From assembly GCA_036172245.1 (NCBI GenBank), contig JAYWIR010000005.1, forward strand, positions 2,418,001 to 2,482,000: DNA of 64,000 bases, in the 5' to 3' direction. The translations under genes were made by a program, and so were the position numbers. The DNA comes from Raillietiella orientalis. Lineage: Eukaryota. This document shows, one piece after another, positions 1 to 64,000 of this stretch. Positions within the stretch are counted from its first letter, which is position 1, and the number at the start of each line of letters is the position of its first letter. The notes under the pieces were generated by a model. That model saw only the letters and a list, made by a program, of their open reading frames with translations, did no database searches and was not told the DNA's origin.

Positions 1-2900
1 CAGGCAGGGGGCCTCCGTTGCAAAACTGGAGGATGCAGGCGGATTGGCTTAGCCAACCGGAGGCTGCGGAGCATCTACGTGGATACCTCCGAGGCTTTGC
101 CATTCAGGAACTTGCGGACTGGGACGATGTCAAAAGATCTGTCCGCGAGTTCTGCTGCCAATTCCCCTTGCACCGGCTTCCATGCGGTTTCGGAGAGGGC
201 GTGGCCAACAGTAGAGACTTTCTGCAGGCCCGCACGTTTTCGAGACTCGCGGATGTCGGGCGTCTCGCAGAGTACAAGGCGAGGGCCGAGCGCCAGGTCT
301 GGCAGTCCGGAGCAGCATGCCTGTTGGACGACAAGGGCCAGGAATGTTCGGCCCCAGCCGAAGTACGCCGCATTGTGAGACGCTACTACTCCTCGCTCTA
401 CGCGGAATCCCCGACGGAGGATATTCTTTCTGAGATACTCCTATCTCAGGATGCTCGTGTTGTCGGCGAGGAGGAACGAGAACGTCTCGACGAGCCCTTC
501 ACGGCGGATGAATTTTCATCCGCCATCGCTGGGCTGAAGAGACGAAAGGCGCCAGGCGAGGATGGGCTCCCTGCAGAGTTTTATCAGTGCTTTGCAGTGG
601 AGCTCATTCCCTTGATGCTGAAACTCGCGACGCTGATGAGTGAATCCGGGAATGTCCCAGATTCCTTCCGCTCAGCGAAGGTGCGTCTCCTGCCGAAAGG
701 CGAAGACTCGCGCCAACTTAACAACTGGCGTCCGATCACCTTGGTGAACTCGGACGTCAACTTGTTTTCCAAGCTGTGGGTCGCGCGGTTAGGAAGTATC
801 GCGGAATCTGTGGTGAGCCCGGAACAAACCTACGCGGTTCCGGGACGATCCATGGAGGCGAACATCCTTTTCGCGCGTACATGGATGCAGCTGCAGGAAG
901 TTGTGGCGCAGCAAAGCCAGGCTGCTGCGAAAGTCACTGCCGCAGGCAAAAAGAACAGGCGCCGACGGCAGGAGGGAACGCCAGGTGCCTTGGCGGTCGC
1001 GGTCGATCTTCACAAGGCGTTCGACTGCGTAAACCAGAAGCTCCTCTTGGAGCTTATGGAACGCCTTGGGTTCCCGGCGCAACTCCTGCTGTATTTGCGC
1101 GCGTGCTGGCGCCACGCGCTAACCTGCATCACTTTTAGCGGCTGCCGCGTGTATGGTATTCCCGTTCGTAGGGGCATCCGACAGGGCGACAGCTTAAGCC
1201 CGTTGCTCTTCAGCATCTTCTTTAAGTTGGTGCTAAGAGCATACAGGCTGACGCTGTCTCACTTGCCAAGCTCCTGCCCGGGAACGCCTGCCGTGGCCGC
1301 CTACGCTGATGACCTGCTTCTTCTGCTCCCCATGTCCACCCCGGCGTACAGTGTCGAGGATTTCTTCGACCTGATTCGTCGGGGAGCGGGCGTGAGCGTG
1401 AACAGAGAGAAGAGCGTGGTCGTTCCTGTGGGTACGTCGTGGGAGGGGCAGTCCGACTGGATCCGCCTGGGGATCCCCACGGGCGGGTACTTTAAGTACC
1501 TTGGCGTTCCGTGGGGCGCTTTCGGCGCAGCCGAAGCGTGGGCGGACTGTCTTCAGAAAGCAGAGTTGGCCATCAGCCCGTTCTTTAACGGCAAGTTTAC
1601 CTTGCAGGAACGGGCGACTATTTGGAACACCTTTGTGGCCCCCCTCCTCCGTCCCCTGTTTTTTGTTTTGGACCCCCCCTATGCGGCGAAACAGCGGGCT
1701 AAGCGCCTGCTCAGGAACGCTCTCTGGGGTCTGGCGAGATCCAGGATCCGCCTTAAAGATTTGTCAGCTCCGCGTCGGGATGCTGGTTTGGGTATCCTGA
1801 CAATGGAGCGAATCGGACTGCAGGTGCAGTTCCGACTGCTGGCACTGTGTGCCCAGCTATGGACATCCCCCCTGTGTGTGCCAGCTCGCATTCTCCTGCG
1901 AAGATGCGCCGGCAGCGGAGGATTTCTCTCGCTTTTGCCGGGCACTCAATACAGAAAGCGGGGTTTCGGGTTTCCATTGCGGCAGTTGACCGCACTTCTA
2001 GAAGCACACTCGTGGATCTCCTGCCGCCCAATAAACTTTGAAGCTTGGCGGCAGGAGTCTGTTGAATCCTGGGCGGCGTTCCAAGGAATACGCCCTGAAG
2101 ATCTTCGCCCCCTGCGCCAATTTTTTCCACGATCCTTGGAAGAAGTACTGCAGGACGAGGTGAAGTTTTGTACCCTGGCTGCCACGCCTCTTGCCGCAGC
2201 GCTGTTTGCCCTCAGGGCAAGAAACGACAGTTACCAACCGGCGAGGTGGGAGGTTTCCTGCACGATAGCGGGAAAAACCAAACTCCTTGGCACCTGGAAG
2301 ACAAGTGAGTTGGCGGACGCCGCCACTCCTCGTGTTACTGCAAAGGGACTCCTCCGGTGGGCAGAAGAACTTGCTGTCACCCCCGAAGAACTTGTAGTCC
2401 CTTTACAGTGTATGGACAGTTCGCTGCTCCCCCTTGCTTAGAAACAAGACGTGCTGCTTTTCGTTCACTGGGGTTTTCAGTGCAACGAGCGTTGGCATCG
2501 TGACTCCGGGGGAATTGCGTCTGCGAACTGCGTTCGGTGCGGATCGACGGAGTCGATTCCGCACCTACTTCTGGACTGCGGTGTCCTACAAGGACTGTGG
2601 CGTAGGCTGGCAACAGCACTATTGCATCCCGTGGACACCGCAAGAGACTTGCTGCGACGATTCTTCACGCCGAGCGGGCTTTCACTAAGCGCAAGGATTG
2701 CAACCATCGGTTGCATACGCGCGATAGTTTCCGTCCGCCAGGCGTTGGTAATCAACGGACAGCACCAAGCGGTAATCAGCAAAGCATCCTTCTACATAGG
2801 AGCATCCGCTAGATGGCCTCATTTGACAGAGGAGACAAAGAGGAATCTCGCAGCAATACACCGCCGGTTTACACACGCTCAGCAGCGGGCAACCCGGTGA
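1..2900 (+). pseudogene. A1 ORF2 (linker, reverse transcriptase, C-terminal CCHC finger) with one nonsense codon
   Basis: ORFs 18..2441 and 2451..2900 are in the same frame; motifs KAPGEDG, NWRPITL, DLHKAFD, GIRQGDSLSP, YADD, FKYLG, CVRC..HLLLDC; TAG at 2439-2441 where copy A2 has TGG (LAWKQ). Confidence 0.92.
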
Positions 2901-3213
2901 TCATTGCCCTACCCTCCATAAACTATTTTTGTATTTTCTTTTTACACCCGCGTCCCCATAGGCTCCGGAACATTTTAGGTGCTCATCGTTTAAATCCCCG
3001 TGAGTACGGAGCCTAACCAAAAACCCGTTACCCTTCCCTCCAGTTTTTGATTTTTGTTTGTTTCCCCTCATTCCCCCCACGCTGCGAGCGGTTTGTTTAC
3101 CAGGCCTGCGTGCCGGTAATTTTTCAATGTTCTCTGTCGTTCTGTTGGTTAAGGACATTGTCCCTGACCAGTTTATTATTATTAATAAACGCCCCGGCGT
3201 GACCGGGTGATAA
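1..3213 (+). mobile_element. Non-LTR retrotransposon A1 (L1/Tx1-like), 3' part; 5' part lies upstream of the window; inserted in sense at the APE GDFN codons of B0
   Basis: RT ORF, 3' UTR, terminal AATAAACGCCCCGGCGTGACCGGGTGATAA followed by ATTTCAATC (3214-3222), the same 9-mer that forms the TSD of A2. Confidence 0.92.
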
Positions 3214-6200
3214 ATTTCAATCTCCGCCTGCTAACAGGTGAGCCGGAAACACAGGTGAACGCGATGAACGAGTTGTGCGCCGCCATGCGTGCGCGCAACT
3301 TGTTCGCGGGTGAGAGGGGAATGGTCCGCAGCATCGACCACGTCTTCCTCGACGCTGACCTGTGTTCACGGGTCGGCAAACGGGGGAGGGTTGCGTCAAC
3401 GTTGTCGGACCAGTCCCGGTTAATTTTCGAGATGCGGCCTCGCGACAAAGGACCGCCATCCAGAGACTGGCGTCTGCCGGGGGACTGGACGCGACTCTCA
3501 GGTGCGAAGGAACACCTTCGCGAATACCTGAGAGGCGTCACGCTCCGGAATCTCCAAGACTGGGACCTTTTTAAGGAATCGGTCTGGGAATTCTGCGAGC
3601 AGTTCCCCCTGGACCGCCTGCCCTCCGGATTCGGCGAGGGTCCTCGCAACCATCGGGCCTATTTACAGGCCCGTAGGTACGAGCGAACCCCTAATGTCCG
3701 TCGCCTGGCCGAGTACCGCGCCGGGGCCGAACGCCAAGCCTGGCAATCCGGGTCGGCCAGCTTGCTGGACGACCAGGGCCGGGAATGTTCGTCTCCGGCG
3801 TCGGTATGGCATCTCGTGCGGAGTTATTATTCCTCCCTTTACGCCAGGGCGCCCCCGGATCAAGATGCCTCTCGGCTCTTGCTTCCGGATGGTGCCCCGG
3901 CAATAGGGGAGGAGGAGTCGTTAAGCCTCGATGAGCCTTTTACCACCGGCGAAATTCTCGCCGGTATCAAAAGGCTCAAGAGTCGGAAAGCTCCAGGGGA
4001 AGACGGCTTGCCCGCGGAGTTCTATCAGAGCTTCGCGGAAGAGCTGGCACCCCTGCTGCTTCAGCTGACAAGGCTGATCCGAGACGAAGGCGATGTTCCC
4101 GCCTCGTTTCGGTCAGCCAGAGTGAGGCTCTTTCCGAAAGGGCGAGACCTTAGGAATTTGAACAACTGGCGTCCGATCACGATTGTGAATACGGACGCCA
4201 AGTTGGTTGCCGGGCTATGGGCTTCGCGTCTGGGGCAGGTGGCAGAATCCATTATTAGCCCGGAGCAGACATATGCTGTTCCCGGGCGAAGTATGGATGC
4301 CAACCTCTTCTTCGCGAGCACGTGGATGTACGCGCAGAGGTGTCAAAAGGAAGGGAAAAGAAAAATCGGCAACCCCACTTTGGGGCCGCCAGCAGGGCAG
4401 GGATTGGACTCCCGGGCGGGGAAGGGGGCCTTAGCGCTCGCAGTCGATCTCCATAAGGCGTTCGACTGTGTTGACCAGGGGCTTTTGTTGGAGCTCCTGG
4501 GTCGCATGGGCTTCCCACCCTCCTTGATCAACTACCTGCGCTCCTGCTGGCGCCATGCGATAATGTCCGTCTCTTTCAGCGGTCAGAAGGTGCATGGCGT
4601 GCCGGTGCGGCGGGGCATCAGGCAGGGAGATAGCCTGAGTCCCCTGCTCTTCAGCACCTACTTTGAGTTGGTGCTGAGAGCCTACAGGGTGACTTTGGCC
4701 TCCTTGCCTAGCTCGTGTCCCGGCACGCCCGCCGTAGCAGTCTATGCCGACGACCTTCTGCTCCTGTTACCTATGTCCACCCCGGCGAAGGCAGTCGGAG
4801 ACTTCTTCGATCTGCTCAGCCGTGGGACCGGACTGCAGGTCAACAGGGCGAAGTCGTCGGTGGTGCCAGTAGGTGCGGCGTGGGCAGCGCAGCAGGACTG
4901 GGTCCGTCTGGGGATCCCCACGGCGAGGAGCCTCAAGTACCTTGGTGTGCCGTTGGGTGACTACTCCCCTGCGGAAGCGTGGTCCAGCTGTCTTCAAAAA
5001 GTCGAGACGGCGATCGGCCCGTTCCTGGAAGGCAAATTTCACTTGCCGGAACGGGCCGCGGTTTGGAACGCATTCGCGGCCCCCATCCTCCGCCCCTTGC
5101 TTTTTGTTTGCCCCGCCCCCAGAGAATGCAAAAAGAGGACGAAGGACCTCCTCCGCATCGCCCTTTGGGGCAAGGGGAGGCCCCGAGTCCCTCTGCAGGA
5201 CTTGTGCGCTCCGCGTCGGGACGGCGGCCTTGGCCTCCTGACGCTGGAGCGCGTGGAAATCCAGCTGCGGTGGCGAACCCTCGCCATCGCAGCGAAGATG
5301 TGGAGCACCCCTTGGTGCGTTCCGGCCCGCCACCTCGCTAGGCGTGTGTCCCGATGCGAAGGACTCGCGTCGTTTCTTCTGTGCCCTGGCCGGAAGATCC
5401 GAAGATGCGGCCTTATGCTCGGACGCATAGCAACCTTGGCGAAGACGAACGGTTGGATGGTTTGTGGCCCCGCCAACTCCTCCGCCTGGTTAGAGGAGTC
5501 TGCTGGCACATGGGCTAAGCTGAACCAGAGGAGCGAAAACCACATGAACTGCCTGCGAATCGGCCCATACGCCAACCGCACCCTGCGGGAAATACTGGAA
5601 TTTCCTCGGAGTCGCAGGTGGGCGTTGACGACCCCCCTTGCTACGGCGATGCCCTACCTCCTGAGGGCGCTTCAGGATTGCCAGAAGCCGAGGTGGCAAG
5701 TCACCTGCCACATCGCAGGCAGGGAGAAGATGTTAAGCGGCTGGACCACAGGAGAACTGGCGGACGCCACGACCCCGAGCGTCCAGCCGCGTGGACTAAT
5801 GAGATGGGGCGAGCTGCTCGCCATCCCTACGGATGTGCTGAAGTGGCCCCCGGTATTAAGGGAATCCAGGATTCTGCCCCTTAAGTGGCAAGAGTCGGCG
5901 TTGCTTTTGTTGCACTGGGGTCTACCCTGCAACGCGCGCCGCTTCCACTGGACGAGGGGAGCTGTGGATCCTGCGTGTGCCAGGTGCGGGGAGCGGGAGT
6001 CGCTTCCCCAACTTATTGTGGATTGTGCTGCCATCCGACCCCTCTGGGAACGGTTCGGGGCGACCCTAGGGCTCCCTACGGGCAGCACCCCCAGAGACGT
6101 TCTTCGGCCCCTCTTCGTGAAGGACGCACTGCAGCCAGCCGCAGCCATCGCAGCCTTGTGCTGTGTCCGTGGCATCGTAGCGGCATGGAGCGACGCCAAC

Positions 6201-6350
6201 AACGAAGGAGTGGGTCCACACGCGAGGGATGTCGTCCCATACGCCCAACGCTTCATGCGGAGAGCTGCCGGATGGCCCCAACTGGGGAATATACGGACGG
6301 ACCTCAAGGGCTTCCTTCAACGGATGGGCCCTCCTCACAGCGTTCAGTGA
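3214..6350 (+). pseudogene. B0 ORF2: open frame of about 1045 aa (APE C-half, RT, CCHC finger), cut off from its N-terminus by the A1 insertion
   Basis: ORF 3207..6350; IDH, KAPGEDG, DLHKAFD, QGDSLSP, YADD, CARC..QLIVDC; the called start codon lies in the A1 terminus. Confidence 0.88.
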
Positions 6351-6569
6351 TCCCTTCCCTGCCCACCAACTTCTTTTTGTCTGTTTATGTTTTTTCTTTT
6401 TCTTTTTGTTTTATGCCCATCCCCCTTCGCTGCTGAGGAACGCTACGCTGGGCTGCGTCCCGGCGTCCCGGCAGGTCCAGTGCATATGGCCGTGAGCGGG
6501 GCCTTGTACCGCGGATGTAGAGTTTGTTTTTTTTTAAAAATAAACGCCCCGGGCGTACCCGGGTGTAAA
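3214..6569 (+). mobile_element. Retrotransposon B0, 3' segment from APE (D)FN to the 3' end; followed by mid-ORF1 of C0
   Basis: Homologous to B2 from 57012 onward; 3' UTR and terminal AATAAACGCCCCGGGCGTACCCGGGTGTAAA. Confidence 0.9.
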
Positions 6570-8919
6570 CCTCCAGGGCTGGCAAGAAGGCGGTAAGGCG
6601 TCCGGCCTCCCCTTAGGAGTCCCTTACTTCCGAACCCGAAGTGGAGGCCAGAAGCGCAGCCTCCGTTTCCACGGCACCGCGCAAGAAGGCTGGACGTAAT
6701 TCCACAAAGCCAAGGAAGCTCGTCTCGCCCGTCGAAAGAGAAGAGATGGCTTCCGCAAGCGAGGGTGCCATGACCGTGGGAAACTCTCGGGACCCGTCGC
6801 CCGAGAGACTCCTATGCGCGGACACGAAAGGGATGGAGGGGGTGGAGGCCGAAGAAGTGCCTCAGGTGCCTGAGAATGGGCATTCCGCCCGCCTTGCAAG
6901 AGGAGGGCTCCCCCACACCTTAATCTTCTCAGAAGTAATGCCAAGAATGTCCTCCCTCCGTCGTCTGCGCATCGCCGTTTGGAACGTGAACGGCATGACA
7001 GACGCCGGTAGGAGACGAGACATGGCCGCCCTTCTCGAGTCCTACGACCTTGCGCTGCTGCAGGAGATCCACGTGATCTCTGCAGAACAAGCGCAAGAGA
7101 TCGAACGGATCTCCGGAGGGCGGCTATGGTACAGGTGTGGGAGAGCGAAAAGTTGCGGTGTCGCCTACCTGCTTCGGCCAGCCGTCGAGGCCGCGGCTCG
7201 GGGCGTGCGGTTCGACGATCACGGTCGTGTCGGCCAGCTGACTCTCAGGTGGACCGACTCGATCGATCTGATCGTCACGAACGTGTACGCACTTAGCGGA
7301 AAGGACCTGATGAACAGGAGGGCGAGGAAACAGATTTTCCTTGCCCTCCGGCGAGACTGGCTGACCGAAGCAGGCGTGCGGAATGCCCATCTGGTTGCAG
7401 GCGATTTCAACGTCCGCCTAAACCAGATGGGCAGAATCCCGAGCGTGACCTGGTCAACGAGGTATGCATGGCGGTGCACACCTGTTATCTGTTGGCCAGT
7501 GCACCGGAAATGGAAGACAGCATTGACCACGTGTTTCTTGACGAGCACCTGTGCCCTCGCGTGTGCAGGCGCGGCAAGTTACCGTGCGAGCTGTCCGACC
7601 ATCGCCCGCTGGTCCTCGAGATCCATCCGCGCGACCAAGGCCCCCCCCTCGTCAGCGTGGCGTCTCCCAGGGGACTGACTGAAGCTCCCGGACGCGGCGG
7701 AACATCTCCGCACGTTCATACGGAGCTTCAGGCTGCGGACACTCCAGGATTGGGACCGCTTTAAGCGGTCGGTCCAGGAGTTCTGCGACCAGTTCCCTCC
7801 TCACCGCCCACCTAAGGGTTTTGGGACCGAAGTCCGTAACGAACGAGCCTACCTGCAGGCTTGTCGTTACGCCAGGACCCCCGACATCCGCAGGCTGGTG
7901 GAATACAGAGCGGGAGCCGAGAGGCAAGCCTGGCAGTCCGGATCGGCCAGCTTACTGGACGATCAGGGCCAGGAGCACTCGGCACCTGCCCAAATCCGCG
8001 GCCTACTGCGGAGTTACTACTCCTCCCTGTATGCCAGGGCACCTCCGGAGAGGAACGTCTTACGACTCCTGCTTCCGGAAGGCGCTGCAGCGATGGGGGA
8101 GGAGCAGAGAAAGACCCTCGACGAGGCTTTCACGATGGACGAGATCCTCTCGGCCATCGGAAAGCTCAAGAGGCGAAAAGCTCCAGGGGAGGACGGCCTG
8201 CCCGCGGAGTTTTATCAAACTTTCGCGGCTGAGCTTACCCCCTGGTACAGAAACTCACCTTGCTGATACGGGAAACAGGTGACGTTCCTGCCTCGTTTCG
8301 TTCGGCAAAGGTGCGGCTCCTCCCTAAGGGAAGAGATCTAAGGAGCATGAACAACTGGCGTCCCATCACAATAGTGAATGCGGACGCCAAGTTGCTGGCT
8401 AAGGTTTGAGCAGAGCGTCTGGGACGGGATGCCAACATCTTCATCAGCCCTGAACAGACATATGCTGTTCCCGGGCGAAGCATAGAGGCGAACCTGTTCC
8501 ATGCTTCCACCTGGCTAGAGCTCCAACATGAAAGGAGCTTGGTGCGCAGCCGGAATTCCGGTGCGTGCGCCGGCAAAGGGTTGGATGGTCGGCTGGGGGA
8601 GGGAGCCCTTGCGGTCGCAATCGACTTGCGGAAAGCATTCGATTGCGTCGACTAGAATCTCCTTCTGGAGCTTCTGGAACGCTTGGGCTTCCCGGCCTCA
8701 TTAGTGGCTTATCTGCGCTCCTGCTGGCGCTACGCGCTCATCAATGTTACTTTCGGGGGGCAGACCGTGCACGGCGTGCCGGTGCGGCGTGGGATCCGGC
8801 AGGGAGACAGCCTGAGCCCCTTGCTCTTCAGTTCCTACTTTTAGCTGGTACTGAGAGCGTACAGGGGAACTCTGGCGCACATGCCGCACGACTGTGCCGG
8901 TACGCCGGCCGTTTCAGCA
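6570..8919 (+). mobile_element. Retrotransposon C0 internal segment (ORF1 C-terminus, TAATG junction 6936-6940, APE, RT up to just before YADD); frameshifted
   Basis: Colinear with C1 from about 23557; MPRMSSLRRLRIAVWNVNG, LQE, GDFN, SDH, KAPGEDG, QGDSLSP; ends at PAVSA. Confidence 0.88.
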
Positions 8920-10686
8920 ATCTGCCAATAACCCAAGCTTCAAGCGCGCCTACGGAGAAAAAGTTTATCGAAACCGCAGAAAGAGAACTGGGCTGGCAGC
9001 TAGTCAGAGCCAAAAAAGAGAAAAAAAACACGCATGTCCCAAAGAAAGGAGATAAGGCGGTAGCCGGAACAAAAGCTCAATTCGTGTCGCGCGTAAAAAC
9101 TCTCCGAGAATGCACAGTGACGCTGGAGCGCACTGACATTCCCGCCGACACCACCCGAGGCGATACGGCTTCGATCGATTTTCCCGCCGCGACGAATGCG
9201 CGCCAAAATCCATCTCCTGCTTGCGAAGAGGGTCAGCCGGACGACAAACGCGCCGAAACCAAGGATCCAGCCTTCAAGAAGGCCGCCGAAGAGCTTGCGG
9301 CAACGCTTGCTGAATGCGAGAAGCATTCGCGGAAGGGGTTCCGTAGGCAGCCAGCGGCTAAAATGGCCCCCCCAGTTAAATCGGATCGGGAGGCCGGAAG
9401 TGCATCCTGTTCTGTGTAAGCACCACCAAGGGAAGCGGGGCGAAAATCCCAGAAACCCGGATGGTGCATTTCGCCTCCGCGCGAGGGGATCCAATGGAGG
9501 AGGAACCAGTGGATGGCAGCGAGGGAGCCCAAGTCGGGCATCACCCACGTCCGGAAGCCGACGAGGGGGCCATTCCGATGGAGGAGGGTAACCAGGGGTC
9601 AGCAATGCCCCCTGAAACCGCCGAATATGAACCACCCGCACCAATGGATGTGGACCAACAGGTACGAGCAACACCCCCTCCGCACGGGCAGCCGGAGACG
9701 TCGGCACGTAAGAAGGATGAGGTGTTGGTGGGCAAGACGCCAACCCCGTCCAGCGACCCGCCTCAAAAGGTGGCGGGAGCTCCACCGCCAGGTTCCCAGG
9801 AATAACACCTGGACTCGCCTGTCGCCGTAGGATCCGTGCGGCAAGTTGGAATGTCAGCGGGCTGCGCGAAGACGGAAACAGACGAGATACAGCCGCCACC
9901 TTGCGAGATTTCGACCTGTAGCTTTTGCAGGAGATCCACGTGATCACCGCAAAAGACGCCCTGAAGATCGAAACGATCGCAGGAGGGCGGTTGTACTGGC
10001 GATGCGGCGCCCGCAACACTTGTGGGGTCGCGTTCTTTCTGAAGCCAGCCATTAACGCGGCCGTGAAGGGCGTAAACTTTGGGGACGACGGACAGAACGG
10101 CCAATTGATTCTCAGATGGTCCGATTCGATCGACCTCATCGTCACCAATGTGTACGCTCCTAGCGCTAAACAGGGATACGAGCAGCACAACGCGTTACTG
10201 GAAATCTTGAAGCGCCAATGGCTGGTGGACGCGGACGTTCGAAAGGCGCATCTGATAGCAGGGGATTTCAACGTCCGTCTGCTCTCAGACCAGCCCGGAG
10301 CCCAGGGGAACGCGATCAACGAGTTTTGCGCTGCCATGCGCGCGCGCAACTTGTTGACAGAAATAAGCGGGATGGTCAGCAGCGTGGACCACGTCTTTCT
10401 CGACGGAGACCTGTGCACACGGGTCGGAAAACGAGGGACACTTGGACCGACGCTGTCGGACCATTCCCGGTTATTATTCGAGATGCGGCCGCGCGACAAG
10501 GGACCGCCATCCAGTGATTAGCGTATGCCAGGGGACTAAACGCGCCTGTCAGGAGCGAAAGAACATCATCGCAAATTCCTGCAAGGCGTCACCTCCAGAG
10601 ACTCGTGGATTGGGACCTATTTAAGAACTCGGTCCGGGAGTTCTGCGAACAGTTCCCTGTGCAACGTCTGCCCCGAGGACACGGCG
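8920..10686 (+). mobile_element. Retrotransposon F1, left segment (5'-truncated in ORF1; APE and linker to LPRGHG); host of B1
   Basis: Homologous to 36156-37500; ORF1 ends GSQE* at 9805; APE ORF 9925..10521 (LQE, NVYAP, GDFN, VDH, SDH). Confidence 0.85.
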
Positions 10687-10893
10687 TTATCACCCGGGTA
10701 CGCCTGGGGCGTTTATTAATAAACTCTACATGCGTGGTAAAAGGCTTCACCACGGCCGTAAACACAGGACCTGTCGGGACACCGGGACGCAGCCCGGCGT
10801 GGCACTCCCCGACAGCGAAAGGGGATAAGGGGAAAAAACAAAAAGAAAAAAAAGAAATAAAAAACAAAAAGTGTTTGGAGGGCAGGGTAGGGA

Positions 10894-13046
10894 TCACTGG
10901 TCGCTGTAAGGAGGGCCCATCCTTCGAAGAAAGCCCTCGATGTATATCCGCATATGACCCAACTGGGGCCATCCAGCAGCTCTCCGCAGAAAGCGTTGGG
11001 CATATGGGATGACATCCCTCGCGTGTTGACCCACTTCTTCGTTGTTGGCGTCGCTCCATGCCGCCACGATGCCACGGACGCAGCACAAGCCTGCGATGGC
11101 TGCGGCTGGCTGCAGTGCGTCCTTCACGAAGAAAGGCCGAAGAACGTCTCTACGGGAACTGCCCATAGGGAGACCGAGGATCGTCCCAAACCGTTCTTAT
11201 AGGGATCATAGAGCAGCACAGTCCACAATAAGGTAGGAGAGCGATTCAAGATCTCCGCACCTGACACACGCAGGATCCACAACTCCTCTTGTCCAGTAGG
11301 AGCGGCGTGCGTTGCAGGGTAAACCCCAATGCCACAATAGCAACGCCGACTCTTGCCACTTGAGGGGCAGGATCCTGGATTCCTGAAGAAGCGGGGGCCA
11401 CTTCAGCACATCCATAGGGATGGCCAGCAGCTCGCCCCATCTTTTTAGTCCTCGCGGCTGGACGCTCGGGGTCGTGGCGTCGGCCAGTTCTCCTGTTGTC
11501 CAGCCGCTGATCAATTTTTCGCGTCCCTCGATGCAGCAGGAGACTTGCCACCTTGGCGTCCGGCTGCTGTGCAGTGCCCTCCTCAGGAAGGGCAGCATCG
11601 TAGCCAGGCAGGTCGTCTCTGCCCACGTGCTTCTTGCTGGACACTCTAGGAGATTCTGCAGCGTGCAGCGGGCGTATTGGCTGCATCAGAGACGATTCCA
11701 CGTTTCGTAGCTCCTCTGGTTAACCGCTGCCCACATTCCAATGTTCTCCTCCAGCCAGGCGGGGGAGTTGGCGGGGCAGGAAACTATCTTGCTGTTCTCC
11801 ATGGCCAACGATGCCATGCGCCCGAGCAGTAGACCGCATCTCCGAATCTTCCGGCCAGGGCACAGAAGAAATGACGCGTGTCCCTCGCACCGGGACACAC
11901 GACTGGCGAGGAGGCGAGCCGGAATGCACCACGGGGTGCTTTACATCTTCGCTGCGATGGCGAGGGTACGCCATTGCACCTGTTTCTCCACGCGCTCCAG
12001 CGTCAGGAGGCTAAGTCCGCCGTCCCGACGAGGAGCGCAAAGGTCCTTCAAAGGGACTCAGGTCCTCCCCTTGCCCCAAAGGGCGATGCGGAGGAGGTAG
12101 TTCGTCCTCTTTTTAACAACTCCTGGGTCGGGGCAAACAAAAAGCAAGGGGCGGAGGATGAGGGCGGCAAAGGCGTTCTAAACAGCGGCCCGTTACGGCA
12201 AGTGAAACTTGCCTTCCAGGAACGGGCTGATCGCCGTCTCGACTTTTTGGAGGCAGCTGGACCACGCTTTCGCAGGGGAGTAGTCCCCCAACGGCACACC
12301 AAGGTACTTGGAGCACCTCGCCGTGGGGATCTCCAGACGGACCCAGTCCTGCTGCCCTGCCCACGCCGCACCTATTGGCACAACCGACGACTTCGCCCTG
12401 TTAACCTGCAGTCCGGTCCCGCGGCTGAGCAGATCGAAGAAGTCTCCGGCTACGTTTGCCGGGGTGGACATTGGCAACAAGAGCAGAAGATCGTCGGCGT
12501 ACGCTGCTACGGCGGGCGTGCCGGGGCACGAGCTCGGCAAGGGGGCCAAACTCATCCTGTACGCTCTCAGCACCAACTCAAAGTAGGTGCTGAAGAGCAG
12601 GGAGCTGAGGGTATCTTGCTGCCTTATGCCCCGCCGCACCGGCACGCCATTCACCTTGTGACCGCTGATATAGACCGTAATCATCGCATTCCGCCAGCAA
12701 GAGCGCAGGTAGGAAATCAGGGAGTGTGGGAAGCCCATGCGACGCAGGAGCTCCAAGAGTAGTTCCTGGTCTACACAGTCGAACGCCTTGTGGAGATCGA
12801 CTGCTAGCGCTAGGGCCCCCTTGCCCGCCAGGGCTCCCTTCCCAGCCTGGCTGGCGGCCCCAATGTGGGGTTGCCGACTTTCCCTATCCCTTTCTTCTCT
12901 CTTCTCTGCGGGTGCACCCATGTGCTGGCGAAGAAGGTTGGCATCCATACTTCTCCCAGGAACAGCATAAGTGTGCTCCGGGCTAATTACGGATTCTGCC
13001 ACCTACCCCAGACGCGAAGCTTATAGCCCTGCTATCAACTTGGCGT
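10894..13046 (-). pseudogene. B1 ORF2 3' piece (RT from DAKL to the CCHC finger), degenerate
   Basis: ORFs 12193..13002 (DLHKAFD, YADD), 11206..11598, 10894..11166. Confidence 0.88.
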
Positions 13047-13134
13047 GCGGACGTGCTTTTGTAGCGCTCCTCTGCGCCTGGTGTAAAGCGTTTGGTTTCT
13101 TTTGTGTTTGTGTGTGAAGCATCTGCGGTGTCCA

Positions 13135-15154
13135 ATGGCAGAAATGCCTGAGGACATCGCGATGGATATAGGACGGAGAGAGGCTTGCTCCTCTCCCCAA
13201 CCCACGGAGGTGGGGGCAACCGCTTCCACGGAGGCGACGGCAGCCGCACCCCTGAAAAAGGGGGCAACCGCCGCCTCGGAAGCGAGGGCAAAGGCCCCCT
13301 TGAAAAAGGGGGCAAAAGCCCCGCTGGAACAGGGTGCAACCGCCCCCTTGAAAAAGGGGACAACCGCAACCCTGGAAAAGGGCGTAACCGCCTCCTTGAA
13401 AAAGGGGGCACCTGCACCCTCGAATGCGTCTTCGGCATCGCCGAAGACCTGGAGTTCAGTGGCTGCAGCCCCATCTCCTGCAGCCCTCGCCGAGCAGAAA
13501 GCCTACCTAGAGCACGGATACAAGCCGTCCCTGATATACAAGGTAGGCAATCTGTTTGTTCGGGAACACCGCTCGCAACTTCGAAAGGGAGTTGCAGCGG
13601 TTGAACGGAAAAGAGGAAGACCTGGAAGGTCTTTCCGTGTTGAGTGGTGGTCAGCGGGTGGAGCTGACTTGCAGAAATGCAAGCCTTGCTCAACACCTCC
13701 TGAATACGCCAATCACACTGGAAGGCCGAAAAGTTTTCCCGGTAACGGAGGATCCCTCCGTGGTGACGCACATCACGGGAGTCACCCTCCGCATGTCGAA
13801 AGCCGACGTGCAGGAGGAAATCGGAAAATACGGAGCGGTTCACGCGCTATGGCCCAAGCCCAACTTCCAGAGTTACGGAAGACTGTTTAGTGGCATGGCT
13901 GGTGCGCGTGTAACCGTCCACGAAAACGGTGGGCTACCCCACAAACTAGACGTCGGCAACGAGACCGTCGACGTCTGGTACGTGGGCAAGCCCAAGTACT
14001 GTGGACACTGCGATGCAACACGGCACCTGAAGAAGCGGTGCCCTCACATCCAGTGTTTCCACTGTGGAGAGAAGGGCCACCTTTGCAAAGTGTGCCCGAA
14101 GCGCGAACCCCCGGCTCCCGCTGCCTTGTAAAAGGCCAAAGGGAAACGCGCGGGGGCTACGGAAAACCCTGCGAAGGCACCCTTGAGGCGGAACCCACAG
14201 CCGGAGCCCGAGCCCGTACAGCAAACGCCGGTCGTGGAATCTACAGACGACGCTAAAAAGAGCGAAGGCTGGCAGAAGGCGAAGCCTAAAGCTAAGAAAC
14301 CAAAGAAAACCGAAGGGTCGACAGCGGAACCCGCGACGTGTCCTTTAAATAGGAGACAACGCCGCGCGTTGATCCGCGAATGTTCGGTCGCCTTGGAGCG
14401 TGTGGAGGTACCCGAGTCCGCCACCGGGGGAGATATCCCCCGCGTCGACGCCGACGATAACGCGATCACGGAAGGCGAACCCTCTGTGCAAACAGAGGGG
14501 GAACCGCGCGACGCGCTCGCCGCGATCGACGAGGTCGCCTTCCAGCAGGCGGCGGAAGAGCTCGCGGCCGAACTCGCCGACCGTGAGAACGGCGCGCGAA
14601 AGGCCTTGCGAAGGCCGGCCGCGACCAGGGCACCTCCGACAGGTGACCACGACCCGGACGCCGGAAGTGCGTCCTCCTCCACGGAGGCGCCTCTGAAGAA
14701 GACTGGACGGAAGTCCAAGAATCCCAAGAGGCGCATCCCGACGAAGAGCGAGGGGGACGCACCGGCAGCCGAAGGGGAAGCCGGCAGCGTGGAAACGGAG
14801 GGAGGAATTTTCCCACCCTCCGCCACCGAGCAGCCGGCCACCCCCATGGAGGAGGGGAAGCAGGTAGGGCATTGCTTCCCCCTTCCACCGGTGGAGCCTG
14901 CGGAGAAGATGGTCATGGAAGAGGGGGAGCAGACAGCTGAGAACCGCTCCCGCCTGCCGTCCAACGCAGTCAAGGAATCGGTCCCCATGGAAGACGGGAA
15001 GCAGGTGCGTGAAGCATGCTCCCTTCAACCGTTGCGGTCCGCCGAGGAATCGGCCCCCATGGAGGTGGGAGAACCGCTGGGCGGTGCCCCCATTCCTCCA
15101 TCCGTCCCGCCTGACCAGGTGGCGGGAGCCCCATTGCCACTTTCCCGGGAATAA
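13135..15154 (+). pseudogene. D ORF1, gag-like (two CX2CX4HX4C knuckles, basic then acidic tail); frameshift and stop
   Basis: ORFs 13102..13890, 13556..14131 (CGHCDATRHLKKRC, CFHCGEKGHLCKVC), 14183..15154. Confidence 0.88.
13245..13412 (+). repeat. 24-bp coding minisatellite in D ORF1 (about 7 imperfect units, APLKKGAT)
   Basis: Recurring GCAACCGCCCCCTTGAAAAAGGGG variants. Confidence 0.85.
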
Positions 15155-18100
15155 CACCTGGGCTCGCCTGTCGCCGTCGATTGCGTGTGGCATGTTGGAA
15201 CGTCCACGGGCTGCGCGACGACAGCAACAGACGGGACACGGCAGCCACCCTGCGTGACTTCGACCTGGCACTCCTGCAGGAGATCCACGTGATCACCGGG
15301 GAGAACGCCCAGGAGATCGAGAGGATCGCAGGGGGGCGGCTGGTGTGGCAATGCGGCACCCGATACACCTGCGGCGTCGCGTTTTTCATGAAGCCGGCGG
15401 TCGACGCTGCCGTGAAGGGCGTGCGCTTCGACGAAGCCGGTCGTGTCGGCCAGCTGATTCTCAGATGGTCCGACACGATCGACCTGGTCGTAACAAACGT
15501 ATACGCCCCGAGCGGTTATAACAGGTACCGGGAACTCGCGGCGTTCCTGGAAAGCCTGAAGCACGACTGGCTGGTGGAAGCGAACGTGCGCGTGGCTCAC
15601 CTGATAGCGGGAGACTTCAATGTCCGCCTGCTATCAGGTGAGCCACGCACACAGGAACGGACGGCTAACGAGTTGTGCGCTGCCATGCGCACGCGCAACT
15701 TGTTAGGAGAACTTCCGGAAATGGTCAGCAACATCGACCACGTCTACCTGGACGTCGACTTGTGCTCGCGGGTCGGCAAACGGGGGAAAGTTGCGTCGGA
15801 ACTGTCTGACCATTCCAGATTGATATTCGAGGTGTGCCCGCGCGACAAAAGACCCCCGTCCAGGGCGTGGCGGTTGCCTGGGGACTGGACGCGCCTCTCA
15901 GGTGCGAAGGAACACCTTCGGGAATTCCTGAGAGGCGTCACCCTCCGCAGACTCAAAGATTGGGACCTCTTCAAGGCCTCGGTCCGCGAGTTCTGCGAGG
16001 AGTTCCCCCTGCACCGCCTGCCCCTCGGATTTGGGGAGGAAGCTCGGAACCATAGGGCCTATTTACAGGCCCGCCGGTACGAGAGGACCCCCAATGTCCG
16101 TCGCCTGGCAGAGTACCGAGCCGGGGCCGAACGTCAAGCCTGGCAATCCGGATCGGCCAGATTGCTGGACGACCAGGGCCGGGAGCACTCGGCTCCGGCT
16201 GGAATACGGCACCTCGTGCGGCGTTATCATTCCTCCCTTTACACCAGGGCGCCCCCGGACCAAGATGCCTCTCGGCGCTTGCTTCCGAACGGTACCCTGT
16301 CAATAGGGGAGGAGGAGAAGGAAAGCCTCGACGAGCCTTTTACCACCGGTGAAATTCTCACCGGTATCAAAAGGCTCAAGAGGCGGAAAGCACCAAGGGA
16401 GGAAGGCCTGCCTGCGGAGTTTTTTCAATGCTCCGCGGCAGAGTTGGCACCCCTGGTGCTTGAGTTGACAAGGCTGATCCGAGATGAAGGCGATGTACCC
16501 GTGTCGTATCGGTCAGCCAGAGTGAGGCTCCTTCCGAAAGGGGGAGACCTAAGGAAACTCAGCAACTGGCGTCCGATCACAATTGTGAACACGGACGCCA
16601 AGTTGATCGCCGGACTGTGGGCTTCGCGTCTGGGGCAGGTGACCAATTCCATAATTAGCCCGGAGCAGACTTACCCTGTTCCCGGGCGAAGTATGGAGGC
16701 CAACCTCTTCTTCCCGAGCACATGGTTTCATGTGCAGAGTAGTAAAGAAAAGGAAGATAGAAGGATTGGCAGCCCCGCTTTGGGGGCGTCAGCCGGACAG
16801 GGACAGGACTTCCAGGTGGGGAAGGGTGCCTTAGCGATCGCAGTCGATCTGCATAAAGCGTTTGACTGCGTGGACAAGGATCTCCTGCTGGAGCTGCTGG
16901 GACGCATGGGCTTCCCTCCCTCCCTACTGACCTACCTGCGCTCTTGCTGGCGCAGCGCACTGATCAATATCTCTTTCAGAGGTCAAATGGCGTACGGCGT
17001 GCCGGTACGGCGGGGCATAGGCAGGGCGACAGCCTCAGTCCCCTGATCTTTAGCACCTACTTTGAGTTGGTGCTGAGAGCGTATAGGGTGACGTTGGCCC
17101 CCTTGCCGAGCTCGTGCCCCGGCACGCCCGCCGTAGCAGGGTGCGCCGACGATCTTTTGCTTCTGTTGCCGATGTCCACCCCGGCGAAGGCGATCGGGAA
17201 TTTCTTCGATCTTCTTAGCCGCGGGACCGGACTGACGGTGAACAGGGCGAAGTCGACGGTGGTTCCAGTCGGTGCGGCGTGAGCTGGGCAGCAGGACTGG
17301 GACCGCTTGGGGATCCCCACGGCGAGGTGCTTGAAGTACCTCGGTGTGTCGTTGGGGGATTACTCCCCTTCGGATGCGTGGTGCGGCTGCCTCCAAAAAG
17401 TGGAAACGGCGATCGGCCCGTTCTTGGAAGACGAGTTCCTGCTTCCGGAATGGGCCGCGGTGTGGAACTCCTTTGCGGCTCCCATCCTCCGCCCTCTGCT
17501 TTTTGTTTGCCCCGTCCCCAGAGACATGAAGAAAAGGACGAGGACCTCCTGAGGATTGCCCTTTGGGGAAGAGGGAGGACCCGAGTCCAGTTGAAGGACT
17601 TGTGTGCTCCACGTCGGGATGGTGGTCTGGGCCTCTTGTCGGTGGAGAGAGTAGAAATTTAGCTGCCATGGCGCACCTTGGCCATCGCAGCGAAGTTATG
17701 GAGCACCCCATGGTGCGTTCCGGCCCGACTCCTTGCCAGCCGTGTATATGGAACGGAGGGTCTCGCGTCTCATCTTCTGTGCCGCGGCTCGAAGATCAAG
17801 AGATGCGGACTCCTCCTGGGACGCATGGCAACTCTGGCAAAGGAAAACGGCTGGATGGAATGCAGCCCCGCCAACTCCTCCGCATGGCTGGAGGAGACCG
17901 CTGGCACGTGGGCGAAGATAAACCAGAAAAATGAAGAGATGTGGAACTGCCTGCGACGCGGCGCCTATTCCCGCTGCACTCTGCGGAAGATACTTCAGTG
18001 TCCCGCGAGAAGCACGTGGGCAGAGACAACCCCCCTAGCTACGGCGATGCCCTTCCTGAGGAGGGCGCTCTCCAGCAGCCGCAAGCCTAGGTGGCAAGTC

Positions 18101-18739
18101 TCCTGCCGCATCGCAGGCAAGGAGAAGTTGATCAGCGGCTGGTCCACGGGTGAACTGGCGGACGCCAGTACCCCTAGTGTCCAGCCGAGAGAGCTGCAGA
18201 GATGAGGCGAGCTACTCGGCATCCAGCCGGATGACCTGAAGTGGCCCCCTGTATTAATTTGTTCTAGGATCCTCCCCCTGAACTGGAAGGAGTCGGCGCT
18301 TCTGTTGTTGCATTGGGGTCTACCCTTCAACGCACGCCGCCACCACTGGACGAGGGGTCGAGTAGATCCTACCTGCATCAGGTGTGGGGAACGGGAAACT
18401 CTCCCCCACCTCCTTGTTGATTGTGCTGCACTCCGACCCCTGTGGGAACGTCTTCGTGCCTCCCTACGGATCCAGGAGGGCAGCCAGCCCAGAGACGTTT
18501 TTCGGCTTCTGTTCGTGCATGATGCCCTGCCTCCAGCCGCTACCCTGGCTGCACTTTGCTGCGTACGCGGGATTGTGACGTGCTGGAGCATCGTCGGAAG
18601 ACCGAGCCACGACAGGGATGCCGTCGTACTTGCAGCCCGCTACCTGCGGATTGTGACTAGATGGCCCCCCCTGGGAATTATACGGACGGACCTCGAGGGC
18701 ATCCTGCGAAGGATGGACCCTACTCCCAGTGGTCAGTGA
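15154..18739 (+). pseudogene. D ORF2 APE-RT-CCHC with frameshifts and stops; YADD mutated to CADD
   Basis: ORF 15181..17046 (CWNVHG, LQE, NVYAP, GDFN, IDH, SDH, DLHKAFD), 16944..17282, 17678..18205, 18305..18739. Confidence 0.9.
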
Positions 18740-18943
18740 TCCCTCCCCAACCCTCCCAAATCTTTTTGTTTTGATGTTTTATTTTTCTTTTTGTTTTTTC
18801 CCCCACCCTTCCGCTGCCGAGGAGAGTCGCGCCGGTCTGCGTACCGGCGACCCAGCAGGTCCAGATGAGTTGGCCGTAGTGGGGCCTCGTACCACGAATC
18901 AAAGAGAATTTTTAATAAACGCCCCGGCGTGACCGGGTGGCAA

Positions 18944-19939
18944 CTATAAACTTGGCGTCCGTATTCACGATGGTGATCGGACGCCAGTTCTTTCAATCCT
19001 TGAGGTCTCCCCCTTTCGGAAGGAGCCTCACTCTGGCTGACCGAAACGAGGAGGGAACATCGCTTTCGTCTCGGATCAGCCTGATCAACTTAAGCAGAAG
19101 GGGTGCCAGCTCTTCCGCGAAGCTCTGAAAGAACTCCGCGGGAAAGCCGTCTTCCCCTGGAGCTTCACGCCTCTAAAGCCTTTTGATACCGGCGAGAATT
19201 TCGTCGGTGGTAAAAGGGTCGTCGAGGCTTTCCATCTCCTCCTCCCCTAGTGCCGGGGCGTCATCCGGAAGCTAGCGCCGAAAGGCGTCTCGATCCGGGG
19301 GCTGTCTGGCGTAAAGGGAGGAATAGAAACTCCGCACGAGATGCCGTATTGACGCCTGGGACGAACATTCCCTGCCCTGGTCGTCCAGCAAGCTGGCCGA
19401 TTCGGATCGCAAGGCTTGGCGTTCGGCCCTGGCGCGGAACTCGGCCACGCGACGGACATTAGGGATTCTCTTGTATTTGCGAGCCTGTAAGTAGGCCCGA
19501 TGGTTGCGAGGACCCTCGCCGAATCCGGGGGGCAGGCGGTTCAGGGGGAACTGCTCGCAGAACTCAAGGACCGAGGCCTTGAGAAGGTCCCAATATGAGA
19601 GATTCTGGAGCGTGTCGCCTCTCAGGTATTCGCGAAGGTGTTCCCTCGCACCTGAGAGTCGCGTCCAGTCCCACGGCGGACGCCAATCCCTGCATGGCGG
19701 TACCTTGTCGCGAGGCCCCATCTCGAAAATTAGCCGGGAATGGTCCGACAACGTTGACGCAACGCTTCCCCGTTTGCCGACCCGTGAACACAGGTCAGCG
19801 TCGAGGAAGACGTGGCCGATGCTGCGAATCATTCCCTTCTCATCCGCGAACAAGTTGCGCGCACGCGTGGCGGCGCACAACTCGTTCATCGCGTTCTCTT
19901 GTGTTTCCAGGTCTCCTGTTAGCAGGCGGAGATTGAAAT
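18944..19939 (-). pseudogene. B1 ORF2 middle piece (APE FN to RT DAK)
   Basis: ORF 19272..19946 is nearly identical to the start of 3207..6350. Confidence 0.88.
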
Positions 19940-20252
19940 TTATCACCCGGTCACGCCGGGGGGTTTATTGATAATAATTAACTGGTCAGGGACAATGTCC
20001 ACAACCAACAGTACGACAGGAAAGATAGAAAAATTTTTGGCACGCAGGCCTGGTAAACAAACCGCTCGCAGCGTGGGAGGAATGAGGGGAAAAAAACAGA
20101 AATCAAAAACTGGAGGGAAAGGTGACGGGTTTTTGGATAGGCTCCGTACTCACGGGGATTTATACGATGAGCACATGAAATGTTTCGGAGCCTATGGGGA
20201 CGCGGGTGTAAAAAGAAAATCCAAAATTAGTTTATGGAGGGTAGGGCAATCA

Positions 20253-22108
20253 TCACCGGGCTAGCCGCTGCTGAGCGTATCTAAACCGGCGGTGTATTGC
20301 GGCGAGATTCCTTTTTGTCTCCTCTGTCGAATGAGGCCATCTAGCGAATGCTCCAGCGTAGAAGAATGCTTTGCTGATTACCTCTTGGTGCTGTCCGTTG
20401 ATTACCAACGCCTGGCGGACGGAAACTATCGCGCGTATGCACCTGATGGTTGCATTCCTTGCGCTTAGTGATAGCCCGCTCGGCGTGAAGAATCGTCGCA
20501 GCAAGTCTCTTGCGGTGTCCACGGGATGCATTATTAGTGTTGCCAGCCTACGCCACAGTCCATGTAGGACACCGCAGTCCAGAAGTAGGTGCGGAATCGA
20601 CTCCGTCGATCCGCACCGAACGCAGTTCGCAGACGCAAGTCCCCCGGAGTCACGATGCCAACGCTCGTTGCACTGAAAACCCCAGTGAACGAAGAGCAGC
20701 ACGGCTTGTTTCCAAGCAAGGGGGAGCAGCGAACTGTCAATACACTGTGGAGGGACTACAAGTTCTTCGGGGGTGACAGCAAGTTCTTCTGCCCACCGGA
20801 GGAGTCCCTTTGCAGTAACACGAGGAGTGGCGGCGTCCGCCAATTCACTCGTCTTCCAGGCGCCAAGGAGTTTCGTTTTTCCCTCTATGGTGCAGGAAAC
20901 CTCCCACCTCGCCGGTTGGTAACTGTCGTTTCTCGCCCTGAGGGCAGACAGCGCTGCGGCAAGAGGCGTGGCAGCCAGGGTAGAAAACTTCACCTCGTCC
21001 TGCAGTACTTCTTCCAAGGATCGTGGAAAAAATTGGCGCAGGGGGCGAAGATCTTCAGGGCGTATACCTTGGAATGCCGCCCAGGATTCAACAGACTCCT
21101 GCCGCCAAGCTTTAAAGTTCATTGGGCGGCAGGAAATCCACTAGTGTGCTTACAGAAGTGCGGTCAACTGCCGCAATGGAAACCCGAAACCCCGCTTCCT
21201 GTATTGAGTGCCCGGCAAAAGCGAGAGAAATCCTCCGCTGCCGGCGCATCTCCGCAGGAAAATGCGTGCTGGCACACACAGGGGGGATGTCCCTAGCTGG
21301 GCACACAGTGCCAGCAGTCGGAACTGCACCTTGAGTCCGATTCGCTGTATTGTCAGGATACCCAAACCAGCATCCTGACGCGGAGCTAACAAATCTTTAA
21401 GGCGGATCCTGGATCTCGCCGGACCCCAGAGAGCGTTCCTGAGCAGGCGCTCAGCTTGCTGTTTCGCGGCATAGGGAAGGTCCAAAACAAAAAACAAAGG
21501 ACAACGGAGGGGGGCCACAAAGGTGTTCCAAATAGTCGCCCGTTCCTGCAAGGAAAACTTGCCGTTTAAGAACGGGCTGATGGCCAACTCTGCTTTCTGA
21601 AGACAGTGCGCCCACGCTTCGGTTGCGCCGAAAGCGCCCAACGGAACGCCAAGGTACTTAAAGTACCCGCCCGTGGGGATACCCAGGCGGATCCAGTCGG
21701 ACTGCCCCTCCCACGACGTTCCCACAGGAACGACCACGCTCTTCTCTCTGTTCACGCTCACGCCCGCTCCCCGACGAATCAGGTCGAAGAAATCCTCGAC
21801 ACTGGACGCCGGGGTTGACATGGGGAGCAGAAGAAGCAGGTCATCAGCGTAGGCTGCCACGGCAGGCGTTCCCGGGCAGGAGCTTGGCAAGGGAGACAGC
21901 GTCAGCCTGTGTGATCTTAGCACCAACTCAAAGAAAATGCTGAAGAGCAACGGGCTTAAGCTGTCGCCCTATCGGATGCCCCTACGAACGGGAATACCAT
22001 ACACGTGGCAGCCGCTGAGAGTGATGGAGGTTAGCGCGTGGCGCTAGCACGCGCGCAAATACAGCAGGAGTTGCGGCGGGAACCCAAGGCGTTCCATAAG
22101 CTCCAAAA
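20253..22108 (-). pseudogene. A2 ORF2 3' piece (RT C-half, CCHC finger)
   Basis: ORFs 21150..21950 (YADD) and 20253..21122, highly similar to A1. Confidence 0.9.
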
Positions 22109-22220
22109 GCAGTCGAAAGCTTTACGTCAGCTAGAGGGGACGTGTTTTCTCGGTGCTCCTCGTGCCGGGAACCGTCCCTAGGTGTAGGCTTCGTGTGTGG
22201 TGGTGGTCGATCAGGCAGTA

Positions 22221-23939
22221 ATGCCTGACGCGTCCACCAGTACGTGTAAGGGGGCGGTGGCAACGTCGCCTCCTGAAGAAATGGAGTGCCAGGTGGCGGC
22301 GGCAACGTCGCCTCTAGAGAAGGTGGAGCGCCAGAGGGCGGCGGCAACGTCGCCTTCAGTGGCGAAGGAGGTGGGGGCGTCCGCCCCTACAAAACCGGTC
22401 CCCGCTGCAGCGCGAGCGTGGGGCGCCGTCGTGTTGGCGCCATCGCCTGCAGCCGCGGCGGAATTATCTGCCTATGTGGAAGAAGTGTATAACTCATCAC
22501 TATTCTAGAAGGTAGGAAATTTGTATTCTGCTGAGAGTGCGCGCGCCTTTTCGAAGGGGATGTGCGCTCTCGATGTTTAAGAAGAGGAGCTCTGCGCTAT
22601 GACCATTCGTAGCGGGGGGCAGTACGTAGAGGTGATCTGCAAACATGCAGATCTGGCCCAACGTCTGCTTAAAACCCCCGTGGTAATGGGGACACGCAGG
22701 CTCGTTCCCGTAACGGCGGACCACAGTATGGTGGTTCACCTTTTAGGAGTTACCGCGGGGATGCATAAAGAACAGTTACGCGCCGCGTTATGAAAAGAAG
22801 GCACGGTCCATGCAGTATGGACCAAGCCTAGTCCTTTCGAGGACTATACCACAGTTCAGTGCGGCCTCACGGCTGCCCGTGTAACCGTTCGGGAGGGCTC
22901 TACCCTTCCCCACAAACTGGTGGTCGGCGGAGAAAGCGTCGACCTCTGTTACGTGGGGAAGCCCAAATACTGTGGCTTCTGCAGCACGTCGACACACCTC
23001 AAAAGGAGGTGCCCCAACGTACAGTGCCTGGTATGCGGGACAATGGGCCACACGAAGGAAGTGTTTCCACAATCCGCTGTGCGCGTGGTTTCCGCGAGGA
23101 ACCTAGAAAAACGCGCGCGGCTGCTACAGAAAAAACTGGCGGCGAAGGCTGCCGCTCAAGTTGTGCCACCCACTCCCGTGGTATAGGCCTCAGCCGACAC
23201 CCCGGCAACGAATGCCGAAAAGATTGACAAAAGCGCTCAGGTGTTGGAATGGCAAGAAGTCACAGCGAAAAAGAATAAAAAGTCGAAGAAAGAACGACGA
23301 ATCGAAAAAAAGCTCGCCTACCAAAATAAAAAACAGCGGGTTAGCGAGAATTGAAAAGAATGCAGCGTTGTCGTGGAACGCGTCCCCACCGAACGCCGCA
23401 AGGTAGAAATCGCTGCTACCGACGAGCAACCCACTGTTGAAAATGTCAACAGCGTGGGGAGCGAACCGGCGGAAGCGTCCGTCATCGAAACCGTGATCGA
23501 TGACGCCGCCTTCAAGCGTGCGGCGAAGGAGCTGGCTGCATCGTTGCAGCCAGACCCCTCCAAGGCTGGCAAAAAGGTAGTGAGGCGTCCGGCCTCCACC
23601 GAGGAGTCGGTAACTTCCGACCCCGAAGCGCAGGCCGGAAACCAAGTTTCCATCTCCGCGGCACCCCGCCGTCAGGCTGGAAGGAAGTCCAGCAAACCCC
23701 GGAAAGCCTTTCTCCAGGTCGAAGGCGTGGAGATCACTTCCGACTGCGAGGGTGCCATGAGCGTGGGAGAATCCCAAGAATCGTCACCCGAGAGACCACC
23801 ATGCACTGACACGGAGGAGATGGAGGGGGTTGAAGCCGGAAAGGTACCCAAGGTGCCTGAGGAGGCTGAAACCCTAATGGTCATCTCACCCGCCTCGGAA
23901 GAGGCGGGTTCCCCCACACCGTCATCTTTCTGACAGTAA
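22221..23939 (+). pseudogene. C1 ORF1, gag-like, many stops; 42-bp N-terminal repeat (AATSP) at about 22253-22360
   Basis: CGFCSTSTHLKRRC, CLVCGTMGH; ORFs 22197..22508, 22920..23186, 23373..23933. Confidence 0.82.
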
Positions 23940-26900
23940 TGCCGATAATCTGCTCCCGCCGTCGTCTGCGCATCTCCGTTTGGAACGTGAACGGCATGAC
24001 AGACGCCGGCAGGAGACGAGACATGGCCGCCATTTTAGGATCGTCCGACCTTGTGCTGCTGCAGGAGATCCATGTGATCTCTGCACAACAAGCGCAGGAG
24101 ATAGAACGCATCTACGGAGGGCGGCTGTGGTATCGGTGTGGAACATCGAGAAGCTGTTTTGTCGCCTACCTGCTACGGCCCGCCATCGACGCCGCCGCCC
24201 GTGGAGTTCGGTTCGACGATCACGGTCGTGTCGGCCAGCTGACTCTCAGCTGGTCCGACTCGATCGACCTGATCGTTACGAACGTTTACGCCCCGAGCGG
24301 AGCGGACCTGACGAACAGGAGGGCCAGGAAAGAATTTTTCCTTGCCCTCCATCGCGACTGCTTGACCGAGGCAGGCGTGCGGAATGCCCATCTGGTTGCA
24401 GGCGATTTTAACGTTCGTCTGAAACAGGATGGGCCGAATCACGATCGGGACCTGGTCAACAAGGTGTGCACGGCGGTGCACACTTGTAATTTGTTGGCCA
24501 GTGTACCAGGGATGGAGGACAAAATCGATCACGTGTTCCTTGACGAGCACCTGTGCACTCGTGTGGGTAGGCGCTGCAAGATGCCGTGCGAGTTCCGACC
24601 ATCGACCAATCGTGGTTGAAATCCATCCGCGCGACAGGGGCCCCCCCCCGTCAGCGTGGCGTTTGCCAGGGGACTGGCTGAAGCTCCCAGGCGCGACGGA
24701 ACATCTTCGCACGTTTATACGGAGCTCTAGGATGCAGGCACTTCAGGATTGGGACCGCTTTCAACGGTCGGTGCAGGAGTTATGCGACCAGTTCCCTCTG
24801 CACCGCCTACCTGCGGGATTTGGGGAGGGGGTACGTAACGAACGAGCCTATCTGCAGTCTCGCCGTTACGCCAGGACCCCCGACATCCGCAGGCTGGCGG
24901 AATAGAAAGCATGAGCCGAGAGGCAAGCCTGGCAGTCAGGATCGGCCACCTTGCTGGACGATCAGGGCCAGGAACATTCGACCATCGCTGAGATCCGCGG
25001 TCTGCTACGGCGTTTTTACTCCTCCTTGTACGCAAGAACGCCTCCCTAGCGGGATTTATCACGAATCCTGCTCCGAAAAGGCGCTCCTGCGATCGGGGAA
25101 GAGGAGAAAAAGTCCCTCGACAAGTCTCTTACGATGGGCGAGATCATCTCGGCCATCGGAAAGCTCAAGAGGCGAAAGGCTCCAGGGGAGGACGGCCTCT
25201 GCGCGGAGTTTCATCAAACTTTCGCGGCTGAGCTAACCCCCCTGGTACATCAACTCACCTTGCTGATACGCAAGACAGGTGACGTTCCCGCCTCGTTTGG
25301 TTCGGCAAAGGTGCGTCTTCTCCCTAAAGGAGGAGATCTGAGGAGCATGAACTAATGGCGTGCCATCACAATAGTGAATGCGGATGCCAAGTTGATAGCT
25401 AAGGTTTGGGCTGAGCGTTTTCGACGGGTTGCAAACGTCTTCATCAGCCCGGAACAGACGTATGCTGTTCCGGGGCGAAGCATGGAGGCAAACCTGTTCC
25501 ACGCTTCCACCTGGCTAGAGCTGCAACACGAAAGGGGCTTGATGCGCACCGGGAATTCCGGTGTGTCCGTCAGTCATGCGACGGAGGGTCGGATGGGGGA
25601 GGGAGCACTTGCGGTTGCTGTCCACTTGCGTAAAGCATTCCACAGTGTCGACCAGAATCTCCTGCTGGAGCTTTTGGAACGCTTGGGCTTCCCGGCCTCA
25701 TTATTGGCCTATCTGCGCTCAAGCTGGCGCGATGCGCTAATCAATGTTACTTTTAGCGGGCATACTGTTCACAGCGTGCCGGTGCGACGTGGAATCCGGC
25801 AAGGAGACAGCCTGAGCCCCTTGCTCTTCAGTACCTACTTTGAGTTGGTACTGAAAGCGTTCAGGGAAATTCTAGCGCACCTGCCACATGAATGCGCCGG
25901 AACGCCTGCGGTTTCAGCATATGCGGACGACCTCCTGCTACTGCTCCCTATGTCGACCCCGGCTTTGGCGGTCGAGAAGTTCTTCGACCTGCTGAATCGA
26001 GGAACCAAGCGTACGGTAAACAGGGCGAAGTCGTCCGTGATGCCAGTTGGTGCGGCGTAGGCAGGGCAGCAGGACTGGGTCCGTTTGGGGATTCCCACGG
26101 TGAGGTACTTCAAGTACCTTGGTGTGCCGTTGGGGGACTACTCCCCTGCAAAAGCGTGGTCCGGCTGCCTTCAAAAAGTAGAGACGGCTATCGGCCCGTT
26201 CCAAATCGGCAGGTTTTTCCTGCCTGAACGGGCCGCGGTTTGGAACACGTTCGCGGCTCCTCTCCTCCGTTTCCAGCTTTTTATTTGCCCTTTCACAGAG
26301 AGAATTAAAAAGCGGACAAAGGACTTTCTCCGTATCGCCCTTTGTGGCAACGGGAGGGCCCAAGTCCGCTTACAGGACTTCTGCGCTCCTCGTCGGGACG
26401 GTGGTATGGGCCTCCTGTCGCTAAAGCGGCTAAAGCTTCAGTTCCAGTTCCGATTGTCGGCACTCGTTTCAGAGTTGTGGTGAACCTGTTGCTGCGTTCC
26501 TGCACGTCTCTTTCTCCAGCAAGCCAGAGGCAAGACGGGACTGACCTCGTTTCTTGCACTCCGTCGCCGGGTCAACCGATGCGGACTCCAGCTTCGGAGG
26601 GTGGCTGCGCTGGCAAGGAAGAATCAAGGATGGATCACCTGTCTCCCCGCGAACGGTAGTGCCTGGTTGCAGGAAACCGTTCGTACGTGGGGACCGTTCG
26701 GCATGCAACCCACCCATTAGGAACGAAGGTTCCTGTTTGGGTGTTACAGAAGTTGCACGCTTCGCGAGAGCCTCGAGGATCCTAAGAAGAGTGCGTGGTC
26801 AGGAAGAACCCCCCTCGCTGCTGCGCTGGACTCCCTAGTAAAACACCAGGACAGCGATGTCGCGGCGAAGTGGGAGGTTACAATAGAAATCTCCGGGAAG

Positions 26901-27518
26901 GAGAAGAAGCAGAGAGAGTGGAAGACGGGCCAGCTAACTGATGCTGCGACCCCGAGTACGCCTCCTAATAAACTTCTGCGCTGGGGAACGCTGCTGGATG
27001 TTCCGATTGAACATCTGAAGTGGCCCCCGATTCTTATGAACACTTCCATCCTCCCCCTAAAATGGCAAGAGTCGGCATTCCTGTTGCAGCACTGGGGACT
27101 CCCCTGCAACGCCCGTCGACACCACAGGACCTGGGGAGCGGTGGATCCCAATTGTGTAAGGTGCGGGGAACGGGATTCCCTTCCCCACCTCCTAGTGGAT
27201 TGTGTTGTCCTTCGGCCCCTTTGCTTCCGCTTTGCCGCGGCCATCGGTATCCCTTGCAGCAACCCCAGATACGCACTAAAAGCCTTCTTCATTGTCGACG
27301 CCCTGCGGCCAGCGTCCTCGATAGCAGATTTGTGCTTCCTTCGTATGATCGTCGCCGCCTGGAGCACGGCGACGGGAGGACCTAGCGATCAGGACGCCAT
27401 CCAGTGCGCCTCCCAATTCCTGAGGAGGGCGTCGCAATGGCCCTAATTGGATGTTCATAACAAACAAGAGCTTGTCAGCATCCTGAGAGGGATGATGCGG
27501 CCAAGGCAGCATCAGTGA
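23939..27518 (+). pseudogene. C1 ORF2 APE-RT-CCHC, degenerate
   Basis: ORFs 23939..24619 (WNVNG, GDFN, IDH), 25374..26060 (QGDSLSP, YADD), 27036..27446. Confidence 0.9.
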
Positions 27519-27736
27519 TCCCTTCACGTTCCCTCCCACCCTTTGTTTGTTTTTGTTTAGTTTTTTTGTTTTTCCCCTTTCCCCTGCTGCCTTGGTGGAC
27601 CGTACCGGTCTAGAAACCGGTGAATTAGCAGACTCCCTGGTTCTTAGCTTCTGGCTGGAGCATTGCCACAGCCATTAATAATTTCTTTATAAAGTTTATT
27701 TTTTTAAAAAACGACCCTTAGAAATCCGGCTGAAAA

Positions 27737-29454
27737 TCGAACGCCTTGTAGAGATCGATTGCGACCGCCAACGCACCTGGCGTTCCCTCCTGCCGTCGAC
27801 GCCTGTTCTTTTTGCCTGCGGCAGTGACTTTCGCAGCAGTCTGGCTTTGCTGCGCCACAACTTCCTGCAGCTGCATCCATGTACGCGCGAAAAGGATGTT
27901 CGCCTCCATGGATCGTCCCGGAACCGCGTAGGTTAGTTCCGGGCTCACCACAGATTCCGCAATACTTCCTAACCGCGCGACCCACAGCTTGGAAAACAAC
28001 TTGACGTCCGAGTTTACCAAGGTGATCGGACACCAGTTGTTAAGTTGACGCAAGTCTCCGCCTTTCGGCAGGAGACGCACCTTCGCTGAGCGGAAGGAAT
28101 CCGGGACATTCCCGGATTCACTCATCAGCGTCGCGAGTCTCAGCATCAAGAAAATGAGCTCCACTACAAAGCACTGATAAAACTCTGCAGGGAGCTCATT
28201 CTCGTTTGGCGCCTTTCGTCACTTCAGCCAAGCGATGGCGGACGAAAATTCATCCGCCGTGAAGGGCTCGTTGAGACTTTCGCGTTCCTCCTCGCCGACA
28301 ACACGAGCATCCTGAAATAGGAGTATCTCAGAAAGAATATCCTCCGTCGGGGATTCCGCGTACAGCGAGGAGTAGTAGCGTCTCACAATGCGGCGTACTT
28401 CGGCTGGGGCCGAACATTCCTGGCCGTTGTCGTCCAACAGGCATGCTGCTCCGGACTGCCAGACCTGGCGCTCGGCCCTCGCCTTGTACTCTGCGAGACG
28501 CCCGACATCCGCGCGTCTCGAAAACGTGCGGGCCTGCAGAAAGTCTCTACTGTTGGCCACGCCCTCTCCGAAACCGCGTGGAAGCCGGTGCAAGGGGAAT
28601 TGGCAGCAGAACTCGCGGACAGATCTTTTGAGATCGTCCCAGTCCGCAAGTTCTTGAATGGCAAAGCCTCGGAGGTATCCACGTAGATGCTCCGCAGCCT
28701 CCGGTTGGCTAAGCCAATCCGCCTGCATCCTCCAGTTTTGCAACGGAGGCCCCCTGCCTGGCGGAAGGATCTCAAACTCCAACCTGTGGTGGTCAGAAAG
28801 CCTAGTCAACAATCTTCCTCTCCTACCCACACGCGAATGCAGGTTTTTATCGAGGAAAACGTGATCGAGCGATCATTTTATTCCTGGTTCGCTGACCATC
28901 ATGTTGGCAGCGTGCACGGACGCGCACATCTCGATGGGCAGCGCGCGCTCCCTCGGGCGGCTCCAATCGTAGGAGAGCAGGCGGACGTTGAAGTCCCCAG
29001 CGACGAGGTGCGCAACTTGGTAACCGGAGTTGTTGAGCCAGTGGCTCTGCACCTCACCAAAGAAAGCTACTCTTTCTTCGAGGTAGCGAGAACCACTCGG
29101 CGCGTAGACGTTCGTAACGACGAGATCGATGGACTCGGACCACTTGATGACAAGCTGGCCTATCCGTCCGTCGTCATCGAAACGAACACTACGCACCGCT
29201 TCCGCCATTTTTCCTCCTACGAGGAACGCGACGCCGCACGTGTGTGCGCCGCCGCACCGCCAATGTAGCGTTCCGCCTGCGCGCTCCTCGATTTCGGCTG
29301 CCTGCTCGTCGGAGATTACGTGAATCTCCTGCAGGGGCGCGAGGTCGAAGGGGCGCAGGGCGTTGGCTACTAACCGCCTCTTCTCGTCGTTCTGTAGTCC
29401 GTTCACGTTCCAACACGTTACGGACAGACGACGAGAAGACGCGATTCCCTGCAT
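27737..29454 (-). pseudogene. A2 ORF2 5' piece (APE, linker, RT to KAFD)
   Basis: ORFs 28873..29454 (MQGIASSRRLSVTCWNVNG), 28219..28830, 27718..28164. Confidence 0.9.
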
Positions 29455-31400
29455 TACTGCTGGGAAAGTGGCCGCTTTTTGCTCGCTTTATCCGGAGAGC
29501 AGACGGCGAACAGCACGACTGGCTGGAGGGGACGGTCGCCACCGTGTTCTGTCGTGCTGCATGCATGTAATGCCTCCACGCCAGGCTTAACTCCGTCGGG
29601 TTTCGTGGAGACTTCGCGTTGCTTCGCGGCGAGCGTTGCCTGGCTGCCTACTTTTGATCGGCGCGCACACGCTTTGGAACGAGTTGTCCCCGTCTCGGTG
29701 ATCGGAACGGCATCCATTTCGGAGTCCGACCGGCGCATGTTCGATCGGGTTTCGGCCTTCCGCGAAGTAGTGACAGGTTCTGCTGGATTAACAGCTGTCC
29801 TGTTGTCGTTTTCCGTCAACAGAGCATCGCTTTTGGTGACGGCTGCTTTCCCGGCACGCGGGTTTTCAGGGTGCTCACGCACAGCTGCACGAGGGACCTT
29901 TGCTGAAGTCTTCTTCACTTCATTACGGTTCCTCACTCCGCGTGGCGACGTAAATGGAGATTGTGCTCCATTGCCATCTTTGAAGCCATCCGCGTCTTTG
30001 GACGAGAGCACTTTCGATGGCTCCGGCACGCTCGTCATAGACGCTGCCTTCGGAAGGGCTTTTAATCTTTTCGTTGGCATGGCATCCGCGCCAGTCGAGA
30101 GCTTGCTCTCCGACAGCGACGGCGTGAGATTTTTCTCCGTTTTCGCGGTGTTGGATCGCGTAGCGGATTTTCTTTTGCCGACTTTCGAAGTCGACACGGC
30201 ACAACCCTTCTTACCCGACTTGGTCTTTTCACCCACTGCAGCAGGTGAAGAAATGGATCTGATGGTACTGGAAGTGTCCTTACCGCCGTTGTCCATTGGC
30301 GTCCCCGCCGGTTGCTCGAACTCCGAGAGAGCCGGGCGTGCTTGGAAAGGACAGCTATTGCGCCTAGGGGGACTTACCATTGTCCCGGATTCCCCGCACC
30401 CTTTCCTTTGCGGCTCCCCTGCCGCGAGAGGGGGCGCGCAGGGCATCGCGTGCGAGGTTTCCTGCTGCTTTAAAGCGACATTTCGCCTAGCGTTTCTACG
30501 GAATTTCTGCCGTAGGGTCTCCAGGTTTTTCGCAGATTTTTTCTTTTTATCCACGCTTTGTTTTTTGAGAAGGAGCTGCGAGGCTGCCTTTTTTCGCAAA
30601 AGATCCGGGCAATTTTTCAATTAGTGCACGGATATTTTGCAATAACGGCATTTTCTAGAGGGGCATTCATCCAAACAATGCCCCTCCTTCCCGCATTGCT
30701 CGCACGTTCTTACTTTGCCCACGAACCACAGGTGAACGACCGTGTCTTTCACATGTAGTTTCGTGGGCAGCAGACGGCGGTCCGGCATTGTAAGCCGGAC
30801 TTCAGCGACTCCGCTGTGTATGGACGGGAAGTTCTTGAGCTTGCTACGCACCCACCAGAGCGCATGGACCGTGGCGAATTTCGCCAACAAGTTCCGAATA
30901 TCAATATTTGAGATTTGCGACTCGATGTCGAAAATTTCCGCCACAAATGAGTCGTCCATAGCGGCCGCGAAGACCTTCTTGCCACGGATCGACAACGGGG
31001 TACGCAGCAAGCGTTGCACAAGTGCAGCGTCTTTGAAACGCACCTTGAAATAGTTCATATCTTTCACGGTCGTAATGACGAGGAGGTCCTCCTCTCGCAC
31101 GCCAACACGGGTCAGTTCATCTTTGAACTGATTCCCGTCGCGCGCAGAAAGAATTCCACTCACCTTATATCGGAGAGCAGGTCTATAGCCTTGGGCTACG
31201 TATGCCCGCAACTCTGACTCGTCGAGTGGTTTCCCTTTGACGGCTGCTGTGGCAGCAACGTCAGCAAAACTCCTCTCCATTGGCGAGAAAGACGAAGTGG
31301 AGGCGGCCGTCGGTTCCGCGATTGCAGATCCGGATGCTGTTCCTCCAACTTCAGTATCTTCATGTTGGGTCGATATCGTCGTCAAAATGTACGACGCCAA
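29454..31400 (-). pseudogene. A2 ORF1, gag-like (about 648 aa) with a single in-frame TAA in the second knuckle
   Basis: 30621..31400 and 29454..30620 are contiguous in frame; CEQCGKEGHCLDEC, CRYCKISVH*LKNC. Confidence 0.87.
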
Positions 31401-31454
31401 GATGGAGCGGATGAAAGCACGGAGACGAGAGCGAAGAAAAACACGTCCGCACCC

Positions 31455-33679
31455 GATTGAAATCTACCGCTATCAGGTGAGCTTTTCGCACATTGGTATC
31501 CGCCAGCCAGTCGCGCTTCAGGGATTCCAGCAGCCTGGTGCGGTCGCGGTAACCCTGTTTGCCGCTGGGGCCATACACGTTTGTGACGATTAGGTCGATC
31601 GAGTCGGACCAGCTGAGAATCAGCTGACCGATCCGACCGTCGTCATCAAACCGCACGCCCTTTACGGCAGCGTCGATGACCGGCTTCACTTAGAAAGCGA
31701 CCCTGCAGGTGTTGCGGAGACCGCATCGCCAATACAACCGACCCCCCACGATCGTCTCGATCTCCTGGACATCTGCCGCGGTGATCACGGGGATCTCCTG
31801 CAGCAGGGCCAGGTCGAACTAACGCAGGGTGTCGGCGGTATCTCGCCTGTTACCGTCGTCGCGCAGCCCGTTGACGTTCCAACAGGCGGCGCGAATCCGA
31901 CGGCGACTGGCGTGCCCAGGTGTTACTCCTGGGAAGATGGCGATGCGGCGTCCGCCACCTGTTGCGGCGGGACGCTAGGTGGAGGAGGAGGGTCAGGCGC
32001 TGCGTGAACCTGGTCCCCCTCCTCCATGGGCAACGGCGCGTCGAGCGGGTCACCCTCAGGTGGGGTCGCGCCTACCTGTTGGCCCTCCTCCATGGGGGCA
32101 GGCTGTTCAGGCTCGGCGACTGCAGGGAGGACTTCGCCCCCCTGCTCACCCTCCTCCATGAAGGTGGCCGGCTCGACGGCTTCCGAGCGTGGGAGTTCCC
32201 CCTCCGGGATTCCCACGCAACCGCTACCTTCCTGCTTCTCCTCCTCGCTGGTGGAAGGGAGGCGCCTCCTGGGTTTCTGGGACTTGCGTCCCGACTTCCT
32301 GGGGGGTGCCTCCGAGGAGGAGGACGCACTTCCATCCCCCAGGTTCAACTCACTCGTGAGGGCTTTTTTCGCGAAAGCCGGTCTTCGCACGGCCTTGCGC
32401 GAGGGGTTCTCACGCTCGGCCAGCGTGGCCGGGAGCTCCGCCGCCGCCTGAGCGAACGCGGCGTCCTCGGCTCCGACCGTCTCTATTTCGCGCGGCTCAC
32501 CCTCTGTGTAAACAGAGGGTTCGCCGTCGTGAACCTCGGGCGCGGCGGAAATGGCGAGGGAAGGCTCGTCGCCCCGGGTGGCAATCTCGGGGACGGCTAT
32601 GCGCTCCAGTGCCACCGTGCATTCCCGCATGGTCTTGGAGCGCGGCCCAGGTTTTTTCGCCTTGCCGGCTGTCTTTTTTACAGCTTTCGCGGGTTCCGCA
32701 GGAGGCACCTTTTTCTTCTTTCTGGGCTTGACCAGCTGCCAGCCGTCTTGGACTCCCGCGTCTTCGGAAGGTTTTTCTTCCGACGCCTGTGTGGGAGGAA
32801 CTTGGGTTAGCGGCTGCTGCCGGCCAGTATCTCTTTTTGGACTTTCGACCAATTTTCCGCGTTTTGCCTGCGCTTTCTTTGCAGCAGGCGGCACCGGAGT
32901 GGGGCATTTAGGGCATACGCGGCGCACGTGGCCCTTCTCCCCGCATAAGTGGCACACAATGTTCGGGCACCGCTTGCTCAAGTGTCGTACTGCATTGCAG
33001 TAGCCACAAAAGCGGGGTTTCCCCACGTACCAGAGGTCTACGACTTCGCCATTGACCTCTAGTTTGTGGGGAAGCCCACTCTTCTTCACCGTCACGCGCG
33101 CGGCGGCCTGCCCTCCGGAAAGGGTATTGTAGCCATCAAAGATTGTGGCCTTTGGCCATTGCGCGTGAACATCGCCATATTTTCTTAACTGATCACCAAC
33201 CGCAGACCGCGTCATGCGGCTGGTGATCCCTGTCAGATGGACGACTACGGAGCGGTCCATCGTGACTGGTAGGATCTTGCGTCCGTACACGTTCAGCGGG
33301 GTGGTAATCAAGCTTTGCGCCAAGGTGATGTCCTTGCAGACAACCTCGACGCGCTGTCCCCCGCTGAGCACGGCTAGACCGTCAAGATCCTTTTCTAACA
33401 CGTTGGCGTTCTGCAGCGCCCTGGAAAAGCGCGTGCAGTTCGCCCGTCGAAGAGATTGCCTACCCGGTACACCAAGCTGTGCTTGTACCCAGCTGTCCGG
33501 TAGGCCTCCATCTGGGCCATGGTTTCCGCGCTCGGCGCGGCCACCATGGCGCGCTAGCTCCTCGCCTTGAGCGGTGAGGGCGATTCCGGGACGGACGCCC
33601 CTGATTCTGTAGGCTGTGGGGATGGGCAAGCCTCCCTTACACCTACCTCCATCGTGGTGTCCTCAGACATCGCTGCCAT
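31455..33679 (-). pseudogene. B1 ORF1 (33679-31923) and APE N-half (31923-31455)
   Basis: ORF 31923..33629 with CGYCNAVRHLSKRC, CHLCGEKGHVRRVC; near-identical to B2 ORF1; APE ends HLIAVDFN. Confidence 0.9.
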
Positions 33680-33770
33680 CGGACACCAACGGTGTTCCAC
33701 ACGAACACACACAAAGAAAAAACCGCTTCCTGTCGACTCACTCGGGAGCGAAGTAAAAACACGTCCACTC

Positions 33771-36101
33771 GCCAAGGGAGTCGGCATGGGGCTCGCAACG
33801 AACGCGCGTATTTGCACGCGCGTCGTCACGAGAGGAACCCCAATGTCCGTCACCTGGCCGAATACCGCGCCACAGCCGAGCGACAAGCCTGGCAATCCGG
33901 GTCAGCCAGTATGCTGGATGATTTGGGCCGGGAACGTTCGTCCATGTCTGCGGTACGGAATTTCGTGCGGTGTTTTTATTCCTCCCTTTACGCCAAAACA
34001 CCACCCGAACAAGACGCCTCGCGGCGATTTCTCATTAGTGGTTCCGTGGCTATAGGGGAGGAGGAGACAGAAAGCCTCGATGATTCTTTCACGACCGGTG
34101 AAATTGTCGCCGGTATCAAAAGGATCAAGAGGCGTAAGGCGCCAGGGGAGGACGGTTTGCCCGGGAGTTCTTTCAGAGTTTCGCGGAAGAGCTGGACCCC
34201 CTGGTGCTCGAGTTGACAAGGCGAATCCGGGACAAAGGCGATGTTCCCGCCTCGTTTCCGTCAGCCAGGGTGAGGCTCCTCCCGAAGGGAGGAGACCTCA
34301 GGAAACTTTGCAACTGGCGTCCGATCACGATTGTGAACACGGACGCAAAGTTGATTGCCGGACTGTGGGCTTCGCGATTGGGGCAGGTGTCCAATTCCAT
34401 AATTAGCCCGGAGCAGACTTACGCTGTTCCCGGGCGAAGTATGGAGGACAACCTCTTCTTCGCGAGCACATGGATGCACGCGCAGCGGAGTAATAAAGAA
34501 GGGAAAGAAAAAATTTGCAACCCTACTTTGGGGCCGCCAGTGGGACAGGGAAGGGACCCTCATGCGGAAAAGGGGGCCTAAGCGATCGCAGTCGACCTCC
34601 ATAAGGCATTCGACTGTGTTGACCAGGAACTCCTCTTGGAGCTCCTGGGTCGCATGGGCTTCCCACCCTCCTTGATTACCCACCTGCGCTTTTGCTGGCG
34701 GAACGCGATAATCTCAATTACTTTCAGTGGACAAAAGGTGTATGGCGTGCCGGTGCGGCGGGGCATAAGGCAGGGCGACAGCCTCAGCCCCCTGCTTTTT
34801 AGCACCTACGCTGAGTTGGTGCTGAAAGCGTACAGGGTGACTTTGGCCCCCTTGCCGAGCTCGTGCCCCGGCACGCCAACCGTAGCGGGGTATGCCGACG
34901 ATCTTCTGCTCCTTTTACCTATGTCGACCCCGACGAAGGCGTTTGGAGATTTCTTCGACCTGCTTAGCCGTGGGGCCGGATTGCAGGTCAACAGGGCGAA
35001 GTCGTCAGTGTTGCCAGTTGGAGCGACGTGGGCAGGGCAGGAGGACTGGTTCCGTCTGGGTATCCCCACGGTGAGGTGCATCAAGTACCTCGGTGTTCCG
35101 TTGGGGGACTTCTCCCCTGCGGAAGCGTGGTCCAGCTGCCTCCAGAAAGTCGAGACGGCGATCGGCCCGTTCCTGGAAGGCAAGTTTCACTTGCCGGAAC
35201 GGGCCGCGGTTTGGAACGCCTTCGCGGCCCCCATCCTCCGCCCCTTGCTTTTTGTTTGCTTCGCCCCCGTGGAATCAAAAAAGCGGAGTAAGGACCTTCT
35301 CCGCATAGCTCTTTGGGGCAAGGGGAGGCCCCGAGTGCCTTGAAGGACTTGTGCGCTCCGCGTCGGGACGGCGGTCTCAGCATCCTGACGCTGGAGCGGG
35401 TGGAAATCCAGCTGCGATGGCGGACCCTCGCCATCGCAGCGAAGATGTGGAGCACCGCTTGTTGCATTCCGGCCCGCCTCTTGGCCAGGCGTGTGTCCCG
35501 CTGCGAAGGACTCGCATCGTTTCTTCTGTGCGCTGGCCGTAAGATTCGAAGATGCGGTCTACTACTCGGCCGCATGGCAACCCTAGCGAAGGAGAACGAC
35601 TGGATGCTTTGTTGCACCGCAAACTCCTCCGCTTGAATGGAGGAGACTGCTAGCACCAGGGCCAAGCAGAACCATAGGTGCGAAGACCCGATGAACTGCC
35701 TGCGAGTCGGCTTTTACGCCCGCCGAACTCTTCGTGTAATTATTGAATTTCCACCGAGTTGCACTTGGGCGGAAGGGAAACTCCTTGTTACTGCGATGCC
35801 CTTCCACCGATGGGCGCTTCACGGAAGCCGGAAGCCAAGGTGGCAAGTCTGCTGCCGTATCGCAGGCAGATAGAAGATGATGAGCGGCATGACTATGGGA
35901 GAGTTGACAGATGCGACGACCCTTGGTCTCCAGCCGCGTGGATGAAGAAGATGGGGCGAGCTTTTTGGCATTCGATTGGGTGATCTGAAGTGGCCATCGG
36001 TTCTACTTGTATCCAGGAGTCTTCCTCTGAATTGGCAAGAATCGCCGCTCCTGTGCCTGCATTAGAGTCTTCTATGCAACGCGCCTTGCTTCCACTGGAC
36101 G
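33771..36101 (+). mobile_element. Right segment of the element hosting B1 (probably the F1 continuation): linker and RT, truncated before the CCHC finger
   Basis: Resumes at G-ARNERAYL, the position where F1 stopped; ORFs 34204..34581, 34636..35343 (YADD). Confidence 0.8.
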
Positions 36102-37501
36102 CAGATAAGACGCGCGGGAAAAGAAAAATTTTAAAACCGGCAAATTGGACTAGAAAATCTGCCAATAACCGAAGCTTCAAGCGCGCCTACGGAGAAAAAG
36201 CTTATCGAAACCGCAGAAAGAGAACTGGGCTGGCAGCTAGACAGAGCCAAAAAAGAGAAAAAAAACACGCATGTCCTGAAGAAAGGAGAGAAGGCGGAAA
36301 CCGGAACAAAAGCTAAGTCCGTGCCGCGCGTAAAAACACTCAAGGAATGCACGGATACGCTGGAACGCATTGACGTGCCCGCCGACACCACCGGAGGCGA
36401 TACGGCTTCAATCGATATTCCCACCGCGACTGTTGCGCGCGAAAAACCACCCCCTGCTTGCGAAGAGTGTCAGCCGGGCGACAAACTCGCCGAAACCGAG
36501 GATGCAGCCTTCGAGAAGACCGCGGAGGAGCTTGCGTTTACGCTTGCCGTACGCGAAAACCCTTCGCGGAAGGGGCTACGTAGGCCGGCAGCGGCTAAAA
36601 TAGCCCCCGCAGTTGAGTCGCACCGGGAGGCCGGAAGTGCATTCTTCTCTGCGGAAGCACCACCAAGGAAAGCGAGGCGAAAATCCGAGAAACCTAGAAC
36701 GTGCATTCCGCCTCCGCGCGAGGGGGATGCAATGGACGAGGAACCAGTGGATATCGACGTGGGAGCCCTAGTCGGGGATCACTCACGTGCGGAAGCCGAC
36801 GAGGAGGTGATTCCAATGGATAAGGGTAATCAGGCTACAGCAATGCCCCCTGAAACCGCCGATCCTGAAACACCCGCACCAATGGATGTGGGCCAACAGG
36901 TACGAGCAACACTTGCTTCGCACGAGCATTCGGAGACGTTGGCACGTAAGAAGGATGAAGAGTTGGTGGGCAAGACGCCAACCCCGTCCCACGACTTGCC
37001 CCCAAAAGTGACGGGAGAACCACCGCCAGGTTCCCAGGAATAACACCTGCACTCGCCTGTCTCCGTCGGATCCGCGTGGCCTGTTGGAATGTCAACGGGC
37101 TGCGCGACGACGGAAACAGACGGGACAGAGCCGCCACCTTGCGAGATTTCGACCTGATGCTTTTGCAGGAGATCCAAATGATCACGCAAAAGATGCCCAA
37201 GAGTTCGAAACGATCGCGGAAGCGGTTGTACTGGCGATGCGGCGCATGCGACACCTGTGGGGTCGCGTTCTTTCTAAAGCCAGCCATTCACGCGGCCGTG
37301 AAGGGCGTGAGCTTCGATGACGATGGACGGGTGAGTCAGCTGATTATCAGCTGGTCCGAATTGATCGAACTGATCGTCACGAATGTGTACGCCACCAGCA
37401 GAAAACAGGGATACAGCGCCCGCAACAGGTTGCTGGAATTGCTGAAGCTCGACTGGCTGGCGGACACGAACGTGCGGAAAGCTCACCTAATAGCGGGAGA
37501 C
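36102..37501 (+). mobile_element. Retrotransposon F2, 5'-truncated (ORF1 C-half, APE to HLIAGD)
   Basis: Homologous to 8920-10270; ORFs 36321..37043, 37076..37504. Confidence 0.85.
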
Positions 37502-39343
37502 TAGCCCGTCGCGATTAAGCTTGGCGTGGAGGCATTACATGCATGCAGAACGATTCAAGAAGAAGGCGACCGTCCCGTCAAGCCAGTCGTTCTGCTCGCC
37601 GTCTGTTCGTAGGATAAAGCGAGCATAAAGCCGCCACCTTCCCAACAGTGATGCGGGGAATCGCGTCTTCTCGTCGACTGTTCGTAATGGGTTAAAACGT
37701 AAACGCACTACAGAACGACGAGAAGAGGCGGTTAGTAGCCAACGCCCTGCGCCCCTTCGACCTCGCGCCCCTGCAGGAGATTCACGTAATCTCCGACGAG
37801 CAGGCAGCCGAAATCGAGGAGCGCGCAGGCGGAACGCTACATTGGCGGTGCGGCGGCGCACACACGTGCGGCGTCGCGTTCCTCGTAGGAGGAAAAATGG
37901 CGGAAGCGGTGCGTAGTGTTCGTTTCGACGACGACGGACGGATAGACCAGCTTGTCATCAAGTGGTCCGAGTCCATCGATCTCGTCGTTACCAACGTCTA
38001 TGCGGCGAGTGGTTCTCGCTACCTGGAAGAAAGAGTAGCTTCCTTTGATAAGGTGCACAGCCACTGGCTCAACAACTCCTACTTTCAATTGCCGCACCTC
38101 GTCGCTGGGGACTTCAACGTCCGCCTGCTCTCCGACGATTGGAGCCGCCCGAGGGAGCGCGCGCTGCCCATCGAGATGTGCGGGTTCGTGCACGCCGCCA
38201 ACATGATGGTTAGCGAACCTGGAATAAAAAGATCGCTCGATCACGTTTTCCTCGATGAAAACCCGCATTCGCGTGTGGTTAGGAGAGAAAGATTGTTGAC
38301 TAACCTTTCTGACCACCACAGGTTGGAGTTTGAGATCCTTCCGCCAGGCAAGGGACTTCAATCGCAAAATTGGAGGATGCAGGCGGATTGGCTCAGCCAA
38401 CCGGAGGCTGCGGAGCATCTACGTGAAAACCACCGAGGCTTTGTTATTCAAGAATTTGCGCACTGGGACGATCTCAAAAGATCTGTCCGCGAGTTCTGCT
38501 GCCAATTCCCCTTGAACCGGCTTCCACGCGGATTCGGAGAGGGCGTGGCAAACAGCAGAGACCTTCTGCAGGCCCGCACGTTTTCGAGATGCGCGGATGT
38601 CGGGCGTCTCGCGGAGTACAAGGCGAGAGCCGAGCGCCAGGTCTGGCAGTCCGGAGCAGCATGCCTGTTGGACGACAAGGGCCAGGAATGTTCGGCCCCA
38701 GCGGAAGTACGCCGCATTGTGAGACGCTACTACTCCTCGCTGTACACGGAATCCTTGACGGGGGATATTCTCTCTGAGATACTCCTGTCTCAGGATGCTC
38801 TTGTAGTCGGCGAGGAGGAACGCGAACGCCTCAACGAGCCCTTCACGGCGGATGAATTTTAAGTCCGCCATCCCAGGGCTGAAGAGACGAAGGGCGCCAA
38901 ACGAGAATAGACTCCCTGCAGAGTTTTATCAGTGCTTTGTAGTGGAGCTCATTCCCTTGATGCTGAGACTCGCGACGCTGATTCCTTCCGCTCAGCTAAA
39001 CTGCGTCTCCTGCCGAAAGGAGGAGACTTGCGCCAACTTAACAATTGGTGTCCGATAACCTTCGTGAACTCGTACGTCAAGTTGTTTTGGAAGCCTTGGG
39101 TCGCGCGTTCAGGAAGTATCGCGGGATCTGTATTGAGCCCGGAACAAACCTACGCGGATCCGGACGATCCTTGTGGGCAAACATTTTTTTCGCGCGTACA
39201 TGGATGCAGCTGCAGGAAGTCGTGGCGCAGTAAAGTCAAACTGCTGCGAAAGTCACAGCCACAGGCAAGCAGAACAGGTGCCGACGGCAGGAGGGAACGC
39301 CAGGTGCCTTGGCGTTCGCGGGCCACATCCACAAGGCGATCGA
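37502..39343 (+). mobile_element. Retrotransposon A3, 5'-truncated (ORF1 end, TGATG at 37649-37653, APE, RT to KAFD)
   Basis: Inverted homolog of 27737-29600; ORF 37897..38862. Confidence 0.88.
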
Positions 39344-42300
39344 TTTTCACCCGGATTTCGCCGAGGCGTTTATTGTTGAATAGACATTCACAAAGACGTG
39401 CAATTACTGGACCATTGCTTCAGCCATGCACGAAGAAGCACAGAGCCTGCCGGTTCACTGGTTTGCAGAGCGGTACGGTCCACCACGGCAGCAGGGGATA
39501 GGGGGAAAAAAAAAAATAAAAACAAAAAGAAAGGAAAAAATTGGGAGCATAAGGGAAGGGATCACAGTTGCTGGTGGGGCCATTGCATCCATTGCAGTAT
39601 GTCGGGAAGCTCCTTCTGTATTCCTGGATCCAGATGGGGCCATCGGGATGTCCTCCTCAGGAAATGGGAGACTGGCTGGATGACACCCTGGTCGTGTGGT
39701 CCCCCCGTAGCCTTGCTGCAGGCGGCGACGATCCCGCGAAGGCAGCACAGGGCTGCTAACGAGGCCGCTGACCGAAGGGCGTTTGCAACGAAGAGGGCTT
39801 TAAGAACGTCTCTGAGGTTGCCGCAGGGGATGCCTATCGCCGCATCGAAGCGAAATTAAAGGGTCCGAAGGGCAACATAATCCACTAGCAGGTGGGGGAG
39901 GGAATCACGTTCCCCACACCGGACGCAATTGGGGTCCACCGCTCCCCATGTCCAGTGCTGTCGTCGGGCGTTCCAGGGGAGTCCTTAGTGCTGCAAGAGG
40001 AGAGCCGACTCCTGCATTTCAAGGGGAGGGTGGAGGTGTTTATGAGTACCGGGGGCCACTTCGAAAGTTCAATGGGAACGTCGAGCAGCGCGCCCCAGCG
40101 AAGAAGTCCATGGGGAGGCGTACTCGGGATGGCAGCGTCGGTCAGCAGACCCCTCTTCCACTCTCCTATCTTCTTCTGCTCCCCGGAGATTGCAACTGAA
40201 ACCTCCCAATCCGTCGCAACATCGCTGTCCAGATCTTCCATCAGGGAGGAAAGCGCAGCAGCAAGGGGGGTTCTTCCTGCACACGTTTACTTCTTTGGAT
40301 CCTCCAGAATCTCGCGGAGCGTGCAACTTCTGTAACCCCCAAACAGGAACCTCCGTTCCTGTTGGGAGCGTTGCATGACGAACTGTCCCCACGTTCGAAC
40401 GGTTTCCTGCAACCAGGCACTACCGTTCAACGGGCGACAGGTGAGCAATCCTGGGTTTTTCCGATACAGCGCAGCCACCCTTCGTAGCTGAAGCCCACAT
40501 CGGTTGATGCGGCTTCGATGGAGTGCAAGAAACGACGTCAGTCCTGTCTTGCCGGTGGGTGGCTGGAGAAGGAGACGTGCAGGGACACACCAACAGGTGC
40601 ACCACAATTCTGAAACAAGTGCCGACAATCGCAACAGGAGCTGAAGCTCCAGCTTCTACAGCGTCAGGAGGCCCAGACCACCGTTCCGACGAGGAGCGCA
40701 CAAGTCCTTTCAGCGGAGTCGGGCCCTCCCGCTGCCCCAAAAGGCGATACGGAGGAGGTCCTTCGTCCGCTTTTTAATTCTCTCTGTGGGAAGGCAAACA
40801 AAAAGCATGGGGCGGAGGAGAGGAGCCGCGAACGTTTTCCAAACCGCGGCCCATTCAGGCAGGAATAACCTGCCGCCTCGGAAAGGGCCGATCGCCGTCT
40901 CTACTTTTTGGAGAAAGCCGGACCACGCTTCCGCAGGGGAGTAGTCCCCCAACGGCACACCAATGTACTTGAAGTACCTCAACGTGGAGATCCCCAAACG
41001 GACCCAGTCCTGCTGCCCTGCCCACGCCGCACCAACTGGCATCAGGGACGACTTCGCCCTGTTCACCGTAAGCCCGGTTCCTAGATTCAGCAGGTCGAAG
41101 AACTTCTGGACCGCTGAAGCCGGGGTAAACATAGGGAGCAGTAGCAGGAGGTCGTCCGCATATGCTGAAACCGCAGGCGTTCCGGCGCATTCAAGCGGCA
41201 GGTGGGCCAGAGTTTCCCTGTACGCTTTCAGTACCAACTCAAAGTAGGTACTAAAGAGCAAGGGGCTCAGGCTGTCTCCTTGCCGGATCTCACGTCGCAC
41301 CGGCACGCCGTGAACAGTATGCCCGCTGAAAGTAACATTGATTAGCGCATCGCGCCAGCTAGAGCGCAGATAGGCCAATAATGAGGCCGGGAAGCCCAAG
41401 CGTTCCAAAAGCTCCAGCAAGAGATTCTGGTCGACGCTCTCGAATGCTTTACGCAAGTCGACAGCGACCGCAAGTGCTCCCTTCCCCACCCGACCATCCA
41501 AACCCTTGCCGGCGCACGCACCGAGTTCCGGCTGCGCACCAAGCTCCTTTCGTGTTCAAGCTCTAGCCAGGTGGAAGCGTGGAACAGGTTCGCCTCCATG
41601 CTTCTCCCCGGAACAGCATGTGTCTCTTCAGGGCTGATGAAGGCGTTTGGAACCCGTCCCAAACGCTCAGCCCAAACCTTAGCTAGCAAATTGGCGTCCG
41701 CATTCACTATTGTTATGGGACGCTAGTTGTTCATGCTCCTCAGATCTCCTCCCATAGGGAGGAGCCGCACCTTTGCCGAACGAAACGAGGCGGGAACGTC
41801 ACCTGTCTCGCGAATGAGCAAGGTGAGTTGCTGTTCCAGAAGGGTAAGCTCAGCCGCGAAAGTTTCGTGAAACTCCTCGGGCAGCCCGTCTTCCCCTGGA
41901 GGCTTGCGCCTCTTGAGCTTTCCGATGGCAGAGAGGATCTTGTCCATCGTGAAAGGCTCGTCGAGGGTCTTTCTCTCCTCCTCCCCGATCGCTAGAGCGC
42001 CTTCCGGAAGTAGGAGTCGTGAGACGTTTCTCTCCGGAGGTGCCCTGGCATACAGGGAGGAGTAGAAACTCCGCAGCAGGCCGCAGATTTGGGCGAGTGC
42101 CGAGTGCTCCTGGCCCTGATCGTCCAGTAAGCTGGCCGATCCGGACTGCCAGGCTTGCCTCTCGGCTTCCGCTGTGTTATCCGCCAGCCTGCGGATGTCG
42201 GGGGTCCTGGCGTAACGACAAGCCTGCAAGTTGGCTCGTTCGTTACGGACCCCGGTCCCAAAACCCGTAGGTAGGCAGTGTAGAGGGAACTGGTTGCAGA

Positions 42301-42994
42301 ACTCCTGGACTGACCGCTTAAAACGGTCACAATCCTGGAGTGTCTGCCGCCTGAAGCTCCTTATGAACGTGCAGAGATGTTCTGCCGCGTTCGGGAGCTT
42401 CAGGTAGTCTCCTGGGAGACGCCACGCTGACGAGGGGGTCCCCTCTCTCGCGGATGGATCTCGAGAACTAGCGGGCGATGGTCGGACAGCTCGCACGGTA
42501 ACTTGCCGCGCTCGCCCACGCGAGGGCACAGGTGCTCGTCAAGAAACACGTAATCAATGCTGTCTTCCATCCTCGGTGCACTGACCAACAGATAACAGGT
42601 GTGCACCGCCATGCACACTTCGTTGAGCAGGTCACGCTCGGGATTCTGCCCATCTGGTTTCAGGCGAACGTTGCAATAGCCTGCAACCAGATGAGCATTT
42701 TGCACGCTTGCTTCGGTCAGCCAGTCGCGCTGGAGGGCAAGGAAAAACTCTTTCCTCGCCCTCCTGTTGATCAGCTTCGCGGCGCTCGTTGCGTACACGT
42801 TCGTGACAATCAGGTCGATCGAGTCGGACCACCTGAGAGTCAGCTGGCCTACACGACAGTGATCTTCGAACCGCATTTTCCGAGCCGCGGCCTCGACGGC
42901 TGGCCAAAGCAGGTAGGCGACACCGCAACTTTTCGCTCTCCCACACCTGTACCATGGCCGCCCTCCGTAGATCCGTTTGATCTCTTGCGCTCGT
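39344..42994 (-). mobile_element. Retrotransposon C2 (from within APE to the 3' end), antisense in A3 at KAFD
   Basis: ORFs 42400..42876, 41723..42529, 40710..41501 (YADD); terminal AATAAACGCCTCGGCGAAATCCGGGTGAAAA. Confidence 0.88.
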
Positions 42995-44482
42995 ACAGTG
43001 CAGACGTGTTTCCCCGTCTATCCGCGCCAACAATCGAACAACTTTGTGCCTACGTTTTCGCTAGCACTTGTGTGTTCTTGTGCAATCTGCCAAGTAGCAT
43101 AGTGCAACATGGCCAGTACACAGGATAGTGTGGAGGTGCAAGCCACTGGATGCACTTCAGCTGCACTTCAATTGGCCGCATCCTCCGTAATGGTTTGTTT
43201 CCTCGTCCCCGGTGAGGAGTTACTCCGCCGTTACCTCCCAAATACCTGGACCCTGCGATGCGGAGTTACAGGCATATGTGTCATCAGGATACATGCCTGC
43301 ACTACGTTATATGGTCAGTGGGCTTCTTAACGGGAGAATCGATGGTCAGCTCAATGATTAGCTCGTCGGGATCGGCGTTTGCGAGGAACTCCTTGCCATA
43401 ATGCCTGCTGGCAGGATGAAATATACAAAGATTCTGTGCATGAACGCAGCACTTGTGCAGCGCCTTCTCCGTACGCCGTTGACCATCAATGGCAAGGAAG
43501 TCCTACCTACCGAGATGGACGACTCTTTTGTCTTTCAATTGTGCGACATAGAACCGGAAATCTTTGACCGCGATGTTGTAACCGTGCTGGCGAAGTTCGC
43601 CACCGTGCACGCCCTGTGAAGGCGGCCGAACCCTTTGAAGGATTTCTCCTCTGTCCACATCGGACAAGCCTCCGCGCGGATCACCGTCGCGAACAGGCGT
43701 GTTGTGCCTGAGAAGCTGAAGGAGAACGGCACGGTCGTTCACTGTGGTTCTTAGGCCAGGATCGCGCGTGCGAGCAGTGCGGCAAGGAGGGGCATCGAAT
43801 TAAAGAGTGCCCCTCTCCAAGATGTTGCTATTGCAAAGATTCGGGGCACGAAATCAAAAAGTGCCCGGTACTTGCAAGAAAAAGAGCCGCAGCGGAAATT
43901 CGTCCGGTTCAAGAGACCACTGCACGAAAAGCCGCAGCGGCAATTAAAAAACGTCGTCCGCAAAAACTCGGAAAAAACCACGAGCGATCTACGGACGAAA
44001 AGAAAGCATCCCCTCCAGCACCACCCCGAAAGGTGAGAGTCACGGCGGGGAAGCCAATCAAAAAGGGGCGCTAGGGTTTGACGCGTGCCGTGCCCTCCCT
44101 CGCTGCCAAACTCGCATGCACCTCTCCGAGCCAGGAACCAGGAAATCTCCGTAACACCCTGAAGGGAAAGGTAGGAAAACAGGAAGATCGCAACAGTGCG
44201 AAGACTTCTTGCCTCTTCCGCTGTCCCTTCCGAGTTCCGGAGAGGCCCACTGCAGCGCAGGCCCCTCTGCAAAGGCTACGAAAGCCGTAAAAAGCAGCGT
44301 CGCGACGAGCAAAGGCACGCTGCATGCAGTCGCCCCATCGCCGACTCGGCAGTTTTCCCCAAGTCCCACGAGGGGTGGGGTAAATTTATTTTTTTTTTAA
44401 ATTTTTCTATAAAAACATTCACACTACAATCTCATCCATACCATTAGAGCTTTCATTTTACCACTACGAAGTCATTGGGTTC

Positions 44483-47400
44483 TCACAAGTTCTGCACTAA
44501 TGGTGGATTTCCAGATGCTTGGTCGCGGGAGTCGCCTTCTATCCTCATCAGGATAAATCGGTACGTGCAGGCTTTGATTTTCCCACAGTTTCTAATGCCG
44601 ATTTCCCTCTTCAGGAGCCCTTGTAGGATCTCCATCGGTGGTGCGGCTCTTCTGGCTTTTCTCATTTTCCACAACCGCAAAAGTATGGCAGTGATGAAGA
44701 GGGCGATGGTCGTCCTCACCATGGGATTGTAACAGGGAACATTACCATCCCCCTGAAACATCCCGGCGAGAATCTCCATTACGGATCTGTTCGTAAGTCC
44801 GATGAACCTTTACAGGATCAGCCAGTCATGCAGCAATGTGGGAAACGTCAAGACATGAAGTCTCGTGTCGTTGTCTCCACATGCCGTGCAGTCTCGATCT
44901 TCCCGTCTTCCGGTATAGTACTGCAATCGGGACCCACTGTGGATTCCTCCATGATAAAACATCAGGAGGTCATCCTGGGTGCCCGGCGGAAGGTTACTTC
45001 TCCAGAGCGTCGTGCCGATCGCTAGAAGGTTGATTCGGTCACTTCCGTAGCGATCGGTTGCTCCCTGGAGGGCACTGATGTCACGGTCTTCTTCCCGAAT
45101 TAATCTTCGGAGGTTTGTTTTGAATACCCTGGACCACGCGAAGACGAGATGGTTGATCCACACCTCGCGAATAATGTAAGTAAACCTTCCTAACATCATC
45201 TCTATATACCTAAGTATACGGGTGTGATGTAGGTACCCTCCTCGTTTCCACACCTGGATTCGTTGTAGGGTAACTCAGGACCGCTGGTGGATCCAGCTTC
45301 TCGTGTCCCGCGGGACAGGAAGCATCCAAGAGATCACCAGGATGGACTCGTCCTGCAGAGTTCCCTACTTCTCAACACGATCTTGATTTTGTGCTTTCGC
45401 ACCAGCCGTTGCTTCCTCGTCCAGGTTGGGTCAATTGTTTTCCATTCGCATGCTCGGCCTAGTAGCGCAGTCTTCAGGCCTTTCGAGTTGTTCGACAACA
45501 ACGCGTAGGCCCTGTGCGCCGCATACGGCCAGTCATCCCAGTGAGTGGCAATGTCCAGGATGTGTCGCGTATCCATGATTTCTATGGAGTGTGCAAGCGA
45601 CTTCATCCCGGAACCGCCTTCTTCCCTGGGACGACACAGGGGTTTTAGTCGGCCTCTTGGGCGATAGTGGCCCCACAGTGTTTTTCTCTGCAGCTTGTCG
45701 AACTCCCTCGTTGTGTCCTTGTTCATCCTCGCGAAGGCCGCCCCGAAGAGCACTTTTGGAAGGAGTACTCCGTTTCATATGTTGGCCTTTCGCTTCATTC
45801 CAAGGTCCGTTCGGGTGTACTTGGCTGCTTCCTTGGCCGTTTTCCATAGGATCTCGCTCCACAATAGCTTCGACGCGGAGACGTCGCCAATGTAGACACC
45901 CAGGTACTTGGTCTTGTCCACCGTTCGGAATCCTTACCCCGCTAGAGTGGAGAGATCGAGGATTCCAACGGGCAAGAGCTGGCTTTTCTAGACGTTGATC
46001 TTTAGACCCAGGCCTTGATTCATTAGGTCTACCACATCCAGAAACGCCCGTTGATTTCTCTCTCCCTTGATAAAGAAGAGTAGATCATCAGCGTATGCCA
46101 GATGGGTAAGACGCTGGCCAACGATTGTTATGCCTTGCAGTCGTCCGCTCTTCTCGATAAAGGACGACAACGCCTCCATGTAGATGACGAACAGCATCGT
46201 ACTTAGCGAATCGCCCTGCCGGACTCCCCGTTCCATCCGGATTGCTGCCGTCTCCTGGCCGTTGATTTTGATTCGGCAGTACTGGTTCTGGAGTACCACC
46301 CTCACGAAGTTGTTGAAGTGTTCCGGAAGGCCTAGCTTCTCCAGAACCTTCAGCAGCATCCCATGGTCGATAGAGTCGAAAGCCGTCTCCATGTCAGTGA
46401 GCACCAGCGCCAGATTCTCGCCGACGTATCGGCTGAGTCCGACGGTGGCCTGGGCACACTTGACATTGTCCGACATGTGACGTCCAGGGACTGCACACGT
46501 TTGGACCGGAGAGATGAGCCTCGACATGACCTTGCCTACGCGGCTGGACCAGATCTTCGCCAACCACTTGGCATCGGAGTTCAGGATCAAGATTGGCCTC
46601 CATTGAGCGACCTGCGTGGGGTCGCCTCCTTTTGGCAACAATCTCATCCGACTCGCGTAGAAGGACTGTGGAAGTCTTCCTTCTTCGCGGATGCAGAGGG
46701 TCAACTGGTAGAACAAACGCAGGTAGGCATGCAGGAACCGCTGATAGTGAGCCATGGGTACGCTTTCAGGGCCCGCTGCCACGTCCTTGCGTAGTTCACT
46801 AAACGCAGTCATCACCTCATTTTCGGAGAACTCCTCCTCCTGTCTGTTCCGCTGGAGGTCGTCGGTCCTCTTCTCGAGATAGCTCAAGAAGGCCTGTTTA
46901 CTAGAGAGACAGAGATGTTGTCGCCTGAAGTGTTTCGTGTAATGGCTGTGAAAGGCATCCACGATGTCCTCAGACGACTGTCGCTTTTGACCGTCGTACT
47001 GGATGCAGAAGATATCTGTTGCCAGATTTCTCTTCCCCAGCACGTCGACTTCCCCTTTTATGTTCTTGAAGACGTACCGACTCTCGTACTGATCGAAGTA
47101 CTTTAGGAGTGAGTGATCTTGGATGTTTAGTTCCCGGTACGCCTCCTGCCTTGAGCGCCTATCCCCGAACTGCGTGTTCGCAAACATGTGTATCCTGTGT
47201 TTCAGGCTGTTTCAGTCGGCGACTCTTCGGATTGTTGTTGCCCTCAGAATCGCCTCCAGGACAGCCTGATGTCCGGGATGGGTTGCGAACCAGGAGAGCA
47301 TGCTGATGAGCGCCGCCCAGGTGCCTTGCCTCCGCCTAGGATTCTCCGTTCTTAGGGAAAACCGCACCAGGGAGTGATCGGACACCGTGGTCAGAATGTC

Positions 47401-48015
47401 CCGAAAACCCTGGATACGATTTCCTAGTTCGGTGCTGTGGAGGACGTGATCGATCGGCTTGTGACTTGCAATTCGCCACACCAGTCCGAACTCTCCGGAT
47501 AACCGCCGATACGCCGTCCTTCGTCTGGCGTCTTCGGAGTGGGTGATTTCATCCAATATGTTGAGATCGCCAGCAACAATCACGACGTCCTTGGAAGCAA
47601 CCTTTTCACGGAGTGCTGCATGCAGCGCCTCCGCACAACGATGTTTTAGCCTGTGCGGCCCGCACAGGTTCACCAGGATGAGGTGAACAGTAGCGGACCA
47701 GGCCAGTCGCACGCCGATGATTCGTCCGGGTTGGGGAGAGAACACTTCCAAAATAGTGAAGGCCAAGTTGATCTTGATTAGGACCGCCACACGCTGCGTG
47801 TTTCGTTTTCCCTCGCTGACGAACATCTGCCCGTTGAATCGCCGTTCCATTTGCTTACTAATCTCGAGACCCATCTTCTGGGTCTCCTGCAGGCACATTA
47901 TGTCTTGTTGTGCGATGGTCCGCACAATACTTTTTCTTTTTTCCTGGTTGACCACACCTTTTGCATTCCAGGAGTCGATGTTCAGCCTCCTGGCGGTCGA
48001 TAGAGAAGAGGACAT
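44483..48015 (-). pseudogene. G ORF2 APE-RT-CCHC, frameshifted
   Basis: SWNAKG, LQET, GDLN, IDH, SDH; QWRPI, DMETAFD, GVRQGDSLS, YADD; CTACGDNDTRLH. Confidence 0.88.
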
Positions 48016-48019
48016 AAAA

Positions 48020-49815
48020 GGGGAATTCCTATTTCTTGGCCTTGTTGTTCTTCTTCTGTCTGAGAGAGCGTGCTCTTCCAGACAACGAAGAAGCAGCGGG
48101 CTTCTTGCTGCCGGCGTCACTCTTTGTTCCGGTGAGGTCGGTTACTTCCGCCGCCTCCGTAGAGTGTTCCGCCCGCGCGATCAATTTTCGAGATAGCGCC
48201 TCTATCTCGACCTTGGCGCAGAAGTTCGCCTTTACGTCGAAAAGCTGTTCCTCTAGCTTCTCTCGCTCGGTGACCTCCACAACCTTGTTGACCTTTTCCT
48301 GTGCATTGCAGATCTTCTGCAAGATTTTCTCTTGCTGGGACAGCTCTGCACCTCTAGGACTTCATTAACCAGTGATGCCAACTCCTCCGTTGATTGCAGG
48401 GCCTCCTGCGACACTGGAGTGGCTTCCTGGTTTCCTACTTTCACGCCTTCCTGCGCTAGCTCCATGTTTTCGCCTTCCTGCACTGCTTCTTCTAGGATAA
48501 GAGGGATTTCTTGCTCCATGACGAGCATCCTCCTCTTTCCTTTCTTCCCTACCTGTATGAAGCCGTGTTTCGATACCGGCACGGCTTCTTTCACCTTCTT
48601 CGGCCTTCCTGCCTTCTGAGGCTGTTCCGCCTCCTTGGTGTTTCTTTCTCTCACGGGTGAGAGACCTCGAATCCTTCTGCAGTTTGCAAACTCCGGACAG
48701 CTCCATTTGGCATGTCCGTGTTTCTTGCAGCAGGAGCACACCTCCGGCTGCGGGCAGTTTCGGACTTGATGTCCTACTTTGCCGCAGCGGAAACAACGAC
48801 ACGTTGGCCAAGCGCCGGCCCTGTTGCCGAACTGCTTGCAGCCGGTGCAGAATATCGGTTGTTGCCGGTAACGCACGTTCACTCCCTGGGATTGTTCGTC
48901 AAGAACAACAAATCCAGGGATCACAGCTCCCTCTTTCAACTTCATTTTGGCGATCATGTCGCCAGAAAATATATTTTCAGAGAAGTTCTGGAATTCAAGG
49001 TCCAGAACTTCCCCATACTGCTCCAAAAAGTTCCGCACCGTTAGTTGCGGTGTGAGGATGGAGATGCCGTTCCGAAAGTTGGTTGTGTATGGCATGTTGC
49101 CAATACCACAAACCATCTTCCCTTGTATATTGATCCCCTTCTGGATCAATCGCTCTCTAATATTTTCACAGTCTGTGAAGACTGTCAACCCGTTATTTGC
49201 CGGTATGATCTCTTGTATTTGATCAAAATTGATATCCGTCTTATCGAAGGACAGATACACCTCCCTGATATTATTTAATTTGATCAGCCAAGTCTTGAAA
49301 ATGATGGGCTTCACATTTGGCCCTACATTCACGATTGACCGATCCACCTTTTGGACTTTGCCGCATAGCGGCTTCCCGAATTTTCTTGGTTGGTGGACAC
49401 TCGCTTGTCCAGCCGCCACCAACGAATAGGAAATGGGCTGCGCCGCCGCAGCCGAACAAGATGGCGTTTCACCCTGAACTGCGTGGACGCCCGCGGGTCC
49501 TGCCTGGGACGCTGCCGCCGCGAGCGCAACCCTTGACGTCGCCACCGTTGCCGCCGCGGGCGGCACCCTCGGCATCGCCGCCGCAGGCGCGACCTTCCCC
49601 GCCGCGGGCACGATCCTTGGTGTCGCCGCCGCGGGCACGACCTCCGCCGTCGTCGCCGCGGGCACGACCCTTGGCCTCGCCACCGCCGGCGCAGCAAAGC
49701 CCGCCGCGGGCGCGATTCTAGGCATGCCTGCCACCGCCTAGCTGTTGCCGCACGTTACCTCCATGGCTTCCATGGGGGACGACGGTCTCTCCACTCCTCC
49801 GCCAGGTTCCTGCAT
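48020..49815 (-). pseudogene. G ORF1, gag-like with three knuckles (first degenerate) and an Ala/Pro-rich repeat at about 49505-49715
   Basis: CTGCKQFGN, CFRCGKVGHQVRNC, CSCCKKHGHAKWSC; GCCGCCGCGGGC repeats; TAG at 49738-49740. Confidence 0.82.
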
Positions 49816-51710
49816 CCTGGAAGCTGGTCTTGCTGCACGGGACCACAACAGGTCTTCCGCCGCGATCTCCTCTGCGCTTCTTTTGTTGTTTCGTCTGGAA
49901 ACTTCCCCTCTCCGGGCACACACGAGCACAATTAACAGATTAATCTGTCGAGCGCACAATACTTTGAGCCGCGAAGCAAGTTCATTGACTCGGCAGGAAA
50001 GCAGCAATCTCCCGACTGTCAAGAGTGTGACACCGTTGCCGCATTTTAAAGGCGTAGCGAAAGCAACGCCCCCAGAGAACGCAGCGAAAATCCCGGAGCT
50101 TTCCGCAACTACTGTCGCGGAATGCTTTGAAAATCGCGATAGCGAATGGAAGGTTGTGGAAAGGAGGAGAGAAAAATCTCCAAAAAAAGCTCCGCAACAT
50201 CCATCCCTGAGCTCTTCCAAAGGAAAAAGCAGTCGCGCGAATACGAAAACACGCCCGGCTTGTGCCTCTTCCCAGGAAATAGCCAGCGGCTTCAACGCGT
50301 GCAAGTACGCTTCTGTGACCTCCGAGAAGACCATTCCCGTGCAATCGGGCGGATGCAAGCGCACGTCGATCGTGCGAGCATCAGACTTCGCAAAGGAGTC
50401 CGATAACGCAGCTGAACGACGCGTTACTCGCGCGGGAGCGAGCGCCCGCAGGGCTGAAGCCCTGAGGCGTGACACACTTGCCGAGGAACGGCGAGTGTTC
50501 ACCCCGGAACCAACAGGTTCCGCACCCGGGGAGGAGCACTCGATTACGCGCAGCACGGTGGAGGCCGTTGGCGACCGCGCCCTCCAGCCCGTCGTGCTGC
50601 TTACTGCGCGCTCGCCGGGTGAGGCGAGCACCACGGCCTCGCTTTCCTAGCCGTGATGAGGGCAATCGCGTCTTCTCGTGGTGTTGCCGTGACGTCTTGG
50701 AACGTCAGCGGGCTCCAACACGAGGAGAAGAGGCTACTAGTGGCTCACGCTCTGCGCGCCTTTGACTTGACGCTCCTGCAGGATATTCACAGCTTCTCCG
50801 AAGAGCAGGCTGCCGAAATCGAATGGCGCGCGGGCGGAACGCTACTTTATAGGTGCCGCGCTGCACGTACGTGCGGCGTCGCTTTCCTCGTGCGAGGAGC
50901 TTTTGCGTGAGCGGTGCGCAGCGTTCGTTTCAACACGGAAGGCCGAGTGGTACAGGTTGTACTCAAGTGGTCCGACTCGATCGACCTTGTCGTAACCAAC
51001 GTGTACGCGCCGAGCGGTGCTGGACGATGGGCCGAAAGGATTGAGTTTTTCGGTACCGTTCAAAGCCAGTGGCTCACTCAATCTCACCCTTCTGTGGCCC
51101 ATCTCATTGCGGGGGCTTTAACGTCCACCTGCTTCCCAAGAATAGGTCCCACAAAAAGGAAAAGTTGCTAGCGGAAGAGATGTGCGCGTCCGTGCACGCG
51201 TGGAACTTGTTTGCTAGCGACCCTGTTTTGGCAACAACGCCGGACCACGTATACCTTGATGAACACTTGCTCTCTCGAGTGGGTCGGAGAGGTGCCGTGC
51301 CGTCCGTGCTTTCAGACCACAACAGGCTCGAGTTCGAGTTGCTCCCGCCAGGCAAGGGGCCTCCAAACTGTTTTTGGAGGATGCCGTCAGACTGGATAAG
51401 CCACCCGGAGGCGGCTGAGCATCTTCGCCAGTACCTGCTCATCTTTGCGATGAGTGAGCTCGAGGACTAGACGATCTGAAAAGATCGGTCCACGAGTTCT
51501 GCTGCCGCTTTCCCTTGCACCAGCTTCCGCGCGGCTTTGGAGAAGGCGTAGCCAACAGCAGAGATTTTCTGCAGGCCCGCTTTTTTTCCAGACGCGCGGT
51601 CGTTGGTCGATTATCCGAGTACAAGGGCAAGGCCGAGCGTCAGGTCTGGCAGTCAGGGGCGACAGTCCTGCTCGACGACCAGGACCGGGAATGCACGGCT
51701 CCATTCGACG

Positions 51711-54705
51711 TTTGCTACCCGGATATGCCGGGGCATTGATTATTCCAATTTTTTACAAAAATTAGATAATAAAGACTTTAAAAAGATGCTTTCTGTGGGA
51801 AAACACAGGGTTCTCCCACCTTGCTCGAAGTGTCGGTTGCCGGTGCATAGACCGGTTAGGTCCATTCCCGAGACGCGTGGGAAGGGAAAACTGGAACAAA
51901 AACAAACAAAAAAAGAGATAACGGGGTGGGAAACAGTTATATGGGGAGAAAAAAGGGCAGGAAAGGGATCACTGGGCGCCTGGGTCGGTCCTTTGCATCC
52001 TGTTGAGAATGCAGTCAAGTTCAGTTTTCATTGTGAAAGGTAGACGCCACTTTGTCGCCGTCTCTAAAGAGATCGTCGTCCAGTGGATGGCGTCCCTGCA
52101 TCTTGGGCCTCTTCTTCTGGTGTGCCACCTTTGCACAATGCCGCGCACGCAGCAGAGGAATGCTAGAGACGCAGTGGGGCGCAGGCCGTCACGCAGAAAG
52201 AGGCGACGGTAAATTTCCTTAGGGTCGCCTACTGGAAGATGGAGGATTGGGGCGATTCTACTCCAGAGTCCATCCAGGGCGACACACTCGAGGGTGAGAT
52301 GCGGGAAGGTTTCTCTTTCTCCGCACTCGACACAGCGGGCATCCACATTTCCCAGTGTCCAGTGAGACAGGCGTGCTCTGCTTAACAGTCCCCAGTGCAG
52401 AAATAGCAACGCCGTCTCCTGCCACTTCAACGGAAGTGTGCCGCAATCCCAACACGCTGGGGGCCACTTCACCTCCTCCGGAGGTATTGCGAGCAGAACT
52501 CCCCAGCGCGCAATTCCGTGAGGCGGGACGCTCGGGGTGGCAGTGTCCGTGTGCTCCCGAGTCGTCCACGCCTTTGAAGGTTTTTTCCTGCCTCGGATGA
52601 AGTAGGACACTTCCCACGATGCCAGCTCGTTGCTAGTCCTAGGGTTTTTCAGGGAGAACAGAACGAAGGCAAGGGGACTGAAAGAAGCCCACAGAAACTT
52701 CCGGGGCATGTTGATAATCTCCTACAGCGGCTGTCGAGCGTACGGTCCTCGTCGTAGGCAGTTGTATTCCGCCTCGCTCGTGCCGTTGATCTTAGCCCAC
52801 GCGGAAGCTGACTCCTGAAGCCAGGCAGTGCAGTTCGCGGGAAGGCAGGAGATCCAGGTATTCTCCCTTATCAGGGCGACCATCTGGCGCAAATCAAGAC
52901 CACAGCTGGAGAGGTTGCGCTAATAGGCCACGAGGATCGAGGACAATCCTTCGCAGCCGGTCGCTCTTCTTGCGAGGAGCCGTGCAGGATCGCACCATGG
53001 CGTCATCCATAAGCTAGCCGCAAGGGCTAACTTCCGAAGTGTTGTCTGTAGTTGGATGCGCTCCAACGTAAGGAGGCCCAAGCCACCATCCCTGCGTGGA
53101 GCGCACAAGTGTTTCAATCGGAATCGCGACCTCCCTGTGCCCCAAAGGGCAGTCCTCAAGAGGGCTTTGGTCCGTCTCTGTATGATGGGAGGGGCGGAGC
53201 AAACAAAAAGTAAGGGGCAATGGAGAGGGTCCGCGAACGTGTTCCACACCGCGGCCCGCTCCTGCAAGTAAAACTTGCCGTTCCGGAACGGGCCGATCGC
53301 CAACTCCACCTTTTGGAGACGGTCGGACCAGGCTTCTGCAACGCAGAAGTCCCCCAACGGAACGCCAAGGTACTTGAAGCACCTGCCCGTGGGGATCCCC
53401 AAGCGGATCGAGTCCGGTCGTCCGGACCACGCCGTATTGTTGAAAAGTAGTGGTGATGTTGGAACGATGGAAGATTTCTCTCTGTTCACCTCGAGGCTCT
53501 TCCCGAGGCGCAGCAACTCAAAGAAATCTTCGAGCGCCAACGCCAGGGTGGACCCGGAGAGCAGGAGCAGAAGGTCGTCGGCGTAGGCCGACACGGCAGG
53601 CGTGCCGGGACACGAGCTTGGCAGGGTTGCCAGAGTCTCCCTGTATGCCCTCAGCACCAGGTCGAAGTAGATGCTGAAGAGCATGGGTCTCAGACTGTCA
53701 CCCTGCCTTATGCCACGACGAACCGGCACGCCGTACACGTGCCGGCCGCTAAAAGAGATGTTTATTAGAGCGAAGCGCCAGCAAAAGCGCAGGTAAGCCC
53801 GGAAGACTGCCGGGAATCCCAAGCGTTCCAGGAGCTCCAGAAGGAGTTCCTGGTCGACGCAATCGAACGCTTTACGCAGATCGACTGCGACCGCAAGGGC
53901 ACCGGGCGCGGCTCCTCCATGAAGGGCGTTTCCTTCCTGGTCAGAGGAGAATCCAGGATTCTCTTGAGCTCCCTGGTCTTCGCTTCGTTGCAACTGCCGC
54001 CATGTACTGGCGAGGAACAGGTTTGCCTCCATGCTTCGTCCGGGAACAGCGTATGTCTGCTCCGGACTCACCACGGATTCCGCCACCCGTCCCAGTCGCT
54101 CAGCTTAAAGCTTAGCAAGCAACTTCGCATCCGCATTCACTACTGTGATGGGACGCCAGTTGCCTACGTTACGATTGTCTCCTCCTTTCGGCAGGAGACG
54201 TACCTTAGCCGACCGGAACGATTTGGGGACGTCCCCTTGTTCTCGGATCAGCATGCATAGCCGATGCATTAGGGGGGCCAGCTCCGCCACGAAGCCTTGG
54301 TAGAACTCCGCGGGCAGACCGTCTTCTCCTGGTGCTTTCCTCTTTTGGAGCTTTCCGATGACGGAGACCATCTCCGCCATCGAGAAAAGCTCCTCGAGTT
54401 GATGTGTCTGCTCCTCCTGTAGCGCGGGGGCGCCTTGCGGTACCAAGCGCTGCGCCACGGCGCGCTCTGTTATTCTACGCGCGTACAAGGAGGAGTAATA
54501 GTCCCACAGGATGCGGTTTATTCTCTCCGGAGCTGAGCATTCTTGGCCTTGGGCGTCCAGCAAGCTGGCCGACCCGGATTGCCAGGTCTGTCGCTCAGCC
54601 CCAGCTTTATACTCCGCCAGGCGTCAAACGTCGGGAGTCCTAGAGTAAAGACGGGCGTGGTGGTATGTCCGGTCGTTACTCAGCCCTCCGCCGAATCCCT
54701 TGGCG
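51711..54705 (-). mobile_element. Retrotransposon H 3' segment (linker GFG to the 3' end), antisense in E; host of B2/B3
   Basis: ORFs 54105..54563, 52920..54086 (DLRKAFD, YADD), 51969..52709 (CVEC..HLTLEC); terminal GCCCCGGCATATCCGGGTAGCAAA. Confidence 0.88.
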
Positions 54706-54716
54706 AGTGGACGTGT
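54706..54716 (+). promoter_or_regulatory. Conserved 5'-terminal (G/A)GACGTG motif, candidate internal Pol II promoter element (DPE-like)
   Basis: Present at all six A-E 5' ends: 13049, 22138, 31448(-), 33766(-), 43002, 54709, and also 60373. Confidence 0.6.
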
Positions 54717-54794
54717 GTTTCCTTCGCCCCCGAGTGAGTCGACAGGAAGCGGTTTTTTGTTGCGTTGTTTAGTGTGGAACATCGTTGGTATCCG

Positions 54795-56552
54795 ATGGCA
54801 GCGATGCCTGAGGACACCACGATGGAGGTAGGTGTAGGGGAGGCTTGCCCATCCCCACAGCCTACAGAATCTGGGGCGTCCGCCCCGGAATCGCCCTCGC
54901 CGCTCAAGGCAAGGAGCTGGAGCGCCATGGTGGCCGCGCCGAGCGCGGAAACCATGGCCGAGATGGCGGCCTACCGGGCAGCTGGATACAAGCCCAGCTT
55001 GGTTTACCAGGTAGGCAATCTCTTTGACGGGCGAACTGCACGCGCTTTTTCGAAAGCGCTGCAGAACGCCAACGTGTTGGAAAAGGACCTTGACGGTCTA
55101 TCCGTGCTCAGCGGGGGTCAGCGCGTCGAGGTTGTCTGCAAGGACATCACCTTGGCGCAAAGCTTGATAACCACCCCGCTGAACGTGGACGGACGCAAGA
55201 TCCTACCAGTCACGATGGACCGCTCCGTAGTGGTACATCTGACAGGGATCACCAGCCGCATGACGCGGTCTGCGGTTGGTGATCAATTAAGAAAGTATGG
55301 AGATGTTCACGCGCTATGGCCAAAGGCCACAATCTTCGATGGCTACGATAGCCTTTTCGGAGGGCAAGCCGCCGCGCGCGTGACGGTGAAGGAGAGTGGG
55401 CTTCCCCACAAACTAGAGGTCAATGGCGAAGTCGTAGACCTCTGGTACGTGGGGAAACCCCGCTTGTGTGGCTACTGCAATGCAGTAGGACACTTGCGCA
55501 AGCGGTGCCCGAACATTGTGTGCCACTTATGCGGGGAGAAGGGCCACGTACGCCGCGTATGCCCTAAACGCCCCACTCCGGTGCCGCCTGCTGCAAAGAA
55601 AGCACAGGCAAAACGCGGTAAACTGGTCGAAAGACCAAAAAGAGATACTTGCCGGCAGCAGCCGCTAGCCCCTGTTCCTCCCACACAGGCGTCGGAAGAA
55701 AAACCCTCCGAAGACGCGGGAGTCCAAGACGGCTGGCAGCTGGTCAAGGCCAGGTAGGAGAAAAACGTGCACCCCGCGGAACCCGCGAAAGCGGTACAAA
55801 AGACAGCCGGCAAGGCGAAAAATCCTGGGCCGCGCTCTAAGACCATGCGGGAGTGTACGGTAGCACTGGAGCGCATAGCCGTTCCCGAGATTGCCGCCCG
55901 GGGCGAAGAGCCTTGCCTCGCCGTTTCCGCCGCGCCCGAGGTTCGCGACGGCGAACCCTCTGTTTACACAGAGGGTGAGCCGCGCGAAATAGCGACGGTC
56001 GAAGCCGAGGACGCCGCGTTCGCAAAGGCGGCGGAGGAGCGCGCGGCCACGGTGGCGGAGCGTGAGAACCCCTCGCGCAAGGCCGTGCTAAGGCCGGCTC
56101 CCGCGAAAAAGTCCCCCACAGGTGAGTCGGACCTGGAGGCCGGAAGTGCATCCCCCTCCTCGGAGGCACCCCCCAGGAAGTCGGGACGCAAGTCCCAGAA
56201 ACCCAGGAGGCGCCTCCCCACCACCAGCGAAGAGGAGAAGCAGGAAGGTAGCGGTAGCGTGGGAATCCCGGAGGGGGAACTCCCACGCTCGGAAGCCGTC
56301 GAGCCGGCCACCCCCATGAAGGAGGGTGAGCAGGGGGGCGAAGTCCTCCCTGCAGTCGCCGAGCCTGAACAGCCCGCCCTCATGGAGGAGGGCCAACAGG
56401 TAGGCGCGACCCCACCTAAGGGTGACCCGCTCGACGCGCCGTTACCCATGAAGGAGGGGGACCAGGTGCACGCAGCGCCTGACCCTCCTCCTCCACCTAG
56501 CGTCCCGCCCCAACAGGTGGCGGACGCCGCATCGCCATCTTCCCAGGAATAA
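54795..56552 (+). pseudogene. B2 ORF1, gag-like; one in-frame TAG at 55755-55757
   Basis: ORFs 54765..55757 and 55767..56552 in the same frame; two CCHC knuckles. Confidence 0.9.
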
Positions 56553-59500
56553 CACCTGGGCTCGCCAGTCGCCGTCGGATTCGCGCCGCCTGTTGGAACG
56601 TCAACGGGCTGCGCGACGACGGTAACAGGCGAGATACCGCCGACACCCTGCGTGAGTTCGACCTGGCCCTGCTGCAGGAGATCCCCGTGATCACCGCGGA
56701 AGATGCCCAGGAGATCGAGACAATCGCGGGGGGTCGGCTGTATTGGCGGTGCGGCCTCCGCAACACCTGCGGGGTCGCGTTCTTCTTGAAGCCGGCCATC
56801 GACGCGGCCGTGAAGGGCTTGCGCTTCGATGACGACGGTCGGGACGGTCAGCTGATTCTCAGCTGGTCCGACTCGATCGAATTGATCGTCACGAATGTGT
56901 ACGCCCCCAGCGGTAAACAGGAATACAGCGACCGTACCAGGCTGCTGGATTCCCTGAAGCGCGACTGCCTGGCGGACACGAACGTGCGGAAGGCTCACCT
57001 GATAGCGGGAGATTTCAATCTCCGTCTGCTAACAGGTGAGCCAGAAACACAAGAGAACGCGATGAACGAGTTGTGCGCCGCCATGCGTACGTGCAACTTG
57101 TTCGCGGGTGAGAGGGGAATGGTCCGCAGCATCGACCACGTCTTCCTCGACGCTGACCTGTGTTCACGGGTCGGCAAACGGGGGAGGGTTGGGTCGACGT
57201 TGTCGGACCATTCCCGGTTAATTTTCGAGATGCGGCCTCGTGACAAGGGACCGCCATCCAGGGCTTGGCGTCTGCCGGGGGACTGGACGCGACTCTCAGG
57301 TGCGAGGGAATACCTTCGCGAACACCTGAGAGGTGTCACGCTCCGGAATCTCCAGGACTGGAACCTTTTTAAGGAATCGGTCCGCGAGTTCTGTGAGCAG
57401 TTCCCCCTGGATCGCCTGCCCACCGGATTCGGCGAGAGTGCTCGCAACCATCGGGCCTATTTACAGGCTCGTAGATAAGAGAGAACCCCTAATGTTCGTC
57501 GCCTGGCCGAGTACCGCGCCGGGGCCGAACGCCAAGCCTGGCAATCCGGGTCGGCCAGCTTGCTGGACGACCAGGGCCGGGAATGTTCGTCCCCGGCGTC
57601 GGTACGGCATCTAGTGCGGAGTTTCTATTCCTCCCTTTACGCCAGGGAGCCCCCGGATCGAAACGCCTCTCGGCGCTTGCTTCCGGATGGCGCCCCGGCA
57701 ATAGGGGAGGAGGAGATGGAAAGCTTCGACGAGCCTTTTACCACCGGCGAAATTCTCGCCGGTATCAAAAGGCTCAAGAAGCGTAAAGCTCCAGGAGAAG
57801 GCGGCTTGCACGCGGAGGTCTTTCAGAGCTTCGCGGAAGAGCTGGCACCCCTGCTGCTTAAGTTGATCAGGCTGATCCGAGACGAAGGCGATGTTCTCGC
57901 CTCGTTTCGCTCAGCCAGAGTGAGGCTCCTGCCGAAAGGGGGAGACCTCAGGGATTTAAAGAACTGGCGTCCGATCACGATCGTGAATACGGACGCCAAG
58001 TTGATCGCAGGGCTATGGGCTTCGCGTCTGGGGCAGGTGGCAGAATCCGTAATTATCCCGGAGCAGACTTATGCTGTTCCCGGGCGAAGTATGGATGCCA
58101 ACCTCTTCTTCGCACGCACATGGGTGCACCTGCAGAGAAGAGAGAAGAAAGGGATAGGGAAAGTCGGCAACCCCACATTGGGGCCGCCAGCCGGGCTGGG
58201 AAGGGAACCCCGGGCAGGGAAGGGGGCCCTAGCGCTCGCAGTCGATCTCCACAAAACGTTCGACTGTGTAGACCAGGAACTTCTCTTGGAGCTCCTGGGT
58301 CGCATGGGCTTTCCACCCTCCCTGATTTCCTACCTGCGCTCTTGCTGGCGGATTGCGATAATTACCGTCTCTTTCAGCGGTCAAAAGGTGTATGGCGTGC
58401 CGGTGCGGCGGGGCATAAGGCAGGGAGATAGCCTCAGCCCCCTGCTCTTCAGCACCTACTTTCAGTTGGTGCTGAGAGCGTACAGGGTGACTTTGGCCCC
58501 ATTGCCGAGCTCGTGCCCCGGCACGCCCGCCGTAGCAGCGTACGTCGACGATCTTCTGCTTTTGTTGCCAATGTCCACCCCGGCAAAGGCGGTCGGAGAC
58601 TTCTTCGATCTGCTCAGCCGCGGGACCGGACTGCAGGTTAACAGGGCGGAGTCGTCGGTTGTGCCAATAGGTGCGGCGTGGGCAGGGCAGCAGGACTGGG
58701 TCCGCCTGGGGATCCCCACGGCGAGGTGCTTCAAGTACCTTGGTGTGCCGTTGGGGGACTACTCCCCTGCGGAAGCGTGGTCCAGCTGCCTCCAAAAAGT
58801 CGAGACGGCGATCGGCCCGTTCCTGGAAGGCAAGTTTCACTTGCCGGAACGGGCCGCGGCTTGGAACGCCTTCGCGGCCCCCATCCTCCGCCCCTTGCTT
58901 TTTGTTTGCCCCCCCACCGTGGAATCCAAGAAGAGGACGAAGGACCTCCTCCGTATCGCCCTTTGGAGCAAGGGGAGGCCCCGAGTCCCACTGAAGGACT
59001 TGTGCGCTCCGCGTCGGGACGGCGGTCTTGGCCTCCTGACGCTGGAGCGCGTGGAGAAGCAGCTGCGGTGGCAACCCTCGCGATCGCAGCGAAGATGTGG
59101 AGCACCCCTTGGTGCACTCCGGCCCGCCTCCTGGCCAGCCGTGTGTCCCGGTGCGATGGACTCGCGTCTTTTCTTCTGAGCCGTGGCCGGAAGATGCGAA
59201 GATGCGGCCTACTTCTCGGGCGCATGGCAACATTGGCCAAGGAGAACAGCTGGATGGTTTGCTGCCCCGCCAACTCCCCCGCCTGGCTGGAGGAGAATAT
59301 TGGAACGTGGGCAGTAGTTAAGCAGAGAAGCCACGAGACGTGGAATCGTCTCCGATGCAGCCCCTACGCCCGCTGCACGCTGCGGAATCTCCTGGAGAGT
59401 CCAGCAAGATGCACGTGGGCAGAGACGACCTGCCTAGCTACGGCGCTGCCCTTCCTAAGGAGGGCACTTCACAGCACCCGGACGCCTAGGTGGCAAGTCT

Positions 59501-60147
59501 CCTGCTGCATCGAGGGACGCAAGAAGTTGATCAGCGGCTGGACAACAGGAGAACTGGCCGACGGCACGACCCCGAGCGTCCAGCCGCGAGGATTAGTAAG
59601 ATGGGGCTAGCTGCTCGCCATCCCCAGGGATGAGCTGAAGTGGCCCCCGGTGATGAAGGAATCCAGGATCCTGCCCCTCAAGTGGCAAGAGTCGGCGTTG
59701 CTTTTGTTGCATTGGGGTCTACCCTGCAACGCGCGCCGCTTCCACTGGACGAGGGGAGCTGTGGATCCTGCGTGTGCCAGGTGCGGGGAGCGGGAGTCTC
59801 TCCCCCACCTTATTGTGGATTGTGCTGCCCTCCGACCCCTTTGGGAACGGTGCGGGACGACCCTCGGGCTCCCTACAGGCAGCACTTCCAGAGACGTTCT
59901 TCGGCCCCTCTTCGTGAAGGACGCACTGCAGCCAGCCGCAGCCATCGCAGCCTTGTGCTGCGTCCGTGGCATCGTGGGGGCATGGAGCGACGACAACAAC
60001 GAAGGAGTGGGTCCACAGGCGAGGGATGTCATCCCCTATGCCAAACGCTTCTTGCGAAGAGCTGCCGTATGGCTCCAACTGGGGAATATGCAGACTGACC
60101 TCGAGGGCTTCGTTCGACGAATGGGCCCTCCCCACAGCGACCAGTGA
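56552..60147 (+). pseudogene. B2 ORF2 APE-RT-CCHC (about 1200 aa); stops at 57476 and 59608, frameshift near 59075; YVDD
   Basis: ORFs 56687..57478, 57560..59179, 58678..59610, 59650..60147. Confidence 0.92.
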
Positions 60148-60352
60148 TCCCTTCCCTGCCCTCCAACTTCTTTTTGTTTGTTTCTTTTTATTTTACTTTT
60201 TGTCTTATCCTTATCCCCCTTCGCTGTCGGGGAGTGCCACGCCGGGCTGCGTCCCGGTGTCCCGACAGGTCGTGGGTTTACGGCCGTGGTGGGGCCTTGT
60301 ACCACGCAGGTAGAGTTTATTAATAAACGCCCCTGGCGTACCCGGGTGATAA
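60145..60352 (+). other. Structured 3' UTR: TGATCCCT at the stop, U-rich tract, CUGCGU-loop hairpin, AATAAA, terminal CCCGG/CCGGG hairpin
   Basis: Similar architecture at ten 3' ends (3213, 6569, 10687, 18943, 19940, 27736, 39344, 51711, 60352, 62702); degenerate in some copies and extended in subfamily A. Confidence 0.75.
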
Positions 60353-60369
60353 CGCCAACTCCCTTGGCG

Positions 60370-62701
60370 AGTGGACGTGTTTTTCCTTCGCTCTCGAGTG
60401 AGTCGACAGGAAGCGGTTTTTTCTTGTGTTGCTTGGTGTGGAACATCGTTGGTGTCCGATGGCAGCGTTGCCTGAGGACACCAAGATGGAGGGAGGTGTG
60501 GGGGAGGCTTGCCCACCCCCACAGCCTACAGAATCAGGGGCGTCCGCTCCGGAATCGCCCTCGCCGCCCAAGGCGAGGAGCTGGAGCGCCATGGTGGCCG
60601 CGCCGAGCGCGAAAACCGTGGCAGAGATGGCGTCTACCGGGCAGCTGGGTACAAGCCCAGCTTGGTATACCAGGTAGGCCCCTTGTTTGATGGAAAAACG
60701 GCACGCGTGTTTTCGAAAGCGCTGCAAAACGCCGGAGTAAGAGAACAAGATCTTGACGGTTTGTCCGTTCTCAGCGGAGCTCAGCGAGTCGAGGTGGTGT
60801 GCAATGAGATCACCTTGGCTCAGGCTCTGATCACCAACCCGCTGAACGTCGACGGCCGCAAGATCTTGCCAGTGACGATGGACCGCTCCGTGGTAGTCCA
60901 TCTCACTGGAATAACGAGCTGTATGAGTCGCTCTGCGGTCGCACAAGAACTGCAGAAGTTCGGCGAGGTGCACGCGCTGTGGCCTAAGCCAACAATCTTT
61001 GAAGGCTTCAATAGCCATTTCGAAGGCCAGGCTGCAGCGCGGGTAACCGTGAGTAAGGATTGTGGGCTTCCCCACAAGCTGGAGGTCGCGCAAGAGAGCG
61101 TGGACCTCTGGTACGTGGGAAAGCCCCGGTATTGCGGCTACTGCGATACCGTAGGACACCTTCGCAAGAGGTGTCCTAACATCCAATGCCACATGTGCGG
61201 GGAGAAGGGCCACGTTCGACATGTGTGCCCAAAACGCCCCACCCCGGTTCCTCCTGCCGCGAAAAAGGCGCAGGGGAAACGCGCACTAAAGGTCAGAAGA
61301 CCTAACGCGGACGCTGGCCGGCTGAAGCTGCCAGATCCTCAACCTCCAAAAGAAAAAACGGAGGATAAACCTTCCCAAGAGGCAGTAGGTGAAGAGGGCT
61401 GGCAACTTGTAGCAGCCAGAAAAGAGAGAAAAGCTCTTTTAAAGGAGAAGAAAGAGAAGCCGGCCGGTAAGGCAAAAAATCCCGGGCCGCGTTCGAAAAC
61501 CGTACGCGACTAAACGGTGGCACTGGAACGTATCGTCGTTCCGGAAGATGCCACCGGGGCGACGAGCCTCCCCTCGCCGTTTCCGTCGCGCCCGAAGTTC
61601 GCGACGGCGAACCCTCTGTGCAAACAGAGGGTGAGCCGCGCGACGCGCCGGTCGACACCGAGGACGCCGCGTTCGCAAAGGCGGCGGAGGAGCGCGCGGC
61701 CACGCTGGCGGAGCGTGAGAACCCCTCACGCAAGGCCGTGCGAAGGCCGGCTCCCGCGAAAAAGGCCCCCACAGGTTAGTCGGACCTAGGGGCCGCAAGT
61801 CCATCCTCCTCCTCGGAGGCATCCCCCAGGAAATCGGGACGCAAGTCCCAGAAACCCAGGAGGCGGTTCCCCTCCACCAGCGAGGAGGAGAAGCAGGAAG
61901 CTAGCGGTAACTTGGGAATCCCGGAAGGGGAACTCCCACGCTCGGAAGCCGTCGAGCCGTCCACCCCCATGGAGGAGGGTGAGCAGGGGGGCGAAGTCCT
62001 CCCTGCAGTCGCCGAGCCTGAACAGCCCGCCCCCATGGAGGAGGGCCAACAGGTAGGCGCGACCTCACCTGAGGGTGACCCGCTTGACGCGCCGTTACCC
62101 ATGGAGGAGGGGGACCAGGTGCCCGCAGCGCCTGACCCTCCTCCTCCACCTGGCGTCCCGCCCCAACAGGTGGCGGACGCCGCATCGCCATCTTCCCAGG
62201 AGTAACACCTGGGCTCGCCAGTCGCCGTCGGATTCGCGCCGCCTGTTGGAACGTCAACGGGCTGCGCGACGACGGTAACAGGCGAGATACGGCCGACACC
62301 CTGCGTGAGCTCGACCTGGCCCTGCTGCAGGAGATCCACGTGATCACCGCGGCAGACGCCCAGGAGATCGAGACGATCGCGGAGGGTCGGTTGTATTGGC
62401 GGTGCGGCCTCCGCAACACCTGCGGGGTCGCGTTCTTCGTGAAGCCGGCCATCGACGCTGCCGTAAAGGGCGTGCGGTTTGATGACGACGGTCGGATCGG
62501 TCAGCTGATTCTCAGCTGGTCCGTCAGACCATTCTCAGCGTCAACGTTGTCGGACCATTCCCGGTTAATTTTCGAGATGCGGTCTCCCGACAAGGGACCG
62601 CCATGCAGGGACTAGCGTCTGCCGGGGGACTGGACGCGACTCTCAGTTGCGAAGGAACACCTTCGCGAATACCTGAGAGGCGTCACGCTCCGGAATCTCC
62701 A
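60370..62701 (+). mobile_element. Retrotransposon B3 5' segment, head-to-tail with B2 (ORF1 60459-62205; APE with internal deletion); cut by I
   Basis: 5' UTR same as B2/B1; ORFs 60509..61513, 61912..62205, 62340..62615. Confidence 0.9.
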
Positions 62702-64000
62702 TTGAAACCCGGGTGTGCCGGGACGTTTATTCTCACGAAGAAACCTATACAATCTGTGACTGGACCAGTAGTCCAGCCACGCCCTGGAAAGATATAGCTT
62801 GCCGGGCTACCGGTGCGCAGACCGGCGCGGTCGACCTCGGCAGCAGAGGGGAGGGGGAACGAAACAAAAAGAAAACAAAAAATAAACAAAAATCAGGGAG
62901 GAAGCGGGAAGGGATCACAGTCTGCTGGGAGGGTCCGTCATCCTCTGGAGGATGCCGGCAAGCTGTTTCTGCGTGTGTGGTTCCAGATGGGGCCATCGCG
63001 TCGCCATCCTGAGGAAACAGGCGGCATACACGTTGGCATCCCTGTCGCTGGATCCTCCCGTCGACTTGCTCCATGCCACGACGATCCCGCGTAGGCAGCA
63101 CAGGGCTGCAAGCGAGGCCGCTGGAGGCAGGGCGTCACGGACGAAGAGGGGGCGCAAAGCGTCTCTGGGGTTGCCTCCGGGGATCCCCAGGGCTGCGGCA
63201 AAGCGTTCCCACAAGGGACGGAGGGCAACACAATCCACTAACAGGTGGGGGAGGTATTCCCTCTCCCCGCACCTGACACAATTAGGGTTGACACCCCCCC
63301 TCGTCCAGTGGTGTCGGCGGGCGTTGCAAGGAAGCCCCCAATGCAACACCAGCAGTGCCGACTGTTGCCACTTCATGGGGAGGGTGCGCGAGTCCATGAG
63401 CACCGGGGGCCACTCGAGATGTTCCTCAGGAACATCCAGTAGCTCTCCCCAGCGCAACAGTCCATTTGGGGTGGTCCTCGGAATCGCAGCGTTGGTGAGC
63501 TGACCCGTTCTCCAATCCCCGATCTTCTTTGCCCTGCTGGAGATCTTGACAGTAACCTCCCATTGTGCCGCGACGTCGCTGCCCAGATGTTCCCGTAGGG
63601 TAGGCAGTACCGCAGCAAGGAAGGTTCTTTGTTCCCACGCTCTCCTTCGGGGATTCTCGATGATTTCTCGGAGCGTGCGGCGGGCATGCGGCCCGAACAG
63701 AGCTATTCGCTCGTGTTGCGGGCTCTGCTCCTGAATCATCGCCCACGTGCGGACGGTTTCCTGCAACCAGGCAGGACCGTTCGCGGGGCGTACGAGGTTC
63801 CGCGCCGAGTTGTTCTTCACGAGCTTGACCGCCCTCCGAAGTTGAAGTCCGCAGTGGCAGATGGGGCTTCGGAGTGCAAAGTAGGACGAGAGTCCTGCAT
63901 TGCCGGTGGCCCGCTCGAGGAGGAGACGTGCAGGGAGGCACCAAGGGGTGCACCAATTTTCTGCCATAAAGGCAACAACTCGGAACTGGAGCTGAAGCTC
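62702..64000 (-). mobile_element. Retrotransposon I 3' segment (C-related), antisense in B3; continues beyond the window
   Basis: Open ORF 62915..63967 with CVRCGEREYLPHLLVDC; terminal AATAAACGTCCCGGCACACCCGGGTTTCAA. Confidence 0.9.

Follow-up and report, generated by a model that had tools for sequence, protein, structure and literature searches.

The question raised by this locus is why copies of one LINE subfamily, here called A, break into related LINEs at the same catalytic codons, and whether they arrived there by repeated, precisely aimed insertion or by the copying of one old event. The window (the whole stretch of DNA analysed, 64 kb) consists of nested non-LTR retrotransposons that carry an APE endonuclease (EN), a reverse transcriptase (RT) and an ORF1 bearing a CCHC knuckle; about 20 LINE pieces, nested in one another, account for all of it, and long repeats are numerous throughout. 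A tblastn map places an N-terminal endonuclease before the RT in ORF2, as in APE-type LINEs, and among the 14 ORFs scanned RVT_1 matched five and Exo_endo_phos three (two above the curated cut-off and one at 24.4 against 24.5 bits). The endonuclease aligns to that of human L1, its best match among solved structures (E 2e-6), with GDFN lying on GDFN, while a protein search returned one nameless match at 68%, the remaining database proteins being 30% identical or less.

The subfamilies share a 3' end, ...CCGGGTGATAA, that lacks poly(A). Unlike poly(A)-tailed L1-type elements, none of the 10 3' ends examined carries a poly(A) or simple-repeat tail; they finish in ...TGATAA, TGAAAA, CTATAA, AGCAA or TTCAA and run straight onto the flank. 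A 3' hairpin of seven pairs is predicted to be conserved, with a compensatory change in only one pair, which is weak evidence. Target-site duplications (TSDs) of 9 bp (A2), 5 bp (C(A2)) and 9 bp (E) occur together with 5' truncation, and insertion into existing copies has formed a cluster of the kind known for Zepp. The pieces that matter for subfamily A are as follows.

1 to 3213, plus strand: A1, a subfamily A LINE of which the window start leaves the 3' 3.2 kb (RVT_1, 2.1e-19), with its RT ORF at 3-2441 and its 3' end in ...AATAAACGCCCCGGCGTGACCGGGTGATAA
2442 to 3183: A-specific 3' UTR
3214 to 3222, plus strand: target 9-mer ATTTCAATC, directly after the 3' end of A1
3214 to 6569, plus strand: B(A1), B-type host, covering the GDFN codons and everything beyond up to the 3' end of the host (ORF open from 3189 to 6350)
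10687 to 13046, minus strand: 3' part of host B(A2), with its 3' end at 10687
18950 to 19939, minus strand: middle of B(A2), from the GDFN to the NTDAK codons, where it stops at the E insertion
19931 to 19939, minus strand: TSD of A2, downstream copy
19940 to 22117, minus strand: 3' segment of A2, running from where C is inserted to the 3' terminus at 19940
22118 to 27736, plus strand: C(A2), a full-length C-type LINE, antisense in A2 at the KAFD codons (TSD TCGAA at 22113-22117 and 27737-27741)
27737 to 31454, minus strand: 5' segment of A2, with ORF1, EN and RT up to the KAFD codons
31455 to 31463, minus strand: TSD of A2, upstream copy
31455 to 33780, minus strand: 5' part of B(A2), with its 5' end, ORF1 and EN up to GDFN
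36156 to 37500, plus strand: D2, D-type host of A3, running from the ORF1b region up to the GGGAGA of its GDFN codons
37501 to 37514, plus strand: filler of 14 bases at the 5' junction of A3
37515 to 39343, plus strand: A3, 5'-truncated, starting at A coordinate 1881 and cut at the KAFD codons by C(A3)
39344 to 42990, minus strand: C(A3), a C-type LINE, antisense in A3, sharing the exact 3' junction nucleotide of C(A2)
54696 to 60352: Bref, an uninterrupted B copy
57012 to 57020, plus strand: empty target, ATTTCAATC in the intact GDFN codons (AGDFNLRL) of Bref

All three copies of A in the window lie in the sense orientation at the GDFN codons of B- or D-type siblings. The 9-mer ATTTCAATC, which takes in the last two bases of the D codon, all of the F and N codons and one further base, occurs four times in the window against 0.34 expected, a count of at least four being reached in 0 of 100 shuffles; the sites are 3214-3222 (plus), 19931-19939 (minus), 31455-31463 (minus) and 57012-57020 (plus). 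With a slash marking the junction, A1 ends in ...CCGGGTGATAA/ATTTCAATC at 3213/3214, and the 3' junction of A2, on the minus strand at 19940/19939, is identical to it. At the other end of A2 the sequence reads ...GCGGTAG ATTTCAATC/GGGTGCGGACG at 31455/31454, and the full-length 5' end, GGGTGCGGACGTGTTTTTC, lies at 31454, so that the two A2 junctions together give a perfect 9-bp duplication of ATTTCAATC. The original prediction had placed A 3' ends against this 9-mer at 3214 and 19939 and the 5' end of A2 behind it at 31455, and the junctions are indeed found there. It had also placed the start of A3 directly after HLIAGD at 37501. Host D2 stops in ...CACCTAATAGCGGGAGA (GGGAGA) at 37500, that is, after HLIAG and the first two bases of the D codon, and the placement therefore holds to within the filler; the 14 filler bases come first, however, and homology to A begins at 37515. 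The site of A3 is read from this 5' junction alone, its 3' part lying outside the window. Subfamily A itself carries a variant, GGGGACTTCAAC, at its own GDFN site. Altogether, the 3' junctions are identical in both A copies whose 3' ends are visible (GATAA/ATTTCAATC), and the two visible 5' junctions lie at most 8 nt apart. Chimeras of A and B made by template switching were also considered and rejected: one unbroken host holds both junctions of A2 as well as its TSD, and past the GDFN of its own host A3 goes back to the start of EN.

Whether these copies record several events or one can be judged by comparing inserts with hosts. A1 and A2 differ at 157 of 3197 sites (4.9%) and their hosts at 482 of 3339 (14.4%; Fisher 4.9e-40), while A2 and A3 differ at 157 of 1828 sites and their host 5' flanks at 111 of 510 (p 1e-14). 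As had been claimed from the sequence, the hosts differ elsewhere: B(A1) and B(A2) are 89.4% identical in the first kilobase and 83.9% further on, and D2 and B(A2) are 78.2% identical. In the host tree the empty Bref groups with B(A2) (support 100/100), and forcing the occupied hosts into one clade costs 100 log-likelihood units and is rejected by the AU test (p-AU 9e-5). Shared derived sites number 90 for B(A2) and Bref, 28 for B(A1) and Bref and only 16 for B(A1) and B(A2). The comparison of insert and host trees that had been proposed as a check gave incongruent trees, in that the inserts form (A1,(A2,A3)), yet the host of A3 belongs to another family, D. Third codon positions carry an excess of the host differences (p 4e-7 and 1e-10), so that the hosts stem separately from diverged master copies, and the A1-A2 differences, which have no codon bias, represent recent neutral decay. 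The truncation of A3 and its 14 filler bases are a mark of target-primed insertion, and a 5' junction of this form marks A3 as a fresh retrotransposition, which could not have been copied from the A2 junction. On these sequence comparisons, A1, A2 and A3 look like independent insertions.

The same data bear on an alternative already raised in the original prediction, namely that one old A-in-B insertion was copied by segmental or tandem duplication and that its host parts were later scrambled by recombination with other B copies. Part of this stands, as the B hosts are mosaics of each other, with the nearest relative changing every ~400-1200 bp, and the window holds many long repeats. Moreover, identity between A1 and A2 shows no sharp step at the junction: the first 200 bp of host flank (93%; 14/200 differences) are as alike as the adjoining A 3' UTR (90.5-93% over the last 600 bp of A), their divergence not differing significantly from that of the A ORF part (p 0.11) and marginally below that of the rest of the host (p 0.037). 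Within those 200 bp, however, B(A1) has 9/200 differences from the empty Bref and 14/200 from B(A2), which makes Bref the nearer of the two. Duplication is further opposed by a host divergence three times that of the insert, by the rejection of a clade of occupied hosts, by the 5' junction and host family of A3, neither of which could have been copied from the A2 composite, and by Bref, which would require a precise loss of A. Within the window, neither equal divergence of insert and host nor a single clade of A-bearing hosts, the pattern named beforehand as fatal to targeting, was found, and we regard duplication as unlikely.

A further alternative is a homing-like spread, in which B copies without A acquire it from an A-bearing one, with the homologous flanks guiding ectopic gene conversion or cDNA-mediated recombination and no need for a sequence-specific endonuclease. 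Recombination is seen among B copies, the A1 and A2 junctions and 9-mer are identical, and conversion may have reached a short way, up to 200 bp, into the flank. Against this, the immediate 3' flanks of A1 and A2 carry 5 differences in the first 69 bases and are not mutual nearest relatives, the truncated 5' end of A3 with its filler is not a conversion product, and the antisense C copies are more diverged (83% alike) than their A2 and A3 hosts (91.4%), whereas a converted composite would give the reverse. Such a spread is very unlikely. Three insertions share one site and one orientation in already diverged hosts, with one textbook TSD and one empty site, and every test made within the window (divergence, AU test, trees and A3 junction) favors the proposal that A targets siblings at a catalytic motif. 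Subfamily A is quite probably a target-specific non-LTR retrotransposon whose preferred target, a short sequence of approximately GGGAG/ATTTCAATC, encodes the APE GDFN of B- and D-type LINEs.

Sibling subfamilies show comparable behavior at other sites. Both C 3' junctions, in A2 and in A3, fall at GAAAA/TCGA in the codons of the RT motif KAFD, with the 3' flank TCGAACGCC in the antisense of these codons; A1 is empty there. A retrotransposed A-C composite was rejected as the source of both C copies, which are less alike than their A hosts, C(A3) being nearer to a third copy, C3 (90%). Subfamily B lies antisense at the GFGEG codons in all three visible 5' junctions, and two of its three 3' junctions, GATAA/CGCC with the flank CGCCGAA, fall there too; the third, that of B(A1), adjoins C3 at 6570, off the usual CGCC site, and the specificity of B is therefore not absolute. 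E lies antisense at the NTDAK codons (one case), and Bref is followed by G after CGCCAA, a same-site tandem insertion. Inspection by eye of the junctions of six subfamilies revealed no common target motif and no pairing between 3' end and target. One might then suppose that there is no real specificity and that LINEs simply pile into the cluster, drawn by a hotspot of structure or chromatin or by an endonuclease of loose preference; the single insertions of E, X, H, K and D1 at unrelated sites and the displaced 3' end of B(A1) would fit this. However, 3' junctions at the identical nucleotide and in fixed orientation are found for A (2/2), C (2/2) and B (2/3), and for A alone the probability of coincidence is ~1e-8 to 1e-7 (~7e-9 that two more insertions into a 5.9-kb host match in both nucleotide and strand, rising to 6e-8 when A3 is allowed 9 nt). 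We consider this explanation highly improbable; the same 3' junction nucleotide in independent copies, found in both A copies with visible 3' ends, is the hallmark of a target-specific LINE.

Public sequences were also searched. One public run (X1) contained half of the sampled words, and from three public runs compared with positions 1-6600 of the window 270, 1 and 6 contigs were placed. Among the 15 pieces listed of 286, a 1040-base contig covers 2193-3232 with 19 differences and extends 19 bases past the A1 junction, too short a stretch to count as bridging it. Counting any subfamily, at least two contigs end their match at 3184, at least two at 3215 and at least three at 3267. The two seen at 3215, from a related public run, match up to that position and then diverge, revealing other flanks for elements that share the terminal bases; this count is blind to subfamily, and it tells against the specificity of A. 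A metagenome scan with the shared 3'-end pattern gave 35 loci, 0/35 related to the window and one with only a 24-base match, and a genome-contig scan with the A junction pattern gave 5 loci, all in records titled as bacteria, which are chance matches.

Our best reading is subfamily-specific, target-primed insertion into siblings, a variant of Tx1/R1-type specificity combined with the self-nesting of Zepp and Cnl1. The family has the needed parts, an APE endonuclease and an RT. The ORF2 endonuclease of A would nick the bottom strand opposite G/A in the D codon, within a candidate duplex carrying GGGAGATTTCAATC, and the nick would prime reverse transcription of an A RNA with a fixed, non-polyadenylated 3' end (...CCGGGTGATAA). 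Cutting of the top strand ~9 nt downstream would yield the 9-bp duplication, and 5' joining would be variable, as the truncation and filler of A3 suggest. The site is presumably read by the endonuclease of A, rather than by another domain or by RNA-target pairing, and the rule, drawn from only three copies in one 64-kb window, may hold genome-wide. C, at the RT KAFD codons, and B, at the GFGEG codons, seem to follow the same logic, and the nest would then have been built by LINEs that land in the conserved coding sequence of one another, a target present in many copies.

Target-specific APE-type LINEs are known from the Tx1 and R1 clades, among them Tx1L in the Tx1D transposon, R1 in 28S rDNA and Keno in U2 genes. 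Like these, the present elements encode an APE endonuclease together with an RT, join their 3' end to a multicopy target at one exact nucleotide while the 5' junctions vary, and show occasional same-site tandem insertion (Bref and G); the likeness concerns behavior, not clade placement. Unlike in these, the target is the coding sequence of a sibling LINE, in the codons of conserved enzyme motifs, and the target seems to differ between siblings that have a 3' end in common, with three targets for at least three subfamilies. Homing endonuclease genes, inteins and group I and II introns sit in conserved gene sites whose codons are unable to mutate away. The shared feature is a selfish element aimed at the most conserved codons of its target, but the elements described here rely on target-primed reverse transcription, an entirely different machinery, and what they hit is another selfish element. 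Transposons do appear among the listed targets of target-specific LINEs in the part of the literature available to us (PMC4640811).

Nested clusters are better known from Zepp of Chlorella and Coccomyxa and ZeppL of Chlamydomonas, for which the available passages describe clusters of nested copies arising by insertion into existing ones, as here (PMC3446292; PMC8226300). These passages give no nucleotide-precise or subfamily-specific targets, in contrast to those described above. A published table gives (A)n 3' repeats for Zepp and L1-1_CR (PMC3747384), whereas the present elements end in ...TGATAA without poly(A), and the ORF1 of Coccomyxa Zepp is described, in the passage concerned, as HTH_1-like (PMC5203782) rather than carrying a CCHC knuckle. 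Cnl1 of Cryptococcus is described as a non-LTR element that prefers to insert within itself and likewise forms nested arrays (PMC9942834). Its arrays lie near the telomeres, are oriented in tandem and consist of a single family, unlike the several sibling subfamilies, both orientations and catalytic-motif codon sites found here.

Tentatively, and with somewhat less than even confidence, we propose a guild of sibling LINE subfamilies sharing one 3' end, each with its own nucleotide-precise site in the enzyme codons of the others (A sense in EN GDFN, C antisense in RT KAFD, B antisense in GFGEG and, in one case, E antisense in NTDAK). Each insertion would both use a safe multicopy target that is unable to mutate away and disable the endonuclease or RT of a competitor. 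If true, this would give a concrete mechanism to an unexplained habit of Zepp-like LINEs, that of gathering among themselves in single chromosomal islands, and would imply rapid retargeting of the APE endonuclease among close relatives. Clusters of Zepp, ZeppL and Cnl1 are, in the passages on them, proposed components of centromeres or chromosome ends; how new copies find old ones is left without a mechanism in those passages, and precise sites in siblings would provide one. Such sites would also show competition among transposon lineages in which one disables the catalytic motif of another, and the closely related APE endonucleases, each with a target of its own, would form a natural series from which to learn how such enzymes are retargeted.

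Non-LTR retrotransposon sequence fills almost the entire 64-kb window, which has a GC content of 53-63%. Comparison of the window with itself gave 132 repeat pairs, and a tblastn map with ORF1, endonuclease (EN) and RT-C-terminal queries resolved roughly 20 pieces of elements, distributed over the two strands. In a domain scan of 14 long ORFs, RVT_1 was found in five, APE-type Exo_endo_phos in three and CCHC knuckles in three, and a domain family was absent from four. All subfamilies contain GGACGTGTTTTTC in their 5' start and end in the form AATAAACGCCCCGGCGTGACCGGGTGATAA, and poly(A) is absent; a 3' hairpin is predicted, with a compensatory change in only one of seven pairs. Among 40 protein matches, one is 68% identical and the rest are at most 30% identical. 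Scans of metagenome contigs (35 loci, 0 related to the window) and prokaryote genome contigs (5 loci, bacterial records) returned chance matches only.

The 9-mer ATTTCAATC occurs four times in the window, against a chance expectation of 0.34. One occurrence, at 57012-57020, lies in Bref, a B-type copy lacking an A insertion, where it codes for part of AGDFNLRL; the GDFN aligns onto GDFN of the human L1 endonuclease, of which, following the L1 literature, we take D and N to be catalytic. The remaining three adjoin copies of subfamily A. The layout of the nest, based on mapping onto Bref and A2 and on junction sequences, is as follows.

Elements and insertion sites in the window
1-3213, +: A1; 3' end ...GGGTGATAA then ATTTCAATC, junction 3213/3214
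31454 down to 19940, minus: A2; 3' junction 19940/19939, identical to that of A1
37515-39343, +: A3; 5'-truncated, beginning at A coordinate 1881
33780-31455, 19939-18950, 13046-10687: B(A2), host of A2; three pieces, split by A2 and E
13047-18949, antisense: E, full-length; splits B(A2), TSD ACTTGGCGT
8919-10686 and 33781-36104: D1+F, host of B(A2), which lies antisense inside
22118-27736, antisense: C element, full-length; splits A2, TSD TCGAA
39344-42990: C element splitting A3, C(A3)
51712-54695, minus: X, on the right side of the window; holds Bref, then G, head to tail
54696-60352: Bref, uninterrupted; carries the empty target site
from 60359: G, behind Bref; holds H
62702-64000, minus: H, inside G
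22113-22117 and 27737-27741 (TSD TCGAA, A2), 39344/39343 (A3), near 1024-1040 (empty, A1): C junction sites
10681-10686 / 33781-33786, 54689-54695, 60353-60358: B-type junction sites

The A 3' ends thus abut the 9-mer where the original prediction placed them, at 3214 and 19939. Past A1, the B-type host B(A1) stays in frame and runs as far as 6569, where its 3' end lies. The 5' end of full-length A2, GGGTGCGGACG, immediately follows the 9-mer at 31455-31463, giving the perfect 9-bp target-site duplication (TSD) that had been anticipated. The D-type host D2 terminates with ...GCGGGAGA at 37500, one base inside the 9-mer, and 14 filler bases connect it to A3, a slight refinement of the view that truncated A3 begins right after the start of the host motif. 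Each of the three A copies points in the same direction as its host. The GDFN codons of A itself read GGGGACTTCAAC, unlike the occupied sequence, and this divergence could shield A from self-insertion.

A possible alternative, already raised in the original prediction, is that a single old A insertion was duplicated along with its host and the copies later recombined. Recombination is real: the B copies at 3214-6569, 10687-13046/18950-19939 and 57012-60352 are clearly mosaic. Repeated changes in which two copies are closest, as one moves along the element, suggest that B lineages have recombined or switched templates. Moreover, the A1 and A2 composites show no single-step fall in identity where insert meets host: it is 90.5-93% in the final 600 bp of A, 93% in the initial 200 bp of host (14/200 differences) and about 88% in the following 2 kb. 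Divergence in this first host bin does not differ significantly from that of the ORF portion of A (p 0.11), and it lies only marginally below that of the remaining host (p 0.037). However, within the bin B(A1) is nearer to empty Bref (9/200) than to B(A2), and the scarcity of differences there would then be a trait of the conserved stretch itself, although a short flank may still have been co-converted together with A.

For the three copies in the window, the tests reject duplication of a single insertion. The hosts have diverged far more than their inserts: of 3197 aligned sites, 157 (4.9%) distinguish A1 from A2, against 482 of 3339 (14.4%) between B(A1) and B(A2) (Fisher p 4.9e-40). Empty Bref is nearer to either occupied host than these are to one another, with proximal and distal identities of 92.7% and 87.3% for B(A1)-Bref, 90.3% and 89.8% for B(A2)-Bref, and 89.4% and 83.9% for B(A1)-B(A2). 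The host tree (3336 columns) joins Bref with B(A2) at 100/100 support, and constraining the occupied hosts as a group costs 100 log-likelihood units (p-AU 9e-5). With E as outgroup, B(A2) and Bref share 90 derived sites, B(A1) and Bref 28, and B(A1) and B(A2) 16. Differences among the B hosts are skewed to third codon positions (p 4e-7 and 1e-10), indicating that the hosts stem from separate master copies whose divergence was shaped by selection, whereas A1-A2 differences are even across codon positions and so represent recent neutral decay.

The third insertion tells the same way. A2 and A3 differ at 157 of 1828 sites, and the host sequence 5' of the insert shows 111 differences in 510 sites between D2 and B(A2) (p 1e-14). 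None of the closest relatives of D2 exceeds 82% identity to it, and D1, which is among them, carries no insert at the A site. The 5' end of A3, truncated and bearing filler, unlike that of A2, cannot have arisen by copying the A2 junction. The inserts group as (A1,(A2,A3)), which is incongruent with the host relationships. Repeated insertion of A at an essential catalytic motif of its siblings, as predicted, is therefore supported within this one window by three copies, A3 being seen by its 5' junction only.

Sibling subfamilies occupy sites of their own. A2 and A3 each carry a C copy in antisense orientation at the codons for RT motif KAFD; the 3' junction falls on an identical nucleotide in the two (GAAAA/TCGAACGCC and GAAAA/TCGATCGCC), and the site is empty in A1, the nearest relative of A2. 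The two C copies are 83.0% alike (620/3641 differences) and their A hosts 91.4%, and C(A3) shares 90.0% identity with C3, another C copy; by these sequence comparisons the two are separate insertions of different C sublineages, and a mobilised A::C composite is ruled out. Beside the C 5' junction, A2 lacks 16 bases of A.

In D1+F and in X, B sits in antisense orientation at the codons for GFGEG, a site between EN and RT. All three visible B-type 5' junctions (B(A2), Bref and G) are at these codons, and two of the three B 3' ends, those of B(A2) and Bref, read GATAA/CGCC. The exception, B(A1), ends with GGGTGTAAA at 6569/6570 against the 5'-truncated, sense-oriented start of C3, not the usual B target, reflecting either an off-target B insertion or a later C3 insertion exactly there. 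E (antisense, at NTDAK codons), X and H each represent one insertion at other sites. Inspection by eye of the junctions of six subfamilies revealed neither a common target motif nor pairing of the shared 3' end with the targets.

Several further features of the nest were observed. Only CGCCAA separates Bref from G, as if one site had been struck twice, and G lacks about 320 bp including the GDFN site, the gap at 62523-62540 being spanned by 14 bases, TCAGACCATTCTCA. At its 5' end E reads GCGGACGTGC, with CTTGGCGT ahead of it, and is similar there both to the E target ACTTGGCGTCCG and to B 5' ends CTTGGCGAGTGGACG (13038-13046 / 18950-18958; 13047-13060); where the TSD stops and the element starts is therefore ambiguous, and microhomology may be involved. 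D1 (8919) and D2 (36156) share the start AATCTGCCAATAACC, at the beginning of the ORF1b region, which could be a genuine 5' end or a common truncation point. D1 adjoins C3 just ahead of the RT YADD codons, which in C copies that are intact read ATATGCGGACGAC, and 54 unassigned bases lie between F and D2. An A-like element, present as K (42995-43867) and I (50550-51711), is interrupted by J (45460-50550, minus), which belongs to a distant LINE family with RT and a CCHC ORF1 and is about 27% identical in protein sequence to B ORF2; 43868-45460 is an unassigned stretch.

The site, orientation, duplication, empty site and host independence observed for A are best read as target-primed reverse transcription from a subfamily-specific nick, the endonuclease presumably reading the site. 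A would nick the bottom strand opposite G/A of GGGAG/ATTTCAATC, and the second strand would be cut about 9 nt downstream. Insertion of R1-type elements is aided by 3' structure or by target-bearing read-through transcripts, and a fixed structured 3' end or such transcripts could likewise be additional aids here.

Target-specific APE-type LINEs are described in the Tx1 and R1 clades; some target transposons, and such elements are described as having precise 3' but variable 5' junctions and as inserting in tandem (PMC4640811), and Zepp, ZeppL and Cnl1 are described as entering their own copies to form nested clusters (PMC3446292, PMC8226300, PMC9942834). The window elements lack poly(A) and carry a CCHC knuckle in ORF1, and Zepp, compared by description, differs in both respects (PMC3747384 table; PMC5203782). 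In the sections compared of PMC4640811, PMC3446292, PMC8226300, PMC9942834, 10.1101/2025.03.28.645958, PMC11005252 and PMC9940879, neither a nucleotide-precise site inside sibling coding sequence nor differing sites for sibling subfamilies are described, and the literature searched yielded no paper stating either. Overall, target-specific LINEs and self-nesting LINE clusters are both already known, and the finding in this window combines the two; the new part is the aiming, subfamily by subfamily, at the conserved catalytic codons of sibling elements.

Follow-up and report, generated by a model that had tools for sequence, protein, structure and literature searches.

That an element RNA can take along target sequence from upstream is already known from R1 and R2, and a CGTG downstream promoter element is already known from insect LINEs and L1Tc. 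In R1 of the melanogaster group, full-length RNAs have 7–28 nt of upstream 28S sequence, which becomes visible where a junction is ectopic or rearranged and together with a deletion of 9 bp in the target; tandem copies come from re-insertion into the TSD (PMC2718515). For R2, an RLE-type element of the 28S, the RNA keeps up to 36 nt of upstream target, which presumably pair with the target and thereby yield uniform 5′ junctions (PMC3774820). On the promoter side, a CGTG-containing block at +25 to +28 is essential in the Pr77 of L1Tc, and such a block has a constant position of +28 to +32 in insect LINEs (PMC4748587). In HeT-A, the promoter driving a copy is described as sitting in the neighbor, at the 3′ end of the element that lies upstream (PMC5537684). 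Zepp and Zepp-like elements of green algae are L1-type LINEs that form clusters by nested insertion into existing copies and are GC-rich, with 61% GC in C-169 (PMC8226300, PMC3446292).

The stretch of DNA analyzed here—64 kb in length and hereafter called the window—is built almost wholly of LINEs that are nested in one another and belong to related families of the L1-like, APE type. As with R1, these are site-specific APE LINEs, one of which (C1) shows a 17-nt piece that appears to be carried target next to a 16–19-nt deletion, and a tandem of two copies (B1–B2) that lie 10 nt apart recalls the R1 tandems. Unlike R1, the target is ORF2 of other LINEs and not rDNA, the clade is L1-like and not R1, and the carried piece includes a TSD-equivalent part downstream of the nick, not just upstream sequence. 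The C, E, and B elements are oriented antisense to the ORF of their host, which makes co-transcription with a host gene unlikely, in contrast to R1. R2 differs by its endonuclease type and by an RNA end that arises when an HDV-like ribozyme cleaves a Pol I co-transcript. In Rfam, no family reached the gathering score anywhere in the window, and 22000–22500 had no relevant match with E ≤ 1; the idea of an HDV-like ribozyme finds no support in this sequence. A further difference from R2 is that C1 was joined without homology. HeT-A, whose new copies carry a tag of their neighbor, is lined up head to tail at the ends of chromosomes and lacks an internal target motif; in the window, a coding motif of another LINE serves as the flank. 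With insect LINEs and L1Tc, the window shares a short CGTG block conserved at the 5′ end of many families. There, the start is described as the first base of the element; here, the motif lies so close to the element-proper end that, at the insect/L1Tc spacing, the start would fall into the flank. Zepp was compared by description: the nested L1-type cluster is shared, with 53–63% GC per 2-kb interval here, whereas several families with separate motif-level targets and 5′ leaders do not occur in those parts of the Zepp descriptions that are available. The nest also resembles the retrotransposon clusters at green-algal centromeres, for which the same partial descriptions leave the targeting mechanism unexplained (PMC8226300, PMC3446292).

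Nest architecture and the insertion of C1

At least seven families make up the nest, each with a fixed target of its own: one conserved-motif site in ORF2 of other copies. A-type elements sit at the GDFN site in all three cases (hosts B0, B3, and M) and C-type elements at the KAFD site in both cases, each time with an A-type host; B occupies a single site in two hosts and occurs in one tandem in addition. This setting may be of greater interest than the leader. That the recurring A-in-B and C-in-A layouts go back to segmental duplication is ruled out by the sequence identities, which are 89.4% between the hosts B0 and B3 versus 94.6–96.4% between their guests A1 and A2, and 83.5% between the guests C1 and C3 versus 90.5% between the hosts A2 and A3. 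Since guest and host identities differ, the insertions are independent events.

The insertion of C1 into A2 involves the following features:

19940..31454, − strand: A2, the host of C1, which sits in turn in B3, at its APE GDFN site
22110..27736, + strand: C1, a full-length C-family LINE with 5′ UTR, ORF1, APE, RT, and a 3′ stem-loop with the end GGCTGAAAA
22110..22126, + strand: foreign leader of C1, consisting of CAG and 14 nt (a TSD-like length) that stem from the KAFD site of an RT other than that of A2
22127..22137, + strand: element-proper start of C1, TCAGCTAGAGG, 11 nt ahead of the motif and thereby about as long as the leaders in A (6 nt), B (10 nt), and G (10 nt)
22138..22144, + strand: GGACGTG of C1, core of the sole conserved block of the 5′ ends
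27737..27750, + strand: host A2 directly 3′ of C1, TCGAACGCCTTGTA, the sole host copy of the 14 nt
1025..1043, − strand: intact site in the sister copy A1, with the 16 (+3) nt that are missing from A2 at the 5′ junction of C1
53860..53876, + strand: KAFD site of RT lineage H in antisense, best match to the C1 leader within the window (15/17, two mismatches)

C1 lies in antisense at the RT KAFD site of A2. An earlier note on this DNA had read the 5′ flank of C1 as antisense RKAFDC that does not stem from host A, and this reading holds: positions 22110–22126 (+) are CAGTCGAAAGCTTTACG, the antisense of R-K-A-F-D-C, with two mismatches to lineage H, three to C3 (41437–41453), and four to the host family A. 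Allowing for up to three mismatches, this 17-mer has eight matches in the window (0.2 expected), and the seven other than C1 itself are every one located at an RT KAFD site, while an exact match exists in no RT lineage of the window (2–4 mismatches). The KAFD site of all three A copies reads GCCTTGT, and the 14-nt stretch deviates from A2's own 3′ flank at 5 of 14 positions (P ~1e-3 at 6% divergence). The leader is not A-like although both C hosts in the window are of A type. The KAFD-like part stops 14 nt past the nick; the TSDs of other families measure 9, 12, and 15 nt.

The sister copy A1 is uninterrupted at the target site of C1, which is spanned by the A1 ORF 18–2441. Measured against it, A2 is devoid of GAGCTTCTGGTTTACG (A1 1028–1043)—16 nt, or 19 nt with the next CAG counted as incoming—in agreement with the loss of about 16 host nucleotides that had been noticed earlier. 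The 200 nt on each side of C1 are 94.5–96% A-like. A longer host alignment across the junction in place of a deletion was considered and rejected, as only TTTACG would align. With only one host copy of the 14 nt, C1 has no true TSD. Its join is nonhomologous and came at the cost of 16–19 host nucleotides; the 5′ joining at homologous sites proposed earlier is not seen in this one case with a visible leader. Since the 17 nt are the KAFD-site sequence of another RT lineage and not of the host, they would have come in with the RNA of the element; that this leader travelled with the RNA is supported by the sequence comparison. The window contains a single C 5′ end, so that a fresh capture and a leader fixed throughout the family are not separable.

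Other 5′ ends and the GGACGTG block

The 5′ ends and junctions of the other families are as follows:

13032..13055, + strand: 5′ junction of E, with the 15-nt TSD copy CTATCAACTTGGCGT, then GC and GGACGTG
18944..18958, + strand: 3′ TSD copy of E, CTATAAACTTGGCGT, matching at 14/15 positions and bearing the B3-specific CTAT
42992..43008, + strand: 5′ end of G, CGTACAGTGC followed by AGACGTG, inserted in C3
54699..54715, + strand: 5′ end of B1, CTTGGCGAGT followed by GGACGTG
60363..60379, + strand: 5′ end of B2, the same 17 nt as in B1, 10 nt past the 3′ end of B1 (tandem)
33760..33776, − strand: 5′ end of B3, the same 17 nt as in B1, host F

For A2, the TSD is perfect over 9/9 positions (ATTTCAATC at 31455–31463 and 19931–19939), and the leader GGGTGC precedes GGACGTG (31442–31448). 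A (9/9) and E (14/15) both have ordinary symmetric TSDs. In E, the junction is seamless, with 8 nt of identity between leader and target. The A and E junctions are such as a start at the boundary would leave, and no sign of an RNA start beyond the element-proper end was seen at the A, E, B, and G junctions. In A, B, and G, leader and target of the family are not homologous.

The case of B is different in kind. TCCCTTGGCG occurs exactly three times in the window, always at a B 5′ end (54696, 60360, and 33779 on the − strand), and the invariant sequence seen earlier at all three ends is hereby reproduced. For the B copy that spans 10683–33785, the 3′ flank is GTGTCCTCGGGGCAG. As a true TSD copy of the B target, TCCCTTGGCG was discarded, since TCC alone matches the host. 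The TSD register of B itself is ambiguous: a 3′ end at GATAACGCC+3 gives a TSD of 3 nt (TCC), and a 3′ end at GATAA one of 10 nt with 2–3 mismatches. A donor origin of the upstream flank shared by B1 and B3 was likewise dismissed; the two flanks are just moderately similar by eye, which fits one conserved site in two host lineages.

The first 10 nt of B proper, CTTGGCGAGT, are identical in all three copies and match the B target beyond TCC at about 4/10 positions by hand count, which is near chance. Their homologue is the initial 10 nt of E, 8 of which coincide with E's own target; the last 8 nt of the E TSD double as the homologue of the B leader. The combination CTTGGCG-N3-GGACGTG is confined to the E end and the three B ends, while CTTGGCG alone occurs 28 times in the window. 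A leader identical in three copies in different hosts is inherited and not made from the host; given its homology to E and to E's target, we infer that the 10-nt leader of B is a relic. What had been claimed about donor-derived 5′ TSD copies stands for the 17 nt of C1, which are not host sequence, and for B in the sense of an inherited leader, whereas the "TSD copy" of B arose from a wrong boundary.

GGACGTG is not enriched in the window as a word (nine occurrences versus 9.7 expected). Six of the nine fall 6–28 nt inside element 5′ boundaries, which were defined independently by self-BLAST, and the seventh 5′ end (43002) has AGACGTG instead. GACGTG is invariant in 7/7 5′ ends and is the core of the sole block common to all: in a seven-way alignment of the 5′ ends with 60% mean column identity, GxG..GACGTG..T is the only invariant run, accompanied by eight isolated invariant columns downstream of GACGTG. 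Relative to the element-proper ends, the motif is offset by 6–11 nt (6, 10, 10, and 11), so that its description as lying a few nucleotides inside the elements was accurate, and the motif is a strongly conserved 5′-terminal one.

The earlier note had further counted GGACGTG as +28 from an initiator in the flank. The foreign piece of C1 begins 27–28 nt upstream of GGACGTG, and position −27 from the motif is, as had been stated, the A of GCAGTC (22111), TCAGC (54682), and CGAGC (33793, − strand), with a misfit at the other four ends (G, T, T, and G). The count is correct; as support for a start site, however, it fails. A at −27 in 3/7 ends has P = 0.16 at the base composition of the window, and two of these three ends share one target site, so that the A is no more frequent than by chance. 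CA is found in 2/7 ends, and an initiator at +1 is accordingly not a common property of the seven ends. The 27-nt spacing between initiator and downstream element is backed by one boundary, the one of C1.

Possible origin of the leaders

The observation behind the earlier note is confirmed and its interpretation is partly supported. We favor, at a probability of roughly 55%, that the deviant "5′ TSD copies" arrived with the element RNA and are not host sequence duplicated at insertion. The RNA of C1 would have begun in the flank of its source copy, 27–28 nt upstream of GGACGTG, and would have carried 3 nt of flank plus the 14-nt 5′ TSD of this source copy—a 5′ transduction. The complete cDNA of C1 may then have been joined without homology to a top strand that was resected or cut upstream. 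An earlier capture of this type might, in the B/E lineage, have become a fixed part of the element and outlived a change of target, leaving the relic in B. GGACGTG most likely belongs to a downstream core promoter, which would place initiation upstream of the motif, at or beyond the element boundary; for this, we rely on the position and conservation of the block.

The function of the block can be read differently, namely independent of spacing: GGACGTG might be the site of a sequence-specific factor or a signal at the RNA or cDNA end during second-strand synthesis, and the 27-nt spacing in C1 would be chance. The motif holds an ACGT core, and such cores bind bZIP-type factors; the distance of the motif from the element-proper ends varies between 6 and 11 nt, the conserved block extends to 5 nt before the motif and into a T-run after it, and the spacing statistics are null. 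Yet, the motif keeps the same relative place right at the 5′ terminus although the UTRs of these families align poorly elsewhere, and such a layout is that of the LINE core promoters of insects and trypanosomatids (PMC4748587). A role without spacing is conceivable but less likely than not. The leader of C1 could also be old. All 28 nt before GGACGTG would then be regular in every C copy, the start would be internal at CAGT as in classical LINE internal promoters, and the likeness to KAFD would reflect an old capture or selected homology, with no contribution from the flank of the direct source copy. The B leader, identical in 3/3 copies, is already such a fixed relic; the C1 leader has no exact RT match and is least like A, the sole type of C host seen; and the 10 nt after the 17-mer match the host at 6/10 positions with a 1-nt shift by hand count, as a longer decayed relic might. 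On the other hand, the KAFD likeness ends at a TSD-like length and the remainder has the leader length of other families, a normal insertion would give a host TSD followed by a pseudo-TSD, and the case consists of n = 1. We regard a fixed leader of this kind as somewhat unlikely.

The full model of the earlier note—an initiator in the flank and GGACGTG as DPE at +28 in all families, an RNA that carries about 20 nt of the previous target, and homology-guided 5′ joining as a "target memory"—draws on C1, where the foreign piece starts at 22110 and 22111 lies within CAGT, 27 nt before the motif. The antisense KAFD site is CAGTCGAA in A, B0, and F and CAGTCAAA in E, so that the target itself offers CAGT at the 27-nt distance in these lineages. 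The 8 nt of the E leader that are identical to the E target fit as well, and LINE promoters with a DPE are known (PMC4748587). Against this stand the chance-level A at −27 in just 3/7 ends and CA in 2/7, the A, B, and G leaders without homology to their targets, and C1, the sole visible leader, which was joined without homology and with a deletion; leaders hidden by homology would not show at canonical sites. In all families and with all its parts, this model is quite unlikely. A later rearrangement at the C1 junction—by a patch from gene conversion or recombination, by a template switch to an unrelated RNA, or as an assembly error—is conceivable in a nest rich in RT sequences of 70–95% similarity that are able to recombine. 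It would, however, require a patch of 17 nt exactly at C's own target and in antisense, adjoining a 16-nt deletion amid 200-nt flanks that are A-like throughout (94.5–96%). For a template switch, RNA antisense to the RT at exactly that site would be required, and the flank transcript of a C source copy would be just such an RNA. We hence consider a rearrangement highly improbable.

Arrival of the leaders with the element RNA can be extended to a more general, though unlikely, scheme. Hereby, GGACGTG would act as a downstream-only core promoter without an initiator of its own, and the conserved coding motif into which a given family inserts every time would, as the target, supply the start about 27 nt upstream. 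Every RNA would carry the TSD of the previous target and a few flank bases, which canonical insertions would mask by homology and the aberrant C1 would expose. A captured piece would sometimes become fixed and persist after the target has changed, with the DAK-motif target of E preserved as a fossil in the B leader. If true, the leaders would document, in readable form, how a guild of mutually nested retrotransposons switched targets.

If the leaders did arrive with the RNA, the mechanism of R1 and R2—target sequence on the RNA's 5′ end—would reach L1-like elements with their own promoter, and the targets of such carry-over would be conserved coding motifs of other LINEs. It would be a concrete case of an internal promoter that initiates outside of the element, and leaders could trace the host lineage from which a copy originates and the time at which a family changed its target.

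Domains, relatives, and copy number

The assignment of the nest to L1-like LINEs is reflected in its domains. Pfam RVT_1 was found in 8 of the 16 long ORFs scanned, with E down to 5e-25, and Exo_endo_phos in the ORFs 15181–17046 and 6641–7678; the order of APE followed by RT was borne out by tblastn. A profile scan revealed zf-CCHC in ORF1, where two knuckles are visible. As to a Cys-rich C-terminus of ORF2, a trait of plant-type L1, zf-RVT was undetected in ORF2 itself, and PF13966 is present in 7 of the 23 distant protein matches. All 3′ ends stop 4–5 nt past the CCGGGT stem-loop with a final AA or AAA, and at none of them was a poly(A) tail as in L1-like LINEs found.

In the protein search, the single close relative was a metagenome protein of 68% identity, with the others at ~22–27%. 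A metagenome scan with the conserved 5′-end pattern yielded 119 loci, none of which was related by tblastn or blastn—chance matches. In the one sequencing run listed for the window, a DNA run with 13% of the words, 414 contigs match the window: 8 at 99% or above, 57 at 95–99%, 158 at 90–95%, and 191 lower. Hence, the element families are multi-copy in that sample. A loose contig end at 19938 in the DNA run yielded the 3′ flank of a G-type copy.

Nested elements and their targets within ORF2

Almost the entire 64 kb consists of nested non-LTR retrotransposons—as revealed by self-BLAST, by mapping onto the full-length copy B1 (54689-60356) as reference, and by tblastn with the B1 ORFs. By Pfam, their ORF1 bears CCHC knuckles, and they further encode an APE endonuclease plus a reverse transcriptase (RT). 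Their distant protein relatives in the database are L1-like, and the sole close one is a single metagenome protein with 68% identity. The features are listed below, where letters denote LINE families or lineages and digits denote copies.

Nested copies, 3′ ends, and junctions
10683-33785, minus: B3, contains E and A2
13047-18943, plus: E, inside B3
19940-31454, minus: A2, inside B3, contains C1
22110-27736, plus: C1, inside A2
8919-10686 and 33777-36101: F, split by the inserted B3
3185-3213, 6540-6565, 18915-18943, 27707-27736, 60323-60352: 3′ ends
39344-39373, 19940-19968, 10687-10716, 51715-51745, 62702-62735, minus: 3′ ends
3213/3214, 8918/8919, 10686, 13046, 18944, 19939, 22109, 27737, 31455, 33777, 37500, 39343, 42991, 54688, 60352, 62702: junctions

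The nest reaches a depth of at least five levels, with at least seven LINE families that each occupy their own conserved ORF2 motif in other copies. A-type copies sit in sense orientation at the APE motif GDFN (3/3: A1 in B0, A2 in B3, and the 5′-truncated A3 in M), and C-type copies in antisense orientation at the RT motif KAFD (2/2: C1 in A2, C3 in A3). Antisense insertions are also found at GFGE (B-type copies in the two hosts H and F, plus one tandem), TDAK (E), LQDW (N), and within the APE domain of C3 (G), while F lies in sense orientation at YADD. Duplication as the origin of the repeated A-in-B and C-in-A arrangements was rejected on identities in favor of separate events: the hosts B0 and B3 are 89.4% identical and their inserts A1 and A2 94.6-96.4%; C1 and C3 share 83.5% and their hosts A2 and A3 90.5%. 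Contigs from X1, the one public DNA sequencing run with related copies, join element 3′ ends to further ORF positions (18939 to 31734, with ATAA between); target sites are more numerous than the window displays.

B0 (3214-6565) and B1 are 87-93% identical in ORF2, yet B0 differs in its 3′ tail (GGGTGTAAA) and in its target, with a 3′ junction at 6565/6570 in sense orientation within a C-type copy. Such close copies at different targets hint that the site is set by something different from slow protein change.

In all families, the 3′ end carries an AATAAA-like sequence, a CCCGG/CCGGG hairpin, and 4-5 nt ending in AA, with no poly(A) tail. Hairpin ends without poly(A) suggest that the RT recognizes a 3′ stem-loop.

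The 5′ junction of C1 and the origin of its leader

Across the C1 5′ junction, A2 reads ...CTCCAAAAG / CAGTCGAAAGCTTTACG / TCAGCTAGAGG / GGACGTG, whereas its uninterrupted sister A1 reads ...CTCCAAGAG GAGCTTCTGGTTTACG CAG TCGAACGCCTTGTG... at the same place; on the 3′ side, the element end ...GGCTGAAAA is followed by TCGAACGCCTTGTA. This comparison shows that 16 host nt (19 counting CAG) were lost at the 5′ junction and that C1 bears no host TSD. The 17-mer ahead of C1 has eight matches in the window (0.2 expected), the other seven all being KAFD sites, with four mismatches to A, two to H, and three to each of the six other lineages. It carries GCTTTAC where all three A copies carry GCCTTGT, and differs from A2's own flank at 5 of 14 positions (P about 1e-3 at the local A1/A2 divergence of 4-5.5%). 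The 17 nt are a KAFD site from another RT lineage. The KAFD-like part comprises CAG and 14 nt measured from the nick, which matches the expected appearance of a C element's 5′ TSD copy in a different host with 3 nt of flank added. Without it, 11 nt (TCAGCTAGAGG) remain before the motif. The earlier note's observation, including its description of an antisense KAFD-type flank foreign to host A with about 16 host nt missing, is real and was reproduced in full detail.

Most likely, the piece ahead of C1 arrived with the element RNA. By the simplest route, transcription would begin 27-28 nt upstream of GGACGTG, within sequence flanking the source copy, and this RNA would be copied through to its end. 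Cleavage or resection would have left the top strand ending 19 nt upstream of the nick, and the cDNA would have been joined there without the help of homology. The homology-guided 5′ joining proposed earlier is not borne out, and in C1 it did not take place. The 28 nt may instead be a fixed 5′ end common to all C copies, with which the single C 5′ end in the window (n=1) is compatible. Arrival with the RNA would give C1 the pattern published for the melanogaster group, where full-length R1 carries 7-28 nt of upstream 28S on its RNA, visible at ectopic and rearranged junctions, and also shows a 9-bp deletion and tandem copies made via the TSD (PMC2718515). The same logic is proposed for R2, with a ribozyme cut as far as 36 nt upstream (PMC3774820). 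RNA-borne carry-over of target sequence is a mechanism of a known kind, met here in L1-like elements whose targets are one another's coding motifs.

Element starts and the leaders of B and E

Alignment of the seven 5′ ends yields one conserved block—GxG, 1-2 variable bases, GACGTG, and a T-run—in which GACGTG is invariant (7/7), while the 5′ UTRs outside it are only 60% alike. The element-proper leader before the motif measures 6 nt in A (GGGTGC) and 10 nt in B (CTTGGCGAGT) and G (CGTACAGTGC). With the constant 3′ ends set as GGGT-N3-4-AA, the TSD of A is ATTTCAATC (9/9) and that of E is CTAT(C/A)AACTTGGCGT (14/15), both copies of this TSD stemming from B3 as they include CTAT, which is unique to B3 at this site; for G, a loose end of X1 at 19938 indicates about 12 nt. 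The insertions of A and E are ordinary. The idea that 5′ sequence derives from the donor or lineage holds for C1; it also holds for B, in which the sequence is a fixed relic.

The B 5′ ends had been taken for TSD copies, which traces to a boundary error: TCCCTTGGCG was rejected as a deviant copy, its host match being limited to TCC, and the following 10 nt agree with the B target at 4 of 10 positions in a hand count, near chance. CTTGGCGAGT is invariant in three B copies despite 7-15% divergence over the rest of their length and despite their different surroundings, namely host H, the B1 tail, and host F. It is homologous to CTTGGCGTGC of E; CTTGGCG-N3-GGACGTG is confined to these four ends, although CTTGGCG by itself has 28 occurrences across the window. 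Of these 10 nt, 8 double in E as the end of its real TSD, and therefore the ancestor shared by B and E had target-identical sequence on its RNA. B appears to have retained this leader as a fixed relic after switching to another target. The ancestral leader may have been captured from the target, or the target preference may have come to match the leader.

The B junction register reads as ambiguous: a 3′ end at GATAA gives a 10-nt TSD with 2-3 mismatches (CGCCGAATCC vs CGCCAACTCC, TGCCGACTCC vs CGCCGTGTCC), and a 3′ end at GATAACGCC plus three variable nt gives TCC. At both B 3′ ends, 10677-10686 (minus) and 60353-60362 (plus), GATAA is followed by CGCC, three variable nt, and TCC, resembling the GCCGAA/GCCGAC plus TCC upstream of the B target; this may represent a TSD copy with mismatches, or else the RNA may bring along a target-like tail at its 3′ end.

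GGACGTG as a candidate promoter element

A CGTG-containing downstream element at +25 to +28 is essential to the L1Tc promoter, and in jockey, Doc, G, I, F, SART1, and TRAS1 such an element keeps a constant position of +28 to +32 (PMC4748587). In the window, no more than 6-11 nt separate the motif from the element-proper end, and, therefore, an equal spacing would place the start in the flank, as the proposed Inr-DPE model supposes. The foreign piece of C1 starts at 22110; the A of its CAGT is 22111, 27 nt upstream of the motif; on the C1 strand, the KAFD site reads CAGTCGAA in lineages A, B0, and F and CAGTCAAA in E. This CAGT is suggestive and the sole datum for a flank start. Across the seven flanks, the bases at -27 do not exceed chance, three of them being A (P=0.16). 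The conservation of GGACGTG would be accounted for equally well by a factor-binding site or by an RNA- or cDNA-end signal.

F (8919) and M (36156), 85% alike, begin at the identical base within the ORF1 region (ATCTGCCAATAACC) and lack the GGACGTG end, which looks like a 5′-deleted subfamily. The 54 nt ahead of M (36102-36155) look like a 3′ terminus from a further element, which would make them a tag or else a very short truncated insertion. Relative to B1, about 320 nt are deleted within B2 at 62523/62540 (B1 element positions 2182 to 2505). J (about 44370-50640, minus), inserted in the G/K element, is a much more distant LINE with 28% amino-acid identity to B0 ORF2, long intact ORFs, an A/T-rich 3′ end with a different hairpin, and two GGACGTG motifs, both internal and neither at an end.

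Follow-up and report, generated by a model that had tools for sequence, protein, structure and literature searches.

The 64-kb window (the whole stretch of DNA analysed here) raises the question of how copies of one LINE family, B, came to lie antisense at a single position within the coding sequence of other LINEs. Few APE-type LINEs have programmable, nucleotide-precise targets, and such elements are wanted as site-specific gene-insertion tools. In its mapped part, the window (58% GC) consists of LINEs inside LINEs, nested to at most three levels (H1 > Ba > X2 > Y2), with positions 43005–50550 partly assigned. The nest is composed of L1-like LINEs with APE and RT, whose families are 64–85% identical at the DNA level in the RT region; the full-length copies include Ba, B2, C, X2, and Y2, and the insertion points are internal ORF2 codons.

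Family B and its copies in the window

The B copies and the two hosts discussed below, H1 and F, were placed as follows:

3214..6570, + strand: B1, whose 3′ end (...GGGTGTAAAC) adjoins sense-oriented Y1 at its ORF1 region; no linker there
8919..10685, + strand: host H1 left, ending LPRGHG (CTGCCCCGAGGACACGGC, 10668–10685); in the APE-region tree, the sister of the B group
10686..13046, − strand: Ba piece 1, 3′ part (B2 coordinates about 3302–5664)
18945..19939, − strand: Ba piece 2 (B2 coordinates about 2324–3317)
31456..33771, − strand: Ba piece 3, 5′ part (B2 coordinates about 15–2332)
33786..36101, + strand: host H1 right, ORF2 just past the linker (B2 coordinates about 2747–5063)
51711..54689, − strand: host F, 3′ part of a LINE, from ORF2 just past the LPxGxG linker to the 3′ end ...CCGGGTAGCAAA
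54704..60353, + strand: B2, full length, with 5′ UTR, ORF1 (CCHC), ORF2 (APE, RT), and 3′ end CCCGGGTGATAAC, from ORFs, Pfam, and 3′-end alignment
60368..62523, + strand: B3, 5′ part (B coordinates 1–2168), continuing at 62540–62701 after a 322-bp deletion

Pfam searches of B2 identified Exo_endo_phos (E 3.5e-12, 56501–57478) and RVT_1 (E 1.2e-19, 57479–59179), as well as a zf-CCHC domain (E 7e-6) in ORF1 (54738–55757), upstream of ORF2. By sequence, B is thus a predicted L1-like LINE family, with a CCHC knuckle in ORF1 and a predicted endonuclease and RT in ORF2, and the endonuclease is predicted to be APE-type. The closest solved structure to this endonuclease was human L1 EN (E 2e-6), and R1 and TRAS endonucleases were absent from the solved-structure matches at E ≤ 0.01. 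A protein search with ORF2 returned a best match of 68% identity on a metagenome contig, all others being at 30% or below. The best database relatives at 29–30% identity carry RVT_1, Exo_endo_phos, and zf-RVT, and one cluster among the 10 such relatives looked up includes plant (Fagus) L1-like reverse transcriptases; Protein Atlas matches were generic reverse-transcriptase clusters only. A metagenome scan with the B1 ORF2 protein gave 62 pattern matches and no relatives, and a metagenome scan for the shared 3′-end motif gave no matches.

Neither a poly(A) nor an A-rich 3′ tail was found on B, whose 3′ end reads ...CCCGGGTGATAAC (given also as ...GGGTGATAAC), while sibling elements end in GATAA, GGCAAC, GAAAA, or AGCAAA, each after a conserved small hairpin. 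The three pieces of Ba make up a single full-length antisense copy (10686..33785, − strand) in host H1, with H1 sequence on both sides, split by two younger nested LINEs, namely C (13047–18944) and X2 (19940–31455, itself carrying Y2). B1 starts at the GDFN site because another element, X1 (1–3213), inserted there, and B3 is broken off at 62702 by the antisense element G. Position 62706, considered as an X-like 5′ end, was rejected, as it is the 3′ end of G. B2 carries stops and frameshifts, and since all B copies in the window are degenerate, activity is not readable from them.

The linker junctions and the 14-mer

The B junctions in the window (10686, 33771, 54690–54704, and 60353) lie at a homologous ORF2 position, all antisense. 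The position corresponds to B2 coordinate about 2737–2746, in the linker between APE and RT, where the native motif is LPxGFG. At 10686, the reverse-complemented 3′ end of B (GTTATC...) begins, directly after H1 (+), whose last bases are ...CTG CCC CGA GGA CAC GGC (to 10685). The B body, likewise in reverse complement, runs to 33771, the 14-mer follows in the same orientation (CCAAGGGAGTCGGC, 33772–33785), and H1 resumes at 33786. Across 54682–54716, antisense F ORF2 runs to 54689, GCCGAATCCCTTGG occupies 54690–54703, and the B2 body begins at 54704 (CGAGTGGACG). At 60353, B2 ends ...GATAAC, the B3 14-mer GCCAACTCCCTTGG fills 60354–60367, and the B3 body begins at 60368.

The original prediction had counted the first three of these junctions as separate insertions at one antisense site. 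The shared site and the orientation hold, but the count does not, as the single Ba copy has its two ends at 10686 and 33771; the window therefore holds two host events plus one tandem B–B joint for B, a small sample. Similarly, B3 does sit again at a homologous linker-type position, as had been proposed, but not in a separate host, being joined head-to-tail directly after the last B2 base with its own 14-mer. The copy set apart as an exception (B1, then called B0) remains one, its 3′ end at 6570 meeting Y1, in sense, in the ORF1 region. Thus, three of the four assessable B copies in the window are at the linker target, with B1 elsewhere.

All three B 5′ ends are preceded by a near-identical 14-mer, with one or two differing positions:

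33772..33785, − strand: 14-mer GCCGACTCCCTTGG of Ba, with 5/14 mismatches against its own 3′ flank GCCGTGTCCTCGGG (reverse complement of 10672–10685)
54690..54703, + strand: 14-mer GCCGAATCCCTTGG, separating host F from the body of B2, at the TSD-equivalent position
60354..60367, + strand: 14-mer GCCAACTCCCTTGG of B3, directly after the last B2 base

The F/V versions at the B 5′ ends read LAKG[F/V]G, and none of the 11 native linkers has their Ala (GCC) or Lys (AAG) codon. The Ba mismatches fall in two codon-sized blocks; for comparison, the TSDs match at 13/14 positions in C and at 8/8 in X2. The 14-mer is probably a target-like segment carried by B rather than host sequence. Of the host motif first proposed, LPxG[F/V/H]G, the H version (LPRGHG) certainly belongs to the host, but the F/V versions at the B 5′ ends are probably B-carried. 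The heptamer CTTGGCG is common to the B 5′ junction and the C TSD, and might mark a 5′ end that the two share. Rfam gave no match at the gathering score over the whole window, and hence no ribozyme, and only four chance-level matches (E 0.49–7.4) in the B 5′ region (54500–55100). A junction-readthrough peptide at the B 5′ end (82 aa, residues 1–61 scored) had no candidate among 45–144-aa proteins.

Our preferred reading, to which we assign a probability of about 0.65, is that B is targeted in a family-specific and nucleotide-precise manner, by target-primed reverse transcription (TPRT) and antisense, into the linker DNA encoding LPxG[F/H]G of other LINE families. The host sense strand would be nicked directly after ...GGN-xxC-GGC, a position given by the 3′ junctions, and the 3′-OH at the nick would prime cDNA synthesis on the B RNA tail. 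The opposite strand would be cut about 14 nt away, as suggested by the 14-bp TSD of the sister family C, and the 5′ end may then be joined via the 14-nt target-like GCC[G/A]A[A/C]TCCCTTGG on the 5′ end of the B RNA, which resembles R2/R1 cotranscripts. Since such a segment resembles the target, every B insertion would recreate a landing site at its 5′ edge, which would account for the head-to-tail arrangement of B2 and B3. Site choice would most likely be set by the endonuclease of each family, through its sequence specificity.

The 14-mer could instead be a plain TSD, that is, duplicated host sequence, with B accepting only linkers of the form ...CC AAG GGA xTy GGC. The 14-mer is exactly at the expected TSD place, the sister family C has a true TSD of that length, 14 bp, and the 14-mers flanking B2 (54690–54703 and 60354–60367) match at 12/14 positions. 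In addition, the B body start CGAGTGGACG aligns with the X and C starts once the 14-mer is left off. Yet in Ba, the only copy with host sequence on both sides, the 14-mers match at just 9/14 positions, and the absence of AAG at the Lys codon and of GCC for proline from the 11 native linkers means that the same rare variant would be needed in three different hosts. We therefore regard a plain TSD as unlikely, with perhaps one chance in five.

Another possibility, slightly less probable still, is that the endonuclease is not very specific and that the linker is found by pairing with the ends of the B RNA or cDNA, through the 5′ 14-mer and perhaps also the GCC after ...GATAAC. The B 5′ segment GCCGAATCC is identical to the native B-family linker GGATTCGGC read in antisense, GCC follows the tail in both B2 and Ba, and, in the cited excerpt on R2-type elements, a cotranscribed target sequence strengthens target-specific integration (PMC4494074). 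However, TPRT starts from the 3′ junction, at which no more than 3 nt are in common, and X, Y, and C are equally precise, having true TSDs but no obvious homology at their termini. Moreover, the 14-mer has its best native matches in the B-family linkers, and these are empty in 3/3 copies. These belong to the 11 native linker sites left unoccupied in the window, three of which lie in B-family copies reading GGATTCGGC; for targeted insertion by B, such vacancies mean that the linker site alone is insufficient or that B activity was low. The target pattern GCCCYNYGCCRNNTCC, allowing at most one mismatch, has 7 matches against 1.6 expected (among them 2 occupied sites and 2 unoccupied B-family linkers), an excess that proves nothing, since the pattern was derived from the data itself.

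Divergence of the hosts and joints outside the window

Host F, which sits antisense in an X-like element ending at 51710 and is broken at its linker by B2, forms a deep separate branch in the tree, 68–71% identical to all others; by tblastn, 51996–54707 (−) corresponds to B1 ORF2 aa 144–1046 at 57%. H1 right is, in contrast, 82–85% identical to the B group and sister to it, and H1 left and H1 right both being sister to the B group is consistent with one host. Between H1 and F, identity in the RT region is 68%, and the two fall on separate, well-supported branches. Per 300 bp, the host flanks are identical at 174/299, 204/298, and 191/291 positions (58–68%), compared with 275/299, 283/299, and 286/300 (92–95%) for the B bodies. 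As identity jumps from 58–68% to 92–95% exactly at the junction, a duplication or conversion tract shared across the junction is excluded.

These results uphold the earlier view that the hosts are distinct and that one duplication is unlikely to account for both, and they dispose of the shared conversion tract that had been named as the counter-case. They also weigh on the idea that targeting is absent altogether and that the junctions are copies of one ancestral host-plus-B composite, spread by segmental duplication or retrotransposition of the unit, with hosts later homogenised or diverged. The region does look rich in duplicated composites (e.g. 1047–4204 against the reverse complement of 18949–22106, a 93% match that at first sight is one). 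However, the step in identity lies exactly at the junction, F and H1 are on different deep branches, the X and Y inserts differ in divergence from their hosts, and one empty site exists, which together make a common composite very improbable.

Further B joints were sought in public short reads. One run contained 36% of the sampled words, two related runs next to none; of the latter, one gave a single short unrelated piece and the other nothing. Among the 11 contig joints listed, in an output covering 8/244 loose ends and 9/380 contig pieces, two join a B end to an antisense linker and differ from the window junctions. The joint 57429/60357 implies host GGATTTGGC beside GTTATC, as opposed to the window's GGACACGGC, and the joint 54733/57425 is missing about 34 nt present at both window junctions. 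Instead of a new event, these two joints may represent the junction at the far end of the B2/B3 array. Three further listed joints fall at the X site (57020, one joint) and at the C site (58003, two joints).

The junctions might also be artefacts, arising from assembly chimeras, from twin priming with 5′ inversion, or from template switching of the RT at conserved motifs; the breakpoints do lie within conserved motif codons (LPxGFG, GDFN, KAFD, and NTDAK), in which microhomology is common. This origin is the least probable of all, given that complete element termini are joined to internal host sites at non-homologous coordinates, that host sequence borders the full-length Ba at either end, that the TSDs of the nested events are clean, that inverted and direct parts come from different families, unlike in twin priming, and that independent short-read contigs carry the same kind of joints. 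We thus return to nucleotide-precise targeting of the linker by B. The core of the original prediction, that one LINE subfamily prefers a site in others, finds support in the two divergent hosts, the identity step, and the two contig joints.

Sister families and comparison with known systems

The window also holds insertions of the sibling families X (GATTTCAAT), Y (GCGTTCGA), and C (ACGCCAAGTTGAT):

1..3213: X1, inserted at the GDFN site of B1
13047..18944, + strand: C, full-length element of a family sister to B; inserted into Ba antisense, at RT codons NTDAKLI
19940..31455, − strand: X2, inserted into Ba in sense, at the GDFN codons of APE; 8-bp TSD ATTTCAAT; split by Y2
22118..27736, + strand: Y2, antisense in X2 at the RT KAFD codons, with the TSD TCGAA

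In C, Pfam places both domains (Exo_endo_phos and RVT_1) in one frame, and its 14-bp TSD, TAT[C/A]AACTTGGCGT, lies at 13033–13046 and 18945–18958. X1, X2, and X3 share their insertion site, between GGAG and ATTTCAAT in the GDFN codons, in three sense events. The start of X3, AAGCTTGGCGTGGAGG, was rejected as a 5′ terminus, being internal X sequence. X1 and X2 are 92–99% identical per 300-bp bin, while their B hosts are only 68–93% identical, and the 3′ flanks of B1 and Ba differ, so that the X1 and X2 insertions are independent. The description of the B junctions as the strongest such case here accordingly gives way to family X, with three independent events at the GDFN codons. Y2 and Y3 likewise share a site, directly after AAGGCG[T/A]TCGA in the KAFD codons, in two antisense events, and this site is empty in X1, the closest relative of X2.

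Across the window, 14 insertion events could be assigned to a host coordinate, and five pairs among them coincide in nucleotide site and orientation (one for B, three for X, and one for Y), both members of each pair coming from one inserting family. By simple arithmetic, about 0.008 coincident pairs would be expected by chance under uniform random insertion (about 5.65 kb × 2 orientations). A wider reading, which we hold only tentatively and at slightly less than even odds, is that of a guild of sister L1-like LINE families, each homing, precisely to the nucleotide, to its own block of conserved-motif codons in the ORF2 of the others (B to LPxGxG antisense, X to GDFN sense, Y to KAFD antisense, and C to NTDAK antisense). 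In this reading, the B RNA would also bear at its 5′ end 14 nt copied from the target, which would rebuild the site and seed head-to-tail arrays.

If true, these retrotransposons would parasitise the conserved coding motifs of their relatives, gaining a safe haven while disabling competitors, and the most constrained sequence of the relatives would serve as a safe, permanent landing pad. Related families with differing defined targets would further constitute a natural experiment on the endonuclease or RNA features that set target choice. Pure LINE nests mark centromeres in some algae, and such homing would explain how nests of the Zepp type grow without harm to host genes.

Known site-specific LINEs offer partial parallels. 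The targets of R1, TRAS, SART, and R2 are rDNA or telomeric repeats; like these elements, B inserts nucleotide-precisely at a repeated target, but its target consists of LINE genes. The excerpts cited describe specific cleavage of both target strands by the R1Bm endonuclease domain (PMC1919474) and, for R2-type elements, a cotranscribed upstream target sequence that helps 5′ joining (PMC4494074). In comparison with R2, a target-like 14-mer precedes 3/3 B 5′ ends and mismatches the host in Ba, with no Rfam ribozyme at the B 5′ end.

Elements that insert into other elements come closer. Tx1L of Xenopus, an APE-type LINE of the Tx1 clade, is described in the cited excerpts as preferring a specific place inside the DNA transposon Tx1D (PMC4494074, PMC6719617). 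B resembles it in targeting a specific place inside another transposable element; unlike Tx1L as portrayed there, B targets the coding sequence of sibling LINEs, antisense, and has several sister families with sites of their own. With respect to the Tx1 clade, it is human L1 EN that is the solved endonuclease closest to that of B. The L1-type Zepp and ZeppL elements of green algae form clusters by nested insertion into existing copies, with a GC content of 61% in Coccomyxa, and the passages cited on Zepp describe arrays made mostly of 3′ ends, from 5′ truncation (PMC8226300, PMC3446292). The nest in the window likewise consists of LINE copies inserted into earlier copies and is GC-rich. In contrast to Zepp as described in these passages, mostly-3′-end arrays from frequent 5′ truncation were not found in the window, and many nest copies are full length, at defined internal ORF2 codons and in defined orientation. 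The Cnl1 LINE of Cryptococcus shows, in the passage cited, preferential self-insertion into nested arrays (PMC9942834); those arrays are tandem, lie near telomeres, and stay within the Cnl1 family, whereas B goes into other families in antisense orientation and at a coding motif. The nest is a variant of a known element-into-element behaviour of LINEs, exemplified by the insertion of Tx1L into Tx1D and by the self-nesting of Zepp and Cnl1.

Nested LINEs in the window

LINEs within LINEs make up most of the 64-kb window (58% G+C). Its open frames encode a CCHC-knuckle ORF1 and, as conserved domains, Exo_endo_phos (APE) and RVT_1. Of the solved structures, the human L1 endonuclease comes closest to the reference-copy endonuclease (E 2e-6), and the top relative of the ORF2 protein, from a metagenome contig, is 68% identical; the remaining ones are at most 30% identical and L1-like in appearance. 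Full-length B2 and three further full-length elements (C, X and Y) served as mapping references; the letters are our own names for LINE families or elements.

Elements mapped in the window
1-3213, plus: X1
3214-6570, plus: B1
6570-8919, plus: Y1
8919-10685, plus: H1, left part
10686-33785, minus: Ba
13047-18944: C, nested in Ba, flanked by two copies of TAT[C/A]AACTTGGCGT
19940-31455: X2, nested in Ba, flanked by two copies of ATTTCAAT
22118-27736: Y2, nested in X2, flanked by two copies of TCGAA
33786-36101, plus: H1, right part
36156-37500, plus: H3
37501-39343, plus: X3
39344-43004, minus: Y3
43005-50550, mixed strands: assigned in part, includes a distant minus-strand LINE
50550-51710, plus: X-like element
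51711-54689, minus: F
54690-60353, plus: B2
60354-62523, plus: B3
from 62702, minus: G

Ba is a single copy split into three pieces by the nested C and X2. The distant LINE at 45460-48021 (minus), with an RT, a CCHC ORF1 and ORF1-like frames reaching 50646, sits within this nest of otherwise close relatives and belongs to a lineage far more remote, sharing 25-28% amino-acid identity with B/C ORF2. Two H-family copies start at the identical first base (ATCTGCCAATAACC..., approximately B coordinate 960): one at 8919, in the YADD codons of Y1, and one at 36156, in H1 and preceded by 55 unassigned bases. Their common start may mark a genuine 5' end, with H a short family, or derive from a truncated master copy.

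The 3' ends in the window carry no poly(A). All families have in common a 3' module of AATAAAC, a small hairpin (ACGCC-CCN-GGCGT), CCGGGTG and a short family-specific tail (3180-3213, 6540-6570, 10686-10720 minus, 18910-18944, 39344-39375 minus, 51711-51745 minus and 60320-60353), which in family F has both sides of the stem changed (ATGCC-CC-GGCAT). The module is likely an RT recognition element.

B insertion at the ORF2 linker

The original prediction placed B junctions at 10686, 33771, 54705 and 60353 in the linker, the ORF2 stretch coding the LPxGxG motif, and the sequences at all four places match its description. H1 ends at 10685 with ...CTG CCC CGA GGA CAC GGC, followed by the B tail in reverse complement, while a 14-nt target-like segment, GCC[G/A]A[A/C]TCCCTTGG (hereafter the 14-mer), precedes the B body, which begins CGAGTGGACG, at 33772-33785, 54690-54703 and 60354-60367. 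Intact ORF2 copies have the motif LPxGFG at the homologous position, between APE and RT; the window holds 11 native linker sites. B lies antisense to its host at the linker in all cases, and the exception proposed at 6569 is genuine: B1 ends at 6570, where it adjoins Y1 in sense, in the ORF1 region of the latter.

The junctions at 10686, 33771 and 54705 had been taken as three separate events. All three lie at the linker, but 10686 and 33771 mark either end of Ba within a single host, H1, and therefore represent one event; the left and right parts of H1, each a sister branch to the B group in trees, follow one another colinearly on the plus strand. B2 in F is a second, independent event. The hosts are indeed distinct: F branches deeply on its own, with 68-71% identity to every other family (68% in the case of H1). 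The host flanks of the Ba and B2 loci are identical at 174/299, 204/298 and 191/291 positions, far below the first 900 nt of the two B copies (275/299, 283/299 and 286/300), and this step in identity is located exactly at the junction, thus excluding both a duplicated composite of host and B and the conversion tract across the junction in F and H hosts against which the prediction had been set.

B3 begins directly after the last base of B2 with its own 14-mer, so either B2 or B3 reused the site beside a resident B. B3 (60368-61260) is 92% identical to B2 (54704-55600) over the first 300 nt and 77-78% over the next 600 nt (ORF1), and is apparently a mosaic, or another subfamily sharing the 5' UTR. 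A 322-bp deletion in B3 at 62523-62540 (B coordinates ~2169-2490) takes out the GDFN site of X.

Beyond the window, one public run contains 36% of sampled B2 words. Its short contigs were compared with 54400-60420, and two of the 11 joints listed, most loose ends lying outside these, connect opposite strands. Where 57429 meets 60357, the B tail (through GCC) adjoins a host reading GGATTTGGC, whereas the window's own junction reads GGACACGGC; this joint is therefore another locus, and could be the far end of the B2/B3 array. Where 54733 meets 57425, a B 5' region without ~34 nt present in both window copies adjoins the antisense linker of a host that resembles B2 at 80% or more. Further listed joints fall at 57020 (one, X site) and 58003 (two, C site). 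The listed joints, known by coordinates alone, support targeting and do not amount to a survey. The predicted site-preferential targeting was right in substance, on the basis of two host events, the tandem joint and the two outside contig joints.

Nature of the 14-mer

The 14-mer is unlikely to be a plain target-site duplication (TSD). A plain TSD predicts matching flanks, whereas those of Ba agree at only 9/14 positions, differing in two codon-sized blocks (CGA versus AAG, CAC versus GTC), while the duplications of the younger nested C and X2 agree at 13/14 and 8/8. In host sense the three B 5' ends read CTC GCC AAG GGA xTy GGC, and AAG or GCC occupies those codons in none of the 11 native linker sites of the window. 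The B body starts in register with X and C, which makes the 14-mer an addition to it, of the same length as the C TSD. Taken together, these observations favour a 14-mer that rides on the B RNA and would base-pair with the cut target to bring about 5' joining. Such a 14-mer would resemble the stretch of upstream target carried by R2-type cotranscripts (PMC4494074). An Rfam search of the window and of 54500-55100, at the B 5' end, detected no ribozyme or other RNA family.

Where the junctions lie, their orientation, their independence and the family-specific sites are shown directly by the sequences. For the mechanism, we propose that the host sense strand is nicked after ...GGC, that priming takes place on the ...GATAAC tail, and that a second cut would fall ~14 nt from the first. 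Joining of the 5' end via the 14-mer would rebuild the site and permit tandem B-B insertions, with the family's APE endonuclease as the probable main determinant.

Sister families and known systems

Families X and Y also use sites of their own (^, junction). In two B copies the 3' junction of X1 and X2 reads ...GGGTGATAA^ATTTCAATCTCC, the X2 5' junction matches, and the 5'-truncated X3 begins behind GGGAGA in another host, H3. In all three hosts, B1, Ba and the unrelated H3, X entered in sense at the APE GDFN codons (GGAG^ATTTCAAT, 8-bp TSD; 3210-3221, 19932-19943, 31456-31463 and 37495-37505). Per 300-bp bin, X1 matches X2 at 92-99%, above the 68-93% between their hosts B1 and Ba, and the 3' flanks of B1 and Ba differ; the X insertions are therefore independent, at one nucleotide. 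Among seven unoccupied native GDFN sites, exact GATTTCAAT occurs only in B2 and the other six differ. One B1/Ba bin (5396-5695 versus 11530-11830 minus) has 68% identity between neighbours of 86-87%, and may be a local conversion or mosaic tract.

Y2 and Y3 share the junction ...GAAAA^TCGA[A/T]CGCCTTG, antisense to the RT KAFD codons of X2 and X3 (target AAGGCGTTCGA^, TSD TCGAA; 22113-22118, 27733-27741 and 39340-39347). The empty site is kept at 1014-1025 in X1, the closest relative of X2; Y2 and Y3 are 83% identical, X2 and X3 90%. C, which represents a sister family of B, entered Ba in antisense at the NTDAKLI codons of the RT, leaving a clean 14-bp TSD (13033-13046 and 18945-18958); it may also have a preferred site, since listed contig joints break twice at the homologous B2 position, 58003. 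F ends with ...AGCAAA^CGTCGAATGGAG (51700-51722), antisense in the X-like element ~57 codons past the linker, and G with ...GGGTTTCAA^TGGAGATTCCGG (62695-62710), antisense in B3 at codons RNLQ^DW. Like C, F and G, the 5' end of an element Z in Y3, H1 in Y1 and H3 elsewhere are single events. Antisense orientation holds for 7/10 of the 3' junctions that were read across the window.

Placed on a host coordinate, 14 insertion events include five coincident pairs, each within one inserting family, against ~0.008 expected by our arithmetic for uniform insertion. The repeated insertion of B at the linker is real and far beyond chance.

A LINE targeting another transposon is already known from Tx1 in Tx1D (PMC4494074, PMC6719617), self-nesting from Zepp/ZeppL (PMC8226300, PMC3446292) and Cnl1 (PMC9942834), and a sequence-specific endonuclease in an APE-type LINE from R1Bm (PMC1919474). 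No set of sister LINE families in which each enters its own invariant block of conserved-motif codons in the ORF2 of the others emerged from the literature covered, which leaves aside the primary Zepp papers, where such a set may already be described.

Follow-up and report, generated by a model that had tools for sequence, protein, structure and literature searches.

A clade of three retrotransposon subfamilies (B, D and F) in a 64,000-nt stretch of Raillietiella orientalis DNA, hereafter the window, carries a second open reading frame (ORF2) with no AUG at its junction with ORF1, where sister subfamilies have one. The AUG-less junction has a single origin, occurs in copies that were inserted independently, is followed by a predicted, covarying RNA hairpin and opens an ORF2 that stayed under purifying selection. 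From these features we infer a restart of translation after termination on ORF1, a role of the hairpin in it and the residue at which the ORF2 protein would start.

The copy F_56550 reads TTCCCAGGAATAACACCTGGGC at 56541-56562 by direct reading of the window. Its ORF1 stop, TAA (56550-56552), shares one base with the ORF2-frame codon ACA (56552-56554), giving the junction TAACA (56550..56554, + strand), followed by PGLASRRRIRAACWNVNGL; in the alignment, ACA occupies the position of the ORF2 ATG in sister subfamilies. Homology of 11 junctions, six with ACA and five with ATG, was established by an ungapped alignment of 141 columns. All five A and E copies have a UAAUG or UGAUG overlap, as TAATG in A_6936 (6936..6940, +), A_23937 (23937..23941, +) and E_29454 (29452..29456, -) and as TGATG in E_37649 (37649..37653, +) and E_50654 (50654..50658, +), while the six B, D and F copies, whose stops begin at 9803, 15152, 31925 (- strand), 37041, 56550 and 62203, all have UAACA. 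In each of the six ACA copies, the ORF2 frame is free of ATG all the way from the closest preceding stop in that frame, located 37 to 82 nt before the junction, to the WNV motif. The earlier note had reported TAACA in every B, D and F copy, TAATG or TGATG coupling in sister copies and no AUG between TAACA and WNV; these observations held at 6/6 loci, in five A and E copies and in an ORF2-frame scan of all six ACA copies, respectively.

A search with the junction pattern CCCRGGARTAACACCTGGG, allowing up to three mismatches, returned eight matches where 0.04 were expected, a number reached in 0 of 100 shuffles. The eight represent six loci, because two near-palindromic sites also match the opposite strand. 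As these loci descend from a common ancestor, the comparison with shuffles speaks for a real repeated feature and not for six independent origins. The loci are B_9803 (9795..9813, +; one mismatch to the pattern, 3' arm CCTGGA), D_15152 (15144..15162, +; CCCGGG arm with a G-U pair), F_31925 (31915..31933, -; AGTAACA), B_37041 (37033..37051, +; two mismatches, 3' arm CCTGCA), F_56550 (56542..56560, +) and F_62203 (62195..62213, +; AGTAACA). Across the alignment, the junction is the best-conserved stretch, identity between subfamilies reaching 0.89 at -7 to +22.

F_56550 is a full-length copy (54689..60348, +), delimited by self-BLAST and by reading its ends; it begins with CCCTTGGCGAG and ends with ...GGGTGATAA, with no poly(A). 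Its ORF1 (54795..56552, +; MAAMPEDTT...SSQE*) matches zf-CCHC with an E value of 7.2e-6, and two CX2CX4HX4C zinc knuckles are seen in the translation. ORF2 (56552..59179, +) encodes an N-terminal APE endonuclease (Exo_endo_phos, E 3e-12) followed by a reverse transcriptase (RVT_1, E 1.2e-19). With the nearly full-length ORF2 of D_15152 (15154-17777, +) as query, human L1 ORF2p was the best solved relative (E 9.3e-34). By their domain content, these elements are non-LTR retrotransposons with APE and RT domains and a CCHC-type ORF1. They insert site-specifically into the ORFs of other elements, and AUG-bearing relatives occur in the same nest as the ACA copies: E_37649, a 5'-truncated E element, sits inside B_37041, and F_62203 starts at 60353, head-to-tail behind F_56550. 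Site-specific insertion and the missing poly(A) are reminiscent of Tx1-group elements. None of the six ACA copies is intact, so an ACA element of proven activity is missing from the window: F_56550 is interrupted by two private stops, an in-frame TAG in ORF1 (55755-55757; AAG at the homologous codon of F_31925) and an in-frame TAA in ORF2 (57476-57478; TAC in three other copies), the D copy contains a frameshift, and the others are truncated.

The six ACA copies, comprising all three subfamilies, group together (support 80/91) in a tree that omits the start codon and covers the first 378 columns of ORF2. As the outgroup, family G (48013..48033, -; TAG stop, 13-nt spacer, ORF2 ATG), and the five sister copies all have ATG and the ACA copies form one clade, ACA was derived once. 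Over the 294-869 ORF2 codons that could be compared within this clade, NG86 dN/dS was 0.30 between F and D (869 codons, bootstrap 0.25-0.37, Fisher p 3e-33), 0.26 between F and B, 0.25 between D and B and 0.25 between F copies, matching the 0.24 between F and an ATG-bearing A copy. ORF1, which has its own AUG, gave 0.28-0.45. Constraint was already evident directly after the junction, where pN/pS at +5 to +40 was 0.33 in the ORF2 frame vs 1.5 in the continued ORF1 frame, suggesting that translation begins no later than the first few codons behind ACA; a start at the first conserved downstream Met would drop the WNV and LQE motifs. These substitution patterns indicate that ORF2 was needed after the change from AUG to ACA, with purifying selection from codon 2 onward. 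F_56550 and F_31925 share 92.8% identity over the element itself but only 69.7% over the 5' flank, and thus were inserted independently; in self-BLAST, the element ends are also where homology stops for the pair of B copies and for F_56550 with F_62203. Together, the single clade, the dN/dS of 0.25-0.30 and the independent insertions bear out the view of the earlier note that loss of the AUG is not decay, and a once-active clade of L1/Tx1-like non-LTR retrotransposons is the best explanation of B, D and F on sequence grounds.

Two structures are predicted at the junction. The small one had been proposed in the earlier note as a 6-bp stem holding the stop in its loop (CCCAGG/CCUGGG around AAUAACA, which contains stop and ACA; 56542..56560, +). 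In F_56550 it has a minimum free energy (MFE) of -9.7 kcal/mol in a 29-nt piece and is included in the MFE fold of -12 to +88. This proposal stood in part: the stem is perfect in three of six ACA copies and CCCGGG in D retains a G-U pair, but one or two outer pairs are lost in the B copies (CCTGGA, CCTGCA) and none of 39 predicted pairs in the six ACA copies shows a compensatory change. Nor is a stop-in-loop hairpin tied to ACA, because two AUG-bearing E copies form one in a different register. The 6-bp hairpin, although real, has weak support.

Directly 3' of it, a predicted hairpin of ~73 nt (56561..56633, +), with its apex on the WNVN codons, is the main conserved structure in the models and was missing from the earlier note. 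It begins 8 nt after the stop in F_56550, exactly so in 8 of 11 copies, and is predicted (from +11) in all 11. The fold of 56538-56638 in F_56550 reached -60.6 kcal/mol (z -8.35), equalled in 0 of 200 shuffles, and folds of -12 to +88 gave z of -8.35 to -2.3 in 10 of the 11 copies and -1.4 in the remaining one. When synonymous codons were resampled, the long hairpin retained z of -2.3 or below in 7/11 copies (F_56550, -4.17) and was weak in B_9803 (-0.34), A_23937 (-0.94), D (-1.46) and A_6936 (-1.59). The outer stem carries compensatory changes in 5 of 16 pairs across the 11 copies, with 80% of cells paired vs 30-66% when slid and 18 double-change cells vs 6.3 in shuffles (18 reached in 0/500), a covariation that comes from about three lineages (A, E and B/D/F) within a coding region; the register of the inner stem differs between subfamilies. 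AUG and AUG-less subfamilies have this junction architecture in common, whereas the fold is missing from outgroup G (z 0.08), in which a spacer leads to a separate ATG. By analogy with the downstream structure of SART1, the conserved RNA element at the junction probably serves ORF1-ORF2 coupling, although the long hairpin could instead serve packaging or reverse transcription.

Given an ORF2 that was selected despite ACA, ribosomes most likely restart at the ORF1 stop without an AUG, and on balance we lean towards a termination-coupled reinitiation like that of SART1 in which the AUG is no longer needed. The ancestor of B, D and F would have had a stop-start overlap of the UAAUG type, whose AUG later became ACA while ORF2 protein continued to be produced. 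A ribosome that has finished ORF1 would terminate at UAA, be incompletely recycled and restart in the ORF2 frame, at or beside ACA, with no cognate start codon necessary; the small stop-in-loop hairpin, stacked on the ~73-nt hairpin 8 nt after the stop, probably aids this coupling. A bolder version, in which start-codon-independent reinitiation on ACA is fixed in nature, possibly uses elongator Thr-tRNA without methionine and is driven by a new class of downstream RNA free of TURBS-18S rRNA pairing, we put forward tentatively and regard as rather doubtful. Counting against reinitiation, ACA differs from AUG at two positions, a mismatch that sharply lowers reinitiation in the systems examined, to 7-8% in CHV1. 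In published accounts, calicivirus reinitiation still occurs after two or three bases of the start codon have been altered, and non-cognate start codons can serve with eIF2D or elongator tRNA; in CHV1, UAACG and UAAGC retain 8% and 7%, respectively.

The closest precedents are partial. SART1, a telomere-specific non-LTR retrotransposon of Bombyx mori, couples ORF1 and ORF2 through UAAUG and is reported to require a downstream RNA structure for this (Kojima et al. 2005), and translation of human LINE-1 ORF2 is AUG-independent and follows that of ORF1 (Alisch et al. 2006); reviews bear out both precedents invoked in the earlier note, UAAUG coupling and AUG-independence. Like SART1, the elements described here are bicistronic, site-specific non-LTR elements of the APE type, the ORF1 stop and the position of the ORF2 start share a single base, with ORF2 in the +2/-1 frame, and the RNA structure, here predicted and with covariation, lies downstream and not upstream of the junction. 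The pentamer of SART1 is itself present in sister subfamilies A and E (TAATG/TGATG); the six B, D and F copies differ in having ACA instead of AUG. Human L1 makes ORF2 protein with no need for AUG, as sequence evolution suggests for the elements described here; in the L1 work, this was demonstrated by mutating a natural AUG behind a 63-nt spacer, whereas all of B, D and F naturally lack the AUG, and their ORF1 and ORF2 overlap. Caliciviruses and influenza B virus, whose reinitiation relies on TURBS, share with these elements the overlaps (UAAUG, UGAUG, AUGA), an adjacent RNA element and a low dependence on start-codon identity. TURBS are described as presenting UGGGA, complementary to helix 26 of 18S rRNA, on a stem 12-24 nt from the stop/start. 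This known motif, as TGGGA, was found at -85 to -1 in 0 of 11 copies and once at -86 in D. The main structure here lies downstream of the stop, where TURBS, as described, need nothing.

In a rival reading, ribosomes shift by -1 as they reach the close of ORF1, yielding an ORF1-ORF2 fusion of the retroviral Gag-Pol type. GAA or GAG would occupy the P site and a slowly read UAA-C the A site, and the strained hairpin would draw the mRNA back by one base (GAA to GGA), whereupon decoding would proceed through AUA or GUA, ACA and CCU. ORF2 does lie in the -1 frame, which in 6/6 copies has no stop codon over the 37-82 nt that precede the ORF1 stop, GAA could re-pair on GGA with one G-U, and the last sense codon is GAA or GAG only in the ACA clade, the AUG copies having CAG, AAG or CCG. 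Recoding stimulators usually lie 5-9 nt downstream of the shift site, and this very stable hairpin starts 8 nt past the stop; with UAA-C, a hairpin 8 nt past the A-site codon fits such a stimulator as well as it fits a reinitiation element, but for a -1 shift the spacing is suitable only if the stop is in the A site. Unlike programmed -1 sites, however, five of six ACA copies have no X_XXY_YYZ heptamer in the last 120 nt of ORF1, and the one in B_37041 (CCCAAAA at -40) is private. GGAA is a poor slip site, and GAG, which is worse at re-pairing, occurs in two of three F copies and in the best-covered contig, a variation of the last sense codon that leans to reinitiation over a slip at the stop. 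The few last-codon changes (GAA/GAG, TCC/TCT, CAG/CAA) are synonymous in the ORF1 frame. Since AUG-bearing copies whose last codons cannot slip share the hairpin and its spacing, the hairpin did not arise for frameshifting, and we consider the frameshift unlikely. Bypassing from the last codon was rejected, no GAA or GAG landing codon following, as was stop-codon reassignment, because ORF2 occupies a different frame and F_56550 owes its in-frame stops to private mutations.

Initiation or restart by initiator tRNA at a near-cognate codon other than ACA would involve AUU, AUC or UUG at +29 (ORF2 codon 10) or AUA at -1 (4/6 copies), and reviews describe reinitiating ribosomes using neighbouring codons once a start site is mutated. 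The +29 codon is near-cognate in 6/6 copies and precedes WNV by five codons, so initiation at this codon would leave the endonuclease motifs in the protein. However, it sits within the 5' arm of the long hairpin, the AUA at -1 is GUA in two of three F copies, and differences in the ORF2 frame at +5 to +28 are mostly synonymous (GGG/GGA, CGG/CGA/AGG) vs one Ser/Cys, which suggests that those codons are translated; we judge such a start quite improbable. We give very little credence to an untranslated ORF2 in a non-autonomous clade that AUG-bearing relatives mobilise in trans with their own ORF2 protein, its junction being mere inherited debris. The window offers for it the lack of an intact ACA copy, the AUG-bearing relatives in the same nest and, from outside, an ATG-type protein (MRGIASSRR) as the only close relative in a library of 1.84 billion representatives; against it, dN/dS within the clade (0.25-0.30) is the same as between the AUG and ACA clades, selection acts already at the first codons, and the junction is the best-conserved stretch (0.89 at -7 to +22). 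Equally remote is an AUG that the RNA would gain through splicing, through editing or within a fusion transcript originating in the host element, which site-specific insertion into the ORFs of other elements would favour: ORF2-frame stops lie 37-82 nt upstream, ORF1 begins at an AUG of its own and has been selected (dN/dS 0.28-0.45), and reading of the alignment found no GT...AG across the stop conserved in all three subfamilies, so that a small intron over the stop was likewise rejected.

The window bears on how a bicistronic LINE RNA yields its second protein, and earlier evidence for a dispensable AUG came from mutated human L1 and mutated viral reporters. The window holds a natural matched pair within one genome, AUG vs ACA, with the same stop-start overlap, the same flanking RNA structure and an ORF2 kept under selection in both kinds of subfamily; such a pair could inform what holds a post-termination ribosome on the mRNA and what its restart needs. 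Phrase searches of the literature, outside whose scope many older LINE papers fall, found no natural ORF2 that lacks ATG. For annotation, requiring ATG misses or truncates the ORF2 of such elements.

Relatives in protein databases were few. The RT part gave 21 matches, only P0001 being close (71%, RT only), and the endonuclease part a single match at 25%. An exhaustive search of the 1.84-billion representative library gave 44 matches, led by the ATG-type P0023 at 51%, the rest at 26-40%, and a scan of metagenome loci gave 10 at 23-28% identity, from other families. These searches yielded no further ACA junctions. Contigs from sequencing runs, compared at 80% likeness, matched in 42 cases for X1 and in none for X2 or X3; the variants listed near the junction, from few short X1 contigs, were 56533 C>T, 56549 A>G and 56567 A>T, none of those listed falling at 56550-56554, a weak hint given how few short contigs cover the junction. 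Rfam returned nine matches at E <=1, all far below gathering scores, and the miRNA-like ones at 56561-56633 merely reflect the long hairpin. Upstream hairpins at -45 to -9, predicted in most copies, were set aside as evidence, because folds of -45 to +20, compared with mononucleotide shuffles, reached no more than z -0.02 to -2.3. Synonymous divergence in the upstream region, -45 to -9, is low.

At 56541-56562 the window reads TTCCCAGGAATAACACCTGGGC. Here the 1.8-kb ORF1 of F_56550 (a subfamily F copy, named by its junction position; forward strand, translation ending ...ASPSSQE*) terminates at TAA 56550-56552, and the ORF2 frame (TPGLASRRRIRAACWNVNGL...) opens with an ACA codon whose first base is also the final A of that stop. 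A 19-nt junction motif, allowing up to three mismatches, gave eight matches in the window, corresponding to six loci in subfamilies B, D, and F (9795, 15144, 31915 on the reverse strand, 37033, 56542, and 62195), vs. a mean of 0.04 in shuffles. Ungapped alignment placed TAATG (6936, 23937, and 29456 on the reverse strand) or TGATG (37649 and 50654) in the homologous column of five further copies, whose ORF2 proteins begin MQGIASSRRL, MPRMSSLRRL, and similar. No ORF2-frame ATG occurred in any of the six TAACA copies from the nearest stop 5' of the junction, at a distance of 37 to 82 nt, as far as the endonuclease motif WNV, confirming the claim of the earlier note that TAACA stands in for TAATG and leaves ORF2 without an AUG.

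The element is of LINE type, with CCHC zinc knuckles in ORF1 and Exo_endo_phos endonuclease and RVT_1 reverse transcriptase domains in ORF2, for which human L1 ORF2p was the best solved relative (E 9.3e-34). Approximately two dozen fragments of the family, comprising subfamilies A to F, are nested in the window. Judged by database matches, the family appears almost unsampled elsewhere: the closest protein among 5.8 billion was a single reverse transcriptase fragment (71% identity), one 51% fragment with the N-terminus MRGIASSRR was found among 1.84 billion representatives, and a scan of metagenome contigs for the family returned no usable match. In a thin outside census of short contigs from one DNA run, the variants listed near the junction included positions 56533, 56567, and 56549, the last an A>G change that yields AGTAACA, with none among those listed at 56550-56554.

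Decay was rejected as the cause of the AUG-less state, given the single origin of the ACA clade, purifying selection, an immediate ORF2-frame signal, and separate insertions. When a tree was built from the first 378 columns of the ORF2 alignment, with the start codon left out, the six ACA copies formed a single group (support 80/91). ATG is carried by the A and E copies and by the distant outgroup family G (45595-50646, reverse strand; ORF2 26% identical to F), where it follows the TAG stop after a 13-nt spacer; hence ATG is the ancestral state and a single change accounts for ACA. All paths between subfamilies F, D, and B pass through ACA-bearing ancestors, and dN/dS indicates that ORF2 evolved under purifying selection along them: 0.30 for F-D (869 codons, bootstrap 0.25-0.37, Fisher p 3e-33), 0.26 for F-B, 0.25 for D-B, and 0.25 for F_56550-F_31925, values equal to that between F and an ATG-bearing A copy (0.24). 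From +5 to +40 relative to the ORF1 stop, pN/pS was 0.33 in the ORF2 frame vs. 1.5 in the continued ORF1 frame. The first downstream ORF2 Met codons were not conserved, and a start there would cost the endonuclease its WNV and LQE motifs. Insertion boundaries indicate that the ACA copies inserted separately: F_56550 is 92.8% identical to F_31925 within the element but 69.7% in the 5' flank, and homology ended at the element ends for the two B copies and for F_56550 and F_62203. The tree, dN/dS, pN/pS from +5, and independent insertions thus bear out the earlier argument that the junction is not a product of decay. Against it stands the lack of any intact copy in the window: two private stops interrupt F_56550, a frameshift disrupts D, and nested insertions truncate the rest.

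A small hairpin holding the stop in its loop had also been proposed. The sequence CCCAGG/AAUAACA/CCUGGG is predicted to fold at -9.7 kcal/mol. The stem has a single, G-U-preserving change in D; in both B copies it is eroded, having lost one or two outer pairs. Compensatory changes were seen in 0 of 39 pairs of the consensus fold across the six copies, and two AUG-bearing E copies place the stop in the loop of a hairpin of different register (UUCCC.GCA/UGC.GGGAA). The small hairpin is thus a plausible structure, although it is unproven and not specific to ACA.

The stronger feature, as modeled, is a predicted hairpin of ~73 nt directly 3' of the small one (56561-56633 in F), whose start lies 8 nt beyond the stop codon and whose apex carries the WNVN codons. 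The F piece from -12 to +88 had a folding energy of -60.6 kcal/mol (z -8.35), which none of 200 dinucleotide shuffles matched, and z ranged from -8.35 to -2.3 in 10 of 11 copies, the other being A_23937 (-1.4). The long helix begins exactly at +11 in eight of the 11. Compared with synonymous-codon resampling that kept the protein, native sequences were more stable in seven copies (z -2.35 to -4.58), the remaining four giving z of -1.59, -1.46, -0.94, and -0.34. Across the 11 copies, which represent only about three lineages, compensatory changes occurred in five of 16 outer-stem pairs; 80% of outer-stem cells were paired vs. 30-66% with the partner slid, and 18 cells carried double changes vs. 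6.3 in shuffles, a count reached by 0 of 500. Inner-stem register differs between subfamilies. At the single outgroup G junction, with its spacer and own ATG, no such fold was found (z 0.08, n=1).

Nucleotide identity between subfamilies peaked at the junction (0.89 at -7 to +22 vs. 0.1-0.7 in the ORF1 tail). Over the final 36-45 nt of ORF1 (56505-56549 and its homologs in the other five ACA copies), synonymous divergence was 0.17-0.24 vs. 0.4-0.66 nearby, and pN/pS was at least 1 in both frames, i.e., no protein-level selection in either. This hints at further RNA-level constraint, and one possible role for the region is as an upstream RNA element or as a switch. GGUGGCGG in this tail is able to pair with CCGCC on either side.

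In SART1, a UAAUG overlap is described together with a downstream structure that promotes ORF2 translation, and the AUG-bearing A and E copies have this exact arrangement. The ACA clade retains stop, frame, spacing, and structure, with the start codon alone changed. The most economical reading would be that ORF2 in this family is made by termination-coupled reinitiation, a process that tolerated loss of the AUG. Published accounts describe in vitro use of non-cognate codons, either with the help of eIF2D or through elongator tRNA on post-termination 80S ribosomes; hypovirus UAACG and UAAGC are given as leaving 8% and 7% of activity, and L1 ORF2 translation is characterized as AUG-independent. 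A LINE may tolerate, or even benefit from, a very low yield of ORF2. Reinitiation without AUG, aided by the conserved stop-proximal hairpin that is predicted here, is the most likely mechanism, and we lean towards a start at or next to ACA. A TURBS element was rejected: none of the 11 copies has UGGGA in the 85 nt before the stop, and the structure is located 3' of the stop.

As the main rival, a -1 frameshift at the ORF1 stop seems unlikely. ORF2 does occupy the -1 frame, with the hairpin at recoding distance and a C after UAA, and GAA or GAG is the last sense codon in the ACA clade only, where GAA could re-pair on GGA; however, five of six copies lack a slippery heptamer, and GAG, the codon of two of three F copies and of the best-covered contig, re-pairs less well. 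Moreover, AUG copies whose last codons are unable to slip have the same hairpin at the same distance, and the last-codon substitutions are few and synonymous in the ORF1 frame. Less probable still is a near-cognate start at +29, where AUU, AUC, or UUG is present in all six copies. That ORF2 is untranslated and the element trans-mobilized we regard as highly improbable, and the same holds for an AUG supplied at the RNA level.

Coupled bicistronic LINE translation and AUG-independent ORF2 are already known in kind. New, as far as our searches reach, is an entire clade that has fixed a non-cognate codon at the UAAUG-homologous site and is matched by AUG-bearing sisters in the same genome with the same covarying downstream hairpin. 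Several insect elements have been described with overlapping, AUG-poor ORF2 starts that were interpreted as frameshifts. A literature phrase search, reaching mainly the more recent LINE papers, found no report of natural ORF2s without ATG; given that reach and the insect elements, we make no claim to a first.

The window also holds a recurrent insertion site inside the family's own ORF2, GGAGA/TTTCAAT/CTCC, a GDFN-coding sequence with palindromic arms. It is uninterrupted at 57008-57023 and occupied at 31455 (reverse strand), 37502, 3213, and 19940 (reverse strand). A full-length E begins after ...GATTTCAAT in F_31925, and in B_37041 a 5'-truncated E follows ...GGGAGAC. At this site, two 3' ends read GGGTGATAA/ATTTCAAT and count once, since both lie in one inverted segmental duplication. 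From these junctions, the family seems to target itself site-specifically. F elements start with CCCTTGGCGAG at the same antisense position (~residue 290) in ORF2 of two different host elements (54689, and 33785 on the reverse strand; host flanks 69.7% alike, elements 92.8%), and a third F (60349-60353) starts 4 nt after the F_56550 3' end, head to tail. Two inverted segmental duplications, 1041-4204 vs. 22112-18949 (92.9% over 3.2 kb) and 24080-29590 vs. 43004-37515 (85.3% over 5.5 kb), each cover several nested element pieces, so some repeated junctions in the window are not independent insertions. Both B copies (starts 8919 and 36156), whose flanks are unrelated, open at the same ORF1 point, ~residue 306-310 of the F protein, reflecting either B masters without the N-terminal part of ORF1 or a preferred 5' truncation point. 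Poly(A) was absent at all four 3' ends seen (3205-3213, 10687-10695 and 19940-19948 on the reverse strand, and 60344-60352), whose consensus, ...AATAAAC(G/C)CCCC(N)GGCGT(A/G)(A/C)CCGGGTGATAA, contains a small GC-rich inverted repeat.

Follow-up and report, generated by a model that had tools for sequence, protein, structure and literature searches.

A conserved 3' UTR hairpin with a C-U-N-C-G-N loop in an L1-group LINE lineage of Raillietiella orientalis

In the arrangement known from L2 elements, a hairpin lies directly beside the 3' terminus. The ORF2 protein (ORF2p) of ZfL2 has been described as binding its 3' stem-loop through the linker between endonuclease (EN) and reverse transcriptase (RT), with the loop giving family specificity between ZfL2-1 and ZfL2-2 (PMC4176376), while the 3' stem of the eel element UnaL2 is reported to require a bulge and a mismatch (PMC1636434). 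For the L1 clade, one survey counts only three SINE partners among >800 families (PMC3472496), and a monocot L1 lineage has been described with a compensated 3' hairpin that is shared with SINEs (PMC3472496, PMC3747384). On the protein side, a basic surface of human L1 ORF2p is reported to cradle an Alu-like stem-loop upstream of the template end, helping to define the start of target-primed reverse transcription (TPRT) (PMC10830416). Tx1 elements that insert into other transposons are also known (PMC4494074).

Here, we studied a hairpin (SL1) in the 3' untranslated region (UTR) of a LINE copy, B2, of Raillietiella orientalis. The stretch analyzed, hereafter the window, comprises 64,000 nucleotides (assembly GCA_036172245.1, contig JAYWIR010000005.1, positions 2,418,001 to 2,482,000 of the forward strand). 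Self-BLAST and tblastn maps showed that it is made up of LINE copies inserted one inside another, and it belongs to an island of ca. 300 kb of such LINEs (G000:C5, about 2,318,000-2,617,000) inside a 6.2-Mb contig of the 210-Mb assembly. Between about 2.318 and 2.617 Mb, LINE proteins span 30 to 90% of every 10-kb interval, compared with 0 to 10% in the 20 kb that precede the island and in the following 35 kb or so. Comparable islands were seen on contig C72, at the beginning of C4, and close to the end of C35, and a centromeric or heterochromatic role is possible. Farther along the same contig (2.80 and 2.90 Mb), host exons at two loci (L049 and L050) encode titin-like immunoglobulin I-set repeats, one L049 reading frame matching Pfam PF07679 with an E value of 1e-11; these repeats identify the host as an animal. 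The features of B2 and the SL1 copies found in the window are collected in Table 1. The 5' ends of the LINEs (window positions 13050, 22115, 31445, 54709, and 60373) share a GGACGTG(T/C)TTT motif, and in the B family the ca. 20 nucleotides before this motif resemble the family's own target in ORF2, as if captured from it.

Table 1. Features of LINE copy B2 and copies of SL1 in the window (window coordinates)
Feature	Position	Strand	Remarks
LINE copy B2 (L1 group), decayed	54689..60352	+	Inserted antisense in ORF2 of copy H; self-BLAST, tblastn, junctions
B2 ORF1, CCHC zinc knuckles	54738..56552	+	Interrupted by a stop near 55757
B2 ORF2: APE endonuclease, RT, weak zf-RVT C-terminus	56501..60147	+	Broken: stop near 57478, frameshift near 59080
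ORF2 stop, C-rich stretch, U-rich tract (60168-60206), second C-rich stretch	60145..60222	+	Same order in all window copies
SL1 of B2	60224..60268	+	Lower stem 60224-60231/60261-60268; 7-nt 5' bulge 60232-60238; upper stem 60239-60246/60253-60260
SL1 loop of B2, CTGCGT (CUGCGU)	60247..60252	+	Lineage pattern C-U-N-C-G-N
SL2, second hairpin, sequence varies between families	60285..60306	+	Fold and family comparison
AATAAA, candidate polyadenylation signal	60322..60327	+	Sequence
SL3, terminal CCCGG-N5/6-CCGGG hairpin and 4-6 nt tail ending AA, without poly(A)	60328..60352	+	Sequence, junctions
Next B-family copy, head to tail with B2	60353..62523	+	Self-BLAST and tblastn maps
SL1 of copy A	3099..3117	+	Closing pair C-G, without lower stem; loop start 3106
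SL1 of copy B0	6430..6474	+	Loop start 6453
SL1 of copy B1	10771..10815	-	Loop start 10792
SL1 of copy D	18814..18858	+	Closing pair U-A; loop start 18837
SL1 of copy A2, 3' arm decayed	20030..20055	-	Loop start 20047; covariance model E value of 0.7
SL1 of copy C1, loop decayed to CTAGAA	27587..27630	+	Loop start 27610
SL1 of copy C2, damaged stem	39447..39492	-	Loop start 39468
SL1 of copy H, loop CTATGC	51828..51875	-	CTATGC in 5/5 copies of the H cluster; loop start 51850
SL1 of copy I, loop CTGCGC	62799..62843	-	Loop start 62820

These elements are LINEs of the L1 group (L1/Tx1). ORF2 carries the Pfam domains PF03372 (APE endonuclease) and PF00078 (RT), and the solved protein closest to the ORF2 of a sister copy was human L1 ORF2p (E value of 2.5e-44; R2, 1e-13). 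In a quick RT tree of 55 rows, the window copies formed a single clade (100%) and the lineage grouped with plant and vertebrate L1-like RTs, apart from those named R1 or R2 (96% SH-aLRT). There it occupied a long branch of its own, in a comparison whose matches included no named Tx1 sequence. One Tx1-like trait, a preference for particular target sequences, was present: 26 of 44 junctions of the B family fell at one ORF2 nucleotide, as did 18 of 24 at one nucleotide in a second family. The closest protein found was a single 73%-identical fragment without context; an exhaustive search with the C-terminus gave 10 hits, and none of the 73 pattern matches in a metagenome scan was confirmed. The window also holds, at 44390-49251 on the minus strand, a more distant L1-like element with an A-rich end that is sister to the lineage in the RT tree; it gave no match to the covariance model of SL1. 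We found no description of SL1 in the literature on hexaloops in non-LTR retrotransposons and on Tx1-clade SINEs and stem-loops, with subscription journals and Repbase outside the coverage of that search.

SL1 of B2 was predicted to fold into an 8-bp lower stem, a 7-nt bulge on the 5' side, and an 8-bp upper stem carrying a hexaloop (-27.6 kcal/mol). The folding z score was -2.1, likewise -2.1 on the reverse strand, and the whole 216-nt UTR was not unusually stable (z of +0.5). The hairpins that an earlier note on this DNA had quoted for copies A, B0, B1, B2, C1, D, H, and I were all found at their places. We built a covariance model from 40 representatives, a training set that includes two window copies and close relatives of the remaining ones. 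Of the 10 UTRs that the lineage has in the window, this model recovered nine with E values of <1e-3, and it found nothing else below 0.7. The Rfam search that the note had recommended returned no family (0 matches at the gathering score in the window; best E value of 1.6 in the UTR), and readings of SL1 as a ribozyme, SECIS element, histone stem-loop, or iron-responsive element (IRE) found no support; a tRNA search found no genes. Family A (window 2900-3210, plus strand, and 19945-20255, minus strand) has a duplicated UTR module in which the C-rich stretch, U tract, and hairpin occur twice, the first module copy having a different 9-bp outer stem and lacking the CUGCG loop.

In order to describe SL1 across the lineage, 3' ends were gathered from 130 search loci and from islands, of which about 524 kb were used. 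A terminal-motif search of the island DNA yielded 71 ends, and 13 of 78 ORF2 C-termini were without such a match. Ten ends were added by hand and three were excluded: one lay at the limit of the retrieved DNA, one came from an unrelated LINE, and one had an interrupted UTR. After removal of the tandem terminal repeats of one locus (L143), the final set contained 215 ends in 40 sequence clusters, each represented by one real copy. Among these clusters, 23 are single copies that carry postinsertion decay, and since four family searches were seeded with UTRs containing the hairpin, the within-family samples lean towards intact copies.

The five core pairs of SL1 were paired in 88.4% of cases over the 40 representatives, versus 17 to 51% in slid registers, and none of 500 shuffles, which ignore relatedness, reached as high a value. 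RNAalifold gave an identical helix on an alignment made from sequence only. The closing pair was C-G in 16 representatives, U-A in 10, G-C in three, U-G in two, and unpaired in nine. The note had proposed that it switches among G-C, U-A, and C-G; all three were seen and it is the top covarying pair, although closure was nonstandard in nine of the 40 representatives; one 24-copy family, for instance, closes with A.A, and in another family C.U is found in 11 of 26 copies. Measured against a null that was simulated on the ORF2 C-terminus tree (38 of the 40 clusters), the closing pair ranked first of 325 column pairs, with an E value of 0.034 among the ten stem pairs but 1.1 over all pairs, and support for its covariation is modest. 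Pairs 4 and 6 each had a P value of about 0.04 under the same tree-based null. By parsimony, the closing pair underwent about 3.6 family-level changes to another Watson-Crick pair versus about three to nonpairs. A genome search for the core pattern with the closing pair left free, CGGNCTGCGNNCCGG, gave 1,714 matches, which are not independent copies, versus 53 for the reversed control, so that the hairpin exceeds what chance would give. Among the first 100 matches listed, with closing pairs counted by hand, 87 were Watson-Crick, six wobble, and seven unpaired, while about 43 Watson-Crick pairs would be expected from base frequencies.

Pair -6/+6 was G-C in nine, A-U in eight, and G-U in five of the 24 representatives of the B/C/I clade, and it was paired in 18 of 20 hand-picked dispersed copies with both sides left free. 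The lower stem was 88% paired in the same clade, to which it is confined (49.5% over all 40 clusters), and covariation of this outer stem, also claimed before, was borne out for one of its eight pairs only (C-G 16, U-G 3, and U-A 2 of 24), the others having no two-sided change. G.U outnumbered A.C in SL1 by 27 to 4 as counts and by 13 to 4 as events; as events, this excess was not different from that of within-family variants (17:12; P = 0.34), and we do not use strand asymmetry as proof of selection at the RNA level, since it is not significant once independent events are counted. In the 14 clusters that have four or more copies, folding z scores averaged -0.9 for the sense strand and -0.1 for the antisense strand, and alternative folds beat SL1 in several of these families. 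Conservation was 80 to 100% at 11 positions of SL1 and 40 to 50% in the flanks. A conserved 3' UTR hairpin with compensatory changes is thus present, with modest statistical support, and we conclude that the SL1 helix is under selection, on statistical proof that is moderate, not strong.

The consensus of the loop, described initially as a CUGCGU hexaloop, is better given as C-U-N-C-G-N. Over 38 clusters, the first position was C in 34, the second U in 37, the fourth C in 30, and the fifth G in 35, while the third was G, A, U, or C in 27, 6, 4, and 1 and the sixth U in 15, G in 10, A in 9, and C in 4. CUGCG is common to most clusters and some families have loops of their own. In the 24-copy family with the A.A closure, 21 copies have AUACGA; another family, of 29 copies, has a pentaloop; and CUAUGC is found in all five copies of the H cluster. 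Two multicopy clusters have cUUCGg, and CUGUGC occurs as a variant in three clusters. The CTAGAA loop of copy C1, which the note had listed as a variant, is decay of a single copy, its sister cluster having CTGCGA in five of seven copies. In the pentaloop family (L145 and the 29-copy cluster, e.g., L065:9700-9865), SL2 has a 9-bp stem with the loop CUUCGA in 13 and CUUCGG in nine of 29 copies, and the loop motif seems to have moved there from SL1.

Two known folds would account for free third and sixth bases, a pseudo-triloop with a C1-G5 pair and a UNCG-type turn, and the SL1 loop may adopt either. Judged by its bases, the loop fits a pseudo-triloop in which base 6 is bulged, with C1 in 34 and G5 in 35 of the 38 clusters and a free sixth base; positions 1 and 5 showed no covariation, and the 24-copy family has A1 together with G5. 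The loop also contains the core of a UNCG turn, which is present in most clusters, with the closing-type G at position 6 in only 10 of 38, and the data do not separate the two.

Behind the stop codon, the tail has a fixed order of elements. A C-rich stretch, the U tract, and another C-rich stretch lead to SL1, which is followed by SL2, different in each family, and by an AU-rich linker; then come AATAAA, SL3, and four to six bases ending in A, with two to five A residues. AATAAA is the best-conserved motif of the tail, and the SL1 loop lies at a variable distance of 70 to 147 nt before it. SL3 is as conserved as SL1 (1,805 genome matches versus 0 for the control) and is 85% paired; being nearly invariant, it offers no covariation. 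The longest A run after SL3 was one to six in all 215 junctions; the long poly(A) of relaxed-type L1s is therefore missing, and the elements behave differently from mammalian L1s, which are driven by poly(A). We considered long-range pairing between SL1 and SL3 through their CCGG palindromes and rejected it, as changes in the SL1 stem were matched locally and not mirrored in SL3. No flanking helices were predicted that would make the U tract an ENE or a poly(A) partner. By eye, GGCC...GTGG-GGCC...CCAC at window 60282-60306 and in B-clade copies could form a small H-type pseudoknot, the candidate helix GTGG/CCAC being replaced by GCGG/CCGC in several clusters. One 3' end, at L143 (minus strand, G000:C20:2925925-2926276), has its last ca. 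61 nt (AATAAA, terminal hairpin, and target bases) repeated behind it in three copies arranged head to tail, each beginning just behind SL2, for which repeated reinitiation by RT and unequal exchange can be offered as alternatives. Three very short 5'-truncated copies, L060 (G000:C5:2516500-2516945, minus strand), L092, and L195, comprise barely more than SL1 to SL3; one of them lies directly behind the 3' end of another copy, and a target duplication of 11 bp accompanies L092.

Insertion into sister LINEs takes place at a nucleotide particular to each clade, in most cases within ORF2 and in antisense orientation (215 copies; for instance, window positions 3210, 10690, 18940, 27720, and 62705). 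Where junctions fell at shared sites (111 cases), the family of the tail and the site of insertion stayed within one ORF2 clade, as expected if each ORF2p copies its cognate RNA; against a reading based on ORF2p, such clade-linked targets would also follow from plain cis preference. The idea that the shared loop licenses mobilization across families was not supported, as no tail of another clade was found at the exact site nucleotide in these 111 junctions. ORF2 coding sequence lay upstream in 209 of the 215 tails and the other six had no common head. Of 20 dispersed pattern matches, 19 lay behind a LINE ORF2 and the twentieth was a truncated LINE tail. No partner SINE was found in these 215 plus 20 tails, a small sample beside the 1,700+ genome matches.

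The evidence supports SL1 as an RNA structure that acts in cis within the 3' UTRs of an L1-group lineage. As to its role, we lean toward a putative affinity anchor for ORF2p in a stringent-type tail, with SL3 positioning the start of TPRT. This rests on a helix and a C-U-N-C-G-N loop that are kept while the flanks turn over and on inserted copies that lack poly(A) and stop within a few bases of SL3. The transcript would be cut or polyadenylated 20 to 25 nt after AAUAAA; ORF2p would bind SL1, through its loop and CGG/CCG stem, and thereby select the element's own RNA; and reverse transcription would begin at a fixed point just behind SL3; and SL3, not SL1, would set the precise start. The proposal that SL1 is an ORF2p recognition element like the 3' stem-loops of L2-type LINEs thus survives in part: a selected cis-acting 3' UTR hairpin is supported and an ORF2p handle is its most likely role, but the hairpin directly beside the 3' terminus is SL3, the better positional match, and the loop is mostly common to the families. 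SL1 probably works like a stringent-type tail, but given that the positional feature of L2 elements fails for it and the functional features are predictions, we do not file it as a stringent-type member.

If ORF2p does read SL1, stringent recognition of RNA would have an example in the L1 group of animals, with a bearing on the proposed origin of relaxed L1s, driven by poly(A), from ancestors that were stringent; the sister families also supply a natural series of mutations in loop and stem, set against different ORF2 proteins. A bolder version, which we hold as a speculation with the odds against it, is a stringent handle in two parts. ORF2p would read the sequence of a C-U-N-C-G-N pseudo-triloop that is portable and sits on a bulged hairpin, convergently with hepadnaviral epsilon and TAR, and SL3 would be a separate terminal ruler hairpin. 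Were it true, some 40 or more sister families with different DNA targets would use one RNA handle, making RNA capture and target choice separable modules.

The anchor reading has to be weighed against a host partner: a host RNA-binding protein might bind SL1, or SL1 might serve 3'-end formation, stability, export, or germline localization of the LINE RNA, acting jointly with AAUAAA and the tracts rich in U and C. A loop that is nearly constant across clusters with ORF2 C-termini only 28 to 40% identical to the reference would fit such an unchanging partner, and AATAAA is better conserved than any other motif of the tail. IRE and TAR loops bind host proteins. Pseudo-triloops of the IRE and TAR type are listed among protein-binding motifs (PMC1636360). 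We nevertheless consider this unlikely, since the motif was not seen in host genes, all 20 dispersed matches sampled being LINE tails, and since family-specific loop variants persist in large families.

SL1 could instead be a packaging or nucleation signal for the ORF1 protein (ORF1p). Nucleocapsid proteins with CCHC knuckles bind hairpin loops containing G, and the knuckles of ORF1p resemble theirs; the loop has its G5 in nearly all clusters, and such a signal would not need the fixed 3' distance that SL1 lacks. The known stringent LINE tails are, in the account of PMC4176376, read by ORF2p, and we think a role for ORF1p improbable.

It is also conceivable that the loop is only a stable UNCG-type cap that nucleates folding, with the hairpin as a sequence-independent spacer or anchor and a loop unread by protein. 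U-N-C-G is kept with any of the four bases as N, two clusters have the canonical cUUCGg, and human L1 ORF2p engages its stem-loop largely without sequence contacts, according to PMC10830416. Against it, the CGG/CCG stem is conserved in sequence and not in pairing alone. C-G closure, which stabilizes UNCG loops, is mostly absent, as the distribution of bases at position 6 indicates, and we give this explanation little credence. Finally, that the motif acts at the DNA level (as a palindromic protein-binding site or a cruciform in the repeat island) or is inherited without function is hardly credible: the CCGG palindrome that forms the core recurs in SL3, folding is about equal on the two strands with no significant asymmetry, and the elements make islands of ca. 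300 kb, but the changes are compensated and pass through G.U intermediates, orientation and place in the transcript are fixed, the 11 conserved positions stand out from their flanks, and the motif is kept in copies dispersed outside the islands.

Compared with the stringent LINEs of the L2 clade (UnaL2, ZfL2-1, and ZfL2-2), as far as these are described in PMC4176376 and PMC1636434, the tail shares a 3' UTR hairpin with an interrupted stem and a conserved loop and the lack of dependence on a long poly(A). It differs in belonging to the L1 group, in the distance between SL1 and the end with a separate terminal hairpin, SL3, and in that ORF2p binding is a prediction; in addition, set against ZfL2-1 and ZfL2-2, the loop is largely common to the families, and no partner SINE was seen in the tails sampled.

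Closer parallels exist within the L1 clade. Monocot-1a elements (LINE1-1_ZM with ZmSINE2/3) and L1-1_CR of Chlamydomonas, as presented in PMC3472496, likewise have an L1-clade 3' hairpin with compensatory stem changes and conserved loop bases that is read as stringent. Here, the host is an animal, there are at most six A residues, and no SINE was seen, while the algal pair is described as ending in poly(A) and both the plant and algal pairs share their tail with SINEs (PMC3472496). Since stringent hairpins are known for plant L1s, SL1 is less unusual for an L1-like element than the earlier note had claimed: such hairpins are rare in the L1 clade, but the monocot hairpin and the stem-loop surface of human L1 ORF2p are precedents. 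Human L1 ORF2p, the closest solved ORF2p (E value of 2.5e-44), also meets a stem-loop upstream of the template end (PMC10830416). Unlike the elements described here, human L1 is reported to need a long poly(A), to read the stem mostly without sequence contacts, and to have a 3' UTR without such a stem-loop (PMC10830416).

With the target-specific LINEs of the Tx1 group, the lineage shares an L1-group ORF2, an ORF1 with zinc knuckles, and sequence-specific insertion into mobile elements, as outlined in PMC4494074; its targets are coding positions in sister LINEs, and the RT comparison was made without named Tx1 references. The pseudo-triloops of hepatitis B virus (HBV) epsilon (CUGUGC), IRE, and TAR, as characterized in PMC1636360, resemble SL1 in that a hairpin of two stems with a bulge carries a hexaloop with C1, G5, and an unconstrained base 6, and HBV epsilon is itself a binding site for a reverse transcriptase (PMC1636360). 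This is an analogy only, with a putative C1-G5 pair here and no Rfam match, and it implies no homology. In this company, SL1 is a signal of a kind already known, and what is new is the undescribed animal L1-group lineage that carries it and the unusual arrangement of two hairpins.
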